DNA of 64,000 nucleotides from Dehalococcoidia bacterium (GTDB taxonomy: Bacteria > Chloroflexota > Dehalococcoidia > Lucifugimonadales > JAGWBF01): the NCBI GenBank assembly GCA_963663025.1, contig OY760073.1, positions 362,538 to 426,537 of the forward strand. The letters run 5' to 3'. This document shows positions 1-64,000 of this stretch, piece by piece. The notes below the pieces were generated by a model. It had not been told where the DNA came from. It saw only the letters and a program-made list of their open reading frames with translations, and ran no database searches. Every line of letters begins with the position of its first letter. Position 1 is the stretch's first letter. Made by a program: the position numbers and the translations under genes.

Positions 1-15
1 TCCGTCTGCAAGTCA

Positions 16-615
16 TTACAACCTGCGGGGAGATGATAAAAGATGTTCGACGACCTGCAGGATAGCTTCCCAAACCTCGTAGGTTGGCTTGAGCTTCCTG
101 TCCACCTGCAATGCCCAACCTTGGAACTCCTCGGCGTGGCTTCTTACTTCCAGGTTGCCGACTCTCTTGGCTAGCTCCTTCGTTGTATGGTCGTTGGAGA
201 GGATGTAGGTCAGTCCGGTACCCTGATCGTCGCCTTTCCAGGTCACATCGACTACTTTCCCAAATAGCGGGAATGTTTTTCTTCTCAAGGTGCTGATCTT
301 GACCTGTTCGCTGTCCGACACATGGTTATCATCAGGTATGCCGAATACGATCCACCACCTCGGTGGGTTGTGTCTCGATCCGTCTTGCTTCAGCACGTTT
401 ATCCACTTGATCGGTCCCTCCGATATATCAATAATCCCCAGGGACCGCTGGTACCACGAATCCTGCACCTTTTCTTCGTTGCGCCCGCGTTCAGACATCT
501 CTGCCCGTATGCCCAGTGTGTTCAGAGCCGAGGTTAGCTCATCTCTCGTTTTGTCGCGGAATGCTTCTTTCATTACACTGCCCCTCAGGCTCGACTCTGG
601 GAATGTTTGCTCCAT
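16..615 (-). CDS. hypothetical protein (199 aa)
   Basis: Long ORF with ATG start and natural composition, co-oriented downstream of the GH15 gene; no recognised motif. Confidence 0.7.
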   Translation of the reverse strand: MEQTFPESSLRGSVMKEAFRDKTRDELTSALNTLGIRAEMSERGRNEEKVQDSWYQRSLGIIDISEGPIKWINVLKQDGSRHNPPRWWIVFGIPDDNHVSDSEQVKISTLRRKTFPLFGKVVDVTWKGDDQGTGLTYILSNDHTTKELAKRVGNLEVRSHAEEFQGWALQVDRKLKPTYEVWEAILQVVEHLLSSPRRL

Positions 616-680
616 GAATCACAAATACAGCCTTGATTACTATGAGCCGACCGACACCGGCGTTCGGCAAAGACCTGCAA

Positions 681-2588
681 CTATGAAGATCGCCTCCTGC
701 GTCTGGTTGGGGTGTCGGCGATAAAGCCGGACAGGTTCAGGGCGGTGTGGATCAGTCCGATGTGGGAGTACGCCTGGGGAAAGTTCCCAAGCTGCCTCCC
801 GGACATCGGGTCGTACATTTCAGCAAAGAGACCCAGGTGGTTGGCCTGCCTTCGAATCACCTCGTTGAAGTAGTCGAAGCCCCGGTCGGTCTGACCAGTG
901 TAGATCAAGTTCCCGATCAGCCAGAAGCTGAGAAGGGTAAACGCCCCCTCACGCTGGCCCCGGAGACCATCGTCGGTCTCATCAGGTAGGTACCGCCACA
1001 CGAGTGAGCCGTCGGTCAGCTCTCGCTCTATGGCATCTACGTTGTAGCGCACCCGTGGGTCATCGCGTGCAATCAGGCCAAGAAAGGGAATAGCTAGGTT
1101 GCACGCATCGAGGGTGTCGTGTTCGTATCTCTGCCGAAAGGCCCGCTTCGAGTCACACCAGCCCTCATCCAGGATCTGCGCCTTGATCACATCTGCCGTC
1201 TTTTGCCAACGCCCGGCCAGGGAGCGATGTTCCATGGCGTCGGCCACCGAAGAGGCCTTTTCCAGGGCGGCCCAGCACATCACCTTGGAATAGACGAAGT
1301 GCTGCTGCTCCCCCCGCACTTCCCAAACACCCCGGTCCTTGAGGTGCCAGTTGGCTACCACAGTCTCGGCCAGGCTATACACCAGGTTCCAGCTTGCTGC
1401 CGATATCTCTCCGTGCAGCAGGAACAGGGAGTGGATGGAGAGAATAACCCCTCCGAACACATCCAGTTGAAGGTGGCGGGCCGCAGCGTTGCCGATGCGC
1501 ACAGGGCGGGAGTTTTCGTAGCCCTTCAGATGGTCAAGCCTACGTTCCCGCAGTGGAGAGTTGGAACTGACGCCGTAGAGGATGCGGGTCTTTTGATGGG
1601 TTAGATTGCACTGCTCTAGGAGCCATCGCATGTACCTGTCAGCCCCGTACACATCCCCCAATCGGTAGAGAATGTCCACGGTAAAGCTGGAGTCCCTCAG
1701 CCACGAGTAGCGGTAGTCCCAGTTTCGGGTGCCGCCGATAGTTTCCGGCAGGCTGGTGGTCGGAGCGGCCACTATAGCCCCCGTGTTCCGGTACATCATC
1801 AGGTGCAGGGCCAGGAAGGAGCGGACCACCGCATCCCGCCAGAGACCGACGTAGTTCATCTTGGCCACCAGCCCTTGCCAGTACAGCCTTGTGCTGTTGA
1901 GTTTCTCGGTCGTTTGGAGGACCTCGATGCTGGCCGGACGGCCGTGCCCATATGTAACGACGAAGGTCTCCTTTTGTCCCGCGGAAAGGGTGAAGTTGAA
2001 GCTGACCCCCCGTTCATCCATGGGCAGCGGAAGGCTGGCAAGAAGGTTAACAACCTGACGCCCGCCCGACGCCCGCACAGCTGTTGCACCACGGCGTCCG
2101 CGCACGGGCTCGAATTGGGGGAGGGCCCTGGCGTAGTCGTGCCTGGGTTGGAATTCGCATGTCATCCCCACCTCCCCAGAGGTGCAGGCAACTATGCGGT
2201 GAATCTCATGAAGGGCTTTCGGTGGAGTTTCCGTGTTGTCGTCGTCATCATCGGCGGCGGGCATGAAGTCGGTTACGGAGACCTCTCCCGTCGCTGTCTT
2301 GAAGGTGGTCTTCAGGATGTTGGAGTCGGTGACGTACTCTTGGGTAGATTGAAATTCAGGGTTCGCCGGACCGATGCGGAAGCGCCCGCCAACCTCATGA
2401 TCAAGGATGGCGGCGAAGATGCTTGGAGAGTCGAACCTGGGGAAGCAGCACCAATCAATGGAACCATCGGTACCGACGAGGGCCGCGGAGGACATGTCGC
2501 CTATTAGTCCGTAATGGTACAAAGCTGGCCTGGACGGAGGTGCTGCCTGACGAGTCGGAGTGTAGCATCGGGGTTCAGCTTCCTGCAA
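681..2588 (-). CDS. glycoside hydrolase family 15 (trehalase/glucoamylase-like)
   Basis: N-terminal [70 protein letters not shown]; exact start uncertain. Confidence 0.93.
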   Translation of the reverse strand: [635 protein letters not shown]

Positions 2589-2637
2589 CGGGAATGCAAG
2601 CAGGATTTCGCCAGTTATACGCTCCCCTATGCTTGGC

Positions 2638-4464
2638 CTATGCGTCGGTCCTGTAGAGGTAGCGGATATCCCAGATGCCGTAGATGGTGGGGACCGTGTT
2701 ACCGAAGACGTTCCGTACTGCGCTTATGCGTTCCGACAGGGTCAGGTAGATCAACGGGACCTTCTCAGCAACGATCGCCTGGGCCTCGTGGTAGAGATCC
2801 ACCCGCTTTTCGTGGTCGAGTTCCTGGCTTGCTGTGACATAAATCTCGTCGATCTGGGCTTCCCACTCCGTAACGGGCTGCGCCTGGTTGGGGTGCCACA
2901 TGTGCAGGTTCTCGCTGCTGTGCCACATGGTTATGCCATAGTGAGGCTCAGAGGAGCCGGTGAATCCGATGATGATGGCGTCCCAGTCGTATGAGCTGAC
3001 CAGCTGGGTCACAAGCTGATCGAACCCGATGGCTTGGTAGTCGGCGCCGATGCCTATGTCTTGAAGACCTTGGTGGATAACGTCTCCGACAGCCTCCCTG
3101 ACGCTATTGCCCTCGTTGGTGACCATTGAGAACCTGATCTCGTTGCCCTCGGCGTCTTCCCGCACTCCGTCGCCGTTGGAATCATCCCAGCCCAAGTCGT
3201 CGAGAATCTGATTCGCCTTGTCCAGGTCGTACTCGTACTCGCGAACATCGGGGTTGTGGAAGTCCCCCGCCGCGGGACTGACCGACGACCATTGGGGGTA
3301 CCCCAGGCCGTGCTGCACCTCACCTATGATGGCCGCTTTGTCGATGCTATGGGCAACGGCTTGGCGGAACTCCACATTCTGGAACCATCCCAGCTTGGTT
3401 GGGTCCACGAGGGGGTCACCAGAATCGGGGTCGGTGCCGGGGTTCATGTTGAATACCAGGAAAGTCGTCCCGAAGGCGGGACCTCGCTTGGAGATGGTAA
3501 AGTTCCCCTCTTTTTGCAGGGGCTCCAGCTCTGCTAACTCTCTCCCCGGCACTCCGTGGACATCGGATTCTCCCGCCTTGAAGCTGGCAAGCTCATCCTC
3601 CAGCTCGGGGACGATGACATGGACGATCTCGTCCAGATAAGGCAGGGAGTTGCCAGCATCATCCTTGAGCCAGTAGCTTGGGTTTCGGTGCATGACCAGC
3701 CGTTCGCCGGGAACATATTCGCCGATGGTGAATGGTCCTGTCCCTATGATCTCCGACGGGTCCGTTTCGATATCCCATACCTCTGTGAAGGTACCGTTGT
3801 CCACGTACTGCTCAAGGATGTGCCTTGGGTATATAGACGTCCCCATGGAGCGGAGGAAGGGAGCGAAGGGGACCGGGAGCACACACTGGACGGTGTAATC
3901 GTCCAGGGCGGTTACGCTCATCGGCGCCTCCACCCATGTCCCGCTAGCCTCATCCCGATGCCGGAAATTGAATGAGGGCCGGCTGCTTGCCGGAATATCG
4001 TCGTTGTAGATGATTCGATTGAATGTGAAGTCCACGTCGTGGGCAGTGAAGGGTTCTCCGTCGTGCCATCGCACATCCTGTCGCAGGTGGAAGGTCCAAG
4101 TCAGGCCATCCTCTGAAGACTCCCAGGACTCGGCCAGGGAAGGCTCTACCTCGTTGGTCAGCCACGAGGTCTCGGTCAGTCCCTCAAAGAGATACCCCAG
4201 TACATCCGAGGATGCAGCATCGGTGGAGATGGCTAGGTTGAATGTCAGCGGTTCGGAGATAGTCGCAGTAGTGAGAGTTCCGCCCTGCTTTCCGATGGTG
4301 TACTCAAACTCTTCGGCATTCTTCTTTAGCTGTTCTACTACGCTGTCCTCGGGCGGGGCGTCTCCTTCCAGGCAGGCAGCAGCGGTTAGAAGGCAGGTGG
4401 TGAGCAAAAAGATGAGCGCCCACTTTGTCCAGTGACGGGCGCTCGTTACGGCGGAGCTGATCAT
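2638..4464 (-). CDS. ABC transporter substrate-binding lipoprotein, family 5 (peptide/nickel type)
   Basis: Lipobox-like [40 protein letters not shown] signature; GTGPF; ATG at 4464 lies 4 nt after the upstream stop. Confidence 0.92.
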   Translation of the reverse strand: [608 protein letters not shown]

Positions 4465-4468
4465 AGGT

Positions 4469-4885
4469 TCACTCGTCTCGTTTAGCGATGAAGGTAAGGT
4501 GGTTTTTGTTGTTTTCTCTGCGGTAAGAGGCATGGTCCATCATGGTGAGGGAGAGGTAGATTCCCAAGCCCCCGATGGGGCGGTCATCTATGGGCGCCTG
4601 GGTATCGGGGTGGGGGCCTTGGGTGAGAGGGTCAAAGGGTTTGCCCCCATCGATGAATTCCAGGGTCAGGGCATCAGGTTCGGAGAAGATGTTGAGGTCT
4701 ATAAGATGGGTGCCTGAGTCGAAGCCGTAGTCCATGATGTTGAGGATGACCTCTTCCACAACCAGGTGTACGCGGAAGGAGAGGTCTTGGGGCCAGTCCT
4801 GCTCATCTGCGAACTCCTGGAGAGCATCGACGATGCGCGGGAGTTCATCCCGGTTGTTTTGTACCTTGAGGAGGAGGGAGGTCAA
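4469..4885 (-). CDS. RsbW/SpoIIAB-like anti-sigma factor Ser/Thr kinase (HATPase_c_2)
   Basis: EEVILN (N-box), IDGGKPFDP (DxG), RPIGGLGIYL (G2 box); ATGA overlap with upstream gene. Confidence 0.92.
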   Translation of the reverse strand: MTSLLLKVQNNRDELPRIVDALQEFADEQDWPQDLSFRVHLVVEEVILNIMDYGFDSGTHLIDLNIFSEPDALTLEFIDGGKPFDPLTQGPHPDTQAPIDDRPIGGLGIYLSLTMMDHASYRRENNKNHLTFIAKRDE

Positions 4886-6054
4886 GATGAGAAGTTGCCT
4901 CTGGAAAGGGTAAGGCAGGTGATATCGTCGGACTGGGGAGCTTCAGCGACGAATGTGCGGACGTTGTGGAAGACCGCTTCGTTGGCATCATGGGAGGTTT
5001 TGGGTGGGCTGTCGGTGAAGATGTTTAAGAGCCTGTCGTTGCCGAACTCTTCATAGTCGGCGTTCATAGCTTCGGTGACCCCATCGGTGTAGAGGATGAA
5101 GGTATCTCCCTGGGAGAGGGTGATTTCATCCTGAGAGTAGGGAAGGTCGGGCATAAGGCCCAGTGCTATGCCCCCGGAGGTAGGAAGAAGCTCGGAGGAG
5201 CCGTTGGCATGGACGATGAGGGGGGCGTTGTGGCCTCCGTTGGCGTAGGAAAGGTGGCCGGATTCAGGGTTGTATTCTGCATAGAGGATGGTGACGAACA
5301 TAGCGCTCTCATTGTCCTGGCTGAGGAGGTTGTTGACCTCCTGGAGAACATCGGCAGGGTTGGAGGAGCCGATGGCTGCACCTTTGAGAAGGGTGCGTGC
5401 GGACATCATAAAGAGGGCGGCTGGGACCCCTTTGCCGGACACATCGGCGATAGCAAGGCCGATGCGCCCGTTTTCCAGGCGGATGACATCAAAGAAATCT
5501 CCTCCGACGCTTCGGGCAGGTTCCATGTTGCCGAAGACCTGGAAGGTGGGGGAGGAGGGAAACTGGGTGGGGAGGATGGACTGCTGCATGTTGCTGGCCA
5601 CATCCAGCTCATTCTGGATAGCAACGAGCTTATCTCTGGAAGCCAGAGCATCGCGCCACTCTTCTATGTGGCTTAATGTCCTGGAGATGGTGACCTCCAG
5701 GTCTTCGAAATCTATAGGTTTGGTGACAAAGTCGAAAGCACCTCGGTTCATAGCGGTGCGGATGTTTTTCATATCTCCGTAGGCGGAGATGATGACAGCT
5801 CTAAGGTCTGGGTCTACGTTGGGAATCTGTTCGAGGAGGGTGAGGCCATCCATCTGGGGCATGTTGATGTCGGAGAGCACCATGTCGATTTCCGAATCTT
5901 CGCGGAGCTTGGCAAGAGCTTCGAGGCCGTTCTGAGCGAAGGTGAAGTTGTACTTGCCTGCTCTGATGTGGCGACGCATACGCTGGAGCACAAGGGGTTC
6001 CACATCAGGTTCATCATCTACGACGAGGATTTTGTAGGGTTTGGGAGATTCCAT
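4882..6054 (-). CDS. REC + SpoIIE/PP2C phosphatase (RsbU/RsbY-like)
   Basis: ILVVDDE, SDINMPQMDG, FVTKP receiver motifs; VGGDFFD, ADVSGKGVPAA, YTDGVTEA, SDDIT PP2C motifs. Confidence 0.95.
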   Translation of the reverse strand: MESPKPYKILVVDDEPDVEPLVLQRMRRHIRAGKYNFTFAQNGLEALAKLREDSEIDMVLSDINMPQMDGLTLLEQIPNVDPDLRAVIISAYGDMKNIRTAMNRGAFDFVTKPIDFEDLEVTISRTLSHIEEWRDALASRDKLVAIQNELDVASNMQQSILPTQFPSSPTFQVFGNMEPARSVGGDFFDVIRLENGRIGLAIADVSGKGVPAALFMMSARTLLKGAAIGSSNPADVLQEVNNLLSQDNESAMFVTILYAEYNPESGHLSYANGGHNAPLIVHANGSSELLPTSGGIALGLMPDLPYSQDEITLSQGDTFILYTDGVTEAMNADYEEFGNDRLLNIFTDSPPKTSHDANEAVFHNVRTFVAEAPQSDDITCLTLSRGNFSS

Positions 6055-6073
6055 GGTAGAAGGAGGGACTTAC

Positions 6074-6470
6074 CTAGCTGCCAAGGGAAGCAAGGGCATC
6101 AGCTTGGGCAGGATGGACAGGGATGATCTTATCGAAGCCGCTGATCTGGAACACCTCGCTGATGGAAGGGGAGAGGGAGCAGACACCGAACTTGCCGGAC
6201 TTGCCCTGAAGCTGGCGTGCTATGAGAAGGATGACCCTTAGGCCTGCGCTGCTGATGTAAGAAAGGTCTTCCATATCAAGGAGGAGGGCGGTGGCGTTGG
6301 TGCTGAGGATGGATTCGAGGGCATCCTGGAACCTCTCTGGCATTGCTGCCATCAACCCGGCCGGAGGTTCTGGCAACAAGGACTGACCCCTTGTTTTCAC
6401 CTTCGACCTTGAGATTCTTGGTATCAACAGCAACCCAAGCTCCATTGCCCTGCTGGCCGGAAGTTTCCAT
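6074..6470 (-). CDS. STAS-domain anti-sigma factor antagonist (RsbV-like), apparent 1-nt insertion near 6332
   Basis: N-part METSGQQ...SGRVDGSNAR and C-part FQDALES...LDMEDLSYISSAGLRVIL lie in different frames; removing one G from GAGGTTC restores the frame. Confidence 0.85.
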
Positions 6471-6658
6471 CGTCCCCCGCTCCTTTACGATGACAATCCA
6501 AACACAGCCAGACCTCAAAGGCTGGCCTGCACCATAGTATAGCATATACACAGAAGTACATCAGCAATAGCGGGCAAATGGGGTCGGTGGGATCGGGCCT
6601 GCCAGCGGATGGACTGGCTTAGATGGAAAGCCCAAGACATGATAACATTTAGCGGACG

Positions 6659-8092
6659 ATGACCAAGCAGCGCCGAAGGGACGATCGGAAAGTGGCTGGA
6701 TACGACTACGATATGGCGATCATAGGCTCCGGGCCTGGTGGTCATGGGGCCGCCATCCAGGCTTCCAAGCTTGGAAAGAAGGTGGTCGTCCTGGAGAAGC
6801 AGTCAGACATCGGCGGCGAAACCGTCAATGTAGGCACACCGAGCAAGACCGTTCGGGAAGCAGCCCTGTACCTGACCGGATACAGGGAGCGTAACATCTA
6901 CGGCGAGTCCTACGCCATCAAGGACAAGATCACCATGGGGGACCTGATGGTCAGGACCCGCTACGTGATGGAGCACCAGGCGGATATGTTGCGCAGCCAG
7001 CTTATCCAAGCCCGGGTGGACATGGTAAATGCCGAAGGCTCTTTTATAGGCCCCCATACTCTGAATCTTGCCTCGGATGGCGGAAGGTCCAACCGCACAA
7101 TCACCGCCGAGAAGGTGGTCATAGCGGTAGGCACCTTCTCTACGATGCCCCCCGTCGTGTATGCCGACGGGCGCCTGGTATTTGTGGGCGATCATGTCCT
7201 TAACCTGCCCGACCTGCCCCGCACCCTGGCAATAGTCGGCGCTGGCCCCATCGGCTTGGAGTATTGCAGCACATTTGCCGAGTTGGGGGTGCGGGTCACC
7301 CTGGTGAACATGGCCGCCCGTATCCTGCCCTTCGCCGACGATGAGCTTGTGGACACGCTCATATACCACCTCCGGCAGAGGGATGTGAGCTTCAGATTGT
7401 CGGAGGAGGTGTTCGACATCGAGTATATGAGGGACAGCCTCGGGGACCGGGTCCGGGTAAAGCTGGTCAGCGGCAACCAGATTGTCAGCGATGCTGTGAT
7501 GTACTGCGTTGGCCGGACAGGGTCCACTTCATCACTGAACCTGGAAGCCGCCGGCCTCGAAGCCGATCCGCGGGGACGCCTCAAGGTGGACGAAAACTAT
7601 CAGACCAGCGTAAAGGGAATCTATGCTGTGGGCGGAGTAATCGGTTTCCCCAACCTGGTTTCGACCTCAGAGATGCAGGGACGCCTCGCCGTATGCCACG
7701 CCTTTGGATCTGAAGCCAACAGCTTTCCCGGCCTCTTTCCCTATACCATCAGGACCATTCCTGAGATCGCCATGGTGGGCAAGACAGAGGCCGAGCTAAC
7801 GGAGGAAGGGACCCCCTACGAGATCGGCAGGGCAAGGTACAAGGACATCGTGAAGAGCATGATACAGGGGGAAGATGCGGGGCTGCTCAAGCTGATCTTC
7901 AATCCCGAGAGCCGGAAGCTGCTAGGTGTGCACATCGTTGGCGAAGCCGCCTCTGAACTGATCCATATCGGACAGGCGGTTATCGCTCATGAAGGTGTTG
8001 TGGACTACTTCCTTGATTCGGTGACCAGCCACCCAACCCTATCCGAAGCTTACGTGGCTGCGGCCCTCGACGGCATCGGTCGCTTGGGGTGA
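6659..8092 (+). CDS. sthA: soluble pyridine nucleotide transhydrogenase-like flavoprotein
   Basis: IIGSGPGG FAD motif, GTPSKTVREAA, GAGPIGLEY, VIGFPNL, ASELIHIGQAV, HPTLSEAY; no redox Cys pair. Confidence 0.8.
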   Translation: MTKQRRRDDRKVAGYDYDMAIIGSGPGGHGAAIQASKLGKKVVVLEKQSDIGGETVNVGTPSKTVREAALYLTGYRERNIYGESYAIKDKITMGDLMVRTRYVMEHQADMLRSQLIQARVDMVNAEGSFIGPHTLNLASDGGRSNRTITAEKVVIAVGTFSTMPPVVYADGRLVFVGDHVLNLPDLPRTLAIVGAGPIGLEYCSTFAELGVRVTLVNMAARILPFADDELVDTLIYHLRQRDVSFRLSEEVFDIEYMRDSLGDRVRVKLVSGNQIVSDAVMYCVGRTGSTSSLNLEAAGLEADPRGRLKVDENYQTSVKGIYAVGGVIGFPNLVSTSEMQGRLAVCHAFGSEANSFPGLFPYTIRTIPEIAMVGKTEAELTEEGTPYEIGRARYKDIVKSMIQGEDAGLLKLIFNPESRKLLGVHIVGEAASELIHIGQAVIAHEGVVDYFLDSVTSHPTLSEAYVAAALDGIGRLG

Positions 8093-8159
8093 GGGCCCTG
8101 GGATATCGTTAGCGTTAGCCTTTAAGCCACCGCCAGAGGTTCGGGGAAACCTGCGAAGA

Positions 8160-9428
8160 TCACTTCTGGGCTTGAAGCAGGTGTTCCACGTGGTGGTCTT
8201 CCCCAGTGCAAGAGGCTGCAGTTTGCTCCAGCTGTATCGTTACATGCGAAATGCCGTACCGGTTATGGGTGATGTCCTGTATCCGGCTTCGCAGCCTCTC
8301 GAAGCTTCCCTGGTAGGAAGGGTCCACCAGCACATGGGCGGTGAAGGCATCGCTTCCCGAGGTGATGGTCCAGCAGTGGACGTCGTGGATCAGGGTAACC
8401 CCGTCTAGATCCTCAATATCGTTGCACAGGTTGTAAACATCTATGTGCTTGGGGGTGCCTTCCAGCAGAACGTGGAACACCTTCATCGTCAAGGACCATG
8501 AGCTGCGCATGATGAGCAGCCCTATGACTACGCTGAGGAGGGGGTCAATGGGAGTCCATCCGACGGTCAGGATGATAATTCCCGCAACCACGACACCCAC
8601 GGAACCCATCAGGTCGGCCAGGACATGCTGGAATGCCCCGTCGACGTTCAGGCTGTGACCCGAGTTGCGGTGCAGAATATAGGCTACGATTATGTTGATG
8701 ATCAGGCCGCCGATGCCGACAAGGAGCACCGAAAGCCCTTCGACGTGATGCTCGTCCAGGCGGAACCGCTGATAAGCCTCCCAGAATATCCAGCCGACTA
8801 TCAGCCAGAGGGTTAGGCCGTTTAGCAGGGCGGCAATCACCTCGCTGCGGTAGTACCCGTAAGTGCGCTCAGCAGATGCTCCCCGCTCGGCGATCCACAT
8901 GGCAAATATGGCCATGGCAATGGCGGCAGCGTCGGTGAGCATGTGTCCGGCGTCTGCAATGAGGGCCAAGCTGCCGGAGACGATTCCTCCGACCACCTCG
9001 GCCACCATGTAGGTGCTGATCAGCACCAGCGAGATGATCAGGCTGCGGCGACTGGCGCCTCGCAGTTCGTGGGAATGGTCGTGGCCCTCGTGCCCGTGCC
9101 CATGGTCGTCGTGGTCGTGCTCATCGTGGGCGTCATGGTCATGCCCATGGTCATCGTGGTCATGCTCATCGTGGGCATCGTGGTCATGCCCATGGTCGTC
9201 GTGGTCGTGCTCATCGTGGGCGTCATGGTCATGCCCATGGTCGTCGGCAGGGCGGTCGGAGCTGCCTCCAGCCCCGGGGGTGGATACAAAGAAGGTGGAC
9301 CCTTGGCCTTCCCGCTTCGGCTTGAATCCGAGCAAGGCGCGAGATATCTCGGCAACCTTCCCAACTGATCCCTGCCCCGGAGCGGGGCCATACCCTCTCC
9401 AGGGGATGCTCGACTCTCCGATACCCAT
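8160..9428 (-). CDS. cation diffusion facilitator (CzcD/ZitB-like) with His-rich N-terminal tandem repeat
   Basis: GSLALIADAGHMLTD (HxxxD), FQHVLADLMGS, DVHCWTITSG, ISHVTIQLE. Confidence 0.93.
   Translation of the reverse strand: MGIGESSIPWRGYGPAPGQGSVGKVAEISRALLGFKPKREGQGSTFFVSTPGAGGSSDRPADDHGHDHDAHDEHDHDDHGHDHDAHDEHDHDDHGHDHDAHDEHDHDDHGHGHEGHDHSHELRGASRRSLIISLVLISTYMVAEVVGGIVSGSLALIADAGHMLTDAAAIAMAIFAMWIAERGASAERTYGYYRSEVIAALLNGLTLWLIVGWIFWEAYQRFRLDEHHVEGLSVLLVGIGGLIINIIVAYILHRNSGHSLNVDGAFQHVLADLMGSVGVVVAGIIILTVGWTPIDPLLSVVIGLLIMRSSWSLTMKVFHVLLEGTPKHIDVYNLCNDIEDLDGVTLIHDVHCWTITSGSDAFTAHVLVDPSYQGSFERLRSRIQDITHNRYGISHVTIQLEQTAASCTGEDHHVEHLLQAQK
9099..9246 (-). repeat. 45-bp coding tandem repeat, about 3 copies, encoding DDHGHDHDAHDEHDH
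   Basis: catggtc(g/a)tcgtggtc(g/a)tgctcatcgtgggc unit recurs at 45-nt period. Confidence 0.9.
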
Positions 9429-9554
9429 GGGTCCCTGCTTAGTTCACAAGATAGGGCACCCGGAACCCCCACCCCTGCCCCAGAAAGGACTGGCGGCAGG
9501 GCGCGGGAGAGCTGGATGCCTGGGCTACAACCCCGTCTGTCCCAGGTCTAAGGC

Positions 9555-9752
9555 TTAGTGCTCGTGGTGTTCGTGGTCATCGCACTCGTGCGGGTCGTGG
9601 ACGTGGGCATGGTGTTCATGGTCATCGCACTCGTGTATGTCGTGGACATGGCCTGGCTCATCGCCGTGGTGCTCATGCTCATCGCACTCGTGAACATCAT
9701 GAACATGGGCGTGGTGTTCGTGGTCGTCGCACTCGTGTATGTCGTGGGGCAT
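9555..9752 (-). CDS. 65-aa His/Cys/acidic repeat peptide, putative metal-binding protein
   Basis: AAAGGAG RBS 4 nt before ATG; four HD(I/V/P)HECD(D/E)HEHH repeats; own promoter. Confidence 0.85.
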   Translation of the reverse strand: MPHDIHECDDHEHHAHVHDVHECDEHEHHGDEPGHVHDIHECDDHEHHAHVHDPHECDDHEHHEH

Positions 9753-9786
9753 CCTACTCCTTTCTCAGGAACATATTGTCCAGCAC

Positions 9787-9842
9787 AATGATGGTCTCAT
9801 TTGGGACAGTCTCATTATAGGTTGTGCTGGGAAGATTTGCAA
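9787..9842 (-). promoter_or_regulatory. sigma70-type promoter with overlapping Fur-family-like boxes
   Basis: Minus strand TTGCAA(9842-9837)-N17-TATAAT(9819-9814); AATGA-N5-TCATT at 9787-9801; two ATGAGAC direct repeats. Confidence 0.7.
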
Positions 9843-10025
9843 CAGAATAGCAATTGACCGACAAAGCAATTGCAAGGTTTCTTCGCTGCCCGTTTACTAG
9901 GGGACGAAGTGCGCTTAGCACCCTCAGCCCAGTTTCCTGCTCAATGGGGAATATGCTGGGATGAAGTCTCAATTGAGGGATCAGTGTCTTGGTAATTGAT
10001 ACTAAGTAGCGAGAAGCTGCCAGGT

Positions 10026-11201
10026 CTACCAGGGTCGCGACTCTTCCGAGTACACATGGTCCGGCATGCTGTAATTGATGCCGCCCTCGTCGAAGATAGA
10101 CACATCCAGCATGGCGGTCATCTTGTTGTTGTTCCTTGCTCGATTCTTGAAAAGCTTGCCCATAATGCTGTCGTAGCGGTTCTGCATCCGAAACCACCAG
10201 AGCACCCCGAAGTTGTATGTATGGGGATACATCAGCTGGTCGGCCAGGGTATGTCCAATTAGGGCTCGGGATACGCGATACACGTAGCTGGAGAGCTTGC
10301 GGCGGTCTTCGGGATCGGTTATCCCAGCGATCAACGGGGCGGAGTTGACCAGTGCATTTGCCATGGAAACGGACTCAGGGGAAGGCTCCGGCTCGCACAT
10401 GTTACCGATGCGGAATACCTTCATGGCATCCTTTTCGTCTTCAAAGAGAATGGTACTTGGTATCCCCATGAGATGCCCGGAGTAGCGCCACACCTGCAGG
10501 AAGCTGGCCCGCTCTTCGCTGTTGAAGACCGCCCCCAATCTGCGCAAATGGTCCAGCAGCCTCATAGAGAAGGCGGTGATGGCAAAGCCGACATGAGCGG
10601 CGCTGATGGGCGTTCCCCAGGCTTCATGGTCCCAGTCCGGCGAGTTGTTTAGGTGGTGCCTGAGTACCGCATGGACCATACGGACGCGGACGGAAAGCTT
10701 CCAGCCATCTCCATACCTGGCCAAGCCTCCGGGTATGAAGATTTCGACCATGTGGCGGTTGTTTTGCTTCAACCTCCGCACTCCCTGGTCACGCAGCCTC
10801 CCGGATATGAAGAAGGACTTGGCAATATTGGTGGAAAACCCCTCTACCAGGGTCCCGCCCACCATTCCCGCCAGCACCAGCTTGGCGTTCCTGTGGAAGA
10901 GGCGGCAGCCTGCGCTGAAAGTGCTATATTGGGCCCAATCAGGCGGGGTGTTGGCATCGTCGAAGAACTTTCGGACCTCCGTGGGCGCATCACGAAGAGC
11001 TTGCGCATCGCCTTCGATAATCAGTCCTACGAGTTGTCCCCCCTCTCGCATCCCCATGCCCAGGAGCGCCTTTACCATGTCGTCTGCTATTGGGTCGCCG
11101 ATCAGGGTGTGTGCGGCATAGCTGTCCGCCAGCTCCGGGTCGATAGCCCGAGCCTTCTCGTAGCCTGGAATATAGTCCGTTGGTATTTTGGCCGGCTGCA
11201 C
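10026..11201 (-). CDS. MpaB/DUF2236 (Lcp-like) heme oxygenase-family protein
   Basis: GWKLSVRVRMVHAVLR, DWDHEAWGTPIS, WRYSGHLMGIP motifs. Confidence 0.85.
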   Translation of the reverse strand: MQPAKIPTDYIPGYEKARAIDPELADSYAAHTLIGDPIADDMVKALLGMGMREGGQLVGLIIEGDAQALRDAPTEVRKFFDDANTPPDWAQYSTFSAGCRLFHRNAKLVLAGMVGGTLVEGFSTNIAKSFFISGRLRDQGVRRLKQNNRHMVEIFIPGGLARYGDGWKLSVRVRMVHAVLRHHLNNSPDWDHEAWGTPISAAHVGFAITAFSMRLLDHLRRLGAVFNSEERASFLQVWRYSGHLMGIPSTILFEDEKDAMKVFRIGNMCEPEPSPESVSMANALVNSAPLIAGITDPEDRRKLSSYVYRVSRALIGHTLADQLMYPHTYNFGVLWWFRMQNRYDSIMGKLFKNRARNNNKMTAMLDVSIFDEGGINYSMPDHVYSEESRPW

Positions 11202-11211
11202 TTGCGGGCCC

Positions 11212-13487
11212 CTAAACCTGGGATTCCTCTTCGGGCTCTACCCGAAGGTCTGGCAGCCATCGCAAGAAGGAGGGGAGGTACCAGTTCCCCTTTCCCAGCA
11301 CCTCCATGCTTGCTGGAACCAATACCGACCGCACCAGGGTGGCATCCAGGAGCACGGCCACTGCGAGGCCGAATCCCATCTGCTGGTTCACTATGGTGTC
11401 TCCCGATGCGAAGGCGCCGAAGACCGCAACCATGATGAGGGCGGCACCTGTAATGATCCCCGCTGTAGACCGAAGCCCGTAGGCAACGGCTTCGGCGTTG
11501 TCCCCCTTCTGGTCGTATCGCTCGCGGATGCGACTGAGCAGGAAAACGTGGTAGTCCATGGAAAGCCCAAAGAGTATGGAGAAGAGGAAAAGGGGTATCC
11601 AGACGTCGATGACCTCAGCCTGCTGGAACCCCAACAGGCTGGCGCCAATGCCCTTCTGGAACACCAGCACCATGAGCCCGTAGGCTGTGCCCACCGAGAG
11701 CAGGTTCATCAACACAGCCTTGATGGGAATGACGATTGAACGAAACACCAGCATCAGGATCAGGAAGCTAAACCCCAGCACAAAGGCGAAGACGATGGGT
11801 GTGTACACCTCTACTACAGAGAACACGTCCGCCACCACAGCGCTCACGCCTCCCACGTATACAACCGCATCCACGCCGTCAAAGGCCTCGGGGATGTACT
11901 CGTCCCGCATGGTGTTAATGACATCCACCGTCTCGCGGCTGCGGGGCTCACCCCGTAAAGCCGCAGTCATTAGCAAAAGGTCCCGGGACTCATTAATGGC
12001 CAAATCCGGCAGCACAGTTATGCCCGGGTGGGCCGCCATGGAGGCCTGGAGTTTCCCCAGGGCTTCCTGCACTTCGGGCGAGTCGATGTCTCCGTCAATC
12101 ACTATCTCGGTGGGATTGACCGCCCCGAACCCGAAGAAAAACTCCTCTTCCATGACGAAGAAGGCTTCCCTTGTCTCAGCTCCCTCTGGGAATACATCGA
12201 CGCCGTTTAGTCCGGTGTTGATGCCGGGCCACTGGAAGTAAAAGAGGATGGCGACGACCATCGGCGCGCCCACGGCGATGATGCTAATTACCGGATAGCG
12301 CATGACGATGCGGGTTACCCTCTCCCAGAAGCCTCGCTGCTCTTCCTGGGGCACCTCTGCGGCCGGGGAAGGACTGCGGAGTCTTCTGCCAAAGAAGGGT
12401 ATGGCAAACCGGTTTATCCGTTCGCCGTGGATGGCAAGGTTGGCCGGCAGGAAGGTGAGGGTGCCTGCCAACGAGACCAGGACCACCAGGATCGCCCCAA
12501 GGCCCAGAGACTGGAAGAAGGAGAAGGGAACGATGAGCATTCCGCATAGAGCTATCACCACCGTCAGTCCGCTGAAGAGCACCGTGCGCCCCGCCGTGGC
12601 TCCTGCCCGCTCTATCGCAGCGTACTTGTTCAGCCCCTTGGTCATCTCATCCCGGAAGCGGGAAATGATCAGCAGCGAATAGTCGATGCCGACGGCCAGC
12701 CCGATCATGATGATCATCAGGGTTACGAAGAAGACCAGGTCGAAGGCCTGCCCTATGAGGGCTGCCGTGCCCAGGGCGACGATGATGCAAACCAGGGACA
12801 GACCTATGGGCATAAGCACAGCGATGACGGTGCCGAAAAGCACTACCAGTATGAGCAGGGCTATGGGGATGCCCACCCTCTCCCCCTGTCTCAGGTCCTT
12901 TTCCGACAGCTCGTTCTGCTCGTGGGAGATGCTGGCATCCCCCACGATAAGCACCCGGAACCCATCCCCGGTGTTCTCGTGCTCAACGACATCCAGAACA
13001 TGGGGGATGTTGTCGACGGCATCCTCGAAGCTGCCGGCCATGTCCACCGGGAACAAGCGTTGTCATGCGGTCCTGGGATGCGAGGCCCAGCTTTACCGTG
13101 ATGTCGGTAGCTGTTGTAGTAGCTCGGGCCTGGGGTAGCGATGTCGTCCCCCAGCTCTCCGATGCCGGCATACACCCTTTCGACTTTGGCACGAAAAGTC
13201 GGGGTGCTCCAGGTCCAGGGAATCGGACTGGATAATGACGATCTCGCGAAGCTGCCGGGGCCCGCGGAGCCTGTCAGACCAGCAGGGACTTCGGCCTTCT
13301 GGGATTCGGCGCCGCCGCCCAGGCGCAGCTCGGTCGTCGTAGCCCTGTCCAGGACGTCCACCAGCTGCGGCCCCGGTCCCATCTCGCCATCTACGGCAAG
13401 GCCGCCGGCAATCAAGGCGATGACCAACCAGATGGCGAGGACTAGGCGCGGCCTGCGCGCGCTGACCCTGGCCAGCCACTCAGTCAA
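11212..13487 (-). CDS. MMPL family transporter, with several frameshifts in the 5' part (about 13050-13300)
   Basis: GLAVGIDYSLLIISRFRDE, TAGRTVLFSG, FGLSMDYHVFLLSRIRE, DATLVRSVLVPA; N-terminus MTEWLARVSARRPRLV is in another frame. Confidence 0.88.
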
Positions 13488-13727
13488 GACAACTCCCGTA
13501 GGCCGACTGGGCTTGCCGGCCCGTCGGGCGACCCGGGTGAGGAAGGTAGAACACCATCTTCAACTATATCCTTGCCACGAATCCTACATGCCATTGGACT
13601 ATCGGATAGATTCGGACGTGGCCTTGGTTAGATAGATGCACCATTTTAACACGTATATAGGAACGCATAGGACGGAGATCGCCATGTCGGAATTGGAGGA
13701 GTTGGATTTGCGACCGTCGGCCTCCTA

Positions 13728-16724
13728 CTAGCTTTCGCCTCCGTCGCCCGCAGGGACCGGCTCAGGGCTGCGACGACGCTGCCGCTTCTTGGGGGCGCTC
13801 TCTGGACTGACTGGCATCGCTTCGTTCCTGCTCAGGACCTCCCGCAGATAGCGACCCGTGTGGGAGGAGGGGAAGGTGGTCACATCTTCTGGTGTGCCCG
13901 TAGCTATCAGGCTCCCACCGGCGTCCCCCGCGCCCGGACCCAGGTCGATGATCCAGTCGGCGTTTTTCATCATGTCCAGATGGTGCTCGATAAGCACCAC
14001 GGTGTTGCCTGCATCCACCAGCCGGTGTAGCACCCGCAGCAGGGCGGGCGCAGTCCTCAAAGGACAGCCCCGTCGTGGGTTCGTCCAGGATGTACATGGT
14101 CTTGCCTGTTGCCCTGCGGGACAGCTCCGTCGCCAGCTTCACCCTCTGGGCCTCGCCTCCCGAAAGGGTGGTGGCCGGCTGGCCGAGGCGGATGTATCCC
14201 AAGCCAACATCCCGGGTGGTCTCCAGCTTGTTGCGTATCTTGGGCAGGTTGTAGAAGAAGTCCAGGGCTTGGTCCACGGTCATGTCCAGGACATCGGCGA
14301 TGCCTCTTGTCCTTGAAGGTGACCTCCAGAGCCTCCCGGTTGTAGCGGAGGCCGCGGCACACCTCGCATGGCACGGTCACGTCGGGCAGGAACTGCATCT
14401 CGATCTGGATGTAGCCGCCCCCCTGGCACGCTTCGCAGCGTCCGCCCTTAACGTTGAAGGAGAACCGCCCTGGTGCGTAGCCCCGCACCTTGGCTTCTGG
14501 GAGGGAGGCGTACAGCTCGCGGATGGGGGTAAAGGCGCCGGTGTAGGTGGCAGGGTTGCTCCTGGGGGTGCGCCCTATGGGAGACTGGTCGATATCCACC
14601 ACCTTGTCGATGTTCTCGATGCCCCTGATTTCGGCGTGGCGTCCCGGCCGTTCCTTGTTCCCGTAGAACTGCTGGGCCAGCTTCTTGTAAAGGATCTCGT
14701 ACACCAGGGTGCTTTTGCCCGAGCCCGAGACTCCTGTCACGCACACCAGCATCCCCAGGGGGATGTCCACATCCACGCCCTTAAGGTTGTTCTCCCGGGC
14801 GCCGCTGATGGTGACGTAATGCCCGTTGGAGGGGCGCCTCTTTTCAGGGAGGGGGATGGCCCTGCGCCCGCTGAGGTAGCTCCCCGTAATGGAGTTGGGG
14901 TTCTTCATGATGTCGTCGATGGTGCCGCAGGCCACGACGCTGCCGCCGTGCTCTCCGGCGCCCGGACCCAGGTCCACTATGAAGTCGGACGCCCGCATCA
15001 CAGCCTCGTCGTGCTCGACTACTACCACTGTATTGCCCAGCTCCCGCAGGCGGTTCAGGGTGCCGATAAGGCGGTCATCGTCGGCGGGATGCAGGCCGAC
15101 GGTGGGTTCGTCACAGACGTACAGCACACCCGTAAGCCCAGACCCGATCTGGGTCGCGAGGCGTATCCTCTGGGCTTCGCCGCCGGACAGGGTGCGGGCG
15201 GTGCGGTCCAAGGTGAGGTATCCCAAGCCGATGTCCACCAGGAACTTCAGGCGGGCTTCGATCTCCTTGAGAATCTGGGCGCCGATGGACAGCTCCCGCT
15301 CGGTCAGCTTTGCTACAGGCTGTTTGCCATTGGATCCTTTTCGAGGGGAGTCAGCCGCATCGCCCCGTCCAATGACGTGGGCCCACTCGATGCCTCTCTC
15401 TATGGTCATGGCGCATACATCGTTGATGCCCAGGCCGCACACCCGCACAGCCAGCGCTTCGGGGCGGAGGCGCTTGCCGTCGCACGCGCTGCAGGGGTTG
15501 GCGGTCATGTAGCGCTCCACATCGCTGCGCACATAGTCCGACTCGGTCTCCTTGTGGCGCCGCTCCAATTGGGGAATGACTCCCTCGAAGGTGGTCTCCC
15601 AGGAGTAGTCGTGGCCGTGGTGGGTGCGATGGCGCATGGTCAGCGTCTTGCTGCCCGTGCCGTACAGGATGATGTTCAGCGCCTTCTCGGACAGCTCCTT
15701 CACGGGAGTCCTGGTTGAGAATCCGTAGGCCGAAGACACCGATTCCAGCAGGCTCTTGTGCCAGCCCGTCAGGGCGCCTGCCCGCACCCAGGGAACGATG
15801 GCCCCCTCGGCGATAGACAGGTCTTTGTTGGGGATGATGATCTCCGGGTCGATCTCCAGCTTGAACCCCAGCCCGGTGCACGCCGGGCAGGCCCCATGGG
15901 GGCTGTTGAAGCTGAAGGTGCGAGGCTCTATCTCGGGCAGGCTAATCCCGCAGTGGACGCAGGCGAAGTTCTCGGAGAAGACGAGCTCTTCCCCGCCGTC
16001 TATGGCTGCCTGCACAACACCATTTCCCTGCTTCAGGGCTGTCTCGATGGAGTCGGCCACACGGCTGGCCTCGGTTTCGGCATCCACGACCAGCCGGTCC
16101 ACAACGATCTCGATGTAATGCCACTTCTGTTTGTCCAGGTTCAGGTCGCCCATGGTCTCGAGCTGGTGGATCTCGCCGTTGACCCTCACGCGGACAAAAC
16201 CGGCCCGCCGGGCTTCTTCGAAAACCTCCTTGTGCTCCCCCTTGCGTCGGCGCACCTTGGGGGCCAGGACGAGGATGCGGCTGCCAACGGGCAGGGTCAT
16301 GATGGCATCGACGATCTGCTGCACCGTCTGGCGCTGGACAGGGCGGTCGCACTTGGGGCAGTAGGGGCGGCCCACGCGGGCAAACAAGAGGCGGAGGTAG
16401 TCGTACACCTCTGTGACTGTGCCTACCGTGGACCTTGGGTTGTGGGAGACCCCCTTCTGATCTATCGATATGGCGGGGGAAAGGCCTTCCACGTACTCCA
16501 CGTCGGGCTTTTCCATGCGTCCCAGGAACTGGCGGGCATAGGCGGAAAGGGACTCCACGTAGCCGGCGCTGGCCCTCGGCATAGATGGTGTCGAAAGCCA
16601 GTGAGCTTTTCCCCGATCCGGAGACCCCGGTGACCACCACCAGCTTATCCCGGGGAATGGTCACGTCGATGTTCCTGAGGTTGTGCTCTCTGGCGCCTTT
16701 GACGTGTATGTACTCCTGAGGCAT
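13728..16724 (-). CDS. uvrA: excinuclease ABC subunit A, split by three apparent 1-nt insertions (about 16565, 14303, 14047)
   Basis: [16 protein letters not shown], two GVSGSGKS Walker A motifs, two LSGGEAQR motifs, Zn fingers, LDEPTTGL; four overlapping ORFs join into one UvrA. Confidence 0.95.
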
Positions 16725-16894
16725 AGGCAGCTTTCTGAAAGTAAGTCAGGGGTTATTCTAGCATCCCCTGCCCCACCAAGCATCCATGTTGACCGAATTG
16801 CGCCCTGCACTCCTGCTGGCTAGAATAGGGCGCGGAAGGCACCTGGGTCTCTCCCTTTCAGGAGAGCCCGCCCAGGCGAGCAAGAATCGGAGGT

Positions 16895-17221
16895 GTGACA
16901 ATGGCCAAGTTTCTCTTGCAATGCAACTACACGCAAGCCGGACTCCAGGGGCTCCTCAAGGAGGGAGGCTCTGCCCGCCGGAAGGTCTTCGAGGGCATCG
17001 CCGCTGAGCAGGGCGGGAGCCTGGAGGCCTTCTACTATGCCTTCGGCGGGTCCGATCTGTACATGGTGTTCGACCTGCCGGACACAGCTACCGCCACCGC
17101 AGTCTCGCTAAGCATTGGGGCCGGGGGTGCCCTGGGTATCACCACAGTACAGCTGATCACCCCGGAAGAGGTGGATGCTGCCTGCGGCAAGACCGTCACC
17201 TATCGACCCCCCGGAGCCTAG
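16895..17221 (+). CDS. GYD-domain protein
   Basis: MAKFLLQCNYTQAGLQGL, GGSLEAFYYAFGGSD, C-terminal YRPPG; GGAGG RBS; ATG at 16901. Confidence 0.88.
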   Translation: MTMAKFLLQCNYTQAGLQGLLKEGGSARRKVFEGIAAEQGGSLEAFYYAFGGSDLYMVFDLPDTATATAVSLSIGAGGALGITTVQLITPEEVDAACGKTVTYRPPGA

Positions 17222-17483
17222 GGCCGAGGGGGAATTCGGGCGAAACGCGAGGGCCGGGCTATCCCTTGGGGTCGTAGTTCTCCTTCACCCTTGACTCTTA
17301 CCTGTGAGTGGGGAACAATTAATGGTCTTCGCAAGGGGAAGTGGCTGAAGGGGCCGGAGGCGATGGCATGGCGCGAGGATTAATCTCCCATTGGGGTGCG
17401 TCCCGGGTCAGGTCGCTGACACGGCACACGGATGCATGTGCCCTCTCCGGTGACCCTGAGACGACTCTGCAAGGAGGCGAAAT

Positions 17484-17924
17484 ATGGATATGGTAAAGAA
17501 ATTGGTTGGGGCGTATCTCATCGGAGTCGCCCTGGTGGTGGCCATTTACTTCGTGATAAACGCATTCCTGGTGGACTCCATTGATGTGGCCCTGGTGTGG
17601 ACAGTGCTGGATGTGCTTATGGTCATCGCCCTGGCGCCGGCCCTGCTCTACAACTATGCCCGCAAGCGGGAAGAGTGCGGGCAGGACCCCGACGGCGCCG
17701 TTACCCGCCGTTACCTGGAAGCCAACGTGGCCTTCTATGCGACGGCAGCGATCACCATTCTGTTCCTGTACAACTGGTTCTGGCAGATGTCCCTGGGCCT
17801 GAACAGCCCCGAGCCCGACAACCACACCGCCTGGACCATTTGGGCGATGATCGATACTGCCTTGCCATTGGTCTTGGGAGCTACAGGGTGCCGTATGCTG
17901 TTTCAAGGCAACCGAGTTCCATAG
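17484..17924 (+). CDS. hypothetical 4-TM membrane protein
   Basis: AAGGAGG RBS; four hydrophobic segments. Confidence 0.8.
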   Translation: MDMVKKLVGAYLIGVALVVAIYFVINAFLVDSIDVALVWTVLDVLMVIALAPALLYNYARKREECGQDPDGAVTRRYLEANVAFYATAAITILFLYNWFWQMSLGLNSPEPDNHTAWTIWAMIDTALPLVLGATGCRMLFQGNRVP

Positions 17925-18160
17925 GCCCTCCAGTCTCACACGATGTGCGTCGGTTGTCTCCATGCCCATCTGAGAAGCACTTAGCGTACTCCTTCGGCTT
18001 CAGGGTCTGGCGCCCCTCCCCCGCCGGGCTTCGGTCACGCAGATAATTGCAGGAAGACCCTCTATGGGCTGCCTTCTTCGGGCGTTGCCCTGTGATATCC
18101 TGACGCCAGGATAATTTATGGAAGCGCCGGCAGGCGCGCACCCTGTGGAGGTCCAGTACG

Positions 18161-18883
18161 ATGAAGCTTCTGTTTGTAACACTCATGTTGGCGTGCTTCG
18201 CTGTATTGGGGTGTGGAGGGGACACCGAGCCGACCTCCGTCGTGGAACCGGTGAGCACACAGGCCTTCTCGACCCAGCCTGCCGACGGCGACGATAACGT
18301 CGAACAGCCCTCTGACGGTGACAGATCTGAAGGTGATGGCGACCAGTCCTCATCCTCTTCCGGGAATGATGACTCGGACAGCGATGCCAACGGGGATACC
18401 GACGGGCACGGTTCGGATGATGACGACACTGTGAGCCGGGAGAACCCGGGCTATGTGGGAATGGCCTTCGACGCCAGTCGAAACGAAGCCCTGTTCGACG
18501 CCCAGCCTTTGGATGTCGTGGTCTGGACCATGGAACCCACGGCTTCAGCCGGGGCGCTGGAGGCGGCGGGCATCCTTAACGAAGGCGCCACTCTATTCAA
18601 CCCCATGGTAGATGGCGAGGGGGCCGGCTTCATCCTGTATTACAAGGGAAATACAGAACCCCTGGTCCTGCTGCTCCCGGACTTGGGGCCTTTGTACATT
18701 TGGGAGACCGACCTTACCGTGGCTGACATGGAACACGAGTCTGAGGGAGGGGTCTTCTCCTTCCAGGCCTACTCACCCCTCTTTATGGACGTTGGCCCGT
18801 CGGACTTGGAAATACGGGTCTTCGGTTACGATGGTGATGGCGCCGACGCTCTTCTGGCCATTCAGCCGGTAGGCGTTCACTAA
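18161..18883 (+). CDS. hypothetical lipoprotein with Asp/Ser-rich linker
   Basis: GGAGG RBS; signal peptide with VLGC lipobox. Confidence 0.8.
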   Translation: MKLLFVTLMLACFAVLGCGGDTEPTSVVEPVSTQAFSTQPADGDDNVEQPSDGDRSEGDGDQSSSSSGNDDSDSDANGDTDGHGSDDDDTVSRENPGYVGMAFDASRNEALFDAQPLDVVVWTMEPTASAGALEAAGILNEGATLFNPMVDGEGAGFILYYKGNTEPLVLLLPDLGPLYIWETDLTVADMEHESEGGVFSFQAYSPLFMDVGPSDLEIRVFGYDGDGADALLAIQPVGVH

Positions 18884-19096
18884 CCCACTTCCCGCGCGCT
18901 CCCGGGTTGTTCCCACAAGGTCGGGGCGAGCGGCGTGGCCGACGGCGTACAGGCCGCCCCCGCGCTCCTCCGGGATGAAGACGTACCACGGACCGTCGGA
19001 ACTCTCCGTGTACTACGACAGGCGCAGCCTGTTTTCCTCAGCAGGCAAGTAGCATGCACGGTGTCTTGTGGGCGGACTTTTAGGGGGTTTCGAGCG

Positions 19097-21349
<2,253 letters not shown>

Positions 21350-21631
21350 TCACCTTGGCTCTACGGTCTCTCACCGGACATTTTCGTCTTGAGTGGGCCC
21401 AGGGGAGCCCGCGCTTATTGCTGCATTTTCAGCGACCGCTCGCTGCCAGCTTTCCATAATAACAAATTGGCTATCCCTTGGGCAATCCCAAGCTGACAGA
21501 CCCTTGAGACCTCACCGTTGTCCCGACGGAGAAGCCTGATGCCGCGGGCAACGTCGAGGGGGATTATGCCCTCCTGCACTGTCTTAAAGGCGTGATTTAC
21601 GGAGAGACCACATGCGACACCGGACCTCCGC

Positions 21632-22108
21632 TCACAGTCGGTCAAATCCCTTCCAGCCGGGTATGGAGGAAGCTTGCCGGACCCACTCCTCCATCTGCGC
21701 CTCGTCCAGTTCCCCTTCGTGGATATCGACCCAACGGGAGTCCGGATCCTTGCCTGATCCGGGAGGGGCGGGCTGCAGGTAAGCTCCGTTGAGAAAGGTT
21801 ATCTTCACGTAGCTGGTGAAGACATGGTAGCTCACGAACCACCCTTGGCCCTCGATGCCGTACCAGGGCGAGTTCCACCTCACAGCCTTGCGCACGTTTG
21901 GCACGGCGCGCGCGATGAGGTCGTCGAGGCGGCGACCAAGCTCCCGCTTCCAGCCGGGCATGGCCTCGATGTAAGCCTGCACGGGAGCGTCCCCGTCGCC
22001 CTTGGGAATCTGGGGGTTGCCTCCGGACAGGAGCACCGACTCGCTGGCGTTACTTGGCGCGGCGTGTGGCTCACCATTCTTCCCCTTCCGGGACTGCCGG
22101 CTCGGCAT
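21632..22108 (-). CDS. DUF1801 (YdhG-like) domain protein
   Basis: LLSGGNPQIPKGDGDAPVQAYIEAMPGWK, VRKAVRWNSPWYG. Confidence 0.85.
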   Translation of the reverse strand: MPSRQSRKGKNGEPHAAPSNASESVLLSGGNPQIPKGDGDAPVQAYIEAMPGWKRELGRRLDDLIARAVPNVRKAVRWNSPWYGIEGQGWFVSYHVFTSYVKITFLNGAYLQPAPPGSGKDPDSRWVDIHEGELDEAQMEEWVRQASSIPGWKGFDRL

Positions 22109-22316
22109 GGCGTTCACCCCACATCGTGTTCCGAAAAGCAGGTGTTGCAGCGTCCAGCACGAAAATGTCAAACCCTGATGCTCCGATCACCGGGCCGGCT
22201 TTTCGCCTGAAGCGCCGGGGTAAGTATAGCCGAAGCGGCAGGGCCTCCAGCTATGTGGCTGACCTGCCGCTTCTTATTGGCGCTCCCGTGCAACTAGTTC
22301 CATGGCCACTGTCCCA

Positions 22317-24053
22317 CTATTTATTTACGCGGCAACTGATGATGTCTACGCCGTAGTATTTCCGGTGGTGTACTGACGATGCGTAGTGGCTCAGGATTCG
22401 GAGGGATAGTTGTTCTTCATCTTCCAGAGCTTGGCCCTCGCCCAGATAGGCCATACGATTCTCGATATTCCCTTGGCTGGCGTCGTCCGAAGCGACCACG
22501 ATTTCTATCTCGGCCGATCCGCTGTCGGGACGAATAGTGGCGACCAACCTGCGCTTCTGCGCGCCCGACCCGTCGTCCTCTTCATTGAGCAAGCTCAACA
22601 TGACCTCTTCTCCTACCAGGCGCAGCCTGTTTTTCCCTTCCTCCGTCCAATTGTGTTCATCGGCGAACCGGCAGAGAAAATCGTCAACGGCAGGCAAGGA
22701 GGACTGGGATAAGTCAACCATCACCTTCCTGGCGCGAAAACTTGACAGTTCGGTGAATATGGTCATCATGATGGCCGCCATACCGCCGACGACAATAGTG
22801 TTGCCTACCAGATGGCCGATAGTCCCTCCGAACAAGTCTTTGAAGGCCACAGCGGACAAGCCCAAAACCATAGACACTCCAGTGATGGCGGCCTTCTTCT
22901 GGTCAATTTGTCCCGTGAAGACCGTCTTGGCGCCCTCGATAAAAAGCATGCCGAAAATGATCACGTACACCGCGCTGACCACCGGACCGGGGATGGCGAC
23001 CAGCACGGCAAGCAACTTGGAAAAGAAGGCAACCACTATGGTCAAGAGTCCCAGATATACACCGACACTCGTGACAGCTACCCCGGTAAAGCCAATGTAA
23101 ACCGCCGTGGCCGACCACGGCGCCGCGACAGGCAAGGTTCCCAGGAGGCCTGAAAGAAGGGTGCCCACCCCATACACATTCAAGCCCCCCTGCACCGAGC
23201 GGAAATCGATGGCAGAACGAACCCGATAGGAAGCGCGGTAAATCACCGACAGGTCGCCAACTACTTTCATAAAGGCGGTAAGATTCACCAATACGAAGGC
23301 TGGGAGCAGGGCCCAGAAATCGGGGCCAAAGTTGAGGTCCAGCCCCGGCCACGAGAAGTGGGGCAGGCTCACCCAGGAAGCGTTAATTACGATGCCGGCA
23401 TCGTAAAAACCCAGTGGCACGGCCACAATCAGACCGACGGCTACGGTGGCCGGCAATATCCACATCCGCCAGAACGCTGTGCCTTGCAGGGCTATCAGGG
23501 CCCCAACCGCCAGGGCAGCCAATCCCGGCGCCAGGAAAAGCACGGTAGATTCGTTATTCGGCGGAATAACCGTTCTGCTGATGATGAAGGGCATGGCGGA
23601 AACCGCCACCAGCATGATCACTACCCCGCTCACCGTTTGCGTGAATATCCGCCGGAGCGAGGCAAGGCGCAGGGTCAAAACAGACTGAACCAGGGTGGAA
23701 ACCACCACCAAGCTGGTCAGCAAACCAGGCCCGCCGACATGGAGCGCCAAGGCGCTAACTGCCAGGAACGGAACATTGAAGTTTGCCACAATGAGGCGGC
23801 CCGAACCCACATAACGCAGCCGGAGAGCCTGCAGTATCATGCTAGCTCCTGTGACTGCCAGCACGGTAAACGTCACCCACGACAGATAGGCTTCCGATTG
23901 CCCAGATGCCCGCACCACCAACGCTGCCAGCATGACGAGGCCGATGGTGTTGGGAATGAATATCTGTAAAGCCGAGGATATTGCCAGTAGCGGCGGACAC
24001 TTCTCATCCGGTTCGTACTGGAATTCGCGTCGTCCTTGGGACTTAGGAAACAT
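22317..24053 (-). CDS. NCS2/SLC23-fold permease fused to a C-terminal degenerate HATPase_c_2-like domain
   Basis: YEPDEKCPP...LQ N-terminus, LRRIFTQTVSGVVIMLV, AIPGPVVSAV, many TM segments; soluble tail resembles the RsbW at 4469-4885. Confidence 0.85.
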   Translation of the reverse strand: MFPKSQGRREFQYEPDEKCPPLLAISSALQIFIPNTIGLVMLAALVVRASGQSEAYLSWVTFTVLAVTGASMILQALRLRYVGSGRLIVANFNVPFLAVSALALHVGGPGLLTSLVVVSTLVQSVLTLRLASLRRIFTQTVSGVVIMLVAVSAMPFIISRTVIPPNNESTVLFLAPGLAALAVGALIALQGTAFWRMWILPATVAVGLIVAVPLGFYDAGIVINASWVSLPHFSWPGLDLNFGPDFWALLPAFVLVNLTAFMKVVGDLSVIYRASYRVRSAIDFRSVQGGLNVYGVGTLLSGLLGTLPVAAPWSATAVYIGFTGVAVTSVGVYLGLLTIVVAFFSKLLAVLVAIPGPVVSAVYVIIFGMLFIEGAKTVFTGQIDQKKAAITGVSMVLGLSAVAFKDLFGGTIGHLVGNTIVVGGMAAIMMTIFTELSSFRARKVMVDLSQSSLPAVDDFLCRFADEHNWTEEGKNRLRLVGEEVMLSLLNEEDDGSGAQKRRLVATIRPDSGSAEIEIVVASDDASQGNIENRMAYLGEGQALEDEEQLSLRILSHYASSVHHRKYYGVDIISCRVNK

Positions 24054-24163
24054 AAGATGATACCCAATCCTAATACTATCCGAGATATTGCTATATCGCC
24101 GCTACCCGACCGTCGGCAAATATGATGTAATATATCAGTACTATATTCTAGAGAGGGTCAATC

Positions 24164-27100
24164 TTGCGAAACTATCAAGAGAACAAGACTCAGGCGAATG
24201 GGACAGGATTAAAGCATCGGCGGTCGCCTGCCGGCGTGATCCTGCTGACATTGCTGCTTGCTTTGGCTTCTGTGGTGGTATTCAGCATGGCCTGTGGAGG
24301 TGATCCCACAGCAACGCCTACTGCAACCCTGGATCCCACGGCGACTCCTATGCCGACCGTCGCGCCCACGGCGACCTTGGAGCCTACTGCCGCGCCGACT
24401 CCAACCCCAGAACCGGAGCCCGTCGATGACGACGACGCCCTGACCCAAGCCTACGTGGAGAAGGCTGTCGCCTACTACGACGCTAACGGACGGGACGCGA
24501 CAGTCGAATACTACAAGAGCGAAGAGAGTATTGAGGGAGGCCGGTATCTGTACTTAATCAGCGATGATGGCGTCCTGCTGGCAATGCCGTTCTTTCATCA
24601 CTTCCTGGGAAGCAGGCACGAGTCCATCACGCCTTTCCTGGGAATCGCTGCGGAGGACGGCGCTTGGTATGATGGCCAGGGGCTCTATGTAGCGGAGACG
24701 GACACCGGCATTACAACCAGGCAGGGGCCAATGCGGCACTACCTTGCCCTGCGAGACGGCCTCATCTTCGTGTCAGGCCACTCCACCCTGCAGGAGAACC
24801 TGGCAGAAGCCGCGATGGATTACGTGAGCCGCGCTATAGCCCTCTACGAAAGTGAAGGGCTGGATGCGACGGTTGCCAACTACAACAGGCCCGACAGCCT
24901 GGAGGGGAACTTCTACCTGTTCCTGATAGGGGCTAACGACCTCTACCTGGCCCATCCCGTATTCCCGCACCTGATAGGGACCGACATCAAAGATGTGGTC
25001 GGATCAGACGGCCAGGAGTTGGGCAAAGAGATAGCCCAGGCAACCGAGGCCGGGATGTGGGTGGAGTACCTGTGGCCCAACCCGGTCACCCGGGTGGAGG
25101 AGCCCAAGACCACCTGGGTCATCCGCCACGACGGCCTGATCTTCGCCTCCGGTTACTACGCCGTGGGCGAAACGCAGGAGACGCCCGCCTGGCAGGGCGC
25201 GGACCCCCGCGAGTACACCGTGCAGTACGTGGAAAGGGCGATAGAGCGTTACGAGCGGGACGGCCTGGAACCCACCCTCAATTATTACAACAGCGTCGCC
25301 AGCTTTGAGGGCGAGTGGTATCTCTTTGCCACCGACGAGAACGACATCTATCATGTACACCCGCTGATTCCCCGCTTGCTAGGCACGGACATCAAGGATG
25401 TGGTGGGTTCCGACGGCTACGAGCTGGGCAATGAGCTGGCCAAGGCCGGAGAGGGAGAAGGCGTGTGGGTGGAGTACCTGTGGCCCCATCCGGTAACGCT
25501 TAAGGAAGTCCCCAAGGTCGGATACGCGGTGCGCCGGGACGGGATGATATTCGCATCCGGCTACTATCCGGGCGTCGCGGATCCGGCGACCTACACCCGG
25601 GCCTACGTCCAGAAGGCTATGGACTACTATGACAACCAGGGCCTGGAGGCCACGGTTACCCATTACAACAGCCCTGAGAGCATAGACGGCTCTTACTGGC
25701 TGATGATGGTCGATCCCCAGGGCGTCATAGCCGTGGCGGGTGGGGAGCCGGTCATGGTTGGCCTGAACGCCAGCCAGTTCCGGGGGATCGTGGCCGGAGA
25801 GCCAATTGGCGAATCGCTCCTAAGCGCCACCGAGGAAGGCCACTGGTTTAGGTACCTGTGGCCCAACCCCAGGACGGCGGGGCAGTTGACGGTGTACCTC
25901 TGGATAATACGCCACGACGGATACGTCTTCGCGTCCGCCTATTACGTTGAGGGCGACGTGGACGCGCCGCCGCCCGCCGATTCCGACGAGGCGCTGACCC
26001 GCGCTTACGTAGAGAAGGCTATCGAACGCTACCAGAGCGACGGGCGGGAGGCAGCGTTCGCCTACTACAACAGCCGAGAGAGCCACGAAGGAGAGCGGGC
26101 TCTGTTCGTCATCGACGAAGACTCCCTATTGAGCGTCGCTCCCTTCCCGGCGTTGGTAGGGTCTCCCCTGGGCCTCGGTACAGGGGCCTTTCCCGCCCGA
26201 GAGGAAATTACCGAAGAAGGGATCTGGGCCAACTTGGTTGGCTTGAATCCTGCCACCGGCGCTCAGTCGCCGATGCGAGCCATCTTTATCCTGCACGACG
26301 GCTTGGTATTCGCCTCAGGACACTTTCCCGTGCGGGAAAATGTCGAGGAGGCCACACAGGATTACGTCAACAGGGCGATTAAGCTTTACCAACGCGACGG
26401 CCTCGACGCCACCGTTGACTACTACAACAGTCAGGCCAGCCTGGAAGGACAGTTATACCTGTTCCTCATAGACGCCGACGACAAATACGTGGCCCATCCC
26501 ATATTCCCTCACCTCATCGGGACGGACATCAAGGACGTGATAGGCTCTGACGGCCAGGAGCTGGGCAAGGAGATAGCCCAGGCCACCCCGGAAGGAATCT
26601 GGGTGGAGTACCTCTGGCCCCATCCGGTCAGCCGCAAAGAAGGGGAGAAGGTCACTTGGGCCATTCGTCACGACGGGATGATATTCGCCTCCGGCTACTA
26701 CGCCGGACGAGACGTCGAAGGCGAAGCGGCGCCGTGGGAAGGGGTCGACCCGCGCGAGTACACAGAGGACTACGTGAATCGCGCCATTGAGCGTTACGAG
26801 CGCGACGGCCTGGAATCCATGCTCAACTACTACAACAGCGTTGCCAGCTTTGAGGGAGAATGGTACCTGTTCGCTACGGACGAAAACGACATCTACATCG
26901 TTCACGCGCTGTTCCCCCGTCTTAAAGGGACCGACATTAAGAATGCGGTGGGTTCCGATGGCTACGAGCTGGGCAAGGCGTTTGCCGCGGCCCGGGATGG
27001 CGGCGAAGGAGTCTGGGTGGAGTACCTGTGGCCCCATCCGGTAACGCTCAAGGAAGTTCGCAAGGTGGGCTACGCGGTGCGCCGTGATGGAATGATCTTC

Positions 27101-29077
27101 GCCTCGGGCTACTACCCCGAAATTGATGACCCCGCGGCCTACACGCAGGGATACGTCGCTGATGCCATTGACTACTATGAAGCCAACGGGTTGGACGGCA
27201 CCGTCGAGTATTACAACAGCCCGGAGAGTGTTGACAGCCAGTGGTGGCTGACCCTGATTGATGAGAACTACCTGTACATAGCGGATGCCTACTTCCCGCA
27301 TCTGATTGGCACTGACGGCAGGCACAGAGACTCGCCCATAGGTATTGACGACGGCGTTATGTTGACGACGGCCACGGAGAAAGGCGCCTGGCATGACACT
27401 CCCTGGTTCAACCCGAATACATCGGAGAAATTGCAGAGAAACTTGTGGGTGGTTCGCCACGAAGGACTGATCTTCATTTCCAGCTACTTCACCGCGGTGG
27501 GAGAACCCGGCCCTGGGGAGTCTGCGGACGACGCGCTGACCCGCGCCTATGTGGAGAAGGTCATCGCCTACTACGACACCAACGGTCGGGACGCGACGGT
27601 CGAATACTACAGGTCCGAAGCCGCCGTTGAAGACGGGAGGCCCCTGACCATCATAGACGCCGAGGAAAGCGTGCTGCTGGTCCACAGCGCGCTACGCGCC
27701 CTGGAGGGCCAGTACGTGGGACCCCAGTCAAGGTTCCCCGGTTTGCGGCAGTTGATAGACATAGCCACTGAAGAGGGCCGCTGGGATACCGCTCGCGGCA
27801 TCAACCCGGCCACCAAGCAGGAAGAGCCGCGGCGAATCCTCGCCGTCCTTCACGACGGCTTGGTGTTCGCCTCCAGCCATTCCGCTTTGACGGAGGATGT
27901 GGCGAATTCTACCCAGGAGTACGTGAACAAGGCCATTGCCAGGTACGAACAGGAGGGGCTGGACGCCACCATCGCCCACTACAATGGCCAAGACAGCCTG
28001 GACGGCCAGTTCTACCTATTCCTCATCGGCGCAGACGACCTCTACCTTGCCCATCCCATATTCCCGCACCTGATAGGGACCGACATCAAGGATGTGGTGG
28101 GGTCCGACGGGCAGGAATTGGGCAAAGAGATAGCCCAGGCTACCGAACAGGGCATCTGGGTGGATTACCTGTGGCCCCATCCCGTATCCAGGAAGGAACA
28201 GCATAAGGTCACCTGGGCCATCCGCCACGACGGGCTGATCTTCGCCTCAGGCTATTACGCCGGAGGGCCGGAGACGGGAACCCCCGCCTGGCAGGACGCC
28301 GACCCGAGGGAATACACTGTGGAGTACGTGGAGCGGGCTGTTGAGCGTTACCAGCGCGACGGCTTAGAGTCCCTGCTTAACTACTACAACAGCGTCGCCA
28401 GCTTCGAGGGCGAATGGTACCTGTTCGCTACTGATGAGAACGACATCTATCATGTGCATCCGTTGTTGCCGCGCTTGATAGGGACGGACATCAAGGATGT
28501 GGTGGGTTCCGACGACTACGAGCTGGGCGAGGAGCTTGCCAAGGCCCCGGATGGAGGGGAAGGCGTCTGGGTGGAGTACCTGTGGCCTCATCCGGTGACG
28601 CTGCAAGAAGTCTCCAAGGTGGGCTACGCTGTGCGTCGTGACGGAATGCTCTTCGCCTCGGGCTACTACCCGCAAGTTGAAGACCCGGCGGGCCAGACCA
28701 GGGACTATGTGCAGCAGGCTATCGATTATTACGAGGCCAACGGTTTGGACGCCACCATCGCCCACTACAACAGCCAGGAGAGTGTCGACGGTCAGTGGAG
28801 CTTAACCATGGCCGATGAGAACGACGTTGTGCGCGTCGCTGTCCTCTCTCCACACCTGATAGGCACTGACTTGAAAGACTTGGCCCGGGGCCGGGTTCGG
28901 CAGATTGGCGAAGAGTTGGCGGCAGCCACGGAGGAAGGCGTATGGGTCAGCCACCTCTTCCCCAACACCAGGTCGTCGGAGACGCTGTACGCGCATAACT
29001 GGGCCATCCGCTACGACGGGCTGCTCTTCACGTCGCGCTACTACGACGACCAGGCTGACGTTCAAGATATGCCTTAA
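24164..29077 (+). CDS. giant lipoprotein with 12 tandem single-Cache (sCache_2-like) domains
   Basis: Signal peptide with FSMAC lipobox, PTAT linker, 12 repeats of YV..AI..Y...G......YN...DG(L/M)IFASGYY; B and C repeats carry YLF...HP...GTDIKD...WVEYLWP.P...K. Confidence 0.88.
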   Translation: MRNYQENKTQANGTGLKHRRSPAGVILLTLLLALASVVVFSMACGGDPTATPTATLDPTATPMPTVAPTATLEPTAAPTPTPEPEPVDDDDALTQAYVEKAVAYYDANGRDATVEYYKSEESIEGGRYLYLISDDGVLLAMPFFHHFLGSRHESITPFLGIAAEDGAWYDGQGLYVAETDTGITTRQGPMRHYLALRDGLIFVSGHSTLQENLAEAAMDYVSRAIALYESEGLDATVANYNRPDSLEGNFYLFLIGANDLYLAHPVFPHLIGTDIKDVVGSDGQELGKEIAQATEAGMWVEYLWPNPVTRVEEPKTTWVIRHDGLIFASGYYAVGETQETPAWQGADPREYTVQYVERAIERYERDGLEPTLNYYNSVASFEGEWYLFATDENDIYHVHPLIPRLLGTDIKDVVGSDGYELGNELAKAGEGEGVWVEYLWPHPVTLKEVPKVGYAVRRDGMIFASGYYPGVADPATYTRAYVQKAMDYYDNQGLEATVTHYNSPESIDGSYWLMMVDPQGVIAVAGGEPVMVGLNASQFRGIVAGEPIGESLLSATEEGHWFRYLWPNPRTAGQLTVYLWIIRHDGYVFASAYYVEGDVDAPPPADSDEALTRAYVEKAIERYQSDGREAAFAYYNSRESHEGERALFVIDEDSLLSVAPFPALVGSPLGLGTGAFPAREEITEEGIWANLVGLNPATGAQSPMRAIFILHDGLVFASGHFPVRENVEEATQDYVNRAIKLYQRDGLDATVDYYNSQASLEGQLYLFLIDADDKYVAHPIFPHLIGTDIKDVIGSDGQELGKEIAQATPEGIWVEYLWPHPVSRKEGEKVTWAIRHDGMIFASGYYAGRDVEGEAAPWEGVDPREYTEDYVNRAIERYERDGLESMLNYYNSVASFEGEWYLFATDENDIYIVHALFPRLKGTDIKNAVGSDGYELGKAFAAARDGGEGVWVEYLWPHPVTLKEVRKVGYAVRRDGMIFASGYYPEIDDPAAYTQGYVADAIDYYEANGLDGTVEYYNSPESVDSQWWLTLIDENYLYIADAYFPHLIGTDGRHRDSPIGIDDGVMLTTATEKGAWHDTPWFNPNTSEKLQRNLWVVRHEGLIFISSYFTAVGEPGPGESADDALTRAYVEKVIAYYDTNGRDATVEYYRSEAAVEDGRPLTIIDAEESVLLVHSALRALEGQYVGPQSRFPGLRQLIDIATEEGRWDTARGINPATKQEEPRRILAVLHDGLVFASSHSALTEDVANSTQEYVNKAIARYEQEGLDATIAHYNGQDSLDGQFYLFLIGADDLYLAHPIFPHLIGTDIKDVVGSDGQELGKEIAQATEQGIWVDYLWPHPVSRKEQHKVTWAIRHDGLIFASGYYAGGPETGTPAWQDADPREYTVEYVERAVERYQRDGLESLLNYYNSVASFEGEWYLFATDENDIYHVHPLLPRLIGTDIKDVVGSDDYELGEELAKAPDGGEGVWVEYLWPHPVTLQEVSKVGYAVRRDGMLFASGYYPQVEDPAGQTRDYVQQAIDYYEANGLDATIAHYNSQESVDGQWSLTMADENDVVRVAVLSPHLIGTDLKDLARGRVRQIGEELAAATEEGVWVSHLFPNTRSSETLYAHNWAIRYDGLLFTSRYYDDQADVQDMP
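24428..29050 (+). repeat. three intragenic super-repeats of about 1.55 kb (starts near 24428, 25985, 27527)
   Basis: D(D/E)ALT(Q/R)AYVEK occurs three times; near-identical DNA blocks such as tacaacagcgtcgccagctttgagggcgagtggta recur three times. Confidence 0.92.
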
Positions 29078-29094
29078 CGAAAAGGGTTCTTGGC

Positions 29095-29493
29095 TTAGTC
29101 AATTGTAGCGGGCCAGTGGCCTGGCACGGGGAAGGCTTCGTCGTTGCCAGGCCACGGCGGCATGGTCACGATCAGGAACCGCAGTGAGCGGTCGCCCGTT
29201 GCCCTGAACTGGAAGTGGGCGCCAGCCGGAATGGACAGGCTCCCGCCCGGGGCAACGTCCACGACCCGCTCCTCTCCACCGTGCCTCCGCCAAACCTGGC
29301 CTGTGCCCTCCAGGAAGTACCAGACCTCCTCGACGGTCCTGTGCGCTACAGCGATCGACACCTCTCCTGGATTCAGGGTGCAGTGGACCATGCTTCCCCG
29401 GCTTGTCTCTGACAGCAGCCGGATCTCCGAACCGTCCGGGGCAACGATGTCCCGGTCCTTGGCAAGCTCCTTGTAGTCCAGTTCGTGTTTCAT
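29095..29493 (-). CDS. cupin domain protein (mannose-6-phosphate isomerase-like)
   Basis: APDGSEIRLL, HRTVEEVWYFLEG, HFQFR, TMPPWPG. Confidence 0.88.
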   Translation of the reverse strand: MKHELDYKELAKDRDIVAPDGSEIRLLSETSRGSMVHCTLNPGEVSIAVAHRTVEEVWYFLEGTGQVWRRHGGEERVVDVAPGGSLSIPAGAHFQFRATGDRSLRFLIVTMPPWPGNDEAFPVPGHWPATID

Positions 29494-29672
29494 GCTGGCT
29501 AACCTGCTGCTTTGGGCAATCATACCGCACCACAGGGGCCGCTGCCCTACTTCACGCCTGTCCTTGAATCAGCGCTGTTCTATACTGGCGCTTACAAGGC
29601 AGGGGCCCGGTAGACTTGACAGCGTCCTGCGACGATGCTGACATGGCCTGTAGTCCCGTAGAGGAGCCGACC

Positions 29673-30122
29673 ATGCCTACCTATAAGCGTCTCATCATCG
29701 CATGGCTCTTCGTTCCCATGCACCGGCTCCTGCTCCGCCTCTCCAGGGGCCGGCTACTCGGCAGTTTGGAAGGCCATGGAGTCCTGGTCCTTGTGACTAA
29801 GGGACGCAAGACCGGCAAGCCGCGGTCGTCGCCCCTGATGTACTTCCAGTTCGAAGAGTCAAGCGACCTCATTGTCGTTGCTTCCAACTACGGCCAGGAC
29901 CATCATCCGGCTTGGTACCTGAACATCGCGGCGGACCCAGCCGTTATCGTCGAAACCAAGGGGGAGCGGTTCCCCGCCCAGGCTCGCATCACCCGGGGTG
30001 AGGAACGGGCCTCGCTGTACGACAAAACTGCTGCGGCCAACCCGCGCTTTTCCCGCTATCGGGCTGCTACCCATCGCCAGATTCCGATAATCGCGCTTCG
30101 TCGGACCTCTCCGACAGCTTGA
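29673..30122 (+). CDS. deazaflavin (F420)-dependent nitroreductase family protein (Ddn-like)
   Basis: LVTKGRKTGKPR, VVASNYG..HHPAWYLNI, RQIPII. Confidence 0.92.
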   Translation: MPTYKRLIIAWLFVPMHRLLLRLSRGRLLGSLEGHGVLVLVTKGRKTGKPRSSPLMYFQFEESSDLIVVASNYGQDHHPAWYLNIAADPAVIVETKGERFPAQARITRGEERASLYDKTAAANPRFSRYRAATHRQIPIIALRRTSPTA

Positions 30123-30249
30123 GATGCGTTGAGGGTGAAGAGGCTCAGACATCTCATAACGGGTGTTGGTGCGTCCTTGACTAAGCCAACATACGGTGGC
30201 TTACTGAAGGCTGGCCTCGGTCAGCGCCGAAATCTCGTGGAGGAATGCG

Positions 30250-30891
30250 ATGGAGAACGGTCAGGCCAGTGCGTATCCGGTCCAGTACAGCGTGGACTAT
30301 CCCGAAGGCGCCAGGAACAGGCTGAGCGCCCTCCTCAGGATAATCCTTGTTATCCCGATACTCGTGGTTATCGCCCTTGTGAGCGGCTACACGTCCAGTG
30401 GCGATCTGGAAATCGATGAAGCCATCTCTCCCCTGTTTGCAGGTGGCATTGTGTGGACTGCCACGCTGCTGATGCTCCTGTTCAGGAAAAAGTACCCTCG
30501 CTGGTGGTTCGACTGGAACCTGGAGCTGCAGAGATTCAGCGCCCGGGTAGGTTCGTTCCTTTTCCTTCTGCGGGATGAGTACCCTTCCACCGACGAAGAG
30601 CAGGCCGTCCACCTCGACATCCCATACCCCAACGCCCAAGAGGAGTTGAACAGGTTCCTGCCCATCGTAAAGTGGCTGTTGGCCATCCCTCACTATGTGG
30701 CGCTAATTGTTCTAGGTGTGGTTGCATTGATAGTCACGGTCTTCGCTTGGCTGTCGATACTGGTAACCGGAAGCTATCCCAGGGGGATGTTTGACTTTGT
30801 GGTTGGAGTAGGCCGGTGGGGATTCAGGGTAACTGCCTATGCGGCCCTGCTGACCACGGACAGGTATCCCCCGTTCCGGCTCGGAAACTAA
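30250..30891 (+). CDS. DUF4389 membrane protein
   Basis: Duplicated KYPRWWFDW / SYPRGMFDF, DEYPS / TDRYPPF, KWLLAIPHY. Confidence 0.88.
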   Translation: MENGQASAYPVQYSVDYPEGARNRLSALLRIILVIPILVVIALVSGYTSSGDLEIDEAISPLFAGGIVWTATLLMLLFRKKYPRWWFDWNLELQRFSARVGSFLFLLRDEYPSTDEEQAVHLDIPYPNAQEELNRFLPIVKWLLAIPHYVALIVLGVVALIVTVFAWLSILVTGSYPRGMFDFVVGVGRWGFRVTAYAALLTTDRYPPFRLGN

Positions 30892-31096
30892 TGGCAATCC
30901 TCTAGTAGCTAGGTTGCGTGGCTGTGGGAAACCTGTCGGCGTCCCACTTGCCTTTCGCTGGTATCCTGGGTCTATTTATAGGTGGGCGCACTGCTTTACT
31001 ATTGCAATGCCACGACGCTAGCGGCAGGATGTACGCTGGGAGGGATCGGACCTAACGGGTCCTTCCCATGGCATCACACATCAAGGAGGTCCAATC

Positions 31097-31777
31097 ATGG
31101 GCACAATAGCTGTGAACCGGCTGGCGGGTCTGTCCCTCATATTCGGCCCGTTAATCGCCTTCATCTTCTTCCTCATAGAGCCGGGCGGGTTGCTGATAGA
31201 CAGCGCCGATGTGTCGGACTCTGTTAGCAATATAATGGCCAAGGGTTCCAACGCCGCGCTGACCAATGTGACCAACATCGCGATAATCCTTGGCTTGGCC
31301 CTGATCCTCTCGGGCCTCTACGCGTTGATGCGGAACGTAACCCTGCAGGGCAACGGCAAGGCGTTGGTCCAGATGGGCTTCTTCATGATCTTCGTCGGAC
31401 TGGCCGGGTGGATTCTGGCCGGGGGCATGGACTTCATCCTGGCCGATGCCCAAACCCCTGAACAGATCCAGGGAAGCGTTCCCGTTTACTACGCCGGCTC
31501 CGCTCTCCTCTACGCCGGTGGGATCACGCTAGGGTTTGGCGGGTTCATCTTCGCGTTGGGGCTCTCCACGAGGGACGACTTCAACCGGATAATCTCCCTG
31601 CTGGCTGCCCTTGTCAGCCTGGCCATAATGGTCTTTTTCGTGGTAGCCATACTCTACAACGACGGCCGCGATCCCTTTATCACCCTGGCCCGGGGCTTCT
31701 ACGTGCTGCTGGTGATCTGGTATGGATATCTGGGCGTCGGGCTAATGAAACGACCCGATCCCGACCTGTGGCAATAA
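31097..31777 (+). CDS. hypothetical multi-pass membrane protein
   Basis: AAGGAGG RBS; about 6 TM segments. Confidence 0.8.
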   Translation: MGTIAVNRLAGLSLIFGPLIAFIFFLIEPGGLLIDSADVSDSVSNIMAKGSNAALTNVTNIAIILGLALILSGLYALMRNVTLQGNGKALVQMGFFMIFVGLAGWILAGGMDFILADAQTPEQIQGSVPVYYAGSALLYAGGITLGFGGFIFALGLSTRDDFNRIISLLAALVSLAIMVFFVVAILYNDGRDPFITLARGFYVLLVIWYGYLGVGLMKRPDPDLWQ

Positions 31778-31788
31778 ACGGAGACTAG

Positions 31789-31825
31789 GCTGCCGTCCGC
31801 TGACCCGAGGTCAGCGGACGGCAGC
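31789..31825 (+). terminator. perfect GC-rich hairpin between convergent genes
   Basis: gctgccgtccgctgacc-cga-ggtcagcggacggcagc; no U-tract, so terminator function is uncertain. Confidence 0.5.
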
Positions 31826-31994
31826 TGGACACAAGCGGTCTTCAAGAGCGGGGCTTGGCACAACCTCGGCGAAACTTGCTCACCCTCAGCCTATCGAAGG
31901 GTTTAGGGGGGCATGGCTTTGAAGTGGTCCAGGAGCCTTCTTCCATCGTGGGTGTTACTGACCATGTTCAGGACCAGCGGGACTGCCCCGGCGC

Positions 31995-34403
31995 CTAATT
32001 CGCGTTCCCAAAGTCAAAGTCCGCCAGCAGGCAGTCTGTGTCGTACTCTCCCGTGAACCAGATGGGCACGCACCATGACTCGTACTCCGCTATCCTGCCG
32101 CCGGATACCCTTACGTCGTAGCTGCCGTCCCGGTTCTTCGCCACGCTGACGGTCACCCCGCTGCCTATAGATCTGGACTCGCCGTCCGCAATGACGGAGT
32201 AGTCGTCGCGGCCGTAGCCTACGTCCGATTCGTAGTCGGGGTTGGCGGTGTTGTACAGGGCTGGGCCAGTCCGCGCGTTGACGCCGGCGCCGGTGGTCTG
32301 GTCGTACCGGCTCACCAGCACGCCTTCGTAGTGAAGAGGCCGCCGCTGTCCGGGTCTTGCGGAGTCATAGACCAGGTCGCTGGTGTCGCGATAGATGGCG
32401 TTTCGTTCATCCAGCACCTCCAGGGTGGTGAATGCGCCCGCTCTCCCGGAATGAATGACGAGGAACTGGTATCCCTTCTCCCTGGGCTTGGCCAGCGTGT
32501 AGGTTGCCTGTTCCGAAAGATGCAGGGCCACATCTTCCGGAGCAATCCAGCCGGCGGCGTACCGGTTGATGGCTAGGGTGGATGGCATGTCCTGATACCA
32601 GCCGGTGGGCCTGGCGAAGCTCAGCTCCGACATGAAGTCGTGAACGTTGCTGTAGAAGTTGGGCTTCTGGTACGGCTTGTTGGGGTCGGGCCTCCAGGGG
32701 AGCTCTATATAGGAGTGCGGCCAAAACATCCAACCGTGGCCGATTTCGTGCACCAGGGTAGTCATCCTGGAGGTTTGCAGGCTGACAAGCCCAAACTCGG
32801 CAGAACCGTTCCACGCCGACCCCCCGGAGGAGACCCCCACGTCGTCCAGGAGGAGGCGGTTCAGGGCGCCGGGCATACCCCACCGGCAGCCGGGCGCGTC
32901 CGGAGCGTTGGGGTCGCAGCCCACAACGCCAGCTAGGGCCAGCCACTGGTCCTGCACATCCTGGGGTGTTCCCAGACCGCTGGGGGTGAACTCGACGCCG
33001 GGGACGAAACTCATGCGCAGCTTGCCCTGGGATATCTTGCCAAAGTAGGCAGCTACATGGGTGTTGAGCGCGTTTACCGCCTCGGACATGCTCATGTCCA
33101 CCCGAACGCCATTGTCGTTGGTCCAGTCCGGCGCTCCCACGGGGACCCTGGTGATGTCCACGGCGATCTCCAGATCGCCCAGGGAGTAGTAGGTGGGGTC
33201 CACTGGCGGGTCCAGGTGGGTGCGGTCGGGATACTTGCTCATAAAGGTGCATCCTTCAAATCCCATGAGGCCGTAGCGCACGTAGCTCCCGTTGCCGAAG
33301 TAGCGTATCAGCGAAAGGGGGTCCTGGCCTTCCAGATCCGGCAGGCCCGCCGGAGTCCAGGGCGATTGGGGGTTGGGCGGCGGATCGCAGTCGTAGGGGT
33401 TGGAATCCCTCCACCAGGGCTTCGGCTCCGCCAGCCACTCGTGGTCGTTCCAAGCGTCGTAGTTTTCAGGTTCAGGCACAGCGTAAGTGGGGGTGGGGGC
33501 GGGAGCGACGGCTGTGGCAGTGGCGATGTACTCGGCATAGGCGCTGGCCGTGGCTTGATTTGCGGCTTCGGCGTCGTCGGCCCTGTCTCGGGCGTCGGCT
33601 ATGGCTGAGACTTCGGCTACGGCGTTTGCGGCGGCTACAGCTGTCTCAGTGTCCAGGTTGGGAAAGCCGATGGGGTTGTCCAAGACCTTGTTCAATGCGT
33701 CGGCAACGGCGTTGGGGTCAGCGTTGGTCATGGACACAGCATGTGCTACGGCCCCCTCCCGGTCGAGAGGAGATCGAATGATGTACTTCAAGGCCAAGGT
33801 CACCGCCGCGGACAATTCATCGGACATGTCTTTGGCAGCGGGGTCGACTGGGATAGGTCTGGCTCCGAAGCTGCTCAAGACCTCGTTCATTGCCCTGGTC
33901 ACGGCATCGGCATCGGCGTTGGTCATAGATACGGCATGAGCTATGGACCCCTCCAGGTCGTTGCGGTAGGGGCCGTTGAAGTAGGAATCTACGGCTATGC
34001 CCACAGCTTTGTTTAGGGCTGCGGCGGCGGCATTGATCCTGGCTGCGGCAGTGGCGGTGGCCTCCGCACTGGCATCAACAGTGGGGCCAGCATTGGGAGT
34101 GGGGCCGGCCGCAGTTGTGGTCGCAGCAAGCGCATTAGCTACGGCGGTAGCTATCGCATCCTCCCTGGCGCCAGAAGTGGGGGTGGGGCCAGGATTGGGA
34201 GTAGCATCAGGTTTGACTTCCGCCACGGCCGTAGCAACGGCATCAGCTATGATCGTGGAGATGTCCTCGGAAGTGGGCGCGGGCGTTGGGGCAGGCGTCG
34301 GACCACCTCTGGTGCAAGCCACAGAAAGGGCTGTCAGGAGCAGGGCCGCAAGCAAGACCGGCAGACATTTTCTCCTGGCAGACGTTATTGGACGCAACCC
34401 CAC
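31995..34403 (-). CDS. lipoprotein with Ala-rich stalk and C-terminal zincin metallopeptidase-like domain
   Basis: LSVAC lipobox, PTP linkers, LVHEIGHGWMFWPHSY (HExxH plus third His), downstream DFMS Met-turn-like motif. Confidence 0.75.
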   Translation of the reverse strand: MGLRPITSARRKCLPVLLAALLLTALSVACTRGGPTPAPTPAPTSEDISTIIADAVATAVAEVKPDATPNPGPTPTSGAREDAIATAVANALAATTTAAGPTPNAGPTVDASAEATATAAARINAAAAALNKAVGIAVDSYFNGPYRNDLEGSIAHAVSMTNADADAVTRAMNEVLSSFGARPIPVDPAAKDMSDELSAAVTLALKYIIRSPLDREGAVAHAVSMTNADPNAVADALNKVLDNPIGFPNLDTETAVAAANAVAEVSAIADARDRADDAEAANQATASAYAEYIATATAVAPAPTPTYAVPEPENYDAWNDHEWLAEPKPWWRDSNPYDCDPPPNPQSPWTPAGLPDLEGQDPLSLIRYFGNGSYVRYGLMGFEGCTFMSKYPDRTHLDPPVDPTYYSLGDLEIAVDITRVPVGAPDWTNDNGVRVDMSMSEAVNALNTHVAAYFGKISQGKLRMSFVPGVEFTPSGLGTPQDVQDQWLALAGVVGCDPNAPDAPGCRWGMPGALNRLLLDDVGVSSGGSAWNGSAEFGLVSLQTSRMTTLVHEIGHGWMFWPHSYIELPWRPDPNKPYQKPNFYSNVHDFMSELSFARPTGWYQDMPSTLAINRYAAGWIAPEDVALHLSEQATYTLAKPREKGYQFLVIHSGRAGAFTTLEVLDERNAIYRDTSDLVYDSARPGQRRPLHYEGVLVSRYDQTTGAGVNARTGPALYNTANPDYESDVGYGRDDYSVIADGESRSIGSGVTVSVAKNRDGSYDVRVSGGRIAEYESWCVPIWFTGEYDTDCLLADFDFGNAN

Positions 34404-34658
34404 TCCTCTCCGGATGTTCCAAACCCTCTACTTGGACCTTAGGGGCTTTATATTACACCAGGAGGGTCGATTCAAGGCCCTTGGCCTGTCATCCTCTGCC
34501 CACATTCACCGCCTGTTAAGGTGGGCGGGCAAATGGTGATGCGGTGCATAGAATCCAGGAGTCTGGTGGCCAAGGCGTACCGATGTGAACTTTTCGCCGG
34601 GAGGTGGCGCTTTGGAGCTGGGTGTAGGAGCACCCCGCTCCAGGTCTTCAGCAACGCA

Positions 34659-36347
34659 TCAGGACTCTATCAGCCCCTCCTGGGGCATGGTCCAGGGCAG
34701 GCTGTAGAACGGCGCGAATTGCGGCGCGCGCGCCACTGGCATCTCTCCGAAAGGCACATCGATTATCACCGGGGCCTGCTGCTCCAACGCGAGGGGAATC
34801 AATTTCTCCAACTCCATCGGGTCGTCCGCTCTCATGCCGACAGCGCCGAAAGACTCAGCGAACCTGACGAAATCCGGGTTGTGCAGGTCAGTCCCATAGG
34901 CTCCGCCAAAGGCGTCATCCAGGTCGCGCGCCACGTTGCCGTAGGAATCGTTATTGAAGACCACGGTCACTACGTTGATGCCGTACCGGACGGCCGTGGA
35001 GAGCTCGGAGGCGTTGAACATGAACCCGCCGTCTCCGGTCATGCAGACCACGGGGAGGTCGGGCTTAGCGACCTTCACCCCAAGAGCCGTCGGGAAGGCG
35101 TAACCGAGATTGAACGAGTAGCCGGAGTCTATGTACGTCTTTGGGTGATTCACCTGCCAATGGGTCCGAGCATAGTAGCCGAACTGGGTAACGTCCCAAA
35201 CTACGAAAGCATCCTCAGGGACGCCCTGCCGTATCGCTTCCAGGACAGGGTACTGGGGTTCCTTGAGCCGAATGTCGTAGTAGGCTATCAGTTTGCGCGC
35301 AGCGCTTACCGCCTCGGCGGGCGACGGACGCTCTCCTGCTCCGGCCTCGATGAGGTAGGGAAGCAGCGCCTCTATGGTCGCCCTGGCATCGCCAAGTAGG
35401 GGAATGGTGTTGGACGGGTGCTTCGTCAGCTCTGTCTCGTCTATGTTGATGTTCACCAGCGTGGCCCTCTCCCCGGCGGGATTGCCCAGCGAGAAGCGCG
35501 CCCCGATTCCTATCACCACGTCGGCAGACTGCATCACCCCGTAGAGCTGGTTCATCTCCTGTCTCTCGCCCCTGGGACTGAAGCAGGAGCCGTAAGACAG
35601 CGGATGGCTGTCGGGGATTGTGCCCTTGCCTCCGCTGGACGTAATGACGGGTATGTTCGTCGCCTCGGCCAGGCTGACAAGCGCGGCCTCAGCGTCGGAG
35701 CGCGCCACGCCGCCGCCGGCGTAGATCAGGGGCAGGCGAGACTGGGCGACAACCTGCGCGCTCTCCTGCAGCGCTTCCCTGTTGGGCACGACCCCGGGGA
35801 CATGGACAGGACTCGGCACTTCGACCTCTTCCCGCTCCACCCCGACTTCGGGCGGCATCTCGACCAGCGTCGGACGGGGGCGGCCGGTGCGCATCTGCCG
35901 GAAGGCTTCCAGCACGGCGTTCGGAACTTCGCGAGGCCTGGATGCCTGTCCCTGCCACTTGGTCACGGAGCGCACTGCGCCGGCTTGGTCAGCGACCTCG
36001 TGCACAGCCCCACGGTTCTTGCCGATGGCGCCTCTGGGGATCTGGCCCGCGATGAGGAGAACGGGCGAAGAGCGGGCGTAGGCGTTGGCGAGGCCGGAAG
36101 CCGCGTTATAGAGACCGACGCCCGGGACCACCAGCGCGACCCCCGGCTTGCCTGACGCACGGGCATAGCCGTCGGCCATGTACGTCGTCGCCTGTTCGTG
36201 CCGTGTGGCGATCATGCGAATGTCGGGTTCGTCCCGAATAGCGGCGACAATGCCGTAGATCTGTATGCCCGGTATGCCGAATACGACCTCGACGCCTTCC
36301 CCTACAAGGGACTTGGCAAGCGCTTCCCCTCCGCTCAACTTGACCAA
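34659..36347 (-). CDS. thiamine-diphosphate-dependent enzyme (acetolactate synthase-like family)
   Basis: VFGIPG, RHEQATTYMADGYAR, GDGGFMFN...NNDSYG; AGGAGG RBS before TTG. Confidence 0.92.
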   Translation of the reverse strand: MVKLSGGEALAKSLVGEGVEVVFGIPGIQIYGIVAAIRDEPDIRMIATRHEQATTYMADGYARASGKPGVALVVPGVGLYNAASGLANAYARSSPVLLIAGQIPRGAIGKNRGAVHEVADQAGAVRSVTKWQGQASRPREVPNAVLEAFRQMRTGRPRPTLVEMPPEVGVEREEVEVPSPVHVPGVVPNREALQESAQVVAQSRLPLIYAGGGVARSDAEAALVSLAEATNIPVITSSGGKGTIPDSHPLSYGSCFSPRGERQEMNQLYGVMQSADVVIGIGARFSLGNPAGERATLVNINIDETELTKHPSNTIPLLGDARATIEALLPYLIEAGAGERPSPAEAVSAARKLIAYYDIRLKEPQYPVLEAIRQGVPEDAFVVWDVTQFGYYARTHWQVNHPKTYIDSGYSFNLGYAFPTALGVKVAKPDLPVVCMTGDGGFMFNASELSTAVRYGINVVTVVFNNDSYGNVARDLDDAFGGAYGTDLHNPDFVRFAESFGAVGMRADDPMELEKLIPLALEQQAPVIIDVPFGEMPVARAPQFAPFYSLPWTMPQEGLIES

Positions 36348-36494
36348 GAGTTGCCTCCTACGTAACGGCAGACGCGGTAGCATTCTTCACCCAGCAGCCC
36401 GGCTGCAACGGCTCGGACGGGTGGAACTTAGGAAGAGTGTACACTCTCAGGGCAAGCCTCGGTAGGTACATTAGAAAGAAGCCCTGTGGCGCCC

Positions 36495-36806
36495 CTATCG
36501 GAGGGGCATGTTGAGGGTGCGTTCCAGGTTGCCAAGGTACTCGGTGAAGGCCTGGCGGCCCTCGGGGGTCGCCACAACCCACGTACGGGGCAACCTCTCA
36601 AGGAACTCCTTTGTGGTGCAGACGTACCCGGCCTCCTCCAGCTTGCGCAAGTGGATGGTCAGGTTGCCCCCGGTCAGTTCAAGCGCCTGCTGGATAAATC
36701 CATACGCCACCCTGTCCGACTCGGACCGGGACACCAGCAGCGTCATGATCCGCAGGCGCGTGGACTGGTGGATCGTTTCGTTCAGGACGATTGGGTCCTC
36801 GCTCAT
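36495..36806 (-). CDS. winged-helix transcriptional regulator (HTH_34/MarR-like)
   Basis: IHQSTRLRIM, LTGGNLTIHLRKLEEAGYV, PRTW..TPEGRQAF; ATGA overlap with upstream gene. Confidence 0.92.
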   Translation of the reverse strand: MSEDPIVLNETIHQSTRLRIMTLLVSRSESDRVAYGFIQQALELTGGNLTIHLRKLEEAGYVCTTKEFLERLPRTWVVATPEGRQAFTEYLGNLERTLNMPLR

Positions 36807-37438
36807 GCCGCCTCGCTCCTGCGAATCCATAGCCATGCGACAGCTACGATGACAAGTATCAGCACAGCCGACAGCACCGGCCCAGCATCGCCGCCGAAGT
36901 GGGTTGGCAGGTAGTAGGAAGCAGCGATGCCAAGACCTACCAGGGCAATGGCAAGGTGGTGCATAATGCCGAAGAGAACGTACCCCAGCGCGATTATGCC
37001 GATGGCGACTCCCCTGATGGCGACGGGGTCGGCGTCGTTGTCCCAAAGGCCCGAGGCGCCAGGAATGATGAAAGCGGACGCTACCACGGTCATCCAGAAG
37101 CCGAAGACCCGGAGCCCCGCCGCAGTGGCCGAAGGGCCGGTAGCGTTCCGCTTGCTGGCCCGGTAGCCGATGAGGGAGCTCCCAATCATGCCCGGAATTG
37201 CCAGGCCGAACCATATGGGGCCGGGATACCATGGGTAGTCGTCGGCGAATGCAGGGGCGAAGGTTTCGACAGCGTACATGGAGAAGTACCCTAACGCAAC
37301 GATGGCGCCCCACATCAGCGTGATGGTGGGCCAGCCCGCCACGTACATGGCGGTCCGGGAAGTGTCCAGGGTCGCTTGTATCGACCTCCATCCCTGCTCA
37401 GGTGTGATCTGCTGCCCTTCTCTGTCCTGGTGCTGCAT
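36803..37438 (-). CDS. hypothetical 6-TM membrane protein co-transcribed with the wHTH regulator
   Basis: GGAGG RBS; hydrophobic segments. Confidence 0.82.
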   Translation of the reverse strand: MQHQDREGQQITPEQGWRSIQATLDTSRTAMYVAGWPTITLMWGAIVALGYFSMYAVETFAPAFADDYPWYPGPIWFGLAIPGMIGSSLIGYRASKRNATGPSATAAGLRVFGFWMTVVASAFIIPGASGLWDNDADPVAIRGVAIGIIALGYVLFGIMHHLAIALVGLGIAASYYLPTHFGGDAGPVLSAVLILVIVAVAWLWIRRSEAA

Positions 37439-37459
37439 TTCTTGCCTCCGTCAATTAAC

Positions 37460-37495
37460 ATAAACTAGTTTATATAATAAACTATCTATTGTCAA
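37460..37495 (-). promoter_or_regulatory. sigma70 promoter with overlapping inverted-repeat operator
   Basis: TTGACA(37495-37490)-N17-TAAACT(37472-37467); TAGTTTA-N5-TAAACTA and palindrome ATAAACTAGTTTAT. Confidence 0.8.
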
Positions 37496-37660
37496 GAGGA
37501 TACATCATGCATGGGAAGGGCAATCAGGAGCCGGGCGCAATGCGAGTACCTGGGGGGATTGCGGCGGTAGGCCGGCGAAGCCGTGGAGGTGTATGTTGGC
37601 AGAATGCCCGGGCAGACAGGGTGGCACAGGATGGCACCCTGGAGCGGAGGCGGCCCGTCG

Positions 37661-38455
37661 CTATAGGGCGTCCAGCTTGGCGGTCGGGCGGTTGTTCCTG
37701 CGGGCCACCATGCGGGTGAACCCCAGGGTTGCTCCCCTGTCCAGCGCCAGCATATCGGCCTCGTCGCTGGGCTTGCCCAGCCGTTCCGACCACAGCAGGT
37801 CCGACTCCATCCAGAGCTTCCAGCCGTCCGGCACCAGCTCGGCAACCTCCACGCTCACCAGCCCGCTTCGCTCCCAGTGGCGTCTCCACCAATCCGGGCT
37901 GTGCAGGCTGAAGAACGCAGGCTCCCAGTATTGCCGGAGGTGTTCCGGCCCTTCGGCTGTTGTCAGTTCTTCCACCAACGCGGGAGCTACGACCCCCATT
38001 TGCCCGCCGGGCTTTATTGCCCAGGCCAGGTGGTTCTCCAAGAAAAGGTCGTCCGTCCCGAAGTAGTGGTAAGCGTCCACGCTGACCATTGCATCGAAGA
38101 ACCCGTCGGCGAAGGGTAGAGCATGGGCCTCGGCATTGATGGGGAAAACTCGGTCTTCCACTCCGGCGGCGCAGATACGGTCGTAGTTGTCGCTGGCTTC
38201 GATCCACAAGTCCGCCGCCCACACCTGCACCCCGTACTCCTTCGCAAGGAATATCGAGCTCAGCCCTTTGCCGCAACCCAAATCCAGGATCCGCATTCCA
38301 GGAGTGAGGTCCATGCACCCTGCCAAGGACTCCGTCAGCCAGAGGGCATTGGGCCCCATCATGTTGTCCAGGACCCAGTCGGGATCATAGTTTGCCGAGC
38401 GGGGAAACTCGGCCCGACGGAACAAGTCCTCCCGTCCTTCACCTGCGTCTTGCAA
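37661..38455 (-). CDS. class I SAM-dependent methyltransferase
   Basis: MGPNALWL, ILDLGCGKG, AEAHALPFADGFFD, DAYHYFG; start uncertain. Confidence 0.9.
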   Translation of the reverse strand: MQDAGEGREDLFRRAEFPRSANYDPDWVLDNMMGPNALWLTESLAGCMDLTPGMRILDLGCGKGLSSIFLAKEYGVQVWAADLWIEASDNYDRICAAGVEDRVFPINAEAHALPFADGFFDAMVSVDAYHYFGTDDLFLENHLAWAIKPGGQMGVVAPALVEELTTAEGPEHLRQYWEPAFFSLHSPDWWRRHWERSGLVSVEVAELVPDGWKLWMESDLLWSERLGKPSDEADMLALDRGATLGFTRMVARRNNRPTAKLDAL

Positions 38456-38816
38456 ACCCTGGCTCCCTTCTTGAGACTCTGCGGGGATTATACAAGTGCA
38501 TAGCCCTCGATTCTCCCCAGTGCACGTATGCAAAACTCGGGACCCCACGGCACTGAATCTATCCTCACATCGTCGGATTTAGCCCGGGGGCTCCCAGATC
38601 GAAGCAGAACCTGCCGGGGGCCGGAGCGAGGATGGGGATGGGGCGGCTGGTACTCAAGGGAGGCGGGTAGCGGGAGGCCTTGGCCGACAGGGTGGCGGTT
38701 CCTTTTGGGGGAGCGGCGATTGAGCCTTACCCCTAGAGAGTCCAGAACAGCCTGATGTCCAGCAGGTGGCCTGGTCGTCCCAGAAGAGTCCCAACAGGTG
38801 TTATATGGGTGCTGCC

Positions 38817-41800
38817 CTATTCGCTAGGGGCTTCCTCATTCTCGGATTGCGTCTCTGATTTGGCTTCATCTTCTTCGAGTTCAATTCCGAGAATGGTTCC
38901 GATTCTCCTCAGAGGCGGCAGCATAGAGTCATCGTCTGAGACTTCTCTGAGGCGTTGTCGAACCCGATCTCTGAAATCGTTGGCTGCACCCTGTTCTTTG
39001 CTCGCGGTTAGCAGTGTAGGGTTGCATTCAACGGTGTCCGCGACCCATTCCAGTCCCCTTTCGTTATCTGCATCCAAGACAGGCCTACATACGCGTTCAA
39101 TAAATCCACGCTCGTTGACCAGCAGGTCGCCATTCGATAACAAGCTGCCAAAGAGATCAAAGAACTTTGCGCTTGCCTCGCCCTCAGACTGTTGAAGAAC
39201 GTCGAATATACGACCGAGGAATAGTCCCCGTTGCTCAGTGTCTAGCAAGGCAATAAGAGCATCCCAGGATGCGCTCGGAAGAATCCCCTTAGAATCTGAG
39301 GCGACACTTTCGGAGTACTTTACGAGCCCATCAAGGTAGGCGGAGCCGAGGGTCATGCTAGCCCCTCTGTTCTTCAGTTCTACCACAAGTTCCACTAGGT
39401 CTCCCCGAGGCCTGATCTCTTTCGTCCAATTGTCCCGATTGATATCAGCGAGACCCCTTTCGCACCACGTTACAAAACTGCCGTCTGTGCCTCCTCTCAA
39501 CAGAGCTAGGTAGAGGCCGCTCTCATTCACTCTAAAGGCCCCGTCGATTACTCCAGCAATCAAATCCTCAAGCCCAGGCAATTCTCTCAGGAATACTTCG
39601 AAACTCTGCGAATCCTCCTTCCTCCTTTGCAAGATACTCCGTATAAGAGACCACTTTGCCCTAACTAATCCAGTCGGCTTCGAAACGTCTTCGGAAGTGA
39701 GGAGTGCTCCAAGGACTTCCACCAGAAATGGAGGAACAGGCCGTCTCCCAGTCGCCATCTGAAGAACTACTGGAAGTTGCTTGGTCTCCTTTGCTCGCGC
39801 GATGAAGTGTGCCGCGGCTTGGGGGACGGTGTTCGGGTCTTGAAGAAGTTCGGTGAGGTTCTCATATCCAGCGACAGAATTGCCGAATTCTTCAGGCTCA
39901 CTTGCATCAGGAACGGCTTCCAAATAACCGAATGCGCACTCACCTACCGCTTCCGGATGGCTATCCGAAAATGCCTGATGTAAGTGATGGAGGTAATAGC
40001 CACCTGATGCGAATGCCGCATACTCATCTTCCGAAATGAGGCCAACTGCTACTGAGTAGCGGAGTACCCCCAACATAAAGGCAAGCTCTTCACTGTCAAT
40101 CGCTTGTCTTGACTGAAGGTGCGAGAACACCTCCCTTGCTACTTTGCTCATGGTATTTCCGGATCTGGTCGCCATCGCCGATTGCAAAGCGTCATATGTG
40201 TTTTCCTCGATTTCACCGGGACTCACTTGCTGAGCCAGCAGCTCATCAATCTCAACGACAGCTTGGAGGCTGAAGTACTTCAATAGCTGGCCATATGGGT
40301 CCTTGTCAGCCACCTCATGGGATACATCAAGCCATTGGTGGGCATCCAATGGAACCCTAATTCCTTGTGTCATCTGATTGCTGAAGCCAAGGTCAACCAA
40401 GCCTTCAATTAGAGCGAACGCGGAAGACATCCATACGCTCGGAGGTACTCGCTGTCTTTTGGTCCTTGAGTCATCCTCTCGTTGCTCTTCATCTGAGGCT
40501 TCGACTGGTGCTTTAGAGGCTCCCGCAAGTAGAATTGGGACTATTTCCTCTGAGTTGCCTGCCAATTGTCCCAAGTCGACCATCCCCCTTGCCATCGACG
40601 CATCGAACGGAGTCCAAGCTTGTAGCGCTGACGCCGCTGTCTGAATGGTTGACCTGAGGGCCTTTGCTTCTGGACGAGTGTTGGCATTTTCAAAGACTTC
40701 GCTACTGACAAGAGCAGAGGCCGCCTTCGCTAGGTCCGAAGGTGGGAGACTAGCCCAATCTTGAGCTCCCGCCGGTACGGCGTCTTCAAGAACGGCCCAG
40801 AACCCATCGGGGTGAGCCGATGCGAGACTTGATAGGGTGGCCCCGTCTCCGTCGCCAAGAGCAACCTGGATCGGCCCTCTGAGGAGGAGTTGCTGCGCCT
40901 CCTGGGTGGAGACTCCATAGTGAAGAGCTGCAATCGTCTCTCTCCACTGGTTTCCAATGATCCGTTTTGGAAAATCCAAATCGTCGCTCGAAAGGAGGCA
41001 TTCGCGCACGTTTGTGCCGTCTCTCTGCAAGAGAACATGGCACGCAAGATGAGAAAGCGGAAATTCATCATGCCGCTCCCTGTGAAGGGAACCTATTTGG
41101 TTTATGAATATCTTGAGATCCCGGGGAGTTGGCGCCGATGTTTCAAGCCCACCCTTAATTGCAAAAGCTCGGTATACGCCATGGAAATCTGATTCTTGGT
41201 GGCCAGGAAGGGCTTGTTGGAGAGCCCCCTGGAGGAATCCTCGCCAGTCCGTCAACAAAAGCGGTGGTACCCTAAATCTAATTTGAAAAGTCTTGTCAAG
41301 AAACGATACTGCCATTGCTGAATCAGCGTCTTCGGTTTCCTCATCGGATTGTTCCCAAAGGCGAACTATGGCCGTGCCGTCGTATGGGATTAGAACCCAT
41401 AGCAGGTCGATCCATCCAGGACGCCGGTAGTCACTATATGCGAGGAACGTCTGTAGTGTTGACCAAATTGAGAGGGCATCGGACGCCTGGACACGATCCA
41501 GGTTGTCTATGACAAGGAGCAACTTTCGAGTGTCTTTCTCTAAGGCTTCACCTAGAAGATCACGGAATACAGACTCGAACTCAACCGATGTAGGATCTGG
41601 CGCCTGGGTTACTATGGTGCGAGACTCGGTCGAGGCTTGCCCTGTTATTAGAGCTGGGAGGGCGTCTAAACCGCCATCTTCTTCTCTATCGCTGCCTCCA
41701 CGCTTTCTCCTCCAGTGTCGGATACCTCCCACGAAGCTATACAGAATAGCTGGCGAGAGCACGCCGCCCGCGCCGATGCCAATAAGAAGAGCAACCAGGA

Positions 41801-42308
41801 TTACGGAAGCTTCTGCGGATGCCAAAAGCCGAGCACCAGCGGCGATTAGCGCTGAGCCCATGGGAACAGCCAGTAAACTGAAAGCGAAGGCGATGCCCAA
41901 GCCTGTCAATTTGGGTGCGACTCTGGTCGTTTCCTCACGGCGGCGCCTAGCAAGCTCGTCAATGCGCTGGTCCCATTTCTCCGTGTCGACCCAGCCAAAT
42001 CCCTGAACTTGGGTGATGAGATTCTCTAGGAAGGTGCGCCGCAGCGGGTCGCCCTGATGGGACCACATATCGAAGACAGCAACCCTGTAATCGCGCTCCT
42101 TGGTTTCTGGGAGTTCCTTAGAAATAAGCTTGACGATAGTGGATTTGCCGGCACCCCATCCACCTTCGAGGCCTATGGCCTTCCCACCGCATTCGGTCAT
42201 AACTACTTCCGCGATCGATCGGGCGACCTTGGCATGACCCCCGAATGCATCTATTTCGGAGGGAGTGTCCGCGAGAAGTTTGGTAGTACAAGGATTATTC
42301 ATAGCCAC
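38817..42308 (-). CDS. KAP-family P-loop NTPase with two TM helices and a long C-terminal extension
   Basis: GLEGGWGAGKST Walker A, FDMWSHQGDPLRRTFL, TM insert, LLLVIDNLDRV Walker B, FLDKTF, TPRDLK. Confidence 0.9.
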   Translation of the reverse strand: MAMNNPCTTKLLADTPSEIDAFGGHAKVARSIAEVVMTECGGKAIGLEGGWGAGKSTIVKLISKELPETKERDYRVAVFDMWSHQGDPLRRTFLENLITQVQGFGWVDTEKWDQRIDELARRRREETTRVAPKLTGLGIAFAFSLLAVPMGSALIAAGARLLASAEASVILVALLIGIGAGGVLSPAILYSFVGGIRHWRRKRGGSDREEDGGLDALPALITGQASTESRTIVTQAPDPTSVEFESVFRDLLGEALEKDTRKLLLVIDNLDRVQASDALSIWSTLQTFLAYSDYRRPGWIDLLWVLIPYDGTAIVRLWEQSDEETEDADSAMAVSFLDKTFQIRFRVPPLLLTDWRGFLQGALQQALPGHQESDFHGVYRAFAIKGGLETSAPTPRDLKIFINQIGSLHRERHDEFPLSHLACHVLLQRDGTNVRECLLSSDDLDFPKRIIGNQWRETIAALHYGVSTQEAQQLLLRGPIQVALGDGDGATLSSLASAHPDGFWAVLEDAVPAGAQDWASLPPSDLAKAASALVSSEVFENANTRPEAKALRSTIQTAASALQAWTPFDASMARGMVDLGQLAGNSEEIVPILLAGASKAPVEASDEEQREDDSRTKRQRVPPSVWMSSAFALIEGLVDLGFSNQMTQGIRVPLDAHQWLDVSHEVADKDPYGQLLKYFSLQAVVEIDELLAQQVSPGEIEENTYDALQSAMATRSGNTMSKVAREVFSHLQSRQAIDSEELAFMLGVLRYSVAVGLISEDEYAAFASGGYYLHHLHQAFSDSHPEAVGECAFGYLEAVPDASEPEEFGNSVAGYENLTELLQDPNTVPQAAAHFIARAKETKQLPVVLQMATGRRPVPPFLVEVLGALLTSEDVSKPTGLVRAKWSLIRSILQRRKEDSQSFEVFLRELPGLEDLIAGVIDGAFRVNESGLYLALLRGGTDGSFVTWCERGLADINRDNWTKEIRPRGDLVELVVELKNRGASMTLGSAYLDGLVKYSESVASDSKGILPSASWDALIALLDTEQRGLFLGRIFDVLQQSEGEASAKFFDLFGSLLSNGDLLVNERGFIERVCRPVLDADNERGLEWVADTVECNPTLLTASKEQGAANDFRDRVRQRLREVSDDDSMLPPLRRIGTILGIELEEDEAKSETQSENEEAPSE

Positions 42309-42505
42309 ATCAATGTCCCTAAGGGACGATTGTTCCAGGAAGATATTCTACAACGTCCGGGACAACAAGGGTTCTGAGGTCAAGAGATCATAGGGGTTGA
42401 CCAGGTCTGGCAGGCTTAGAGTTTGGTGATGTTGGTTCTAATCTCTGAGGGTATTTGATTCGTAGTTGGCAAGGGGGTGCCGACCTAGGTGAGCCGTGTG
42501 GTAAG

Positions 42506-42577
42506 TGGGCCCGCCAGGAATCGAACCTGGGACCCGCCGGTTATGAGCCGGCTGCTCTGCCGCTGAGCTACGGGCCC
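42506..42577 (-). tRNA. tRNA with CAT anticodon, most likely tRNA-Ile2; CCA not encoded
   Basis: GGGCCCGTAGCTCAGCGGCAGAGCAGCCGGCTCATAACCGGCGGGTCCCAGGTTCGATTCCTGGCGGGCCCA cloverleaf; paired G1-C72 excludes the initiator. Confidence 0.92.
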
Positions 42578-42672
42578 GTGAGTGTGGAAGCGACCTTGAA
42601 GTGCGTGGAGGGGACAGATTCAGGTTACTTCAGGCCCCTATAGGTGTCAAGGAAGTGGCGGGCCGGGTGCTG

Positions 42673-42836
42673 CTGGCCGTTCCCCTTCGATTTCCCCCTT
42701 CGAGAGCCTCAGGACAGGCTCAGGGCGAACGGCCAGTCGTAGGTGCGCCGCAGTAGGTTCCCGCGTGCGCGGGAATGACGACATTACTGCCAGCGCTCCA
42801 GGCTTTCCTGGATTGCGGCCTTCGCCGCAATGACGG
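42673..42836. repeat. cluster of REP-like palindromic elements
   Basis: ccgttccccttcga...ctcagggcgaacgg; ttcccgcgtgcgcgggaatgac; ggattgcggccttcgccgcaatgacg. Confidence 0.8.
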
Positions 42837-43081
42837 GAGGGGCCGGGTCGGCCCTCGTTACGCCCAGCTTTTACCCGGACCTACGCGTTCGCCCTGGTCT
42901 GGGTTGCGAGGTTCGACCCTCAGCGCTGCCAGCGTCCAAATTGGAACAAGTACCGGTGTTGAGATAGCCATTATTAATTGATATGTCGTATCGTTCTAAT
43001 ATGATATACTTTCGCTGACTGTGTATGAGATAGTGCGATTAGATATCATAAGCGAGCTTCACGATTTCACTTCCAAGATTT

Positions 43082-43279
43082 ATGTTTGCGCTGGGTACCC
43101 TGCGATTAGGTCGCTCTTCCCAAGAGAGCATTAGCCGAACTCTTGGAGCAGGGGGTTTCACAATCGAAGCGCCCGGAGAAGATTCGCCTTCGGTGGTAAG
43201 GACAACGGCATATTGCACCGCCAAACTTCCTCCCGAGGCGCGAGTGGTGCTGCAAGTGCCTGAGATTGGGGGCCCCTGA
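43082..43279 (+). CDS. possible small hypothetical protein
   Basis: ORF ends immediately before the GAGGAGG RBS of the next gene; no motif recognised. Confidence 0.3.
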   Translation: MFALGTLRLGRSSQESISRTLGAGGFTIEAPGEDSPSVVRTTAYCTAKLPPEARVVLQVPEIGGP

Positions 43280-43288
43280 GGAGGCATT

Positions 43289-43777
43289 ATGTGGTGGTTC
43301 AAACAAGCGGTACTCCGTACGACTTCCTCTGATGTCCAGGTAATGCACCCCTGGTTTTTGGACTACGAGCAGCTGGAGCCAGGGGTCAGGGAGTTGGTGC
43401 GGACTCTAAACCAGACGGACCTGGTAGAAACCCTCTCCTCCTGCGAAGGTCACCCGGAGTTTCCAGATTGGTGGGAGGTCACCGGAGGAACGGCCTACGT
43501 TCTGTGCCTGGTGACCAGACCCAGCCTATGGGACCGGGTGCTGCATCGATTACAGCAGCTGGCCCAGGGCTGGAAGGAAGTCCAGTTGATCGTGCGAGAT
43601 GACCTGGATCAGTCGGAGCAGTGGCTGGGGTTTCAAGTCATCCATGTCCAACCGGAAACTGCGCGCAACTACCTGGACCAAGCCATTGGCCAGGCTAACG
43701 AGTTGATTAGAGAGTACTTGGACCACGACGTCATTGCCATGACCTCAGGACGAGGTGGACTGAAGGGCCGTGTGTAG
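43289..43777 (+). CDS. hypothetical protein with TYW3-like T-x-SSC-x-GH motif
   Basis: GAGGAGG RBS; LEPGVRELVRTLNQTDLVETLSSCEGH. Confidence 0.75.
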   Translation: MWWFKQAVLRTTSSDVQVMHPWFLDYEQLEPGVRELVRTLNQTDLVETLSSCEGHPEFPDWWEVTGGTAYVLCLVTRPSLWDRVLHRLQQLAQGWKEVQLIVRDDLDQSEQWLGFQVIHVQPETARNYLDQAIGQANELIREYLDHDVIAMTSGRGGLKGRV

Positions 43778-43853
43778 CGAAACGGTCCTCACAGCCTGTT
43801 AGTGGGTGAAGTCCAGGCTAGGAGAAGTGCCAACAGATCGACGGAGGTGTTCC

Positions 43854-44039
43854 ATGGAGGGACTGACTGCTTACTGCTTACCGCTCCGCAGAAGGTGCGA
43901 GATCCTGGAACCCAGTTTGGTGACCCTAAAGAATGGTCGAAAGGCGGTACGGGGCAAGGCCAAAGATGCTCCCCAGTTCACCGTGTTCCGAATCTTGAGC
44001 GACTCTGAAGCGAAGCAATTGGAGTCTACGCTCAGCTAA
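43854..44039 (+). CDS. small basic DUF5679-like protein
   Basis: GGAGGT RBS; AYC...EI..P..VTLKNGR.A.RG......VFRI pattern. Confidence 0.72.
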   Translation: MEGLTAYCLPLRRRCEILEPSLVTLKNGRKAVRGKAKDAPQFTVFRILSDSEAKQLESTLS

Positions 44040-44052
44040 CTGAACGGGACTC

Positions 44053-44481
44053 AGGATCGCGTCCTTTGCCGCAATGACGACGTGGCCTTGCGACACACCG
44101 AGGATCCGCCTGTCTTGGACTGTCCGTTCGCCCTGAGGGAAATCGAAGGGGAACGGGCAGCCGTAGTCCTTCTTCCTGCCATTGGAGTCCCCCTCACCCC
44201 AACCCTCTCCCCCAGGGGCGAGGGGGTAAATATATCCCCCTCCCTTGATGGGAGGGGATTAAGGGGAGGGTGATACGCCTTCCAGGGCGAGGGAGCCAAA
44301 TCTTCCCCCTCACCCCAACCTTCTCCCGCCAGCCCATCCCCGTCACTGACTCACCGGCCGTTCGCCCTGAGGGAAATCGAAGGGGAACGGGCAGTCGTAG
44401 TCGTTGATCGTGCCCTTCGAGAGCCTCAGAGCAGCCTCAGGGCGAACGGACCCCTTAGACGACCGCCAGGGGCGAGGGGGT
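44053..44481. repeat. dense mosaic cluster of REP-like elements
   Basis: 37-nt exact direct repeat at 44124-44160 and 44358-44394; cccctcaccccaacc-type hairpins; gccgcaatgacg. Confidence 0.85.
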
Positions 44482-44491
44482 TAGGCGTGCG

Positions 44492-45868
44492 TCAGGGGAT
44501 GCCGAGCTTGGCTTTGTAGTCCTCGTCTCGGCCTGCCAGGCGCCCCATCGCTATCTGCTCCTCGAAGGTACCCGGCACGTTGGGCTCTCCCCGCGTGGGC
44601 GCGGAAGCGACGGTGCCCTCCTCCACGAGGGTTTCGTACTCCCCGGAGGGTGCGCCCAGGAGCTGGGTGATGATGTCCTGATTGTCCTGCCCAAAGGCGG
44701 GGGCCGGCCCCTGGATGCTCACGTCGCTCCTGGAGAACCGGTAGGGGCGGCCCACAAAGGGCCGGGTGCCGATGTCCCGCTCCTCGGGGAAGGTTGCCGT
44801 CTCCAGGAAGCCCCGAGCCTTGAAGTGGGGGTCCAGGTGGGTGTCCCGGTTGAGGAACACCGGGCTTGCCGCAATCCCCACCCCCTGCAGCTTCTCCATC
44901 AGGGCGTACCGGTCGTGGCCGACGGTCCACTGGGCAATGGCGGTGTCCAGCTCATCGTGGTGCTCCTGACGGCCCGAAAGCGTGGCGAAGCGTCCATCGG
45001 CCAGCAGGTCCGGGCGGCCCATCAGCTTTGCCAGCGCCTCCCACTGCTGATCTGAACCCACGGACAGCACCACCCACTGGTCTTGGCCCTTGGCGGGGTA
45101 GCAGCCCTGGGGGGCGCGTTGGGGATGGCGGTTGCCGATGCGCTCGCCCAACCTGCCGTTCACCATGTAGTCCATGATGTACTCGGAGATGAACATAGCC
45201 CCCGACTGGTACATGGCCAAATCCACCCACTGGCCCTTGCCAGTGCGGTTGCGGTACCGCAGGGCCGCCGATATAGCGAAGATGGCGGACCAGGTGGACA
45301 GGAAGTCCACGTAGGAGGCCCCGACCTTGGACGGCGGGCCGCCCACGTACCCGGAGACCCAACAGTGCCCGTGGGTGCCCTCCTGGGTGGTGGCCTGGGC
45401 CGGGTATTCGGAGTAGGGGCCGTCCCCGTGGCCGTAGCCGGTGTTGGACACCATGATCAGGTCGGGCTTGATGTCCCGCAGGCTGGCGTAGTCCAAGCCC
45501 CAGTTTTTCATGACCCTGGGGGTGTAGTTCTCCATCACAACGTCGGAGATGGCGACCAGCTCCTGGAATATCTGGCGTGCCTCGGGCTTGGTCAGGTCCA
45601 GGGTCAGGGAGCGCTTCCCTCGGTGCAGCAGGTTGTAGGTGGAAGCCCGGTTCCACCAGTCCGCGCCCACCTCACCGTCGGGGAAGCAGCCAGCGAAGCC
45701 CCCGGTCCGGGAAACGTCGGGGCGGCCTGGTCCCTCCACCTTGATTACGTCGGCCCCCAGGTCGGCCAGCAGGCCGCCGGCGTAGGGCAGGGCGAAGACG
45801 TAGGTGGAGTCCAGGACCCGAATGCCTTCCAAGGGCTTAGAGGTGGGAAGTTTGTCAGTGGAGCCCAA
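44492..45868 (-). CDS. family III CoA-transferase (CaiB/BaiF)
   Basis: PLEGIRVLD, LADLGADVIKVE, HRGKRSLTLDL, DVVMENY, SYVD with catalytic Asp, GPAPAFGQDN. Confidence 0.93.
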   Translation of the reverse strand: MGSTDKLPTSKPLEGIRVLDSTYVFALPYAGGLLADLGADVIKVEGPGRPDVSRTGGFAGCFPDGEVGADWWNRASTYNLLHRGKRSLTLDLTKPEARQIFQELVAISDVVMENYTPRVMKNWGLDYASLRDIKPDLIMVSNTGYGHGDGPYSEYPAQATTQEGTHGHCWVSGYVGGPPSKVGASYVDFLSTWSAIFAISAALRYRNRTGKGQWVDLAMYQSGAMFISEYIMDYMVNGRLGERIGNRHPQRAPQGCYPAKGQDQWVVLSVGSDQQWEALAKLMGRPDLLADGRFATLSGRQEHHDELDTAIAQWTVGHDRYALMEKLQGVGIAASPVFLNRDTHLDPHFKARGFLETATFPEERDIGTRPFVGRPYRFSRSDVSIQGPAPAFGQDNQDIITQLLGAPSGEYETLVEEGTVASAPTRGEPNVPGTFEEQIAMGRLAGRDEDYKAKLGIP

Positions 45869-45878
45869 CGCTGCTTTC

Positions 45879-47072
45879 CTAAATGGTTCCTGTCTCACGC
45901 CACCGAGCCAGCTCATCTTCGGATGTTCCCATCTCGTTGCAGTACACGTCGGTGTTGTGCTGACCAAGAGTGGGGGCGCAGTGGCGCAGGCTGTAGGGCG
46001 TAAGGCTGAGGTTGAAGAGCACCGCGGGGACCTTCAGCGGGCCCATGACGGGGTGCTCGATGTCTCTGTAGAAGTCCCTGGACTCGAGCTGGGGGCAGCG
46101 GGCCAGCTCCTCGGGGGTCTGCACCAAGCCGAAGAGCATGCGCATCTTCGACGCCTTGGCAAAGAGGTCCCACTTGCCTTTGTCCTTGATGGCATCCACC
46201 AGCAGGGCGTCCAGCTCCTCCCCGTTCTCGTTGCGCAGGGTCTGGTTGCTGAAGCGGTGCTCCTTGAGTATGGGCTGCTCGTAGAAGTCGGCGATGTCGT
46301 CCCAGGTGGCGCCGCCTCCTGCCTGGTTCAGCACCCAGCCGTCGGCGCAGGGCATGGGCTGGCCGAACTGGGTGCCCAGGGGCTTGCGCCGGGGCTGGAT
46401 CGCGCCTGTGAAGCTGTACATGGACTGGTTGCCGATCATGGTCGAGCTGACGCACTCGACGGTGGATACATCGACATGCTGTCCGACGCCCAGGTTGGTC
46501 TGCACCAGCAGGGCCACGGCGGTGGCGCCCGCGGCGTTGAGGCCGGCCTCGTACTGCGCCTGGAACCCGCCATGCTTAAGGGGCTCTCGGTCGGCGGTGC
46601 CGCTGATGCTCATGATGGCCCCCATGGCGTAGTCCACGATCTCCTCGCCCTCGTACTGGCTGTAGGGGCCGTTCTGGCCGAAGTGGGTGACGGATGTCAT
46701 GACCAGGCCGGGGTTGATGGACTCCAGGTCATCGTACCCCAGGCCGAGGGTGGACAGGTAGCTTGGCTTGTAGCTCTCGACGACCACGTCGGCGCCTTCA
46801 GCCAGCTTCTTGAAGAGAGCAGGGCCTTCAAGGGCCTCCAGGTTCAGGGTGATGCCGCGCTTGTTCAGGTTGGCGATCAGGAAGAAGAGGCTCTTTTCGG
46901 GGTGGGGATCATCCTTGAAGAAGGGGCCCATCCGCCTCAGGTCTGCTCCGGAGGAAGGCTCCACCTTGACGACGTCGGCGCCGTAATCCCCCAGGAGCCG
47001 GGCGCAGAAGCTGCCGGCGATGTCCTGGCTGATATCCAGCACCTTGACCCCCTCTAAGATGCCTCCGTCCAT
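45879..47072 (-). CDS. family III CoA-transferase (CaiB/BaiF), probably non-catalytic subunit
   Basis: LEGVKVLD, GDYGADVVKVEP, NLNKRGITLNL, APTLGQHN; AQYEAG at the catalytic Asp position. Confidence 0.92.
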   Translation of the reverse strand: MDGGILEGVKVLDISQDIAGSFCARLLGDYGADVVKVEPSSGADLRRMGPFFKDDPHPEKSLFFLIANLNKRGITLNLEALEGPALFKKLAEGADVVVESYKPSYLSTLGLGYDDLESINPGLVMTSVTHFGQNGPYSQYEGEEIVDYAMGAIMSISGTADREPLKHGGFQAQYEAGLNAAGATAVALLVQTNLGVGQHVDVSTVECVSSTMIGNQSMYSFTGAIQPRRKPLGTQFGQPMPCADGWVLNQAGGGATWDDIADFYEQPILKEHRFSNQTLRNENGEELDALLVDAIKDKGKWDLFAKASKMRMLFGLVQTPEELARCPQLESRDFYRDIEHPVMGPLKVPAVLFNLSLTPYSLRHCAPTLGQHNTDVYCNEMGTSEDELARWRETGTI

Positions 47073-47289
47073 GCACCCTTCCTGGACAAAATAGGGCGAC
47101 CAAGCGGCCGCCGGAAACAAGCGAAGGGGATTTTATAGCAAGCCTACAGGCAAGGCAAACGATTTATCTTTACGTCCACAGGGGCAGTTGTTACTATGTT
47201 TCAGGCTACACGCCCGCTGCCGGAGGCTGCAATACTCCCCTCTATTTGGGAACCACCGGACCAGCATCGCTACCAGGGAGGTCAGATAG

Positions 47290-48627
47290 TTGCCCCGCTA
47301 CCTTGAGCAGCCCGAGATGGGCAAAATCCTCTCCTTATCCAAGAGGAGGGGATTCGTTTTTCAGAGCAGCGAGATCTACGGGGGGCTGAACGCCACCTGG
47401 GACTACGGCCCCCTGGGCGTCGAGCTGAAGCGCAACGTCAAGGACGCTTGGTGGCGCTCCGTGGTGCACGAGCGGGACGATGTGGTCGGCCTGGATGCGG
47501 CTATCCTCATGAACCCCCAGGTGTGGGTCACCAGCGGCCACGTCGAGAGCTTCTCGGACCCCCTGGTGGAGTGCCGTGAGTGCCACCGGCGCTTCCGGCT
47601 GGAGGATTTGCCTGACGGATCGGCCTGCCCCGACTGCGGCGGCCCGCTGACGGACCCCAGGCAGTTCAACCTGATGTTCAAGACCTTCATGGGCCCCACC
47701 GAGGACTCAGCCAACCCGGTGTATCTGCGCCCCGAGACCGCCCAGGGCATATTCGTCAACTTCGGCAATGTCCTGGTGTCGTCCCGGCGCAAGCTCCCCT
47801 TTGGCATCGCCCAGATAGGCAAGGCCTTCAGGAACGAGATCACCCCCGGGAACTTCACCTTCAGGACCCGGGAGTTCGAGCAGATGGAGATCGAGTACTT
47901 CGTCAAGCCGGGCACCGACGATGACTGGCTGGACTCCTGGGTGAAGGAGCGGATGGCTTGGTACGTACGCTACGGCATCCGCGAGGAGAACCTGCGCCTG
48001 CGTCGCCATGGTGAGGATGAGCTGGCCCACTATGCCCGGGACTGCTACGACATCCAGTACAGGTTTCCCTGGGGCTGGGGCGAGCTGGAGGGCATCGCCA
48101 ACCGCACCGACTACGACCTGAAGCACCACGGCGAAGCCAGCGGCGACGACCTGACCTACTTCGATGATGCCGAAAAGGAGCGCTACTACCCCTACGTCAT
48201 CGAGCCGTCGGGGGGCGTGGACAGGGCGGCCCTGGCTTTCCTGCTGGATGCCTACGACGAAGAGCCCGAGGGCCAGGACACCGACAAGGCAGAGGTGCGG
48301 GTTGTCCTGAAGTTTCACAAGGACATCGCCCCCTACAAGGTGGCCCTCCTCCCCCTTAGCCGTAATGAGAGGCTGGTGCCCACCGCCCGGCGGGTGTTCG
48401 AGATGGTGAGGCGCCGTTTCGCCGCCCAGTACGACGACTCCCAGAGCATTGGACGCCGGTACCGGCGCCAGGATGAGATAGGCACGCCCTACTGCGTCAC
48501 GGTGGACTTCGACACCCTGGAGGACGAAGCCGTCACTATCCGGGACCGGGACACCATGGAGCAGGAGCGGGTGCCAATCGAAAGCCTGGTCAGCGCTCTG
48601 TCAGACAGGCTGGAAGAAGGCCGATGA
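47290..48627 (+). CDS. glyQS: glycine--tRNA ligase (homodimeric type)
   Basis: KRRGFVFQSSEIYGG, YLRPETAQGIF, FRNEITP, FRTREFEQME, ELEGIANR, IGRRYRRQDEIGTP. Confidence 0.97.
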   Translation: MPRYLEQPEMGKILSLSKRRGFVFQSSEIYGGLNATWDYGPLGVELKRNVKDAWWRSVVHERDDVVGLDAAILMNPQVWVTSGHVESFSDPLVECRECHRRFRLEDLPDGSACPDCGGPLTDPRQFNLMFKTFMGPTEDSANPVYLRPETAQGIFVNFGNVLVSSRRKLPFGIAQIGKAFRNEITPGNFTFRTREFEQMEIEYFVKPGTDDDWLDSWVKERMAWYVRYGIREENLRLRRHGEDELAHYARDCYDIQYRFPWGWGELEGIANRTDYDLKHHGEASGDDLTYFDDAEKERYYPYVIEPSGGVDRAALAFLLDAYDEEPEGQDTDKAEVRVVLKFHKDIAPYKVALLPLSRNERLVPTARRVFEMVRRRFAAQYDDSQSIGRRYRRQDEIGTPYCVTVDFDTLEDEAVTIRDRDTMEQERVPIESLVSALSDRLEEGR

Positions 48628-48647
48628 TGGCTGTGGGGTTGTAGCCG

Positions 48648-49934
48648 ATGCGAATACTCCACTTCTCGGACCTGCACATCGGCGTGGAAAACCACGGCCA
48701 GACCGACCCGGATACCGGGCTGTCCACCAGGCTCCTGGACTTTCTCGCTGCCCTGGACGAGGTGGTGGAGTACGCCCTGAACAACGGCGTAGACCTGGTG
48801 CTTCTGGCCGGGGACGCGTACAAGGGCCGCGACCCATCCCAGACCCACCAGCGGGAGCTAGCCGTCCGGCTGTCCCGGCTGGCCGAAGCCGGTATTTCGA
48901 CCTTCCTCCTAGTGGGAAACCATGACCTTCCCCACGCTGTGGGCAGGGCTACGTCCGTCGAGATCTTCGGCACCCTGCAGGTCCCCAACCTTCACGTGGG
49001 CAGCGACCTCCGCACCTACATCGTTCCCACCAAGGCCGGGCCCCTCCAGATCGTGGCATTGCCATGGCCCAACCGCAGCAAGCTACTGGCCCGAGAGGAG
49101 ACCCGGGGGCTTAACATAAGTGAGATCACCCAGGAGATCGAACGGCGCATCACTGAGCACATCCAGATCGCCGTGGATAACCTGGACCCGGCGGTGCCGG
49201 CGGTGTTGTCCGCCCACGTGACCATTAACGGCGCCGTTTCCAGCTCCGAGAAGTCGATGATGGTGGGACGGGACCACACCCTCTTCCCCAGCGCCGTGCA
49301 CAAACCGCAGCTTGACTACATCGCCCTTGGCCACATCCATAAACACCAGGTGCTGGCGGATGCTCCGATGATGGTGTACTCGGGGAGCTTGCAACCTGTG
49401 GATTTCAGCGAGGAGGGGGACGTGAAAGGGTTCTGCGTGGTGGACCTGGACTCGACAGCGCACCAGGGCAGACGCATGACCAGCTACCAGTTCTTTCCCG
49501 TCAAGAGCCGTTCCTTCCTCACCATCGACGTCAAGGTCACCACCGAAGACCTGGACCCCACGAGGAAGGTGGTCCAGGAGATCATGCGGCGGAACATTGC
49601 TGGCGCCATAGTCAGGGTGAGGATATCACTGCCCGCCGAGATGGATGTGCACCTGCGGGATGGGGAGATCAGGGAGGTGCTGAAGGGCGCACACCACCTG
49701 GCCTCCCTGACGAAGGATGTGGAAGGGGAGCGGCGTACCAGGATCTCGGCCGCTGCCGCCGAAGGACTGACCCCGTTAGATGCGCTGCAGATGTTCCTGA
49801 ACGATCGTGGGACCGATGAAGAGAGGCAGCAGAAGCTGTTGACCAAGGCCGAGAGTTTGGTGGCTATGGAGATGGAAGCCTACGGTGAGGGCAGCGCCGA
49901 TGTGCCTGCGGGGTTCGGCGAACCTGCCGGCTAG
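48648..49934 (+). CDS. sbcD: SbcD/Mre11-family nuclease
   Basis: HFSDLHIG, LAGD, VGNHD, LGHIH, YSGS...DFSE. Confidence 0.92.
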   Translation: MRILHFSDLHIGVENHGQTDPDTGLSTRLLDFLAALDEVVEYALNNGVDLVLLAGDAYKGRDPSQTHQRELAVRLSRLAEAGISTFLLVGNHDLPHAVGRATSVEIFGTLQVPNLHVGSDLRTYIVPTKAGPLQIVALPWPNRSKLLAREETRGLNISEITQEIERRITEHIQIAVDNLDPAVPAVLSAHVTINGAVSSSEKSMMVGRDHTLFPSAVHKPQLDYIALGHIHKHQVLADAPMMVYSGSLQPVDFSEEGDVKGFCVVDLDSTAHQGRRMTSYQFFPVKSRSFLTIDVKVTTEDLDPTRKVVQEIMRRNIAGAIVRVRISLPAEMDVHLRDGEIREVLKGAHHLASLTKDVEGERRTRISAAAAEGLTPLDALQMFLNDRGTDEERQQKLLTKAESLVAMEMEAYGEGSADVPAGFGEPAG

Positions 49935-50890
49935 CGTATCTCGTTGATGACCGCCTGGGCCCCTTCCACCAGCCTCTTGACCACCTCGCCGGCATCCAAC
50001 AGCTCAGAGGCCATACCTACGCCCGCGCCGCAGTAAGAGATGCCTTCCAGGTTGCCGTCCAGCACGGCCGAGCGGGCCTGCATGGGACCCATATCCGCAT
50101 CCCACTGTCCGGCCACATCTGCGTCGGCGCTGGGAGCGTCCTCTCGGAGACGAAGGGCGGCGTCGCTCCTGAGCAGCCTCGTGGGACGATGGTATCTGCC
50201 AGCAACAACCGTGCCGGTGTCGATGGCGCCCATGAGGGCGGCCTTGTAGGCGCTGTGGGCCGCGCACTCGGTGGTCACCACGAACCTCGTGCCCATCTGT
50301 ATCCCCTGGGCTCCCAGGGCGAAGGCTGCAACGAACCCCCGGGAATCCATGATCCCTCCCGAAGCGACGACGGGAATGGATATGGACTCCACAATCTGGG
50401 GGATGAGTACAAGGTTGGGATTCTCGTCGGGGCCGCGCATCCCCCCACCTTCGTACCCCTCGGCGATGATGATGTCCACGCCCTGAGACTCAGCGCCCCG
50501 GGCATGGCGGACCGTCGACACTTGGTGGAGCACCCGCACATCGTTGCTCTTCAGCAACCCCGTGAAGAGGGCAGGACTGCCCCCGTAGGTGATAGCTATG
50601 CGTGCGCCTTCTTCTATGGCGACGTTTACGATCTCCTCTATCCTGGGGTTCCCCAGGTAGAAAGCCACGCCGAAGGGATTCCCTGTCAGGCGACGCACCA
50701 ATCGCAGGTTCTGGCGCAGGTTGGCTACGAGGTCGCCGTCGGGAGCCATGACGGCAGTGGGGTGGATGATGCCCAAGCCCCCGGCGTTGGATACGGCGGC
50801 GACAAGCTCAGGATTGGAGATCCACGGCATCCCCGCCTGCAAGATAGGATGGTCTATCGCAAGGATCTTGCCTACCTGGGAGTCCCGCAT
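49931..50890 (-). CDS. nitronate monooxygenase / FabK-like flavoprotein
   Basis: PILQAGM, LVAAVSNAGGLG, EGYEGGG, PVVASGGIMD, GIQMGTRF. Confidence 0.9.
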   Translation of the reverse strand: MRDSQVGKILAIDHPILQAGMPWISNPELVAAVSNAGGLGIIHPTAVMAPDGDLVANLRQNLRLVRRLTGNPFGVAFYLGNPRIEEIVNVAIEEGARIAITYGGSPALFTGLLKSNDVRVLHQVSTVRHARGAESQGVDIIIAEGYEGGGMRGPDENPNLVLIPQIVESISIPVVASGGIMDSRGFVAAFALGAQGIQMGTRFVVTTECAAHSAYKAALMGAIDTGTVVAGRYHRPTRLLRSDAALRLREDAPSADADVAGQWDADMGPMQARSAVLDGNLEGISYCGAGVGMASELLDAGEVVKRLVEGAQAVINEIR

Positions 50891-51134
50891 CCCCCCTCCA
50901 TAGAGCACCAGGTTCCGAGATTGGACAGATTCTAGGAACTAATGCCAGGTGTGTCAACAAGATTCAGGCACCGCCGGCACGGATATCTTGCCTATCTGTG
51001 GATCTTGGAATCTGGTAGCTGCCGGTCCGTCGCGCACATTCCACCTACCCACGCCTCCCCGGTAGAATAGTTTGACTAGCGTCCTGTCCCTTCCTAGAAT
51101 TGCGCGTACCGATGACCGCGCCTCGAACTACCCC

Positions 51135-51620
51135 ATGAGCTTCACCGATGTTCTTCTCCTGGCTATCAGGTGGCTCCATGCCGTTGCGGCTGTGGCGTGG
51201 ATTGGAGGCGGAATATTCTATTTCCTGGTCCTCAGGCCCGCCATCAAGGCTTCGGCTGCCGAGGGCGGGCCCGGCTATGCTGAAGCGGGAAGGCGTTTCC
51301 GGCACCTCGTAGGCACCGCCATGGCGGTACTCATTGTCACAGGCGTCGTGCTTACCGTAAGCCGGCTCACTTCCGAGTACGGGGGCCTTCCCTACATCGT
51401 GGTGCTCGCCATCAAGGTCGGTATGGCTCTCTATATGTTCTACCTCGCCAGGTTCCACCTGAGGCCCGGTAGAATAGATGAGGCCGGTGAGGGGGCAGGA
51501 TGGCTCCGAAAAGCGTACCGGATAGCTACCGGGGCCACCACAGTGCTGGTGCTGGGGGTAATCATATTCCTGCTGGCAGACATCCTGGCTAGCTTGGTGG
51601 AGCAGAGCCTGAAGTCCTAG
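51135..51620 (+). CDS. 4-TM membrane protein, CopD-like N-terminal motif
   Basis: RWLHAVAAVAWIGG...LRP; LAIKV. Confidence 0.75.
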   Translation: MSFTDVLLLAIRWLHAVAAVAWIGGGIFYFLVLRPAIKASAAEGGPGYAEAGRRFRHLVGTAMAVLIVTGVVLTVSRLTSEYGGLPYIVVLAIKVGMALYMFYLARFHLRPGRIDEAGEGAGWLRKAYRIATGATTVLVLGVIIFLLADILASLVEQSLKS

Positions 51621-51676
51621 CCGCGACAGGACGCCGGAGTTGGGCTTGGTTCGGGACGTCGTCATAGGAAGGATGC

Positions 51677-51871
51677 ATGCGCAAAGAGTTGACGGAAATC
51701 CTGGCATGTCCCCTTTGCAAGGGGGCTCTGGAGCTGCGGGTGGATGAGGAGGAAGGGGAGGAGGTTCTTAAAGGGTCTCTGCATTGCAGAAGCTGCCCGG
51801 AGGAGTATCCCATAGAAGACTCGGTCCCAAACCTTCTGCCTCCGGGAATGCGGTCGGAGAAGGCTGAATGA
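51677..51871 (+). CDS. Trm112-family protein
   Basis: EILACPLCKG, C..C...YPIEDSVPNLL. Confidence 0.92.
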   Translation: MRKELTEILACPLCKGALELRVDEEEGEEVLKGSLHCRSCPEEYPIEDSVPNLLPPGMRSEKAE

Positions 51872-51911
51872 AGCTCACCAAAAATCTGTATGGAGAGCTA
51901 CATTTCAGACC

Positions 51912-51941
51912 TTGACATAGGCAAAAGGTTCCCACTATGAT
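51912..51941 (+). promoter_or_regulatory. sigma70-type promoter
   Basis: TTGACA-N18-TATGAT upstream of the 52041 gene. Confidence 0.55.
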
Positions 51942-52040
51942 TGTCGTTGACCTTGCGCCTAGCAATGCTATGTGGCAAGCTTTAGAAACAAAAGTCAGTG
52001 CTGTTGGCACCAGTGTGATGATGTGGACTAAGGAGGTCTG

Positions 52041-52463
52041 ATGAAACTCTTTCTCCGGAGCAAGCTGGCGGCGTTAGTTCTTGTAGTTAGCTTAGTTTCA
52101 GTCATAACAGGCGTTGCGCTGGCGTCAAGCAGCTCTTCCCCCTCCAACCAGATGCTTACGAGTTCGGTGATTTCGATCACCCCGCTGCCCCTTGAGGTCC
52201 CTGAAGGCGGCAGGCTCGATGTACTAGGGGCAGGCTTCACTCCCCTGGAACTCGTCCTTATAGAGATCTACATGGGCGAGGATGAGACGGTTGTCATAGA
52301 TGGTGGCAGGGCCAACTTCGCAGGCGCCTTCCGTGCCAGCATATCGGAACTGCCTTCCAGCGTCGGAGCAGGACTCTACACGATTAAGGCCAGGACAGTG
52401 GGTTCGACCCATGCGGCGAGCGCGCCACTAGAGGTCTGTGTAAGCTCCGACGGCAAGTGCTAG
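52041..52463 (+). CDS. secreted hypothetical protein (beta-rich)
   Basis: AAGGAGGT RBS; signal peptide; GAGFTP.E.V, GLYTIKA. Confidence 0.8.
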   Translation: MKLFLRSKLAALVLVVSLVSVITGVALASSSSSPSNQMLTSSVISITPLPLEVPEGGRLDVLGAGFTPLELVLIEIYMGEDETVVIDGGRANFAGAFRASISELPSSVGAGLYTIKARTVGSTHAASAPLEVCVSSDGKC

Positions 52464-52517
52464 CTCTCCCCAGGGGCATGCACCCGGCGAACTCCTGATC
52501 TAGTTGACTCCCAAAAG

Positions 52518-52553
52518 AAAGAGCTAGGCTGCGAATGCAAACCTAGCTCTTTT
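52518..52553. terminator. bidirectional intrinsic terminator
   Basis: aaagagctagg...cctagctctttt with A- and T-tracts between convergent genes. Confidence 0.75.
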
Positions 52554-52570
52554 GCCGCTTCTGCGTCCCG

Positions 52571-53806
52571 CTAGTTTCTGGCTGATAGATTGCGCTTCAG
52601 CTTGAGCTTGTTGATTCTCCTGCCGAAGAGAGAGATGACCTCGATGGTGAGGCCGTCCAGGGAGACTTGATCCCCTACCTCCGGCATCTTGCCGAGAGAG
52701 CTGTAAACTAAGCCCCCAACCGTATCCACATCGTCGTGACCGATGGCTGTGGACATCAGGTCCGAGATGTAGTTGAGGGTCACCCGGGCATCGACGACAA
52801 TCTCACCATTGGGCAACGGCACCACCCGCGGCTCCATGCTGCGTGAGAATTCGTCCTCAATCTCGCCCACTATCTCCTCGATCAGGTCCTCCAGGGTCAG
52901 CAGACCCTCCACACCCCCGTATTCGTCAACGACTATGGCCATCTGGAGGTGCTTTTCCTGCAGCTCCCTCAGAAGGTCGTCCAGGAGCTTCGATTCTGGG
53001 ATGAAGTAAGCAGGCTTGATTATGGATAAGAGGGAAGGGCTTTCCTCGGGACCGACCAGATACCGCAAAAGGTCCCGGGAATAGACCACGCCAAGGACCT
53101 GGTCGATGGTCTCTTCATAGACGGGCAAACGGCTATGGCCATGCTCCAGCATCTTGGCCGCAACTTCAGACAGGGGAGACTCGACCTCTACCGCGACGAT
53201 GTCGATCCTGGGCACCATTACGCTCTTAACCGAAGCCTCGTCCATCTTAAGGATGGAGCGGATCATGGATCGCTCCCTTAGGTCCAGCTTGGCTTGGGCC
53301 TCCTCGGAGATAACCACCGGTGGAGGGATGAGCGCCTCCTCACCGTTGGAGTCGTTCTGTGCGCTTGGGGTGTCGATAGGCTCGGGGATCCTTAGGTGCC
53401 GGCCCTTGCCTGGAAGCAGCCTGAGCGTGACAGCCTGAACGGGCATTTGCAGTATGTAAGCCGCCCTGGGAAATCGATTCGCCGCTGCCCGGGCGCCCCA
53501 GCCTGCGACCAGTACAAGAACGAGAAGACCCAACGTGGACGGCGCCTGCACCGCCAGGGCTGTGGCTTCAAGGTGGACCAAGAGGACCTGGAATGAAACG
53601 ACCACGGCGACGAGGCCGGCGTAGCTGAATAACTGGTGGATGGACCGGAGGTAGGAAAGGGGGGCTGAAGCGAAGAAGGGGGGTTCGTCAAGCCGACGAT
53701 ATACAGAGGAGGCTGCGCTCGCGTACAAGAAAACCAGCAGACCAGCCGCCAGTGATAAGCTCGGTTCTACGGTGCTACTATCCAATCCTTGCGACTTGCT
53801 GCCCAA
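52571..53806 (-). CDS. hemolysin/CNNM family protein (TM + CBS pair + CorC_HlyC)
   Basis: [43 protein letters not shown]; start uncertain. Confidence 0.9.
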
Positions 53807-53839
53807 CCATCCGGGTGCGGGCAGGGAATTCCCGCAGGG

Positions 53840-55204
53840 TCATCTGGGCCCGGCAGGTTTCTTCCTCGTCCCCACGATTCTAGCAGGAACTCCCACAGCT
53901 AGTCCAGACGGGGGCACATCGTGGGTGACCACCGCTCCCGCTCCGGTAGCTGCGCCGGGTCCCACATCCACGGGGGCCACCAGCATGGTGTCCGAGCCGA
54001 TGAAGGCGTTATCCCCTATGGTGGTAGGATGTTTTGACTCGCCATCGTAGTTGCAGGTGACCGTCCCGGCGCCCAGATTTACGTCAGCCCCCACCGTTGC
54101 GTCGCCGACATAGCCGAAGTGGCCCATTGCCGTCCCCTGGCCCAGCCGGCTGTTCTTGATCTCGGCAAATGTGCCCACATGCACGCCCTCTTCCAGGTGA
54201 GTGCCCGACCTCAGGTGGCAATAGGGGCCTACCGACACATCGGACTCAAGCACAGCTTCCGTAAGGAAGGAAGCCACCACCCGGCACCGGTCGCCAACCT
54301 GGGAGTCCCTGATGGTGCTTCCGGGTCCAATGGTGCAGTCCTCCCCCACGGTGGACTTCCCCAGCACCATGGTGTTGGGGTAGATAACCGTGTCCTGCCC
54401 TAGCCTGACGTCGGCATCCAGGAAGGTGGTCCTGGGGTCGATCATGGCTACGCCCTCGTCCATCCAGTGCTGGCGAATGCGCTCCCGCATGACCTCTTCG
54501 GCCAGGGCAAGCTGGGAGCGGGTGTTGACGCCCAGGAGCTCTGTGGGGTCGTCCACCAGCAGGCTCCCCATTCCAGCGCCCTGCCCATAGGCAGCCGAAA
54601 TAAGGGAGGTGACGTAGATCTCACCCGAATCCGACGGCTCTATCTTAGGCAGGTTCTCCCAAAGCCAGGATGCTTCGAAGAAGTAAGCCCCGCCGTTGCA
54701 TTCCCACGCCCCTGGTTGTGCCTTCCCCGAGTCCTTGGTCTCCACGATGTCGCAGACGTTCCCGTCGGAATCCCGCAGTACTCTCCCCATCTCGGCCGCC
54801 GGGCTTGAGGCGGCCGTCAGCAGGGTAATGGCAGCGCCCTGGGCGATGTGCTGGGAGAGCATCTCGGCTAAGGTGCTGGACTTGACCAGGGGGAGGTCCC
54901 CGTTGAGCACCAGGATATGGTCGGCCTGCCCCAGAAGGGCCTCGGCCGCGCAGCCGAGGGCGTGACCCGTGCCCAGGGGCTGCTCCTGAATCACGTTTCG
55001 GACGGCCAAGCCTTCGGGGGGCTCCGGCCCGGACCCGTCCTTGGCCACCACCAGGACCGCCTGGCCGATTCCGGCGCCTGCCAAGGCATGCAGAGTGAAG
55101 CTCAGAAGCCCTCGTCCGCACATGGGCAGCATCAGCTTGGGCATCTTGGACTTCATCCGTGTGCCCTTGCCCGCAGCCAACACCACGCCGACGCAATTCG
55201 TCAT
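53840..55204 (-). CDS. glmU: bifunctional UDP-GlcNAc pyrophosphorylase / GlcN-1-P acetyltransferase
   Basis: LAAGKGTRMKS, QPLGTGHA, NGDLP, TCNYDG, hexapeptide repeats. Confidence 0.97.
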   Translation of the reverse strand: MTNCVGVVLAAGKGTRMKSKMPKLMLPMCGRGLLSFTLHALAGAGIGQAVLVVAKDGSGPEPPEGLAVRNVIQEQPLGTGHALGCAAEALLGQADHILVLNGDLPLVKSSTLAEMLSQHIAQGAAITLLTAASSPAAEMGRVLRDSDGNVCDIVETKDSGKAQPGAWECNGGAYFFEASWLWENLPKIEPSDSGEIYVTSLISAAYGQGAGMGSLLVDDPTELLGVNTRSQLALAEEVMRERIRQHWMDEGVAMIDPRTTFLDADVRLGQDTVIYPNTMVLGKSTVGEDCTIGPGSTIRDSQVGDRCRVVASFLTEAVLESDVSVGPYCHLRSGTHLEEGVHVGTFAEIKNSRLGQGTAMGHFGYVGDATVGADVNLGAGTVTCNYDGESKHPTTIGDNAFIGSDTMLVAPVDVGPGAATGAGAVVTHDVPPSGLAVGVPARIVGTRKKPAGPR

Positions 55205-55343
55205 TACAACACCTGTTTCAGGGTCCCGGTCAGGCGGATGGGTCCCTCATTTACCGAATCAATGGTAATTGAGGCGAAAGATACAGGTCAAGGAAGCTGA
55301 CCTTGTTGTGGCAGGGGGCTGATGATATGCTTCTTGGGCACAT

Positions 55344-55418
55344 GCCCCCGTAGCTCAGAGGATAGAGCGCTGGCCTCCGGAGCCAGGTGCGGGAGTTCGA
55401 GTCTCCCCGGGGGTACCA
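55344..55418 (+). tRNA. tRNA-Arg(CCG)
   Basis: GCCCCCGTAGCTCAG...TGGC-CTCCGGA-GCCA...GTTCGAGTCTCCC-CGGGGGT-A-CCA. Confidence 0.95.
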
Positions 55419-55533
55419 CGCCTAAAACCGTTGTGGACTATTCCCTGTCCCGTACGGATTCCCTGGGTCGGCTTTGCCTCGGCTGGGGTCCCGGGGTTGG
55501 GGGACCAGGACCTATACCGACGGAGCGTGGACT

Positions 55534-55929
55534 ATGAGCATCGAACAGATGAACTTCTACCAGAGGAAGCTCGAATATGAGATCGACTCGGCGGACCTTC
55601 ACGAGGCCCTTGGCAGAGGCGAGCCGATCGTTGTGGTTGATGGCCGAACCTCCGACGCCTATGCCAGGGAACATATCCCGGGTGCCGTCAGCCTCCCCCA
55701 CAGGGACATCAGCTTCAACAATACAGAATCGCTCGACAAGTCAAAGCTGTACGTCTGATATTGCGACGGCATCGGGTGCAACGCCTCGACCAAGACAGCC
55801 CTGAAACTCCTCACCCTTGGCTTCCAGGTGCGGGAGCTGATCGGCGGGCTCGATTGGTGGAAGCGGGACGGCTATCCCACCCATGGCGCCGAGGCAGCCT
55901 CGACCCCCGGCGTAAAGTGTGGCTGCTGA
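55534..55929 (+). pseudogene. single-domain rhodanese with in-frame TGA at 55756-55758 (pseudogene or recoded codon)
   Basis: VVDGR..AYAREHIPGA...LYV*YCDGIGCNASTK...ELIGGLDWWKRDGY...CGC; frame is intact on both sides of the TGA. Confidence 0.8.
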
Positions 55930-56011
55930 CCGGAAGATGTCCTTACCGCGACAAACTTGAGGTAGGCATATGGATGGGCGCTGGCGCGCTAGATTTCGCA
56001 ATATCTCGAAA

Positions 56012-56075
56012 CTCAGAGGATAGGGCGCTGGCCCCCGGAGCCAGGGGCGGGAGTTTGAGGTTCCCCTGGGTACCA
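56012..56075 (+). pseudogene. degenerate copy of tRNA-Arg(CCG) (att-like scar)
   Basis: ctcagaggatagggcgctggcccccggagccaggggcgggagtttgaggttcccctgggtacca aligns to 55354-55418 with substitutions. Confidence 0.88.
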
Positions 56076-56233
56076 TGCCACGCCCTAAGTCCCGGGTATT
56101 CTAGATGCATGGACGATCACTACCTGTGAGCAGTTGTGACCCCTCTCCTTTGTGCGCTACAGCGGGTGCTGTCCTGTAGAATGTTTGTGGTCAATAGTCT
56201 CCGGTCGAACTTGTAAGGAATGGAGCACCGCAA

Positions 56234-58090
56234 ATGAAATTGAAACAGCTAAAGTTACAGAACTTCCGGTGTTACAAGGACGAAGTGGACATCGATCTTG
56301 ATGACCTAGTGGTACTAGTTGGTAAAAACGATTCGGGAAAGTCGTCTTTGTTTGACGCACTTGAAATATTCTTCGACGAAAGAGCTGCGCCAGATAGAGA
56401 GGATCGCTGCGTTCATTCTGGTGACACATCGATAATGATTGCTTGTGTTTTCTCGGATCTTCCTCCTCAGATCGTGATTGATGCGCAACATACGACCGAC
56501 CTTGCTTCTGAATTCTTGCTTAATGGTGAAGGATGCCTGGAAATAGCAAAGACCTACGATTGCAAACTGGCCAAACCTAAGTTGTCCACCATACACGCTA
56601 GGGCTTTGCATCCAACTGCGGAGCATTATAGTGACTTGTTGACACTTACCAATGCACAATTGAAGCAGCGAGCAAACTTTCTTGGGGTTGACTTGGGCAG
56701 CGTTAATCAGGCAGTCAACACCGACATCCGCCGAGCGATTTGGTCCCACTCAAACGAACTAAAGGAGCTAGAGGTTGACATAGAGATAAAGGGAGAGGTC
56801 GACAAGATATGGACACAACTCAAGAGATTCTTGCCGGTTTATGCGTTGTTCAAGGCTGATCGACCCAGCACTGACCAAGACGCAGAAGCGCAAGACCCTA
56901 TGAAAGCTGCCGTCAAGGAGGCGATCCAAGCTCAACAAGAGACTCTGAACGCAATAGGCGAAAAGGTGAAGGCCGAAGTTCAGGAGATTGCCAACAAGAC
57001 CGTCGAAAAAATCAAAGAGATGAGCCCGGAATTGGCTAGCCAACTAACCCCCCGAGTTTCAAACAAGAATTGGGATTCCTTGTTTTCGGTTTCCCTATCA
57101 GGGGATGAAGACATCCCAATCAATAAACGTGGGAGCGGTACGCGAAGGCTCGTCTTGTTAAATTTCTTCCGAGCTAAAGCTGAAAGGGACGCGCTGGGAA
57201 GCGATACGGGTGTTGTTTACGCCATAGAAGAACCCGAAACAAGCCAGCACCCTCTCAACCAGATCATGCTCGTTAAGGCTCTAGAAGAATTGGTGGAATC
57301 GTCTGAATGCCAAGTTTTTGTCTCGACCCACACCCCAGTTTTGGCCCGCCGGTTTAATCAGCTGGATCTCCGCCTCATTTCGAGGAACGGGACACAGCCT
57401 ACGATCAGGCATGGAAGAGATGAAGAGACGATCAAAGATATTGTTGAATCGTTAGGAGTCTTGCCAGACCACAACGTCAAAGTGTTCTTTGGTGTCGAAG
57501 GAAGAAACGATATCAATTTCCTGCGCATAATTTCAAAGATTTTGCATGATGCGAAAGGAGATATTCCAGACCTAGGTCTCGAGGAAGACGCAGGGAGAAT
57601 AGTTTTCATTCCACTTGGCGGTAGCAGTATGGATTTGTGGACATCCAAGTTGCAGGGGTTCAATCGTCCCGAATTCTACCTGATGGATCGAGATAACCCT
57701 CCCCCGCAAAAGCCAAAGCATCATGAGTTCGCTGAGAGCATAGAAGCACGTTCAGACTGCACGGCATGGATCACCGAGCGAAAAGAACTGGAAAACTACA
57801 TCCATCCGGACGTTATCAAAAGCTCCTACTCTAATTATTCTGGGACGGGGTCTGGCTTCGAGGATGTCCCCGAATTGTTCGCACAGGTAGTCCACGAATC
57901 CAGTGAAAGTGATGAATCCTGGGACGACATAAAAGGTAACCCGGACAAGTTACGCAAGAGAATTTCGGGCGCAAAGCGAAGATTGAATAGTGAATTTGCC
58001 TCGAAGATGACAGCCGACCTTCTTTCAAAGGTTGACACCAAAGGAGAGGTGGTTACTTGGTTGAAGGACATATATGCCGCGCTAAATTGA
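56234..58090 (+). CDS. OLD-family ATP-dependent nuclease (ABC-ATPase + TOPRIM)
   Basis: LQNFRCY, GKNDSGKS, RGSGTRR signature, AIEEPETSQHP, STH; TOPRIM VEGRND and DRD; KELENY. Confidence 0.9.
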   Translation: MKLKQLKLQNFRCYKDEVDIDLDDLVVLVGKNDSGKSSLFDALEIFFDERAAPDREDRCVHSGDTSIMIACVFSDLPPQIVIDAQHTTDLASEFLLNGEGCLEIAKTYDCKLAKPKLSTIHARALHPTAEHYSDLLTLTNAQLKQRANFLGVDLGSVNQAVNTDIRRAIWSHSNELKELEVDIEIKGEVDKIWTQLKRFLPVYALFKADRPSTDQDAEAQDPMKAAVKEAIQAQQETLNAIGEKVKAEVQEIANKTVEKIKEMSPELASQLTPRVSNKNWDSLFSVSLSGDEDIPINKRGSGTRRLVLLNFFRAKAERDALGSDTGVVYAIEEPETSQHPLNQIMLVKALEELVESSECQVFVSTHTPVLARRFNQLDLRLISRNGTQPTIRHGRDEETIKDIVESLGVLPDHNVKVFFGVEGRNDINFLRIISKILHDAKGDIPDLGLEEDAGRIVFIPLGGSSMDLWTSKLQGFNRPEFYLMDRDNPPPQKPKHHEFAESIEARSDCTAWITERKELENYIHPDVIKSSYSNYSGTGSGFEDVPELFAQVVHESSESDESWDDIKGNPDKLRKRISGAKRRLNSEFASKMTADLLSKVDTKGEVVTWLKDIYAALN

Positions 58091-58262
58091 CGGTCGAGAC
58101 TTTCCTTCAGGAGTGATTGAATCGAAGGGACAGCCGTAAGAACCCGTCGTCTCCAAGCTCCCCCAATAACTGGGACTGCCACAACCCACTTCAGACAACG
58201 TCTATTCGCCGTTAACTGTTGGTACGTAAGATTGGGGCGGGACTGGAGTTCCCCATGCTCTC

Positions 58263-58493
58263 CTACGGCTTCCGCGGGGTTGGGCGGGGCGGGTTGCACC
58301 AGGAGCAGTAGCGAATCTCCAGGTTGGTGCTTTGGGCCTTGCTGGCTGCGCCCGATACCGTTGGTATGTACTCGTAGTACTCACACGAGGGTGGGTCGGT
58401 CCGGCTGACCCCTCCGTGCACTTTCAGGCGAACGCAAGTTGAGCGGTGCACCGCCGCATACCTGCTCCGGTGATTGACAAAGATCGTAAACAT
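58263..58493 (-). CDS. small HxxxC...CxxC putative Zn-binding protein, copy 1
   Basis: VHRSTC...YCSWCNP; GGGGAG RBS; paralog at 62290-62538. Confidence 0.8.
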   Translation of the reverse strand: MFTIFVNHRSRYAAVHRSTCVRLKVHGGVSRTDPPSCEYYEYIPTVSGAASKAQSTNLEIRYCSWCNPPRPTPRKP

Positions 58494-58538
58494 CGTCTCC
58501 CCTGCACGATTATGGGCGGGCTGCCATTTCTCCGCAAT
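58282..58538 (-). repeat. about 256-bp direct repeat, copy 1 (microgene plus promoter TTGCGG-N17-CATAAT)
   Basis: Aligns with 62327-62582. Confidence 0.9.
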
Positions 58539-58872
58539 GGTCATAAAGCACTGGGTCCGAGGACTGATGATATGCCTTTAGGCTCTAGTCTAGGTGGCCC
58601 AGCGGATACAGCGTTGACATTCCAGGCCAATTGGGGAGTTTGGGCTTCCCCGGGGTGCCGCACCCGCGCTTTAGAACCTACATATGTCTTGCTCTGCTCC
58701 TAAGCACTAGCTGAGCGGATACAAGCCCTGGGCGTCACTCAGAGCACGCATGCACTATCCTATTCTCGTCTTCGGATGGCCAGAACCTTCAAATAGCTCA
58801 ATTGTCAAATCTTGCTGTTCGACGTTAGCCTCGGGATTTCTTGCTGATATACTATGTGCTTGGGGAGGGGGA

Positions 58873-60384
58873 ATGCGAATATGTGCAGGGTTGTTATTAG
58901 TTGGCCTGACTATCTTGGCTCTTGCATGTAGCAGCGGTGAATCAGACGCTACAGTAGACCCAACCTTCACATTGTCCCCCACTGAGACACCAAATGTTGA
59001 GGCTACTGTCAAGGCCGCAATCGCCTCGACTGCGGAGGCCCAAAGATCAATTGAAGCAACTGTGTCGGCGAGGGTCGAGGACGCAATGGCAACGGCGCTC
59101 ACGGTTAAACCAAGTCCTACCCCTACGCTTCCTGCGACTCAAACTCCATTGCGACCCCCGACTCTAGTATCCACGCCGACACCTGTACCTACACTGACTC
59201 CCACACCTGAACCCACACCAACTCCAACACGGGAACCCACGCCGATACCGACACCAACGCCCAGTTTTGTCCCAGCGGTACCAACGTATTCCTCTTATGA
59301 TCTGGCCTCAATGGTAGAACGTATAACTCCGAGCATTGTCCGTATTGAAACAGAATCCACCACCGGTACTGGCATAATCTACGAAACTACTAATCGAAAA
59401 AGCGCTCTGATAGTAACCAATTATCATGTCGTAGAGGGAGCGAATCGAGTCGACGTCTACGTGGACGATTCGGGATGGCATGAAGCAACAGTGCTAGCTT
59501 ATACAGATTGGGAGGATGTGGCGCTTCTGGAGATTTGTTGCGGGGACTTCCGGCAAGTAACTTTTAGAGGTGCTCCGGGACTCAAGCCCCTTTCGTGGCC
59601 TGAGCCCGGAACAGAGGTTATCGCCGTGGGCTATGCATTGGGCATACCGGGGTCCCCGACAGTCACACGAGGAATAGTATCAGCGGTGCGTCTCGATTAC
59701 GACAGGACGTGGTTAATCCAGACCGATGCCCCAATTAACCCGGGCAACAGTGGCGGTCCGCTGCTATTGCGCACAGGGGAGGTAGTCGGGATAAACACTT
59801 ACAAATACAGCAGCGATGGCGCTGGGAATACTGCCGAAGGTGTAGGTTTCGCAATTGAACAGAATACAATCCATTACCTGATGAGGGTTTGGAAGGAAGA
59901 ACTAAACCTTGTTTCGGAACCCTTGTCGGATTCAGCGAAACCGCAATCCTACCACAACATCATATATGACTACTCAGTCGACATTCCGGCTGATTGGACC
60001 ATATATGATAGCGACCCCAGCAGGGTTAACGCGTTCAGCCCTGATACGTCGCCTTTCGTCGGCATCTTCGTACCAAGTGACACGGTAGAATCGGCGGAGG
60101 CAGATATTGAATCATATTTGGAGTTTACAAGGGACTCTACTTCCCATGTGCACTTTGAATTATTGCAACAACACAGCCGCACGTTGTCTGACGGCGATAG
60201 TGTTGCCTATGTTCATTTTCTCTACAGGATATCGGGAGAGTCATGCCTCGAACATTTTAGGGAGTTTCTATTCGCCACTCGCTTAGAGTCCTATTGGCTG
60301 AGAGCACGTACTTGCGTGGATTCCCTAGACAAATATGAAGCTGTTATCGATCGCTTCTTCAACAGCCTAACCTTGTATCGTTGA
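58873..60384 (+). CDS. lipoprotein trypsin-like (S1C) serine protease without PDZ, plus C-terminal domain
   Basis: LALAC lipobox, PT linker, TNYHVV, DVALL, QTDAPINPGNSGGP. Confidence 0.9.
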   Translation: MRICAGLLLVGLTILALACSSGESDATVDPTFTLSPTETPNVEATVKAAIASTAEAQRSIEATVSARVEDAMATALTVKPSPTPTLPATQTPLRPPTLVSTPTPVPTLTPTPEPTPTPTREPTPIPTPTPSFVPAVPTYSSYDLASMVERITPSIVRIETESTTGTGIIYETTNRKSALIVTNYHVVEGANRVDVYVDDSGWHEATVLAYTDWEDVALLEICCGDFRQVTFRGAPGLKPLSWPEPGTEVIAVGYALGIPGSPTVTRGIVSAVRLDYDRTWLIQTDAPINPGNSGGPLLLRTGEVVGINTYKYSSDGAGNTAEGVGFAIEQNTIHYLMRVWKEELNLVSEPLSDSAKPQSYHNIIYDYSVDIPADWTIYDSDPSRVNAFSPDTSPFVGIFVPSDTVESAEADIESYLEFTRDSTSHVHFELLQQHSRTLSDGDSVAYVHFLYRISGESCLEHFREFLFATRLESYWLRARTCVDSLDKYEAVIDRFFNSLTLYR

Positions 60385-60389
60385 TGCAT

Positions 60390-61110
60390 GGTCAACCAGC
60401 AAGAGGGGTCGCTCGGTTTCCGAAAGAAGGGTTATGGAGACCTCGCCCTAGGCGTAATCCCCCCGATGGTGCGCCACCACCTCATGTTTGTAGGGTATCG
60501 CTCCATACCCGCCATATCCGTCCGTGCACACCGTTGCCCCAAGTTCGAATTACCCGGCGATGAAGCCATGCAGGGTGTCGCAGGTGGTATCCTCCACCGG
60601 CCTCGCCGCCACCTGACTGGTCGCTCGATCCCTAGTCCCTATCACCGGGGCCATGTGTCAAGGACCTTGACCCGGATGGAGCCCTCGACCCCTGCCACCT
60701 ACCAAGGTCTCGTCCTCTACCTGCCCGACGAATAAGCCCCGTCCTTTCTGACAAGCCTCCCTGATGTAGCGGGATAGGTGCCACGCCCATTCTGAGTGAT
60801 GGCTAGGTCACCGTGCGGTCTCATGCTGGAGACCCCATTCAGCCCGGTCGTGAGAAGGTGGATGGCCGAGGCTCACTTGCCTAGGGGCAAGGTTGACCCC
60901 TGCATCACCGTACCGCTGTTAACGGGGAAGCGGAACTTGCAGTCCCGGCAACGGAACCTGCCCCTGGGCCTCACCTGCACGTTGAGGGACCTGCGCCGAA
61001 GGCGGGCGACCCATTGGGCCACCGAGCCTGGATGAATATTTCGGTAACCTGCTCCTCATCGCTAAACTTGTGCACCGCCTCAGCCAAGCTTATTCCCTTG
61101 CTGTAGCAAT
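60390..61110 (-). mobile_element. degraded IS1595-family transposase remnant
   Basis: Minus-strand fragments RFRCRDCKFRF..GTVM, AIHLLTTGLNGVSSM, AWHL..YIREA, SGQVE-DETLVGG, VCTDGYGGY..HEVVAH, with stops and frameshifts; ends approximate. Confidence 0.85.
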
Positions 61111-61267
61111 TACCCGGATCCTTCCTTGGAATCTAACTCTCCGCGTGCTAGGCTAGCTGGAATATATGGCGGGTGGCGGAATGATCTACAGCGCAAGTGC
61201 GACAGATCGGTGGCGAGACATCGATTTATGACTCCAATACGCCAGAAAAGCAGGTAAAGAATCGAGG

Positions 61268-62263
61268 ATGGCCAAACCAAGAGTATTTGTAAGCTCTACC
61301 TTTTATGACCTGAAACAGGTCAGACAAGACCTGGATAGGTTCATATCAGAGATGGGCTACGAGGCAGTCCTTCACGAAGCAGGTGATATCGCATATGGAA
61401 AGGATAGGCCTCCTGAGGGGTACGTTCACCGCGAAATTGAGATGTGCGATATATTGATTTGCGTTATTGGAGGCCGTTTTGGCACCGAGTCACAAGAACA
61501 GCCCGGGTACTCGATTACTCAACAAGAATTGCAAACCGCTATTGAAAACCAAGTTCAAGTCTTCATCTTTATCGAACAAAGCGTCTACGCTGAATTCGGT
61601 ACCTACACGCTGAACAAAGAGAATACTGACATCAAGTATGGATCAGTGGATGATGCCCGCGTCTATGAGTTTATCGACTCCGTCCACAAACTTCCGAGAA
61701 ACAATCCCATTACCCCGTTTCAGACGGCATCGGGAATAGTCGACTTTCTGAGAATTCAGTGGGCAGGATTGTTTCAACGATTTCTCCAGGATCAAAAGCG
61801 TCTACAAGAAATAAGCGCACTGGAGGAAATGAAGTCAGTAGCGAAAACACTTGAACAACTAGTGAGTTTTCTTACTGATGAACGAAAGGGCACAGATGAC
61901 GCCATTCAACAAATACTACAAGTGAACCACCCTGTGTTCTACCGCTTCCAAGAATTGACGAAGACAACTTACAGAGTATTCTTCACTAACGAGGACGAGC
62001 TAAACCAGTGGCTTCGAAGTCGTGGATGGCATCCAGTTGATGTAGACGCATACGACGATGGGAGCTATAGAGAGTGGATTAAAGAGCGACAAGGCCAGTA
62101 CATGAAATTAACGAAACCTATATTTGATGACGTAGGCAAGCTCCAGCCGTACACTGAAGGCAAATGGAATAACAACTGGCTTCAATTGCTTGACAGCGTG
62201 ACAAGCGAAGAAGATCCCCCAAGAGCCACCCGCCGGGCAACGTCTTCAGCTCCCGATGGATGA
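61268..62263 (+). CDS. DUF4062-domain protein
   Basis: MAKPRVFVSSTFYDLKQVR, EIEMCDILICVIGGRFGT, SITQQE; lower GC. Confidence 0.9.
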   Translation: MAKPRVFVSSTFYDLKQVRQDLDRFISEMGYEAVLHEAGDIAYGKDRPPEGYVHREIEMCDILICVIGGRFGTESQEQPGYSITQQELQTAIENQVQVFIFIEQSVYAEFGTYTLNKENTDIKYGSVDDARVYEFIDSVHKLPRNNPITPFQTASGIVDFLRIQWAGLFQRFLQDQKRLQEISALEEMKSVAKTLEQLVSFLTDERKGTDDAIQQILQVNHPVFYRFQELTKTTYRVFFTNEDELNQWLRSRGWHPVDVDAYDDGSYREWIKERQGQYMKLTKPIFDDVGKLQPYTEGKWNNNWLQLLDSVTSEEDPPRATRRATSSAPDG

Positions 62264-62289
62264 TTGAGTGAAGACTTTAGGTTATCACC

Positions 62290-62538
62290 CTAGGCTCTAC
62301 CGAAAGAATCTGCCCTCGGTAATCTGGGGCGCGGGGGGTCGCACCAGGAGCAGTAGCGCACCTCCAGGTTGGTGCTCTGGGCCTTGCTCGCTGCGCCCGA
62401 CACCGTCGGTATGTATTCGAAATACTCGCAGCCGGGCGGGTCAGTCCCGCTGAGCCCTCCGTGTACCTTCAGGCGATTGCACGTTGAGCGGTGCACCGCT
62501 GCATACCTGCCCCGCCGATTAACAAAGATCGTAAACAT
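62290..62538 (-). CDS. small HxxxC...CxxC putative Zn-binding protein, copy 2
   Basis: VHRSTC...YCSWCDP; paralog of 58263-58493. Confidence 0.8.
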   Translation of the reverse strand: MFTIFVNRRGRYAAVHRSTCNRLKVHGGLSGTDPPGCEYFEYIPTVSGAASKAQSTNLEVRYCSWCDPPRPRLPRADSFGRA

Positions 62539-62582
62539 CGTCCCCCTGCACGATTATGGACGGGCTGCTTTCCTCCCGCAAT
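62327..62582 (-). repeat. about 256-bp direct repeat, copy 2
   Basis: Aligns with 58282-58538. Confidence 0.9.
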
Positions 62583-62586
62583 AAAC

Positions 62587-62628
62587 CTCCCCCTCGCCCT
62601 TGAGGGAGAGGGTTGGGCTGAGGGTGAA
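62587..62628. repeat. REP-like element
   Basis: ctccccctcgcccttgagggagagggttgggctgagggtga, same type as the elements at 44189-44272. Confidence 0.7.
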
Positions 62629-62765
62629 CCGTTGGGCCTCCGGACCGCCCTATCCTTTCCATGCCCCAGTTCCCGTCAAGGGCCAGTCCCGCATTGACGG
62701 ATAGGTGCTCGGCGTTTAACCTAGCCCCAAGCAGACTCATCGACTACCCGACAAAGGAGAACCCC

Positions 62766-63629
62766 ATGACGATCAGTGAGCAGAAGACCTACGAGGTCGA
62801 AATTTCGGACGTGGAGTACCTCAGGCACGGAGAGCGGTCATTAGAGGCGCGCTTGTTTAAGCCCGTTGGCGCCGGACCCTTCCCCGTAATGGTGGAGATC
62901 CATGGCGGGGCCTGGATCCGTGGGAACAGGTTTAACGGCGATGCGCCCAACGAGGCCCTGGCAAAGAAGGGAGTCATCGTGGTGGCGCTGGACTTTACGG
63001 TGCCGCCGGATGCTCCGTACCCTGCTTCCTTCGCTGACGTAAACTATGGCATTCGCTGGAGCAAGACCCAGGCTGCATCGTGGAACGGCCGCGGGGACAG
63101 CATCGGCGCTATGGGCACCTCCAGTGGCGCACACCTTGCAATGCTGCTGGGAATGCGCCCCAAGGACTCCCGCTATTCTGCCCTGCCGGGCCCAGCAGGC
63201 GTGGATGGCGCCCTCGGCTGCGTGATCATGGTCTCCCCGGTGATAGACCCCCTGGGACGCTATCACTACGTCAAGGGACTTCGCGATGACGTCACCCCGC
63301 CCCCGGGGATGGTGGACCGCATCGCGCCCGCCCACGACGCCTACTTCCTGACCGAGGATGCGATGGCCGAAACTGCCCCCGCGAAGGCGTTGGCCGCTGG
63401 GGAGAAGATGGAGCTCCCGCCCACCCTGTGCGTGGCGCGCACCTACGAGGCGTCCCATCCACGCCCCGACCTGGAAGAGTTCATCCACCAGTACCGGAAG
63501 GCCGGCGGGGATATCGACTTCACCGTCTACGAGGGTGAGGGCGAGGGCCTGCTGAGCGACCCCACCGCGCCGACGGCAGCGCAGGCACTGGATAAGATGA
63601 GGGCCTTTATCGGAGAGCACCTCGGCTAG
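62766..63629 (+). CDS. alpha/beta hydrolase (HSL/esterase-like)
   Basis: AAGGAG RBS; IHGGAW oxyanion motif, GTSSG nucleophile elbow. Confidence 0.88.
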   Translation: MTISEQKTYEVEISDVEYLRHGERSLEARLFKPVGAGPFPVMVEIHGGAWIRGNRFNGDAPNEALAKKGVIVVALDFTVPPDAPYPASFADVNYGIRWSKTQAASWNGRGDSIGAMGTSSGAHLAMLLGMRPKDSRYSALPGPAGVDGALGCVIMVSPVIDPLGRYHYVKGLRDDVTPPPGMVDRIAPAHDAYFLTEDAMAETAPAKALAAGEKMELPPTLCVARTYEASHPRPDLEEFIHQYRKAGGDIDFTVYEGEGEGLLSDPTAPTAAQALDKMRAFIGEHLG

Positions 63630-63710
63630 TCCCGGCTGACCGCCCCATCCACCTAACCGGCTCCCAGCAAATATCTCGCCACTGAGCATGGGCTGGGAGT
63701 CAGTACTGTC

Positions 63711-64000
63711 TTACAGATTCGGGACTATGTGGTCGCACAGCAGGGACACAGCCTCGTCCACATCGGGGCCAAGCTCGGAGAACATCAGTTGGCTGAAGCC
63801 CTGCTTCTGCGCCGTGTCCCGCACTTCCAGCATTCGCTCCAGGCACGGGCCTGGCGTGCCGGCGATGAACATGGCATCAACCATGGAGTCCGTCACCATG
63901 GACCGGAATTCCCGGGGGTCCGCCCTACGCTTTTCGACCTCGTCTAGTCGCTCCACATCCGGGATGGCCACCCCCAGGTGCTCGATGTCCTCGTGGGTGA
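63711..64000 (-). CDS. C-terminus of a probable LLM-class flavin-dependent oxidoreductase (runs off the window)
   Basis: VTDSMVDAMFIAGTP..C.ER, LGPDVDEAVSLL...IVP. Confidence 0.7.
   Translation of the reverse strand, partial: THEDIEHLGVAIPDVERLDEVEKRRADPREFRSMVTDSMVDAMFIAGTPGPCLERMLEVRDTAQKQGFSQLMFSELGPDVDEAVSLLCDHIVPNL

Follow-up and report, generated by a model that had tools for sequence, protein, structure and literature searches.

Cache domains, the commonest extracellular sensor domains of prokaryotes, are known almost wholly as the input of signalling proteins. Cache signal transducers, whether MCPs, histidine kinases or cyclases, have flanking helices and a cytoplasmic output module, and the known sCache_2 sensors are single domains set between two membrane helices, from where they drive a cytoplasmic MCP or kinase module. 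In the GlnPQ-type ABC importers of Gram-positive bacteria several substrate-binding modules in tandem, fused or tethered to each transporter, raise local capture at a surface that has no outer membrane. TRAP (DctP-QM) and TTT (TctC-AB) systems have in common an extracytoplasmic binding protein that is encoded beside a secondary transporter and catches an organic acid, which is the principle that we propose for the protein described here. TRAP binding proteins recognise a carboxylate (PMC4646407). In the PscD-SD study, Tyr90, His103, Tyr143 and Lys156 are the hydrogen-bonding pocket residues, an aromatic pair occupies positions 92 and 145, and Phe126 forms the back wall of the pocket, which limits ligands to C2/C3 acids (PMC5062169). 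Outside subscription journals, our literature search gave nothing on multi-Cache lipoproteins that lack an output, on the combination of Cache domains with NCS2 transporters, or on Cache domains of Dehalococcoidia.

The gene described here lies in a stretch of 64,000 nucleotides (the window) from a Dehalococcoidia bacterium whose genome is a single 2.35-Mb contig. A single 1637-aa ORF fills positions 24164-29077 (+), with the frame open over 4914 nt, and encodes in order a signal peptide to Cys44, a P/T-rich linker and 12 Cache units arranged as (ABCD)x3. Its B and C units share Pfam family, fold, hydrogen-bonding tetrad and the aromatics at positions 92 and 145 with the sCache_2 sensor domains PscD-SD (5G4Y/5G4Z), Adeh_3718 (4K08), the Vibrio parahaemolyticus MCP (4EXO/2QHK) and McpP. 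The protein as a whole differs from those sensors: 12 tandem domains stand on a predicted lipid anchor, A and D, which make up half of the units, are without the pocket, and the flanking helices and cytoplasmic output module of Cache signal transducers are absent. We propose, with about even confidence, that it is an output-less, lipid-tethered ligand-capture partner of the NCS2-family permease encoded divergently beside it. The analysis establishes architecture, fold, pocket conservation, evolutionary rates, variation in cassette number and synteny; we infer lipidation, the ligand class, the physical or functional coupling to the permease, and the mechanism of that coupling. The features of the locus are as follows.

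22317..24053, minus strand: NCS2-family (Xan_ur_permease) permease of 578 aa, divergent from the Cache gene, assigned by Pfam PF00860.
24054..24163, no strand: AT-rich divergent intergenic region of 110 nt, from reading the sequence.
24164..24295, plus strand: signal peptide with a basic n-region containing RR and a hydrophobic run to ..FSMAC, from translation and DNA.
24293..24295 (TGT), plus strand: Cys44, putative lipid-attachment site at the end of the hydrophobic run.
24296..24424, plus strand: P/T/A/E-rich low-complexity linker, residues 45-87, probably a flexible stalk, from the translation.
24425..24787, plus strand: unit A1, residues 88-208, Cache-like without the canonical pocket, by alignment; no Pfam match when scored alone.
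24788..25162, plus strand: unit B1, residues 209-333, sCache_2, Tyr/His/Tyr/Lys tetrad present (34.6 bits for Pfam sCache_2, cut-off 25; aligned to 4k08).
25163..25570, plus strand: unit C1, residues 334-469, sCache_2 with the Tyr/His/Tyr/Lys tetrad (Pfam 36.7 bits; aligned to PscD-SD 5g4y).
25571..25948, plus strand: unit D1, residues 470-595, Cache-like with an incomplete tetrad (Pfam sCache_2 20 bits, under the cut-off).
25949..26329, plus strand: unit A2, residues 596-722, by alignment; orthologues 76-96% identical in 10 other loci.
26330..26704, plus strand: unit B2, residues 723-847, sCache_2 with the tetrad (Pfam, pocket alignment).
26705..27118, plus strand: unit C2, residues 848-985, sCache_2 with the tetrad (Pfam, pocket alignment).
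27119..27493, plus strand: unit D2, residues 986-1110, by alignment; no Pfam match when scored alone.
27494..27886, plus strand: unit A3, residues 1111-1241, Cache fold in the AF2 model (model residues 1-124).
27887..28261, plus strand: unit B3, residues 1242-1366, sCache_2 with the tetrad (Pfam, VIA-align, pocket alignment).
28262..28672, plus strand: unit C3, residues 1367-1503, sCache_2 with the tetrad (Pfam, pocket alignment).
28673..29047, plus strand: unit D3, residues 1504-1628, Cache fold in the model (VIA-align, model residues 387-511).
29048..29077, plus strand: nine-residue tail and stop codon, from the translation.

Self-comparison of the gene region at the DNA level gives direct repeats spaced 1542-1557 nt, that is, three super-repeats, and a 50-nt block around the motif DGxxFxS is present 12 times at a spacing of 375-414 nt. 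Cutting the protein at this motif sets the boundaries of 12 units of 121-138 aa each, and their protein identity matrix resolves four classes in the order ABCD, repeated three times. The spacing and the matrix confirm an initial annotation of this DNA that had read 12 units in an (ABCD)x3 array with super-repeats of about 1.55 kb. The same annotation overstated the likeness of the B and C copies in calling them nearly identical, as they are 72-85% identical in protein (B-B 72-76%, C-C 77-85%) and 75-80% in DNA; A-A identity is 44-48%, D-D identity 38-46%, and B-C cross-class identity 50-61%. Tandem Repeats Finder reported no repeats in the Cache gene because the period exceeds 500 nt. The Shine-Dalgarno-like AGAGAGGG at 24150-24157 stands 6 nt upstream of the TTG start, and an Rfam search of 21000-30500 (E <= 1) detected no riboswitch or other family near the divergent promoter, its one match being to a snoRNA at chance level.

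Repeats are a classic source of mis-assembly, and an array of 12 units could in principle arise from mis-joined repeats, an explanation that we find very hard to credit. The cassettes are 20-45% apart in DNA, too diverged to collapse or expand, and the 4914-nt frame is open in a genome of one contig. The same cassette order 1-2-3 recurs in the genome of another species (locus L028) at 81-96% identity per unit, and 12 units are found in 7 of 68 complete loci. These observations dispose of the doubt, attached to the initial annotation, that the array might be an assembly artefact. None of the public sequencing runs contained more than 0.21 of the sampled words, and four runs gave short contigs only; some of these are identical to the window (24000-24520 and 29023-29200) and none bridges a cassette junction, which is the point that a mis-assembly would retain in its favour. 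Joints in the read contigs have short sides of 88% likeness, and their probable source is relatives or the repeats; the reads neither confirm nor question the array.

The N-terminus of the window protein reads ..VVFSMAC44GG, an S-M-A-C lipobox less canonical than that of its relatives, in which a hydrophobic stretch leads up to a Cys in 63 of 70 complete N-termini, with AVAC/GDD as the usual form. Judged from these termini, the array protein would be a lipoprotein tethered at Cys44. The linker that follows is P/T/A/E-rich in 58 of the 70 relatives, collagen-like in 3, made of VxE repeats in 2 and of another type in 7. After unit D3, Pfam, NCBIfam and the translation reveal neither a second membrane helix nor an output domain; since transmembrane and cytoplasmic output is absent, the array protein is not a conventional sensor. 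NCBIfam matches to MctS and CtpM cover the Cache part only and lie far under their cut-offs. Pfam matches to HTH_29, HTH_23, HTH_28 and I-TevI_DNA-bd were rejected as noise: no single stretch passes, and the scores sum weak matches to the repeated N-terminal helix. A scan of the whole genome finds sCache_2 only in the Cache-array gene and in one 449-aa lipoprotein with three Cache domains.

The Cache fold assigned by the initial annotation is borne out by the HMM scan, in which Pfam sCache_2 (PF17200) matches the whole protein in 7 stretches (E = 3e-57, 193 bits against a cut-off of 25), and the AF2 model and VIA-align agree. Scored singly, B1-3 and C1-3 reach 29.4-36.7 bits, six of six over the cut-off of 25, and A1-3, D2 and D3 give no match at E <= 0.01; by Pfam gathering score, sCache_2 membership holds for B and C only. 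The AF2 model covers cassette 3 (A3-D3; pLDDT 83.6, pTM 0.51), and all four units of this predicted structure have two helices and five strands, in line with the sCache_2 fold of one or more N-terminal helices before a five-stranded PAS-like sheet. VIA-align relates the B3 model to the sCache_2 structures 2qhk, 4k08 and 5g4y at a Z of about 17 (range 16.6-17.3), with Z 17.2 and an rmsd of 2.8 over 126 residues for 4k08 and Z 16.6 for 5g4y. Unit A3 aligns to Cache/PAS modules at Z 10-11 over model residues 1-127, and in atlas features it is closest to clusters of sCache_2 (0.93); unit D3 aligns to the Mlp24 ligand-binding domain at Z 12.2, with an rmsd of 2.5 over 105 residues.

Mapping of the pocket by HMMER alignment of the units to PscD-SD and Adeh_3718, in combination with the pocket list available from PMC5062169, places the Tyr/His/Tyr/Lys tetrad (PscD numbering 90/103/143/156) in all six B and C units of the window protein. 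The earlier suggestion that B and C resemble carboxylate-binding sCache_2 pockets is thereby sustained residue by residue against PscD-SD. In A and D, which are Cache-fold units in the model, the tetrad is gone (A3, for instance, reads P/H/A/R and D3 S/A/H/A) and the carboxylate pocket with it. At the eight positions equivalent to the PscD pocket, B and C carry Y, F, H, G, I/L, Y, W and K, and these are invariant in 107 of 107 cassettes except for K231, the Lys of the B unit (106 of 107), and L341 (95 L, 7 I, 5 F). As the pocket is frozen in B and C, we propose that these are the ligand-binding modules. All 107 B and C units carry Phe at the position of Trp92 and Gly at that of Phe126, so that identity does not extend to the full seven contacts. 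Because Gly stands for Phe126 throughout, the ligand probably differs from the C2/C3 acids of PscD, and B and C should not be credited with the ligand range of that sensor.

A and D have evolved faster than B and C. Sliding-window identity in B and C is highest in the core region (84-100%), whereas in A and D the N-terminal helix reaches up to 80%, the C-terminal strands about 40-56% and the cores 14-48%, in keeping with the original description of A and D as units that retain their N-terminal helix and C-terminal end around dissimilar cores. Values of dN/dS are 0.07-0.09 for the B core, 0.10-0.13 for the C core, 0.27-0.37 for the A core and 0.27-0.53 for the D core; the rate in A/D cores is about 3-5 times that in B/C cores, and region-level dN/dS is never above 1 and stays below 0.55. 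A and D are under weaker purifying selection than B and C. The initial annotation had interpreted the contrast between classes as a diversified multi-ligand receptor, in which hypervariable A/D pockets would be kept diverse by recombination between constant B/C blocks. Divergence in A and D is indeed greatest in the pocket-forming stretch of the core, and variability at the pocket-equivalent positions of A exceeds that of its other positions (2.06 versus 1.47 bits over 107 cassettes, and 1.33 versus 1.13 in cassette type 3). Each A/D type is moreover conserved among its own orthologues (A2 76-96%, D1 81-88% identity), which argues for a type-specific function and not for decay. Active diversification is a different matter, as dN/dS below 0.55 in all A/D regions speaks against it, and within cassette type 3, the commonest, variability at the pocket-equivalent positions of D does not exceed that of the remaining unit (0.68 versus 0.70 bits). 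Nor is the claim of multiple ligands supported, since A and D have lost the tetrad and may or may not bind a ligand.

The age of the cassettes bears on the recombinational side of the same proposal. Synonymous divergence between the three cassettes of the window protein is equal across all four unit classes (dS 0.8-1.3), and the cassettes are therefore ancient; units group by position across species and not by genome, each cassette having positional orthologues in other genera. Whole cassettes have been gained, lost and duplicated across species, a shuffling that speaks for the multi-ligand proposal; in the window itself we detected neither recent gene conversion nor continuing hypermutation. 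In two other genomes low B/C dS between unlike cassettes (0.34-0.42 in L028, 0.32-0.55 in L043) hints at gene conversion and would fit recombination between constant blocks. A search for DGR-type hypervariation found no reverse transcriptase family among 17 neighbouring ORFs of at least 142 aa (10026-42308), and no repeat copy in 23900-29300 exceeds 86% identity, as a near-identical template repeat would. On balance we judge a diversified multi-ligand receptor to be distinctly unlikely, and the initial interpretation as a whole to be partly supported.

Several smaller observations concern exchange between units. The DNA starts of A1 and A3, previously described as almost identical, are 85% alike over 94 nt, a likeness that does not go beyond the conserved helix common to all units. 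As a conversion footprint this likeness was rejected, since the 81-83% nucleotide identity over about 25 codons, with the same codon used at 15/18 and 16/20 positions, is not clearly above that of the B/C blocks. Along the cassette, dS among cassette-2 orthologues ranges between 0.16 and 0.87, and in L030 and L031 the C unit has near-equal identity to C1 and C2; both observations suggest, and no more than suggest, mosaicism in the C unit.

Across 73 Dehalococcoidia loci the ABCD order is kept throughout, and the 68 complete genes have 4 units in 42 cases, 8 in 16 and 12 in 7. The building block is the four-domain cassette A-B-C-D, of which most relatives have one and the window protein three old, diverged ones. 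Relatives fuse the same cassettes to collagen-like repeats and to fibronectin-III, LRR and Ig-type domains (precomputed Pfam lists), and long stalks and repeat expansion resemble surface adhesins. The Cache repeats might on this basis be a rigid scaffold on a stalk, in a surface adhesin or matrix-interaction protein whose proximity to the permease gene reflects coincidental co-regulation. We think this very improbable, as a scaffold would not be expected to keep eight B/C pocket residues invariant over 107 cassettes, nor an adhesin gene to stay beside one permease in 67 of 73 loci.

The permease gene matches Pfam PF00860 at E = 4e-26 (score 92 bits, cut-off 27) and NCBIfam ncs2 at 96 bits, under the cut-off of 291.8. 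Its membrane core spans about residues 25-447 and is followed by a non-hydrophobic C-terminal domain of about 130 aa, which is conserved with many invariant positions in 65 aligned orthologues and has no match in Pfam. A permease homologue accompanies the Cache gene at a distance of no more than 6 kb in 67 of 73 loci, of which 57 have it immediately upstream in divergent orientation and 10 have it nearby without being divergent-adjacent; two complete loci (L028 and L034) have none within 6 kb. Nine other window neighbours recur in only 0-4 of the 73 loci. Among 40 relatives, permease orthologues (at least 79% identity) are present in exactly the five genomes that have an N-terminally complete ABCD orthologue. 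Because the gene is tied across species to this divergent permease, we propose a joint function for the two proteins. The conserved pairing is the strongest functional clue at the locus and was missing from the initial annotation.

A joint function could also be regulatory, with the array as an auxiliary subunit that senses an extracellular ligand and modulates the permease, or signals via its conserved cytoplasmic C-terminal domain as part of a transceptor; the array would then be analogous to alpha2delta, the multi-Cache extracellular subunit of calcium channels. The synteny fits this reading as it does ligand capture. The conservation of the C-terminal domain, the language-model features of which lie near clusters with 15% HATPase_c_2 members (0.93; a weak lead only), also speaks for it, as does the recovery of alpha2delta and Cachd1 when the multi-domain model is compared by Foldseek and VIA. 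Set against this are the lack of a Pfam match for the C-terminal domain, the absence of partner-switching or two-component genes among the neighbours scanned, an rmsd of 14-21 A for the alpha2delta matches, and the existence of genes with 8 or 12 units, which capture capacity explains more easily than regulation does. We consider a regulatory subunit unlikely. A complex prediction for permease residues 1-450 with cassette 3, both entered as alignments, gave 0.00, a value that speaks neither for nor against binding.

The pairing is particular to this permease. A paralogous permease in the same genome is divergent from a P/T-linker lipoprotein that contains an HExxH motif but lacks Cache units; another lipoprotein near paralogous permeases matches no family. 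A Cache partner for every permease of NCS2 type was rejected on this evidence: since the paralogue adjoins a non-Cache lipoprotein, the Cache-permease pairing does not generalise. Known NCS2 substrates are nucleobases and ascorbate, not simple carboxylates, and the B/C pocket type and the transporter family are therefore no obvious fit; binding proteins are not known as partners of NCS2 transporters, and outside subscription journals we found no paper that describes one.

In the ligand-capture model that we favour, an N-terminal lipid would anchor the protein at the cell surface and the P/T-rich stalk would space the Cache array off the membrane. The B and C units would be the binding modules, providing six pockets per window protein, each with the tetrad, two flanking aromatics and Gly in place of the pocket-closing Phe of PscD, and their ligand would probably be a small organic acid bigger than acetate or propionate. 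A and D may serve as scaffold, contact or alternative-specificity modules. The array would most likely capture and concentrate the permease substrate at the cell surface. It would serve a secondary transporter as a tethered binding protein, and extra cassettes would raise capture capacity. As a family these proteins are Cache proteins without output, built by a fixed four-domain grammar in 4-, 8- and 12-domain versions and linked to one secondary transporter in dozens of uncultured Dehalococcoidia. That grammar sets two frozen pockets between two fast-evolving Cache modules. Should the proposed coupling be true, it would give Cache domains a role in nutrient capture instead of signalling, show that NCS2-type transporters use an accessory binding protein, and provide a handle on the organic acid taken up by these uncultured bacteria.

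Several known systems offer partial parallels to this arrangement. Like the array as we picture it, alpha2delta and Cachd1 of animal calcium channels are membrane-tethered and extracellular, have several Cache domains and no enzymatic output, and partner a membrane transport protein. Pfam detects no VWA domain of the alpha2delta/Cachd1 type in the array protein (E <= 1), and the rmsd of 14-21 A over the whole model indicates shared single domains and not a shared assembly; taxa and partners are unrelated, and the likeness is one of analogy, not membership. With GlnPQ the proposed arrangement shares several surface-tethered binding modules per transporter; the array differs in fold and transporter class, and in being a separate lipoprotein where GlnPQ binding modules are covalently fused to the transporter. 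The TRAP and TTT arrangement, in which the binding-protein gene adjoins that of the membrane component, is also that of the Cache gene (67 of 73 within 6 kb, 57 divergent-adjacent), whereas the binding protein has a Cache fold and not that of a Venus-flytrap SBP, and the transporter is of the NCS2 family and not DctQM or TctAB. The Cache-NCS2 pair is for these reasons not classifiable as TRAP or TTT, and by analogy it may work like them. It is conceivable, although we regard it as doubtful, that the pair represents a third, hitherto unrecognised kind of secondary transporter that depends on a binding protein, alongside TRAP and TTT, with Cache-fold delivery and with capture tuned by cassette duplication to 2, 4 or 6 invariant pockets per molecule.

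The Cache gene consists of one uninterrupted open frame, 1637 codons long and starting at TTG, with a Shine-Dalgarno-like AGAGAGGG 6 nt 5′ of the start codon. The features on which the argument turns are as follows.

22317–24053, minus strand: Xan_ur_permease/NCS2 permease, 578 aa, directly upstream of the Cache gene and divergent from it
24164–29077, plus strand: Cache gene
Start of the Cache protein: signal peptide, a basic stretch with RR followed by a hydrophobic run to FSMAC (Cys44)
After Cys44: P/T-rich linker of 43 residues

Beyond the linker the protein consists of repeats alone, and only the last 9 residues before the stop lie outside them. A repeat search found three super-repeats spaced by 1542–1557 nt, and 12 copies, 375–414 nt apart, of a 50-nt block around a DGxxFxS motif. 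Cutting after this motif yields 12 units of 121–138 aa. By their identity matrix these sort into four classes that recur, as A-B-C-D, three times along the protein; protein identity within classes is tabulated below, and is 50–61% between B and C and 26–47% for all other unit pairs. Repeat spacing and identity matrix thus confirm the (ABCD)x3 layout proposed in the initial annotation, and its description of the B and C copies as nearly identical is too strong for a DNA identity of 75–80%. By its signal peptide the protein is extracytoplasmic, and it is probably lipid-anchored and displayed on a stalk. In many orthologues the signal peptide has a twin-arginine-like RR (K/R-R-R-x-P-x-G-V) just ahead of its hydrophobic core (compare window 24164–24230).

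Several lines of evidence indicate that the units are Cache domains. In Pfam the full-length protein hits sCache_2 with E = 3e-57; in scans of individual units, B1–B3 and C1–C3 all scored above the gathering score, D1 fell just under it, and A1–A3, D2 and D3 had no match in Pfam. An AlphaFold2 model of cassette 3, built from the 107-cassette alignment of the window and related loci (mean pLDDT 83.6, pTM 0.51), shows two helices and then a five-stranded sheet in every unit. Foldseek matched this model to the sCache_2 structures 4K08, 5G4Y, 4EXO and 2QHK (TM 0.64–0.73 on target), and in VIA-align sCache_2 structures fall on unit B (Z 17.3, 17.2 and 16.6; 4K08 superimposes with an rmsd of 2.8 Å over 126 residues). 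Unit A (model residues 1–127) matches Cache/PAS-like modules of other receptors (Z 10–11) and unit D (387–511) an Mlp24 module (Z 12.2), and the nearest neighbors of A3 alone in language-model features are sCache_2 clusters (0.93, 174 shared features). By the model and its matches, the four unit classes thus all adopt a Cache fold, bearing out the earlier assignment; sCache_2 itself is recognizable by sequence in B and C only. An output domain and a second membrane helix are absent from the protein.

As described in PMC5062169, the sCache_2 domain of PscD hydrogen bonds to propionate through Tyr90, His103, Tyr143 and Lys156, Trp92 and Trp145 sandwich the ligand, and Phe126 forms the back wall of the pocket with Met129 close by. 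HMMER aligned C1 to PscD-SD (5G4Y) and B1 to Adeh_3718 (4K08), and the eight PscD pocket positions were mapped onto the 107-cassette alignment. They read Y, F, H, G, I, Y, W, K in B, invariant in 107/107 cassettes (K in 106/107), and Y, F, H, G, L, Y, W, K in C, invariant except for L (95 L, 7 I, 5 F). Given this near-invariance the carboxylate tetrad is frozen in both B and C. The position of the back-wall Phe126 is always Gly in B and C of the 107 cassettes, which should enlarge the cavity. By residue counts over all 107 cassettes the tetrad is gone from A and D: the positions of Tyr90, His103, Tyr143 and Lys156 are occupied in A by S/T/A/P/Y, mostly Y, T/A/G/L, and R (77) or M (18), and in D by N/S/W/G, mostly A, F/Y/H/T, and mostly A.

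Between cassettes of the window, the cores of A and D are as low as 14–48% identical and their N-terminal helices up to 80% identical, and B and C cores are 84–100% identical. The variable stretch of A and D runs from strand 1 to strand 3, the pocket-forming stretch in PscD. Region dN/dS was computed for type 3 cassettes from 300 non-independent pairs of 73 rows, three rows having been dropped for start-codon mismatch, and also for the type 1 and type 2 orthologue sets.

Table. Variation by unit class. Columns: unit class; same-class protein identity in the window; mean column entropy of the core in bits (107 cassettes); core dN/dS for types 3, 1 and 2; dN between window cassettes.
A; 44–48%; 1.67; 0.37, 0.33, 0.27; 0.50–0.53
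B; 72–76%; 0.37; 0.07, 0.09, 0.08; 0.16–0.18
C; 77–85%; 0.48; 0.12, 0.13, 0.10; 0.10–0.14
D; 38–46%; 1.53; 0.30, 0.27, 0.53; 0.40–0.66

Over all cassettes, pocket-equivalent positions are more variable than the rest of the unit in A (2.06 vs 1.47 bits) and in D (1.45 vs 1.20 bits). Within the commonest cassette type (76 rows) the corresponding values are 1.33 vs 1.13 bits in A and 0.68 vs 0.70 bits in D, so the pocket excess is small in A and absent in D. Region-wise dN/dS is raised in A and D over B and C yet exceeds 1 in no region of type 1, 2 or 3 orthologues; A and D are therefore fast-evolving under weaker constraint at the region level. The proposal that A and D are hypervariable in the pocket holds in that their cores vary most, over the pocket-forming stretch; in the sense of active diversification it is not supported by the region dN/dS. 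Type-specific conservation, as in A2, which is 76–96% identical among its orthologues, argues that A and D are functional. They may serve a scaffolding or contact role, or may be pockets with a different specificity.

Between window cassettes dS is 0.79–1.30 in all four unit classes, which differ in dN only. The likeness of B and C copies is thus due to purifying selection and not to recent gene conversion, whose sign, a lower dS in B and C, was not seen in the window cassettes. In L028 and L043, two related loci, dS between unlike cassettes is 0.32–0.55 in B/C vs 0.83–1.29 in A/D, which hints at occasional gene conversion there. In a maximum-likelihood tree built on 60 units of seven genomes, position and not genome determines the grouping: window units 1–4 join units 1–4 of 8-unit orthologues, units 9–12 join units 5–8 of these orthologues and the four units of a single-cassette protein, and units 5–8 (cassette 2) stand on branches of their own. 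A database search found cassette 2 orthologues at 84–94% identity in other proteins. When all units in 73 genomic loci and 85 homologues were typed by reference to the 12 window units, the cassette combinations were 3, 1-3, 2-3, 3-3, 1-2-3, 2-3-3, 3-2-3, 1-3-3 and 3-3-3, always with A-B-C-D order kept. L028, from a genome of a different species, has the same 1-2-3 order at 81–96% identity per unit. Recent whole-cassette duplicates occur in L027 (cassettes 2 and 3, 93–95% identical in DNA), L042 and L045, and A is already their most diverged unit. An assembly artefact, raised beforehand as an explanation of the array, is excluded for practical purposes by cassette divergence, the intact frame, the single-contig genome and L028. 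The initial interpretation is supported in part: Cache fold and carboxylate-type B/C pockets hold, and cassettes are shuffled between species; active A/D diversification is not supported, and no sign of recent gene conversion was seen in the window.

All 73 loci, from species-representative genomes, are titled Dehalococcoidia, Chloroflexota or Tepidiformaceae MAGs, and those few database proteins that bear a name are annotated as 'hypothetical' or 'cache domain-containing protein' from Chloroflexi. A profile-free exhaustive search returned 169 cluster representatives at E ≤ 1e-30, rising to 1619 at E ≤ 1e-3. Of the genes, 68 are not truncated by a contig end, and these have 4 units (42 genes), 8 (16), 12 (7), 9 with an extra A (2) or 7 (1). 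Among 70 complete N-termini of relatives, 63 have a hydrophobic run closing in Cys, and 58 stalks are rich in P/T/A/E, 3 resemble collagen and 2 consist of VxE repeats. Distant relatives (P0022, P0048, P0064, P0081–P0087) combine these Cache units with LRR, fibronectin-III, Ig-like, SIMPL or peptidase domains, and P0071 (2099 aa) has 16 B-like units in succession. In G002, of the same genus, the orthologue lies in two pieces on two contigs (L013, G002:C2; L024, G002:C1): the 690-aa piece breaks off in the second cassette's A unit, and the 450-aa piece begins within an A unit, immediately following an ORF that resembles a serine recombinase by eye. Rearrangement, mobile-element insertion or an assembly break could be responsible. 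In the window's genome sCache_2 matches two genes only, the Cache gene and that of a 449-aa three-Cache lipoprotein, and no Cache-bearing signal transducer was seen with this model. The lipoprotein (G000:C1:1852417–1853766; L101:1918–3267, minus strand) carries a lipobox-like Cys and a GPPGEQGPPGPQGPQG stalk of collagen-like type, and its units are 38–39% identical to the window's; no permease adjoins its gene, and relatives with 3 and 6 units occur in G006, G018, G024 and G036.

The Cache gene is genetically linked to one secondary transporter. In 67/73 loci the Cache gene has a homologue of the permease (54–91% identity) within 6 kb, immediately upstream on the opposite strand in 57 and otherwise arranged in 10; it was not seen within 6 kb in 6/73, four of which are contigs cut at the gene. 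Nine other neighbors of the window gene recur in only 0–4 of the 73 loci. Among 40 related genomes, permease matches of at least 79% identity occur only in G002, G005, G009, G021 and G035, exactly those with an N-terminally complete ABCD orthologue, and all other permease matches are at most 44% identical; the G016 Cache orthologue begins at a contig end. The permease passes the Pfam cut-off and falls far short of those set in NCBIfam for xanthine or uracil permeases. Its C-terminal domain of ~130 aa (residues 445–578; window 22320–22721, minus strand) is conserved and non-hydrophobic, has many invariant residues in 65 orthologues and no match in Pfam; as a weak lead, language-model features place it near clusters, one with HATPase_c_2 in 15% of members. 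Paralogous permeases (31–42% identity) of the window's and related genomes aligned over the same full length. One, 31% identical (L100, G000:C1:1834448–1839630), has upstream a divergent P/T-linker lipoprotein of 473 aa with two internal repeats, a C-terminal HExxHxxxxxH motif and no Pfam family, and nearby a second of 357 aa, likewise without family.

Elsewhere in the window, 56000–62300, just after tRNA-Arg (55344–55418), has lower GC (0.49–0.53 vs about 0.60), looks like an integrated island, possibly with a defence role, and encodes the following.

56234–58090: AAA_15/AAA_21 ATPase
58750–60384: trypsin-like peptidase, 544 aa
61268–62263: DUF4062 protein

A KAP-family P-loop NTPase (1163 aa; 38817–42308, minus strand) adjoins tRNA-Met (42505–42577) in a segment of lower GC, 0.53–0.56.

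In sum, the Cache protein is built of cassettes, each with two invariant carboxylate-type pockets. The predicted ligand of B and C is a small organic acid that exceeds C2/C3 in size, and in the reading we prefer the array would feed this ligand to the permease, with cassette number tuning capacity. Alternatively, the array may gate or regulate the permease instead. A bolder reading, that the pair is a Cache-based binding-protein-dependent NCS2 transporter, is less likely than not. Literature searches found nothing on Cache proteins of this architecture; what is new here for Cache domains is the architecture and the genomic partnership.

As sCache_2 members, B and C resemble the carboxylate binders PscD, Adeh_3718 and McpP, and differ from PscD in that its seven contacts are not all identical in them. 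The protein as a whole fits none of the described receptor classes, since it lacks the output and second membrane helix that define them. Its likeness to alpha2delta is one of analogy only. Since fold and membrane component are both wrong for TRAP or TTT, the Cache/permease pair is not classed with these systems, but may work like them.
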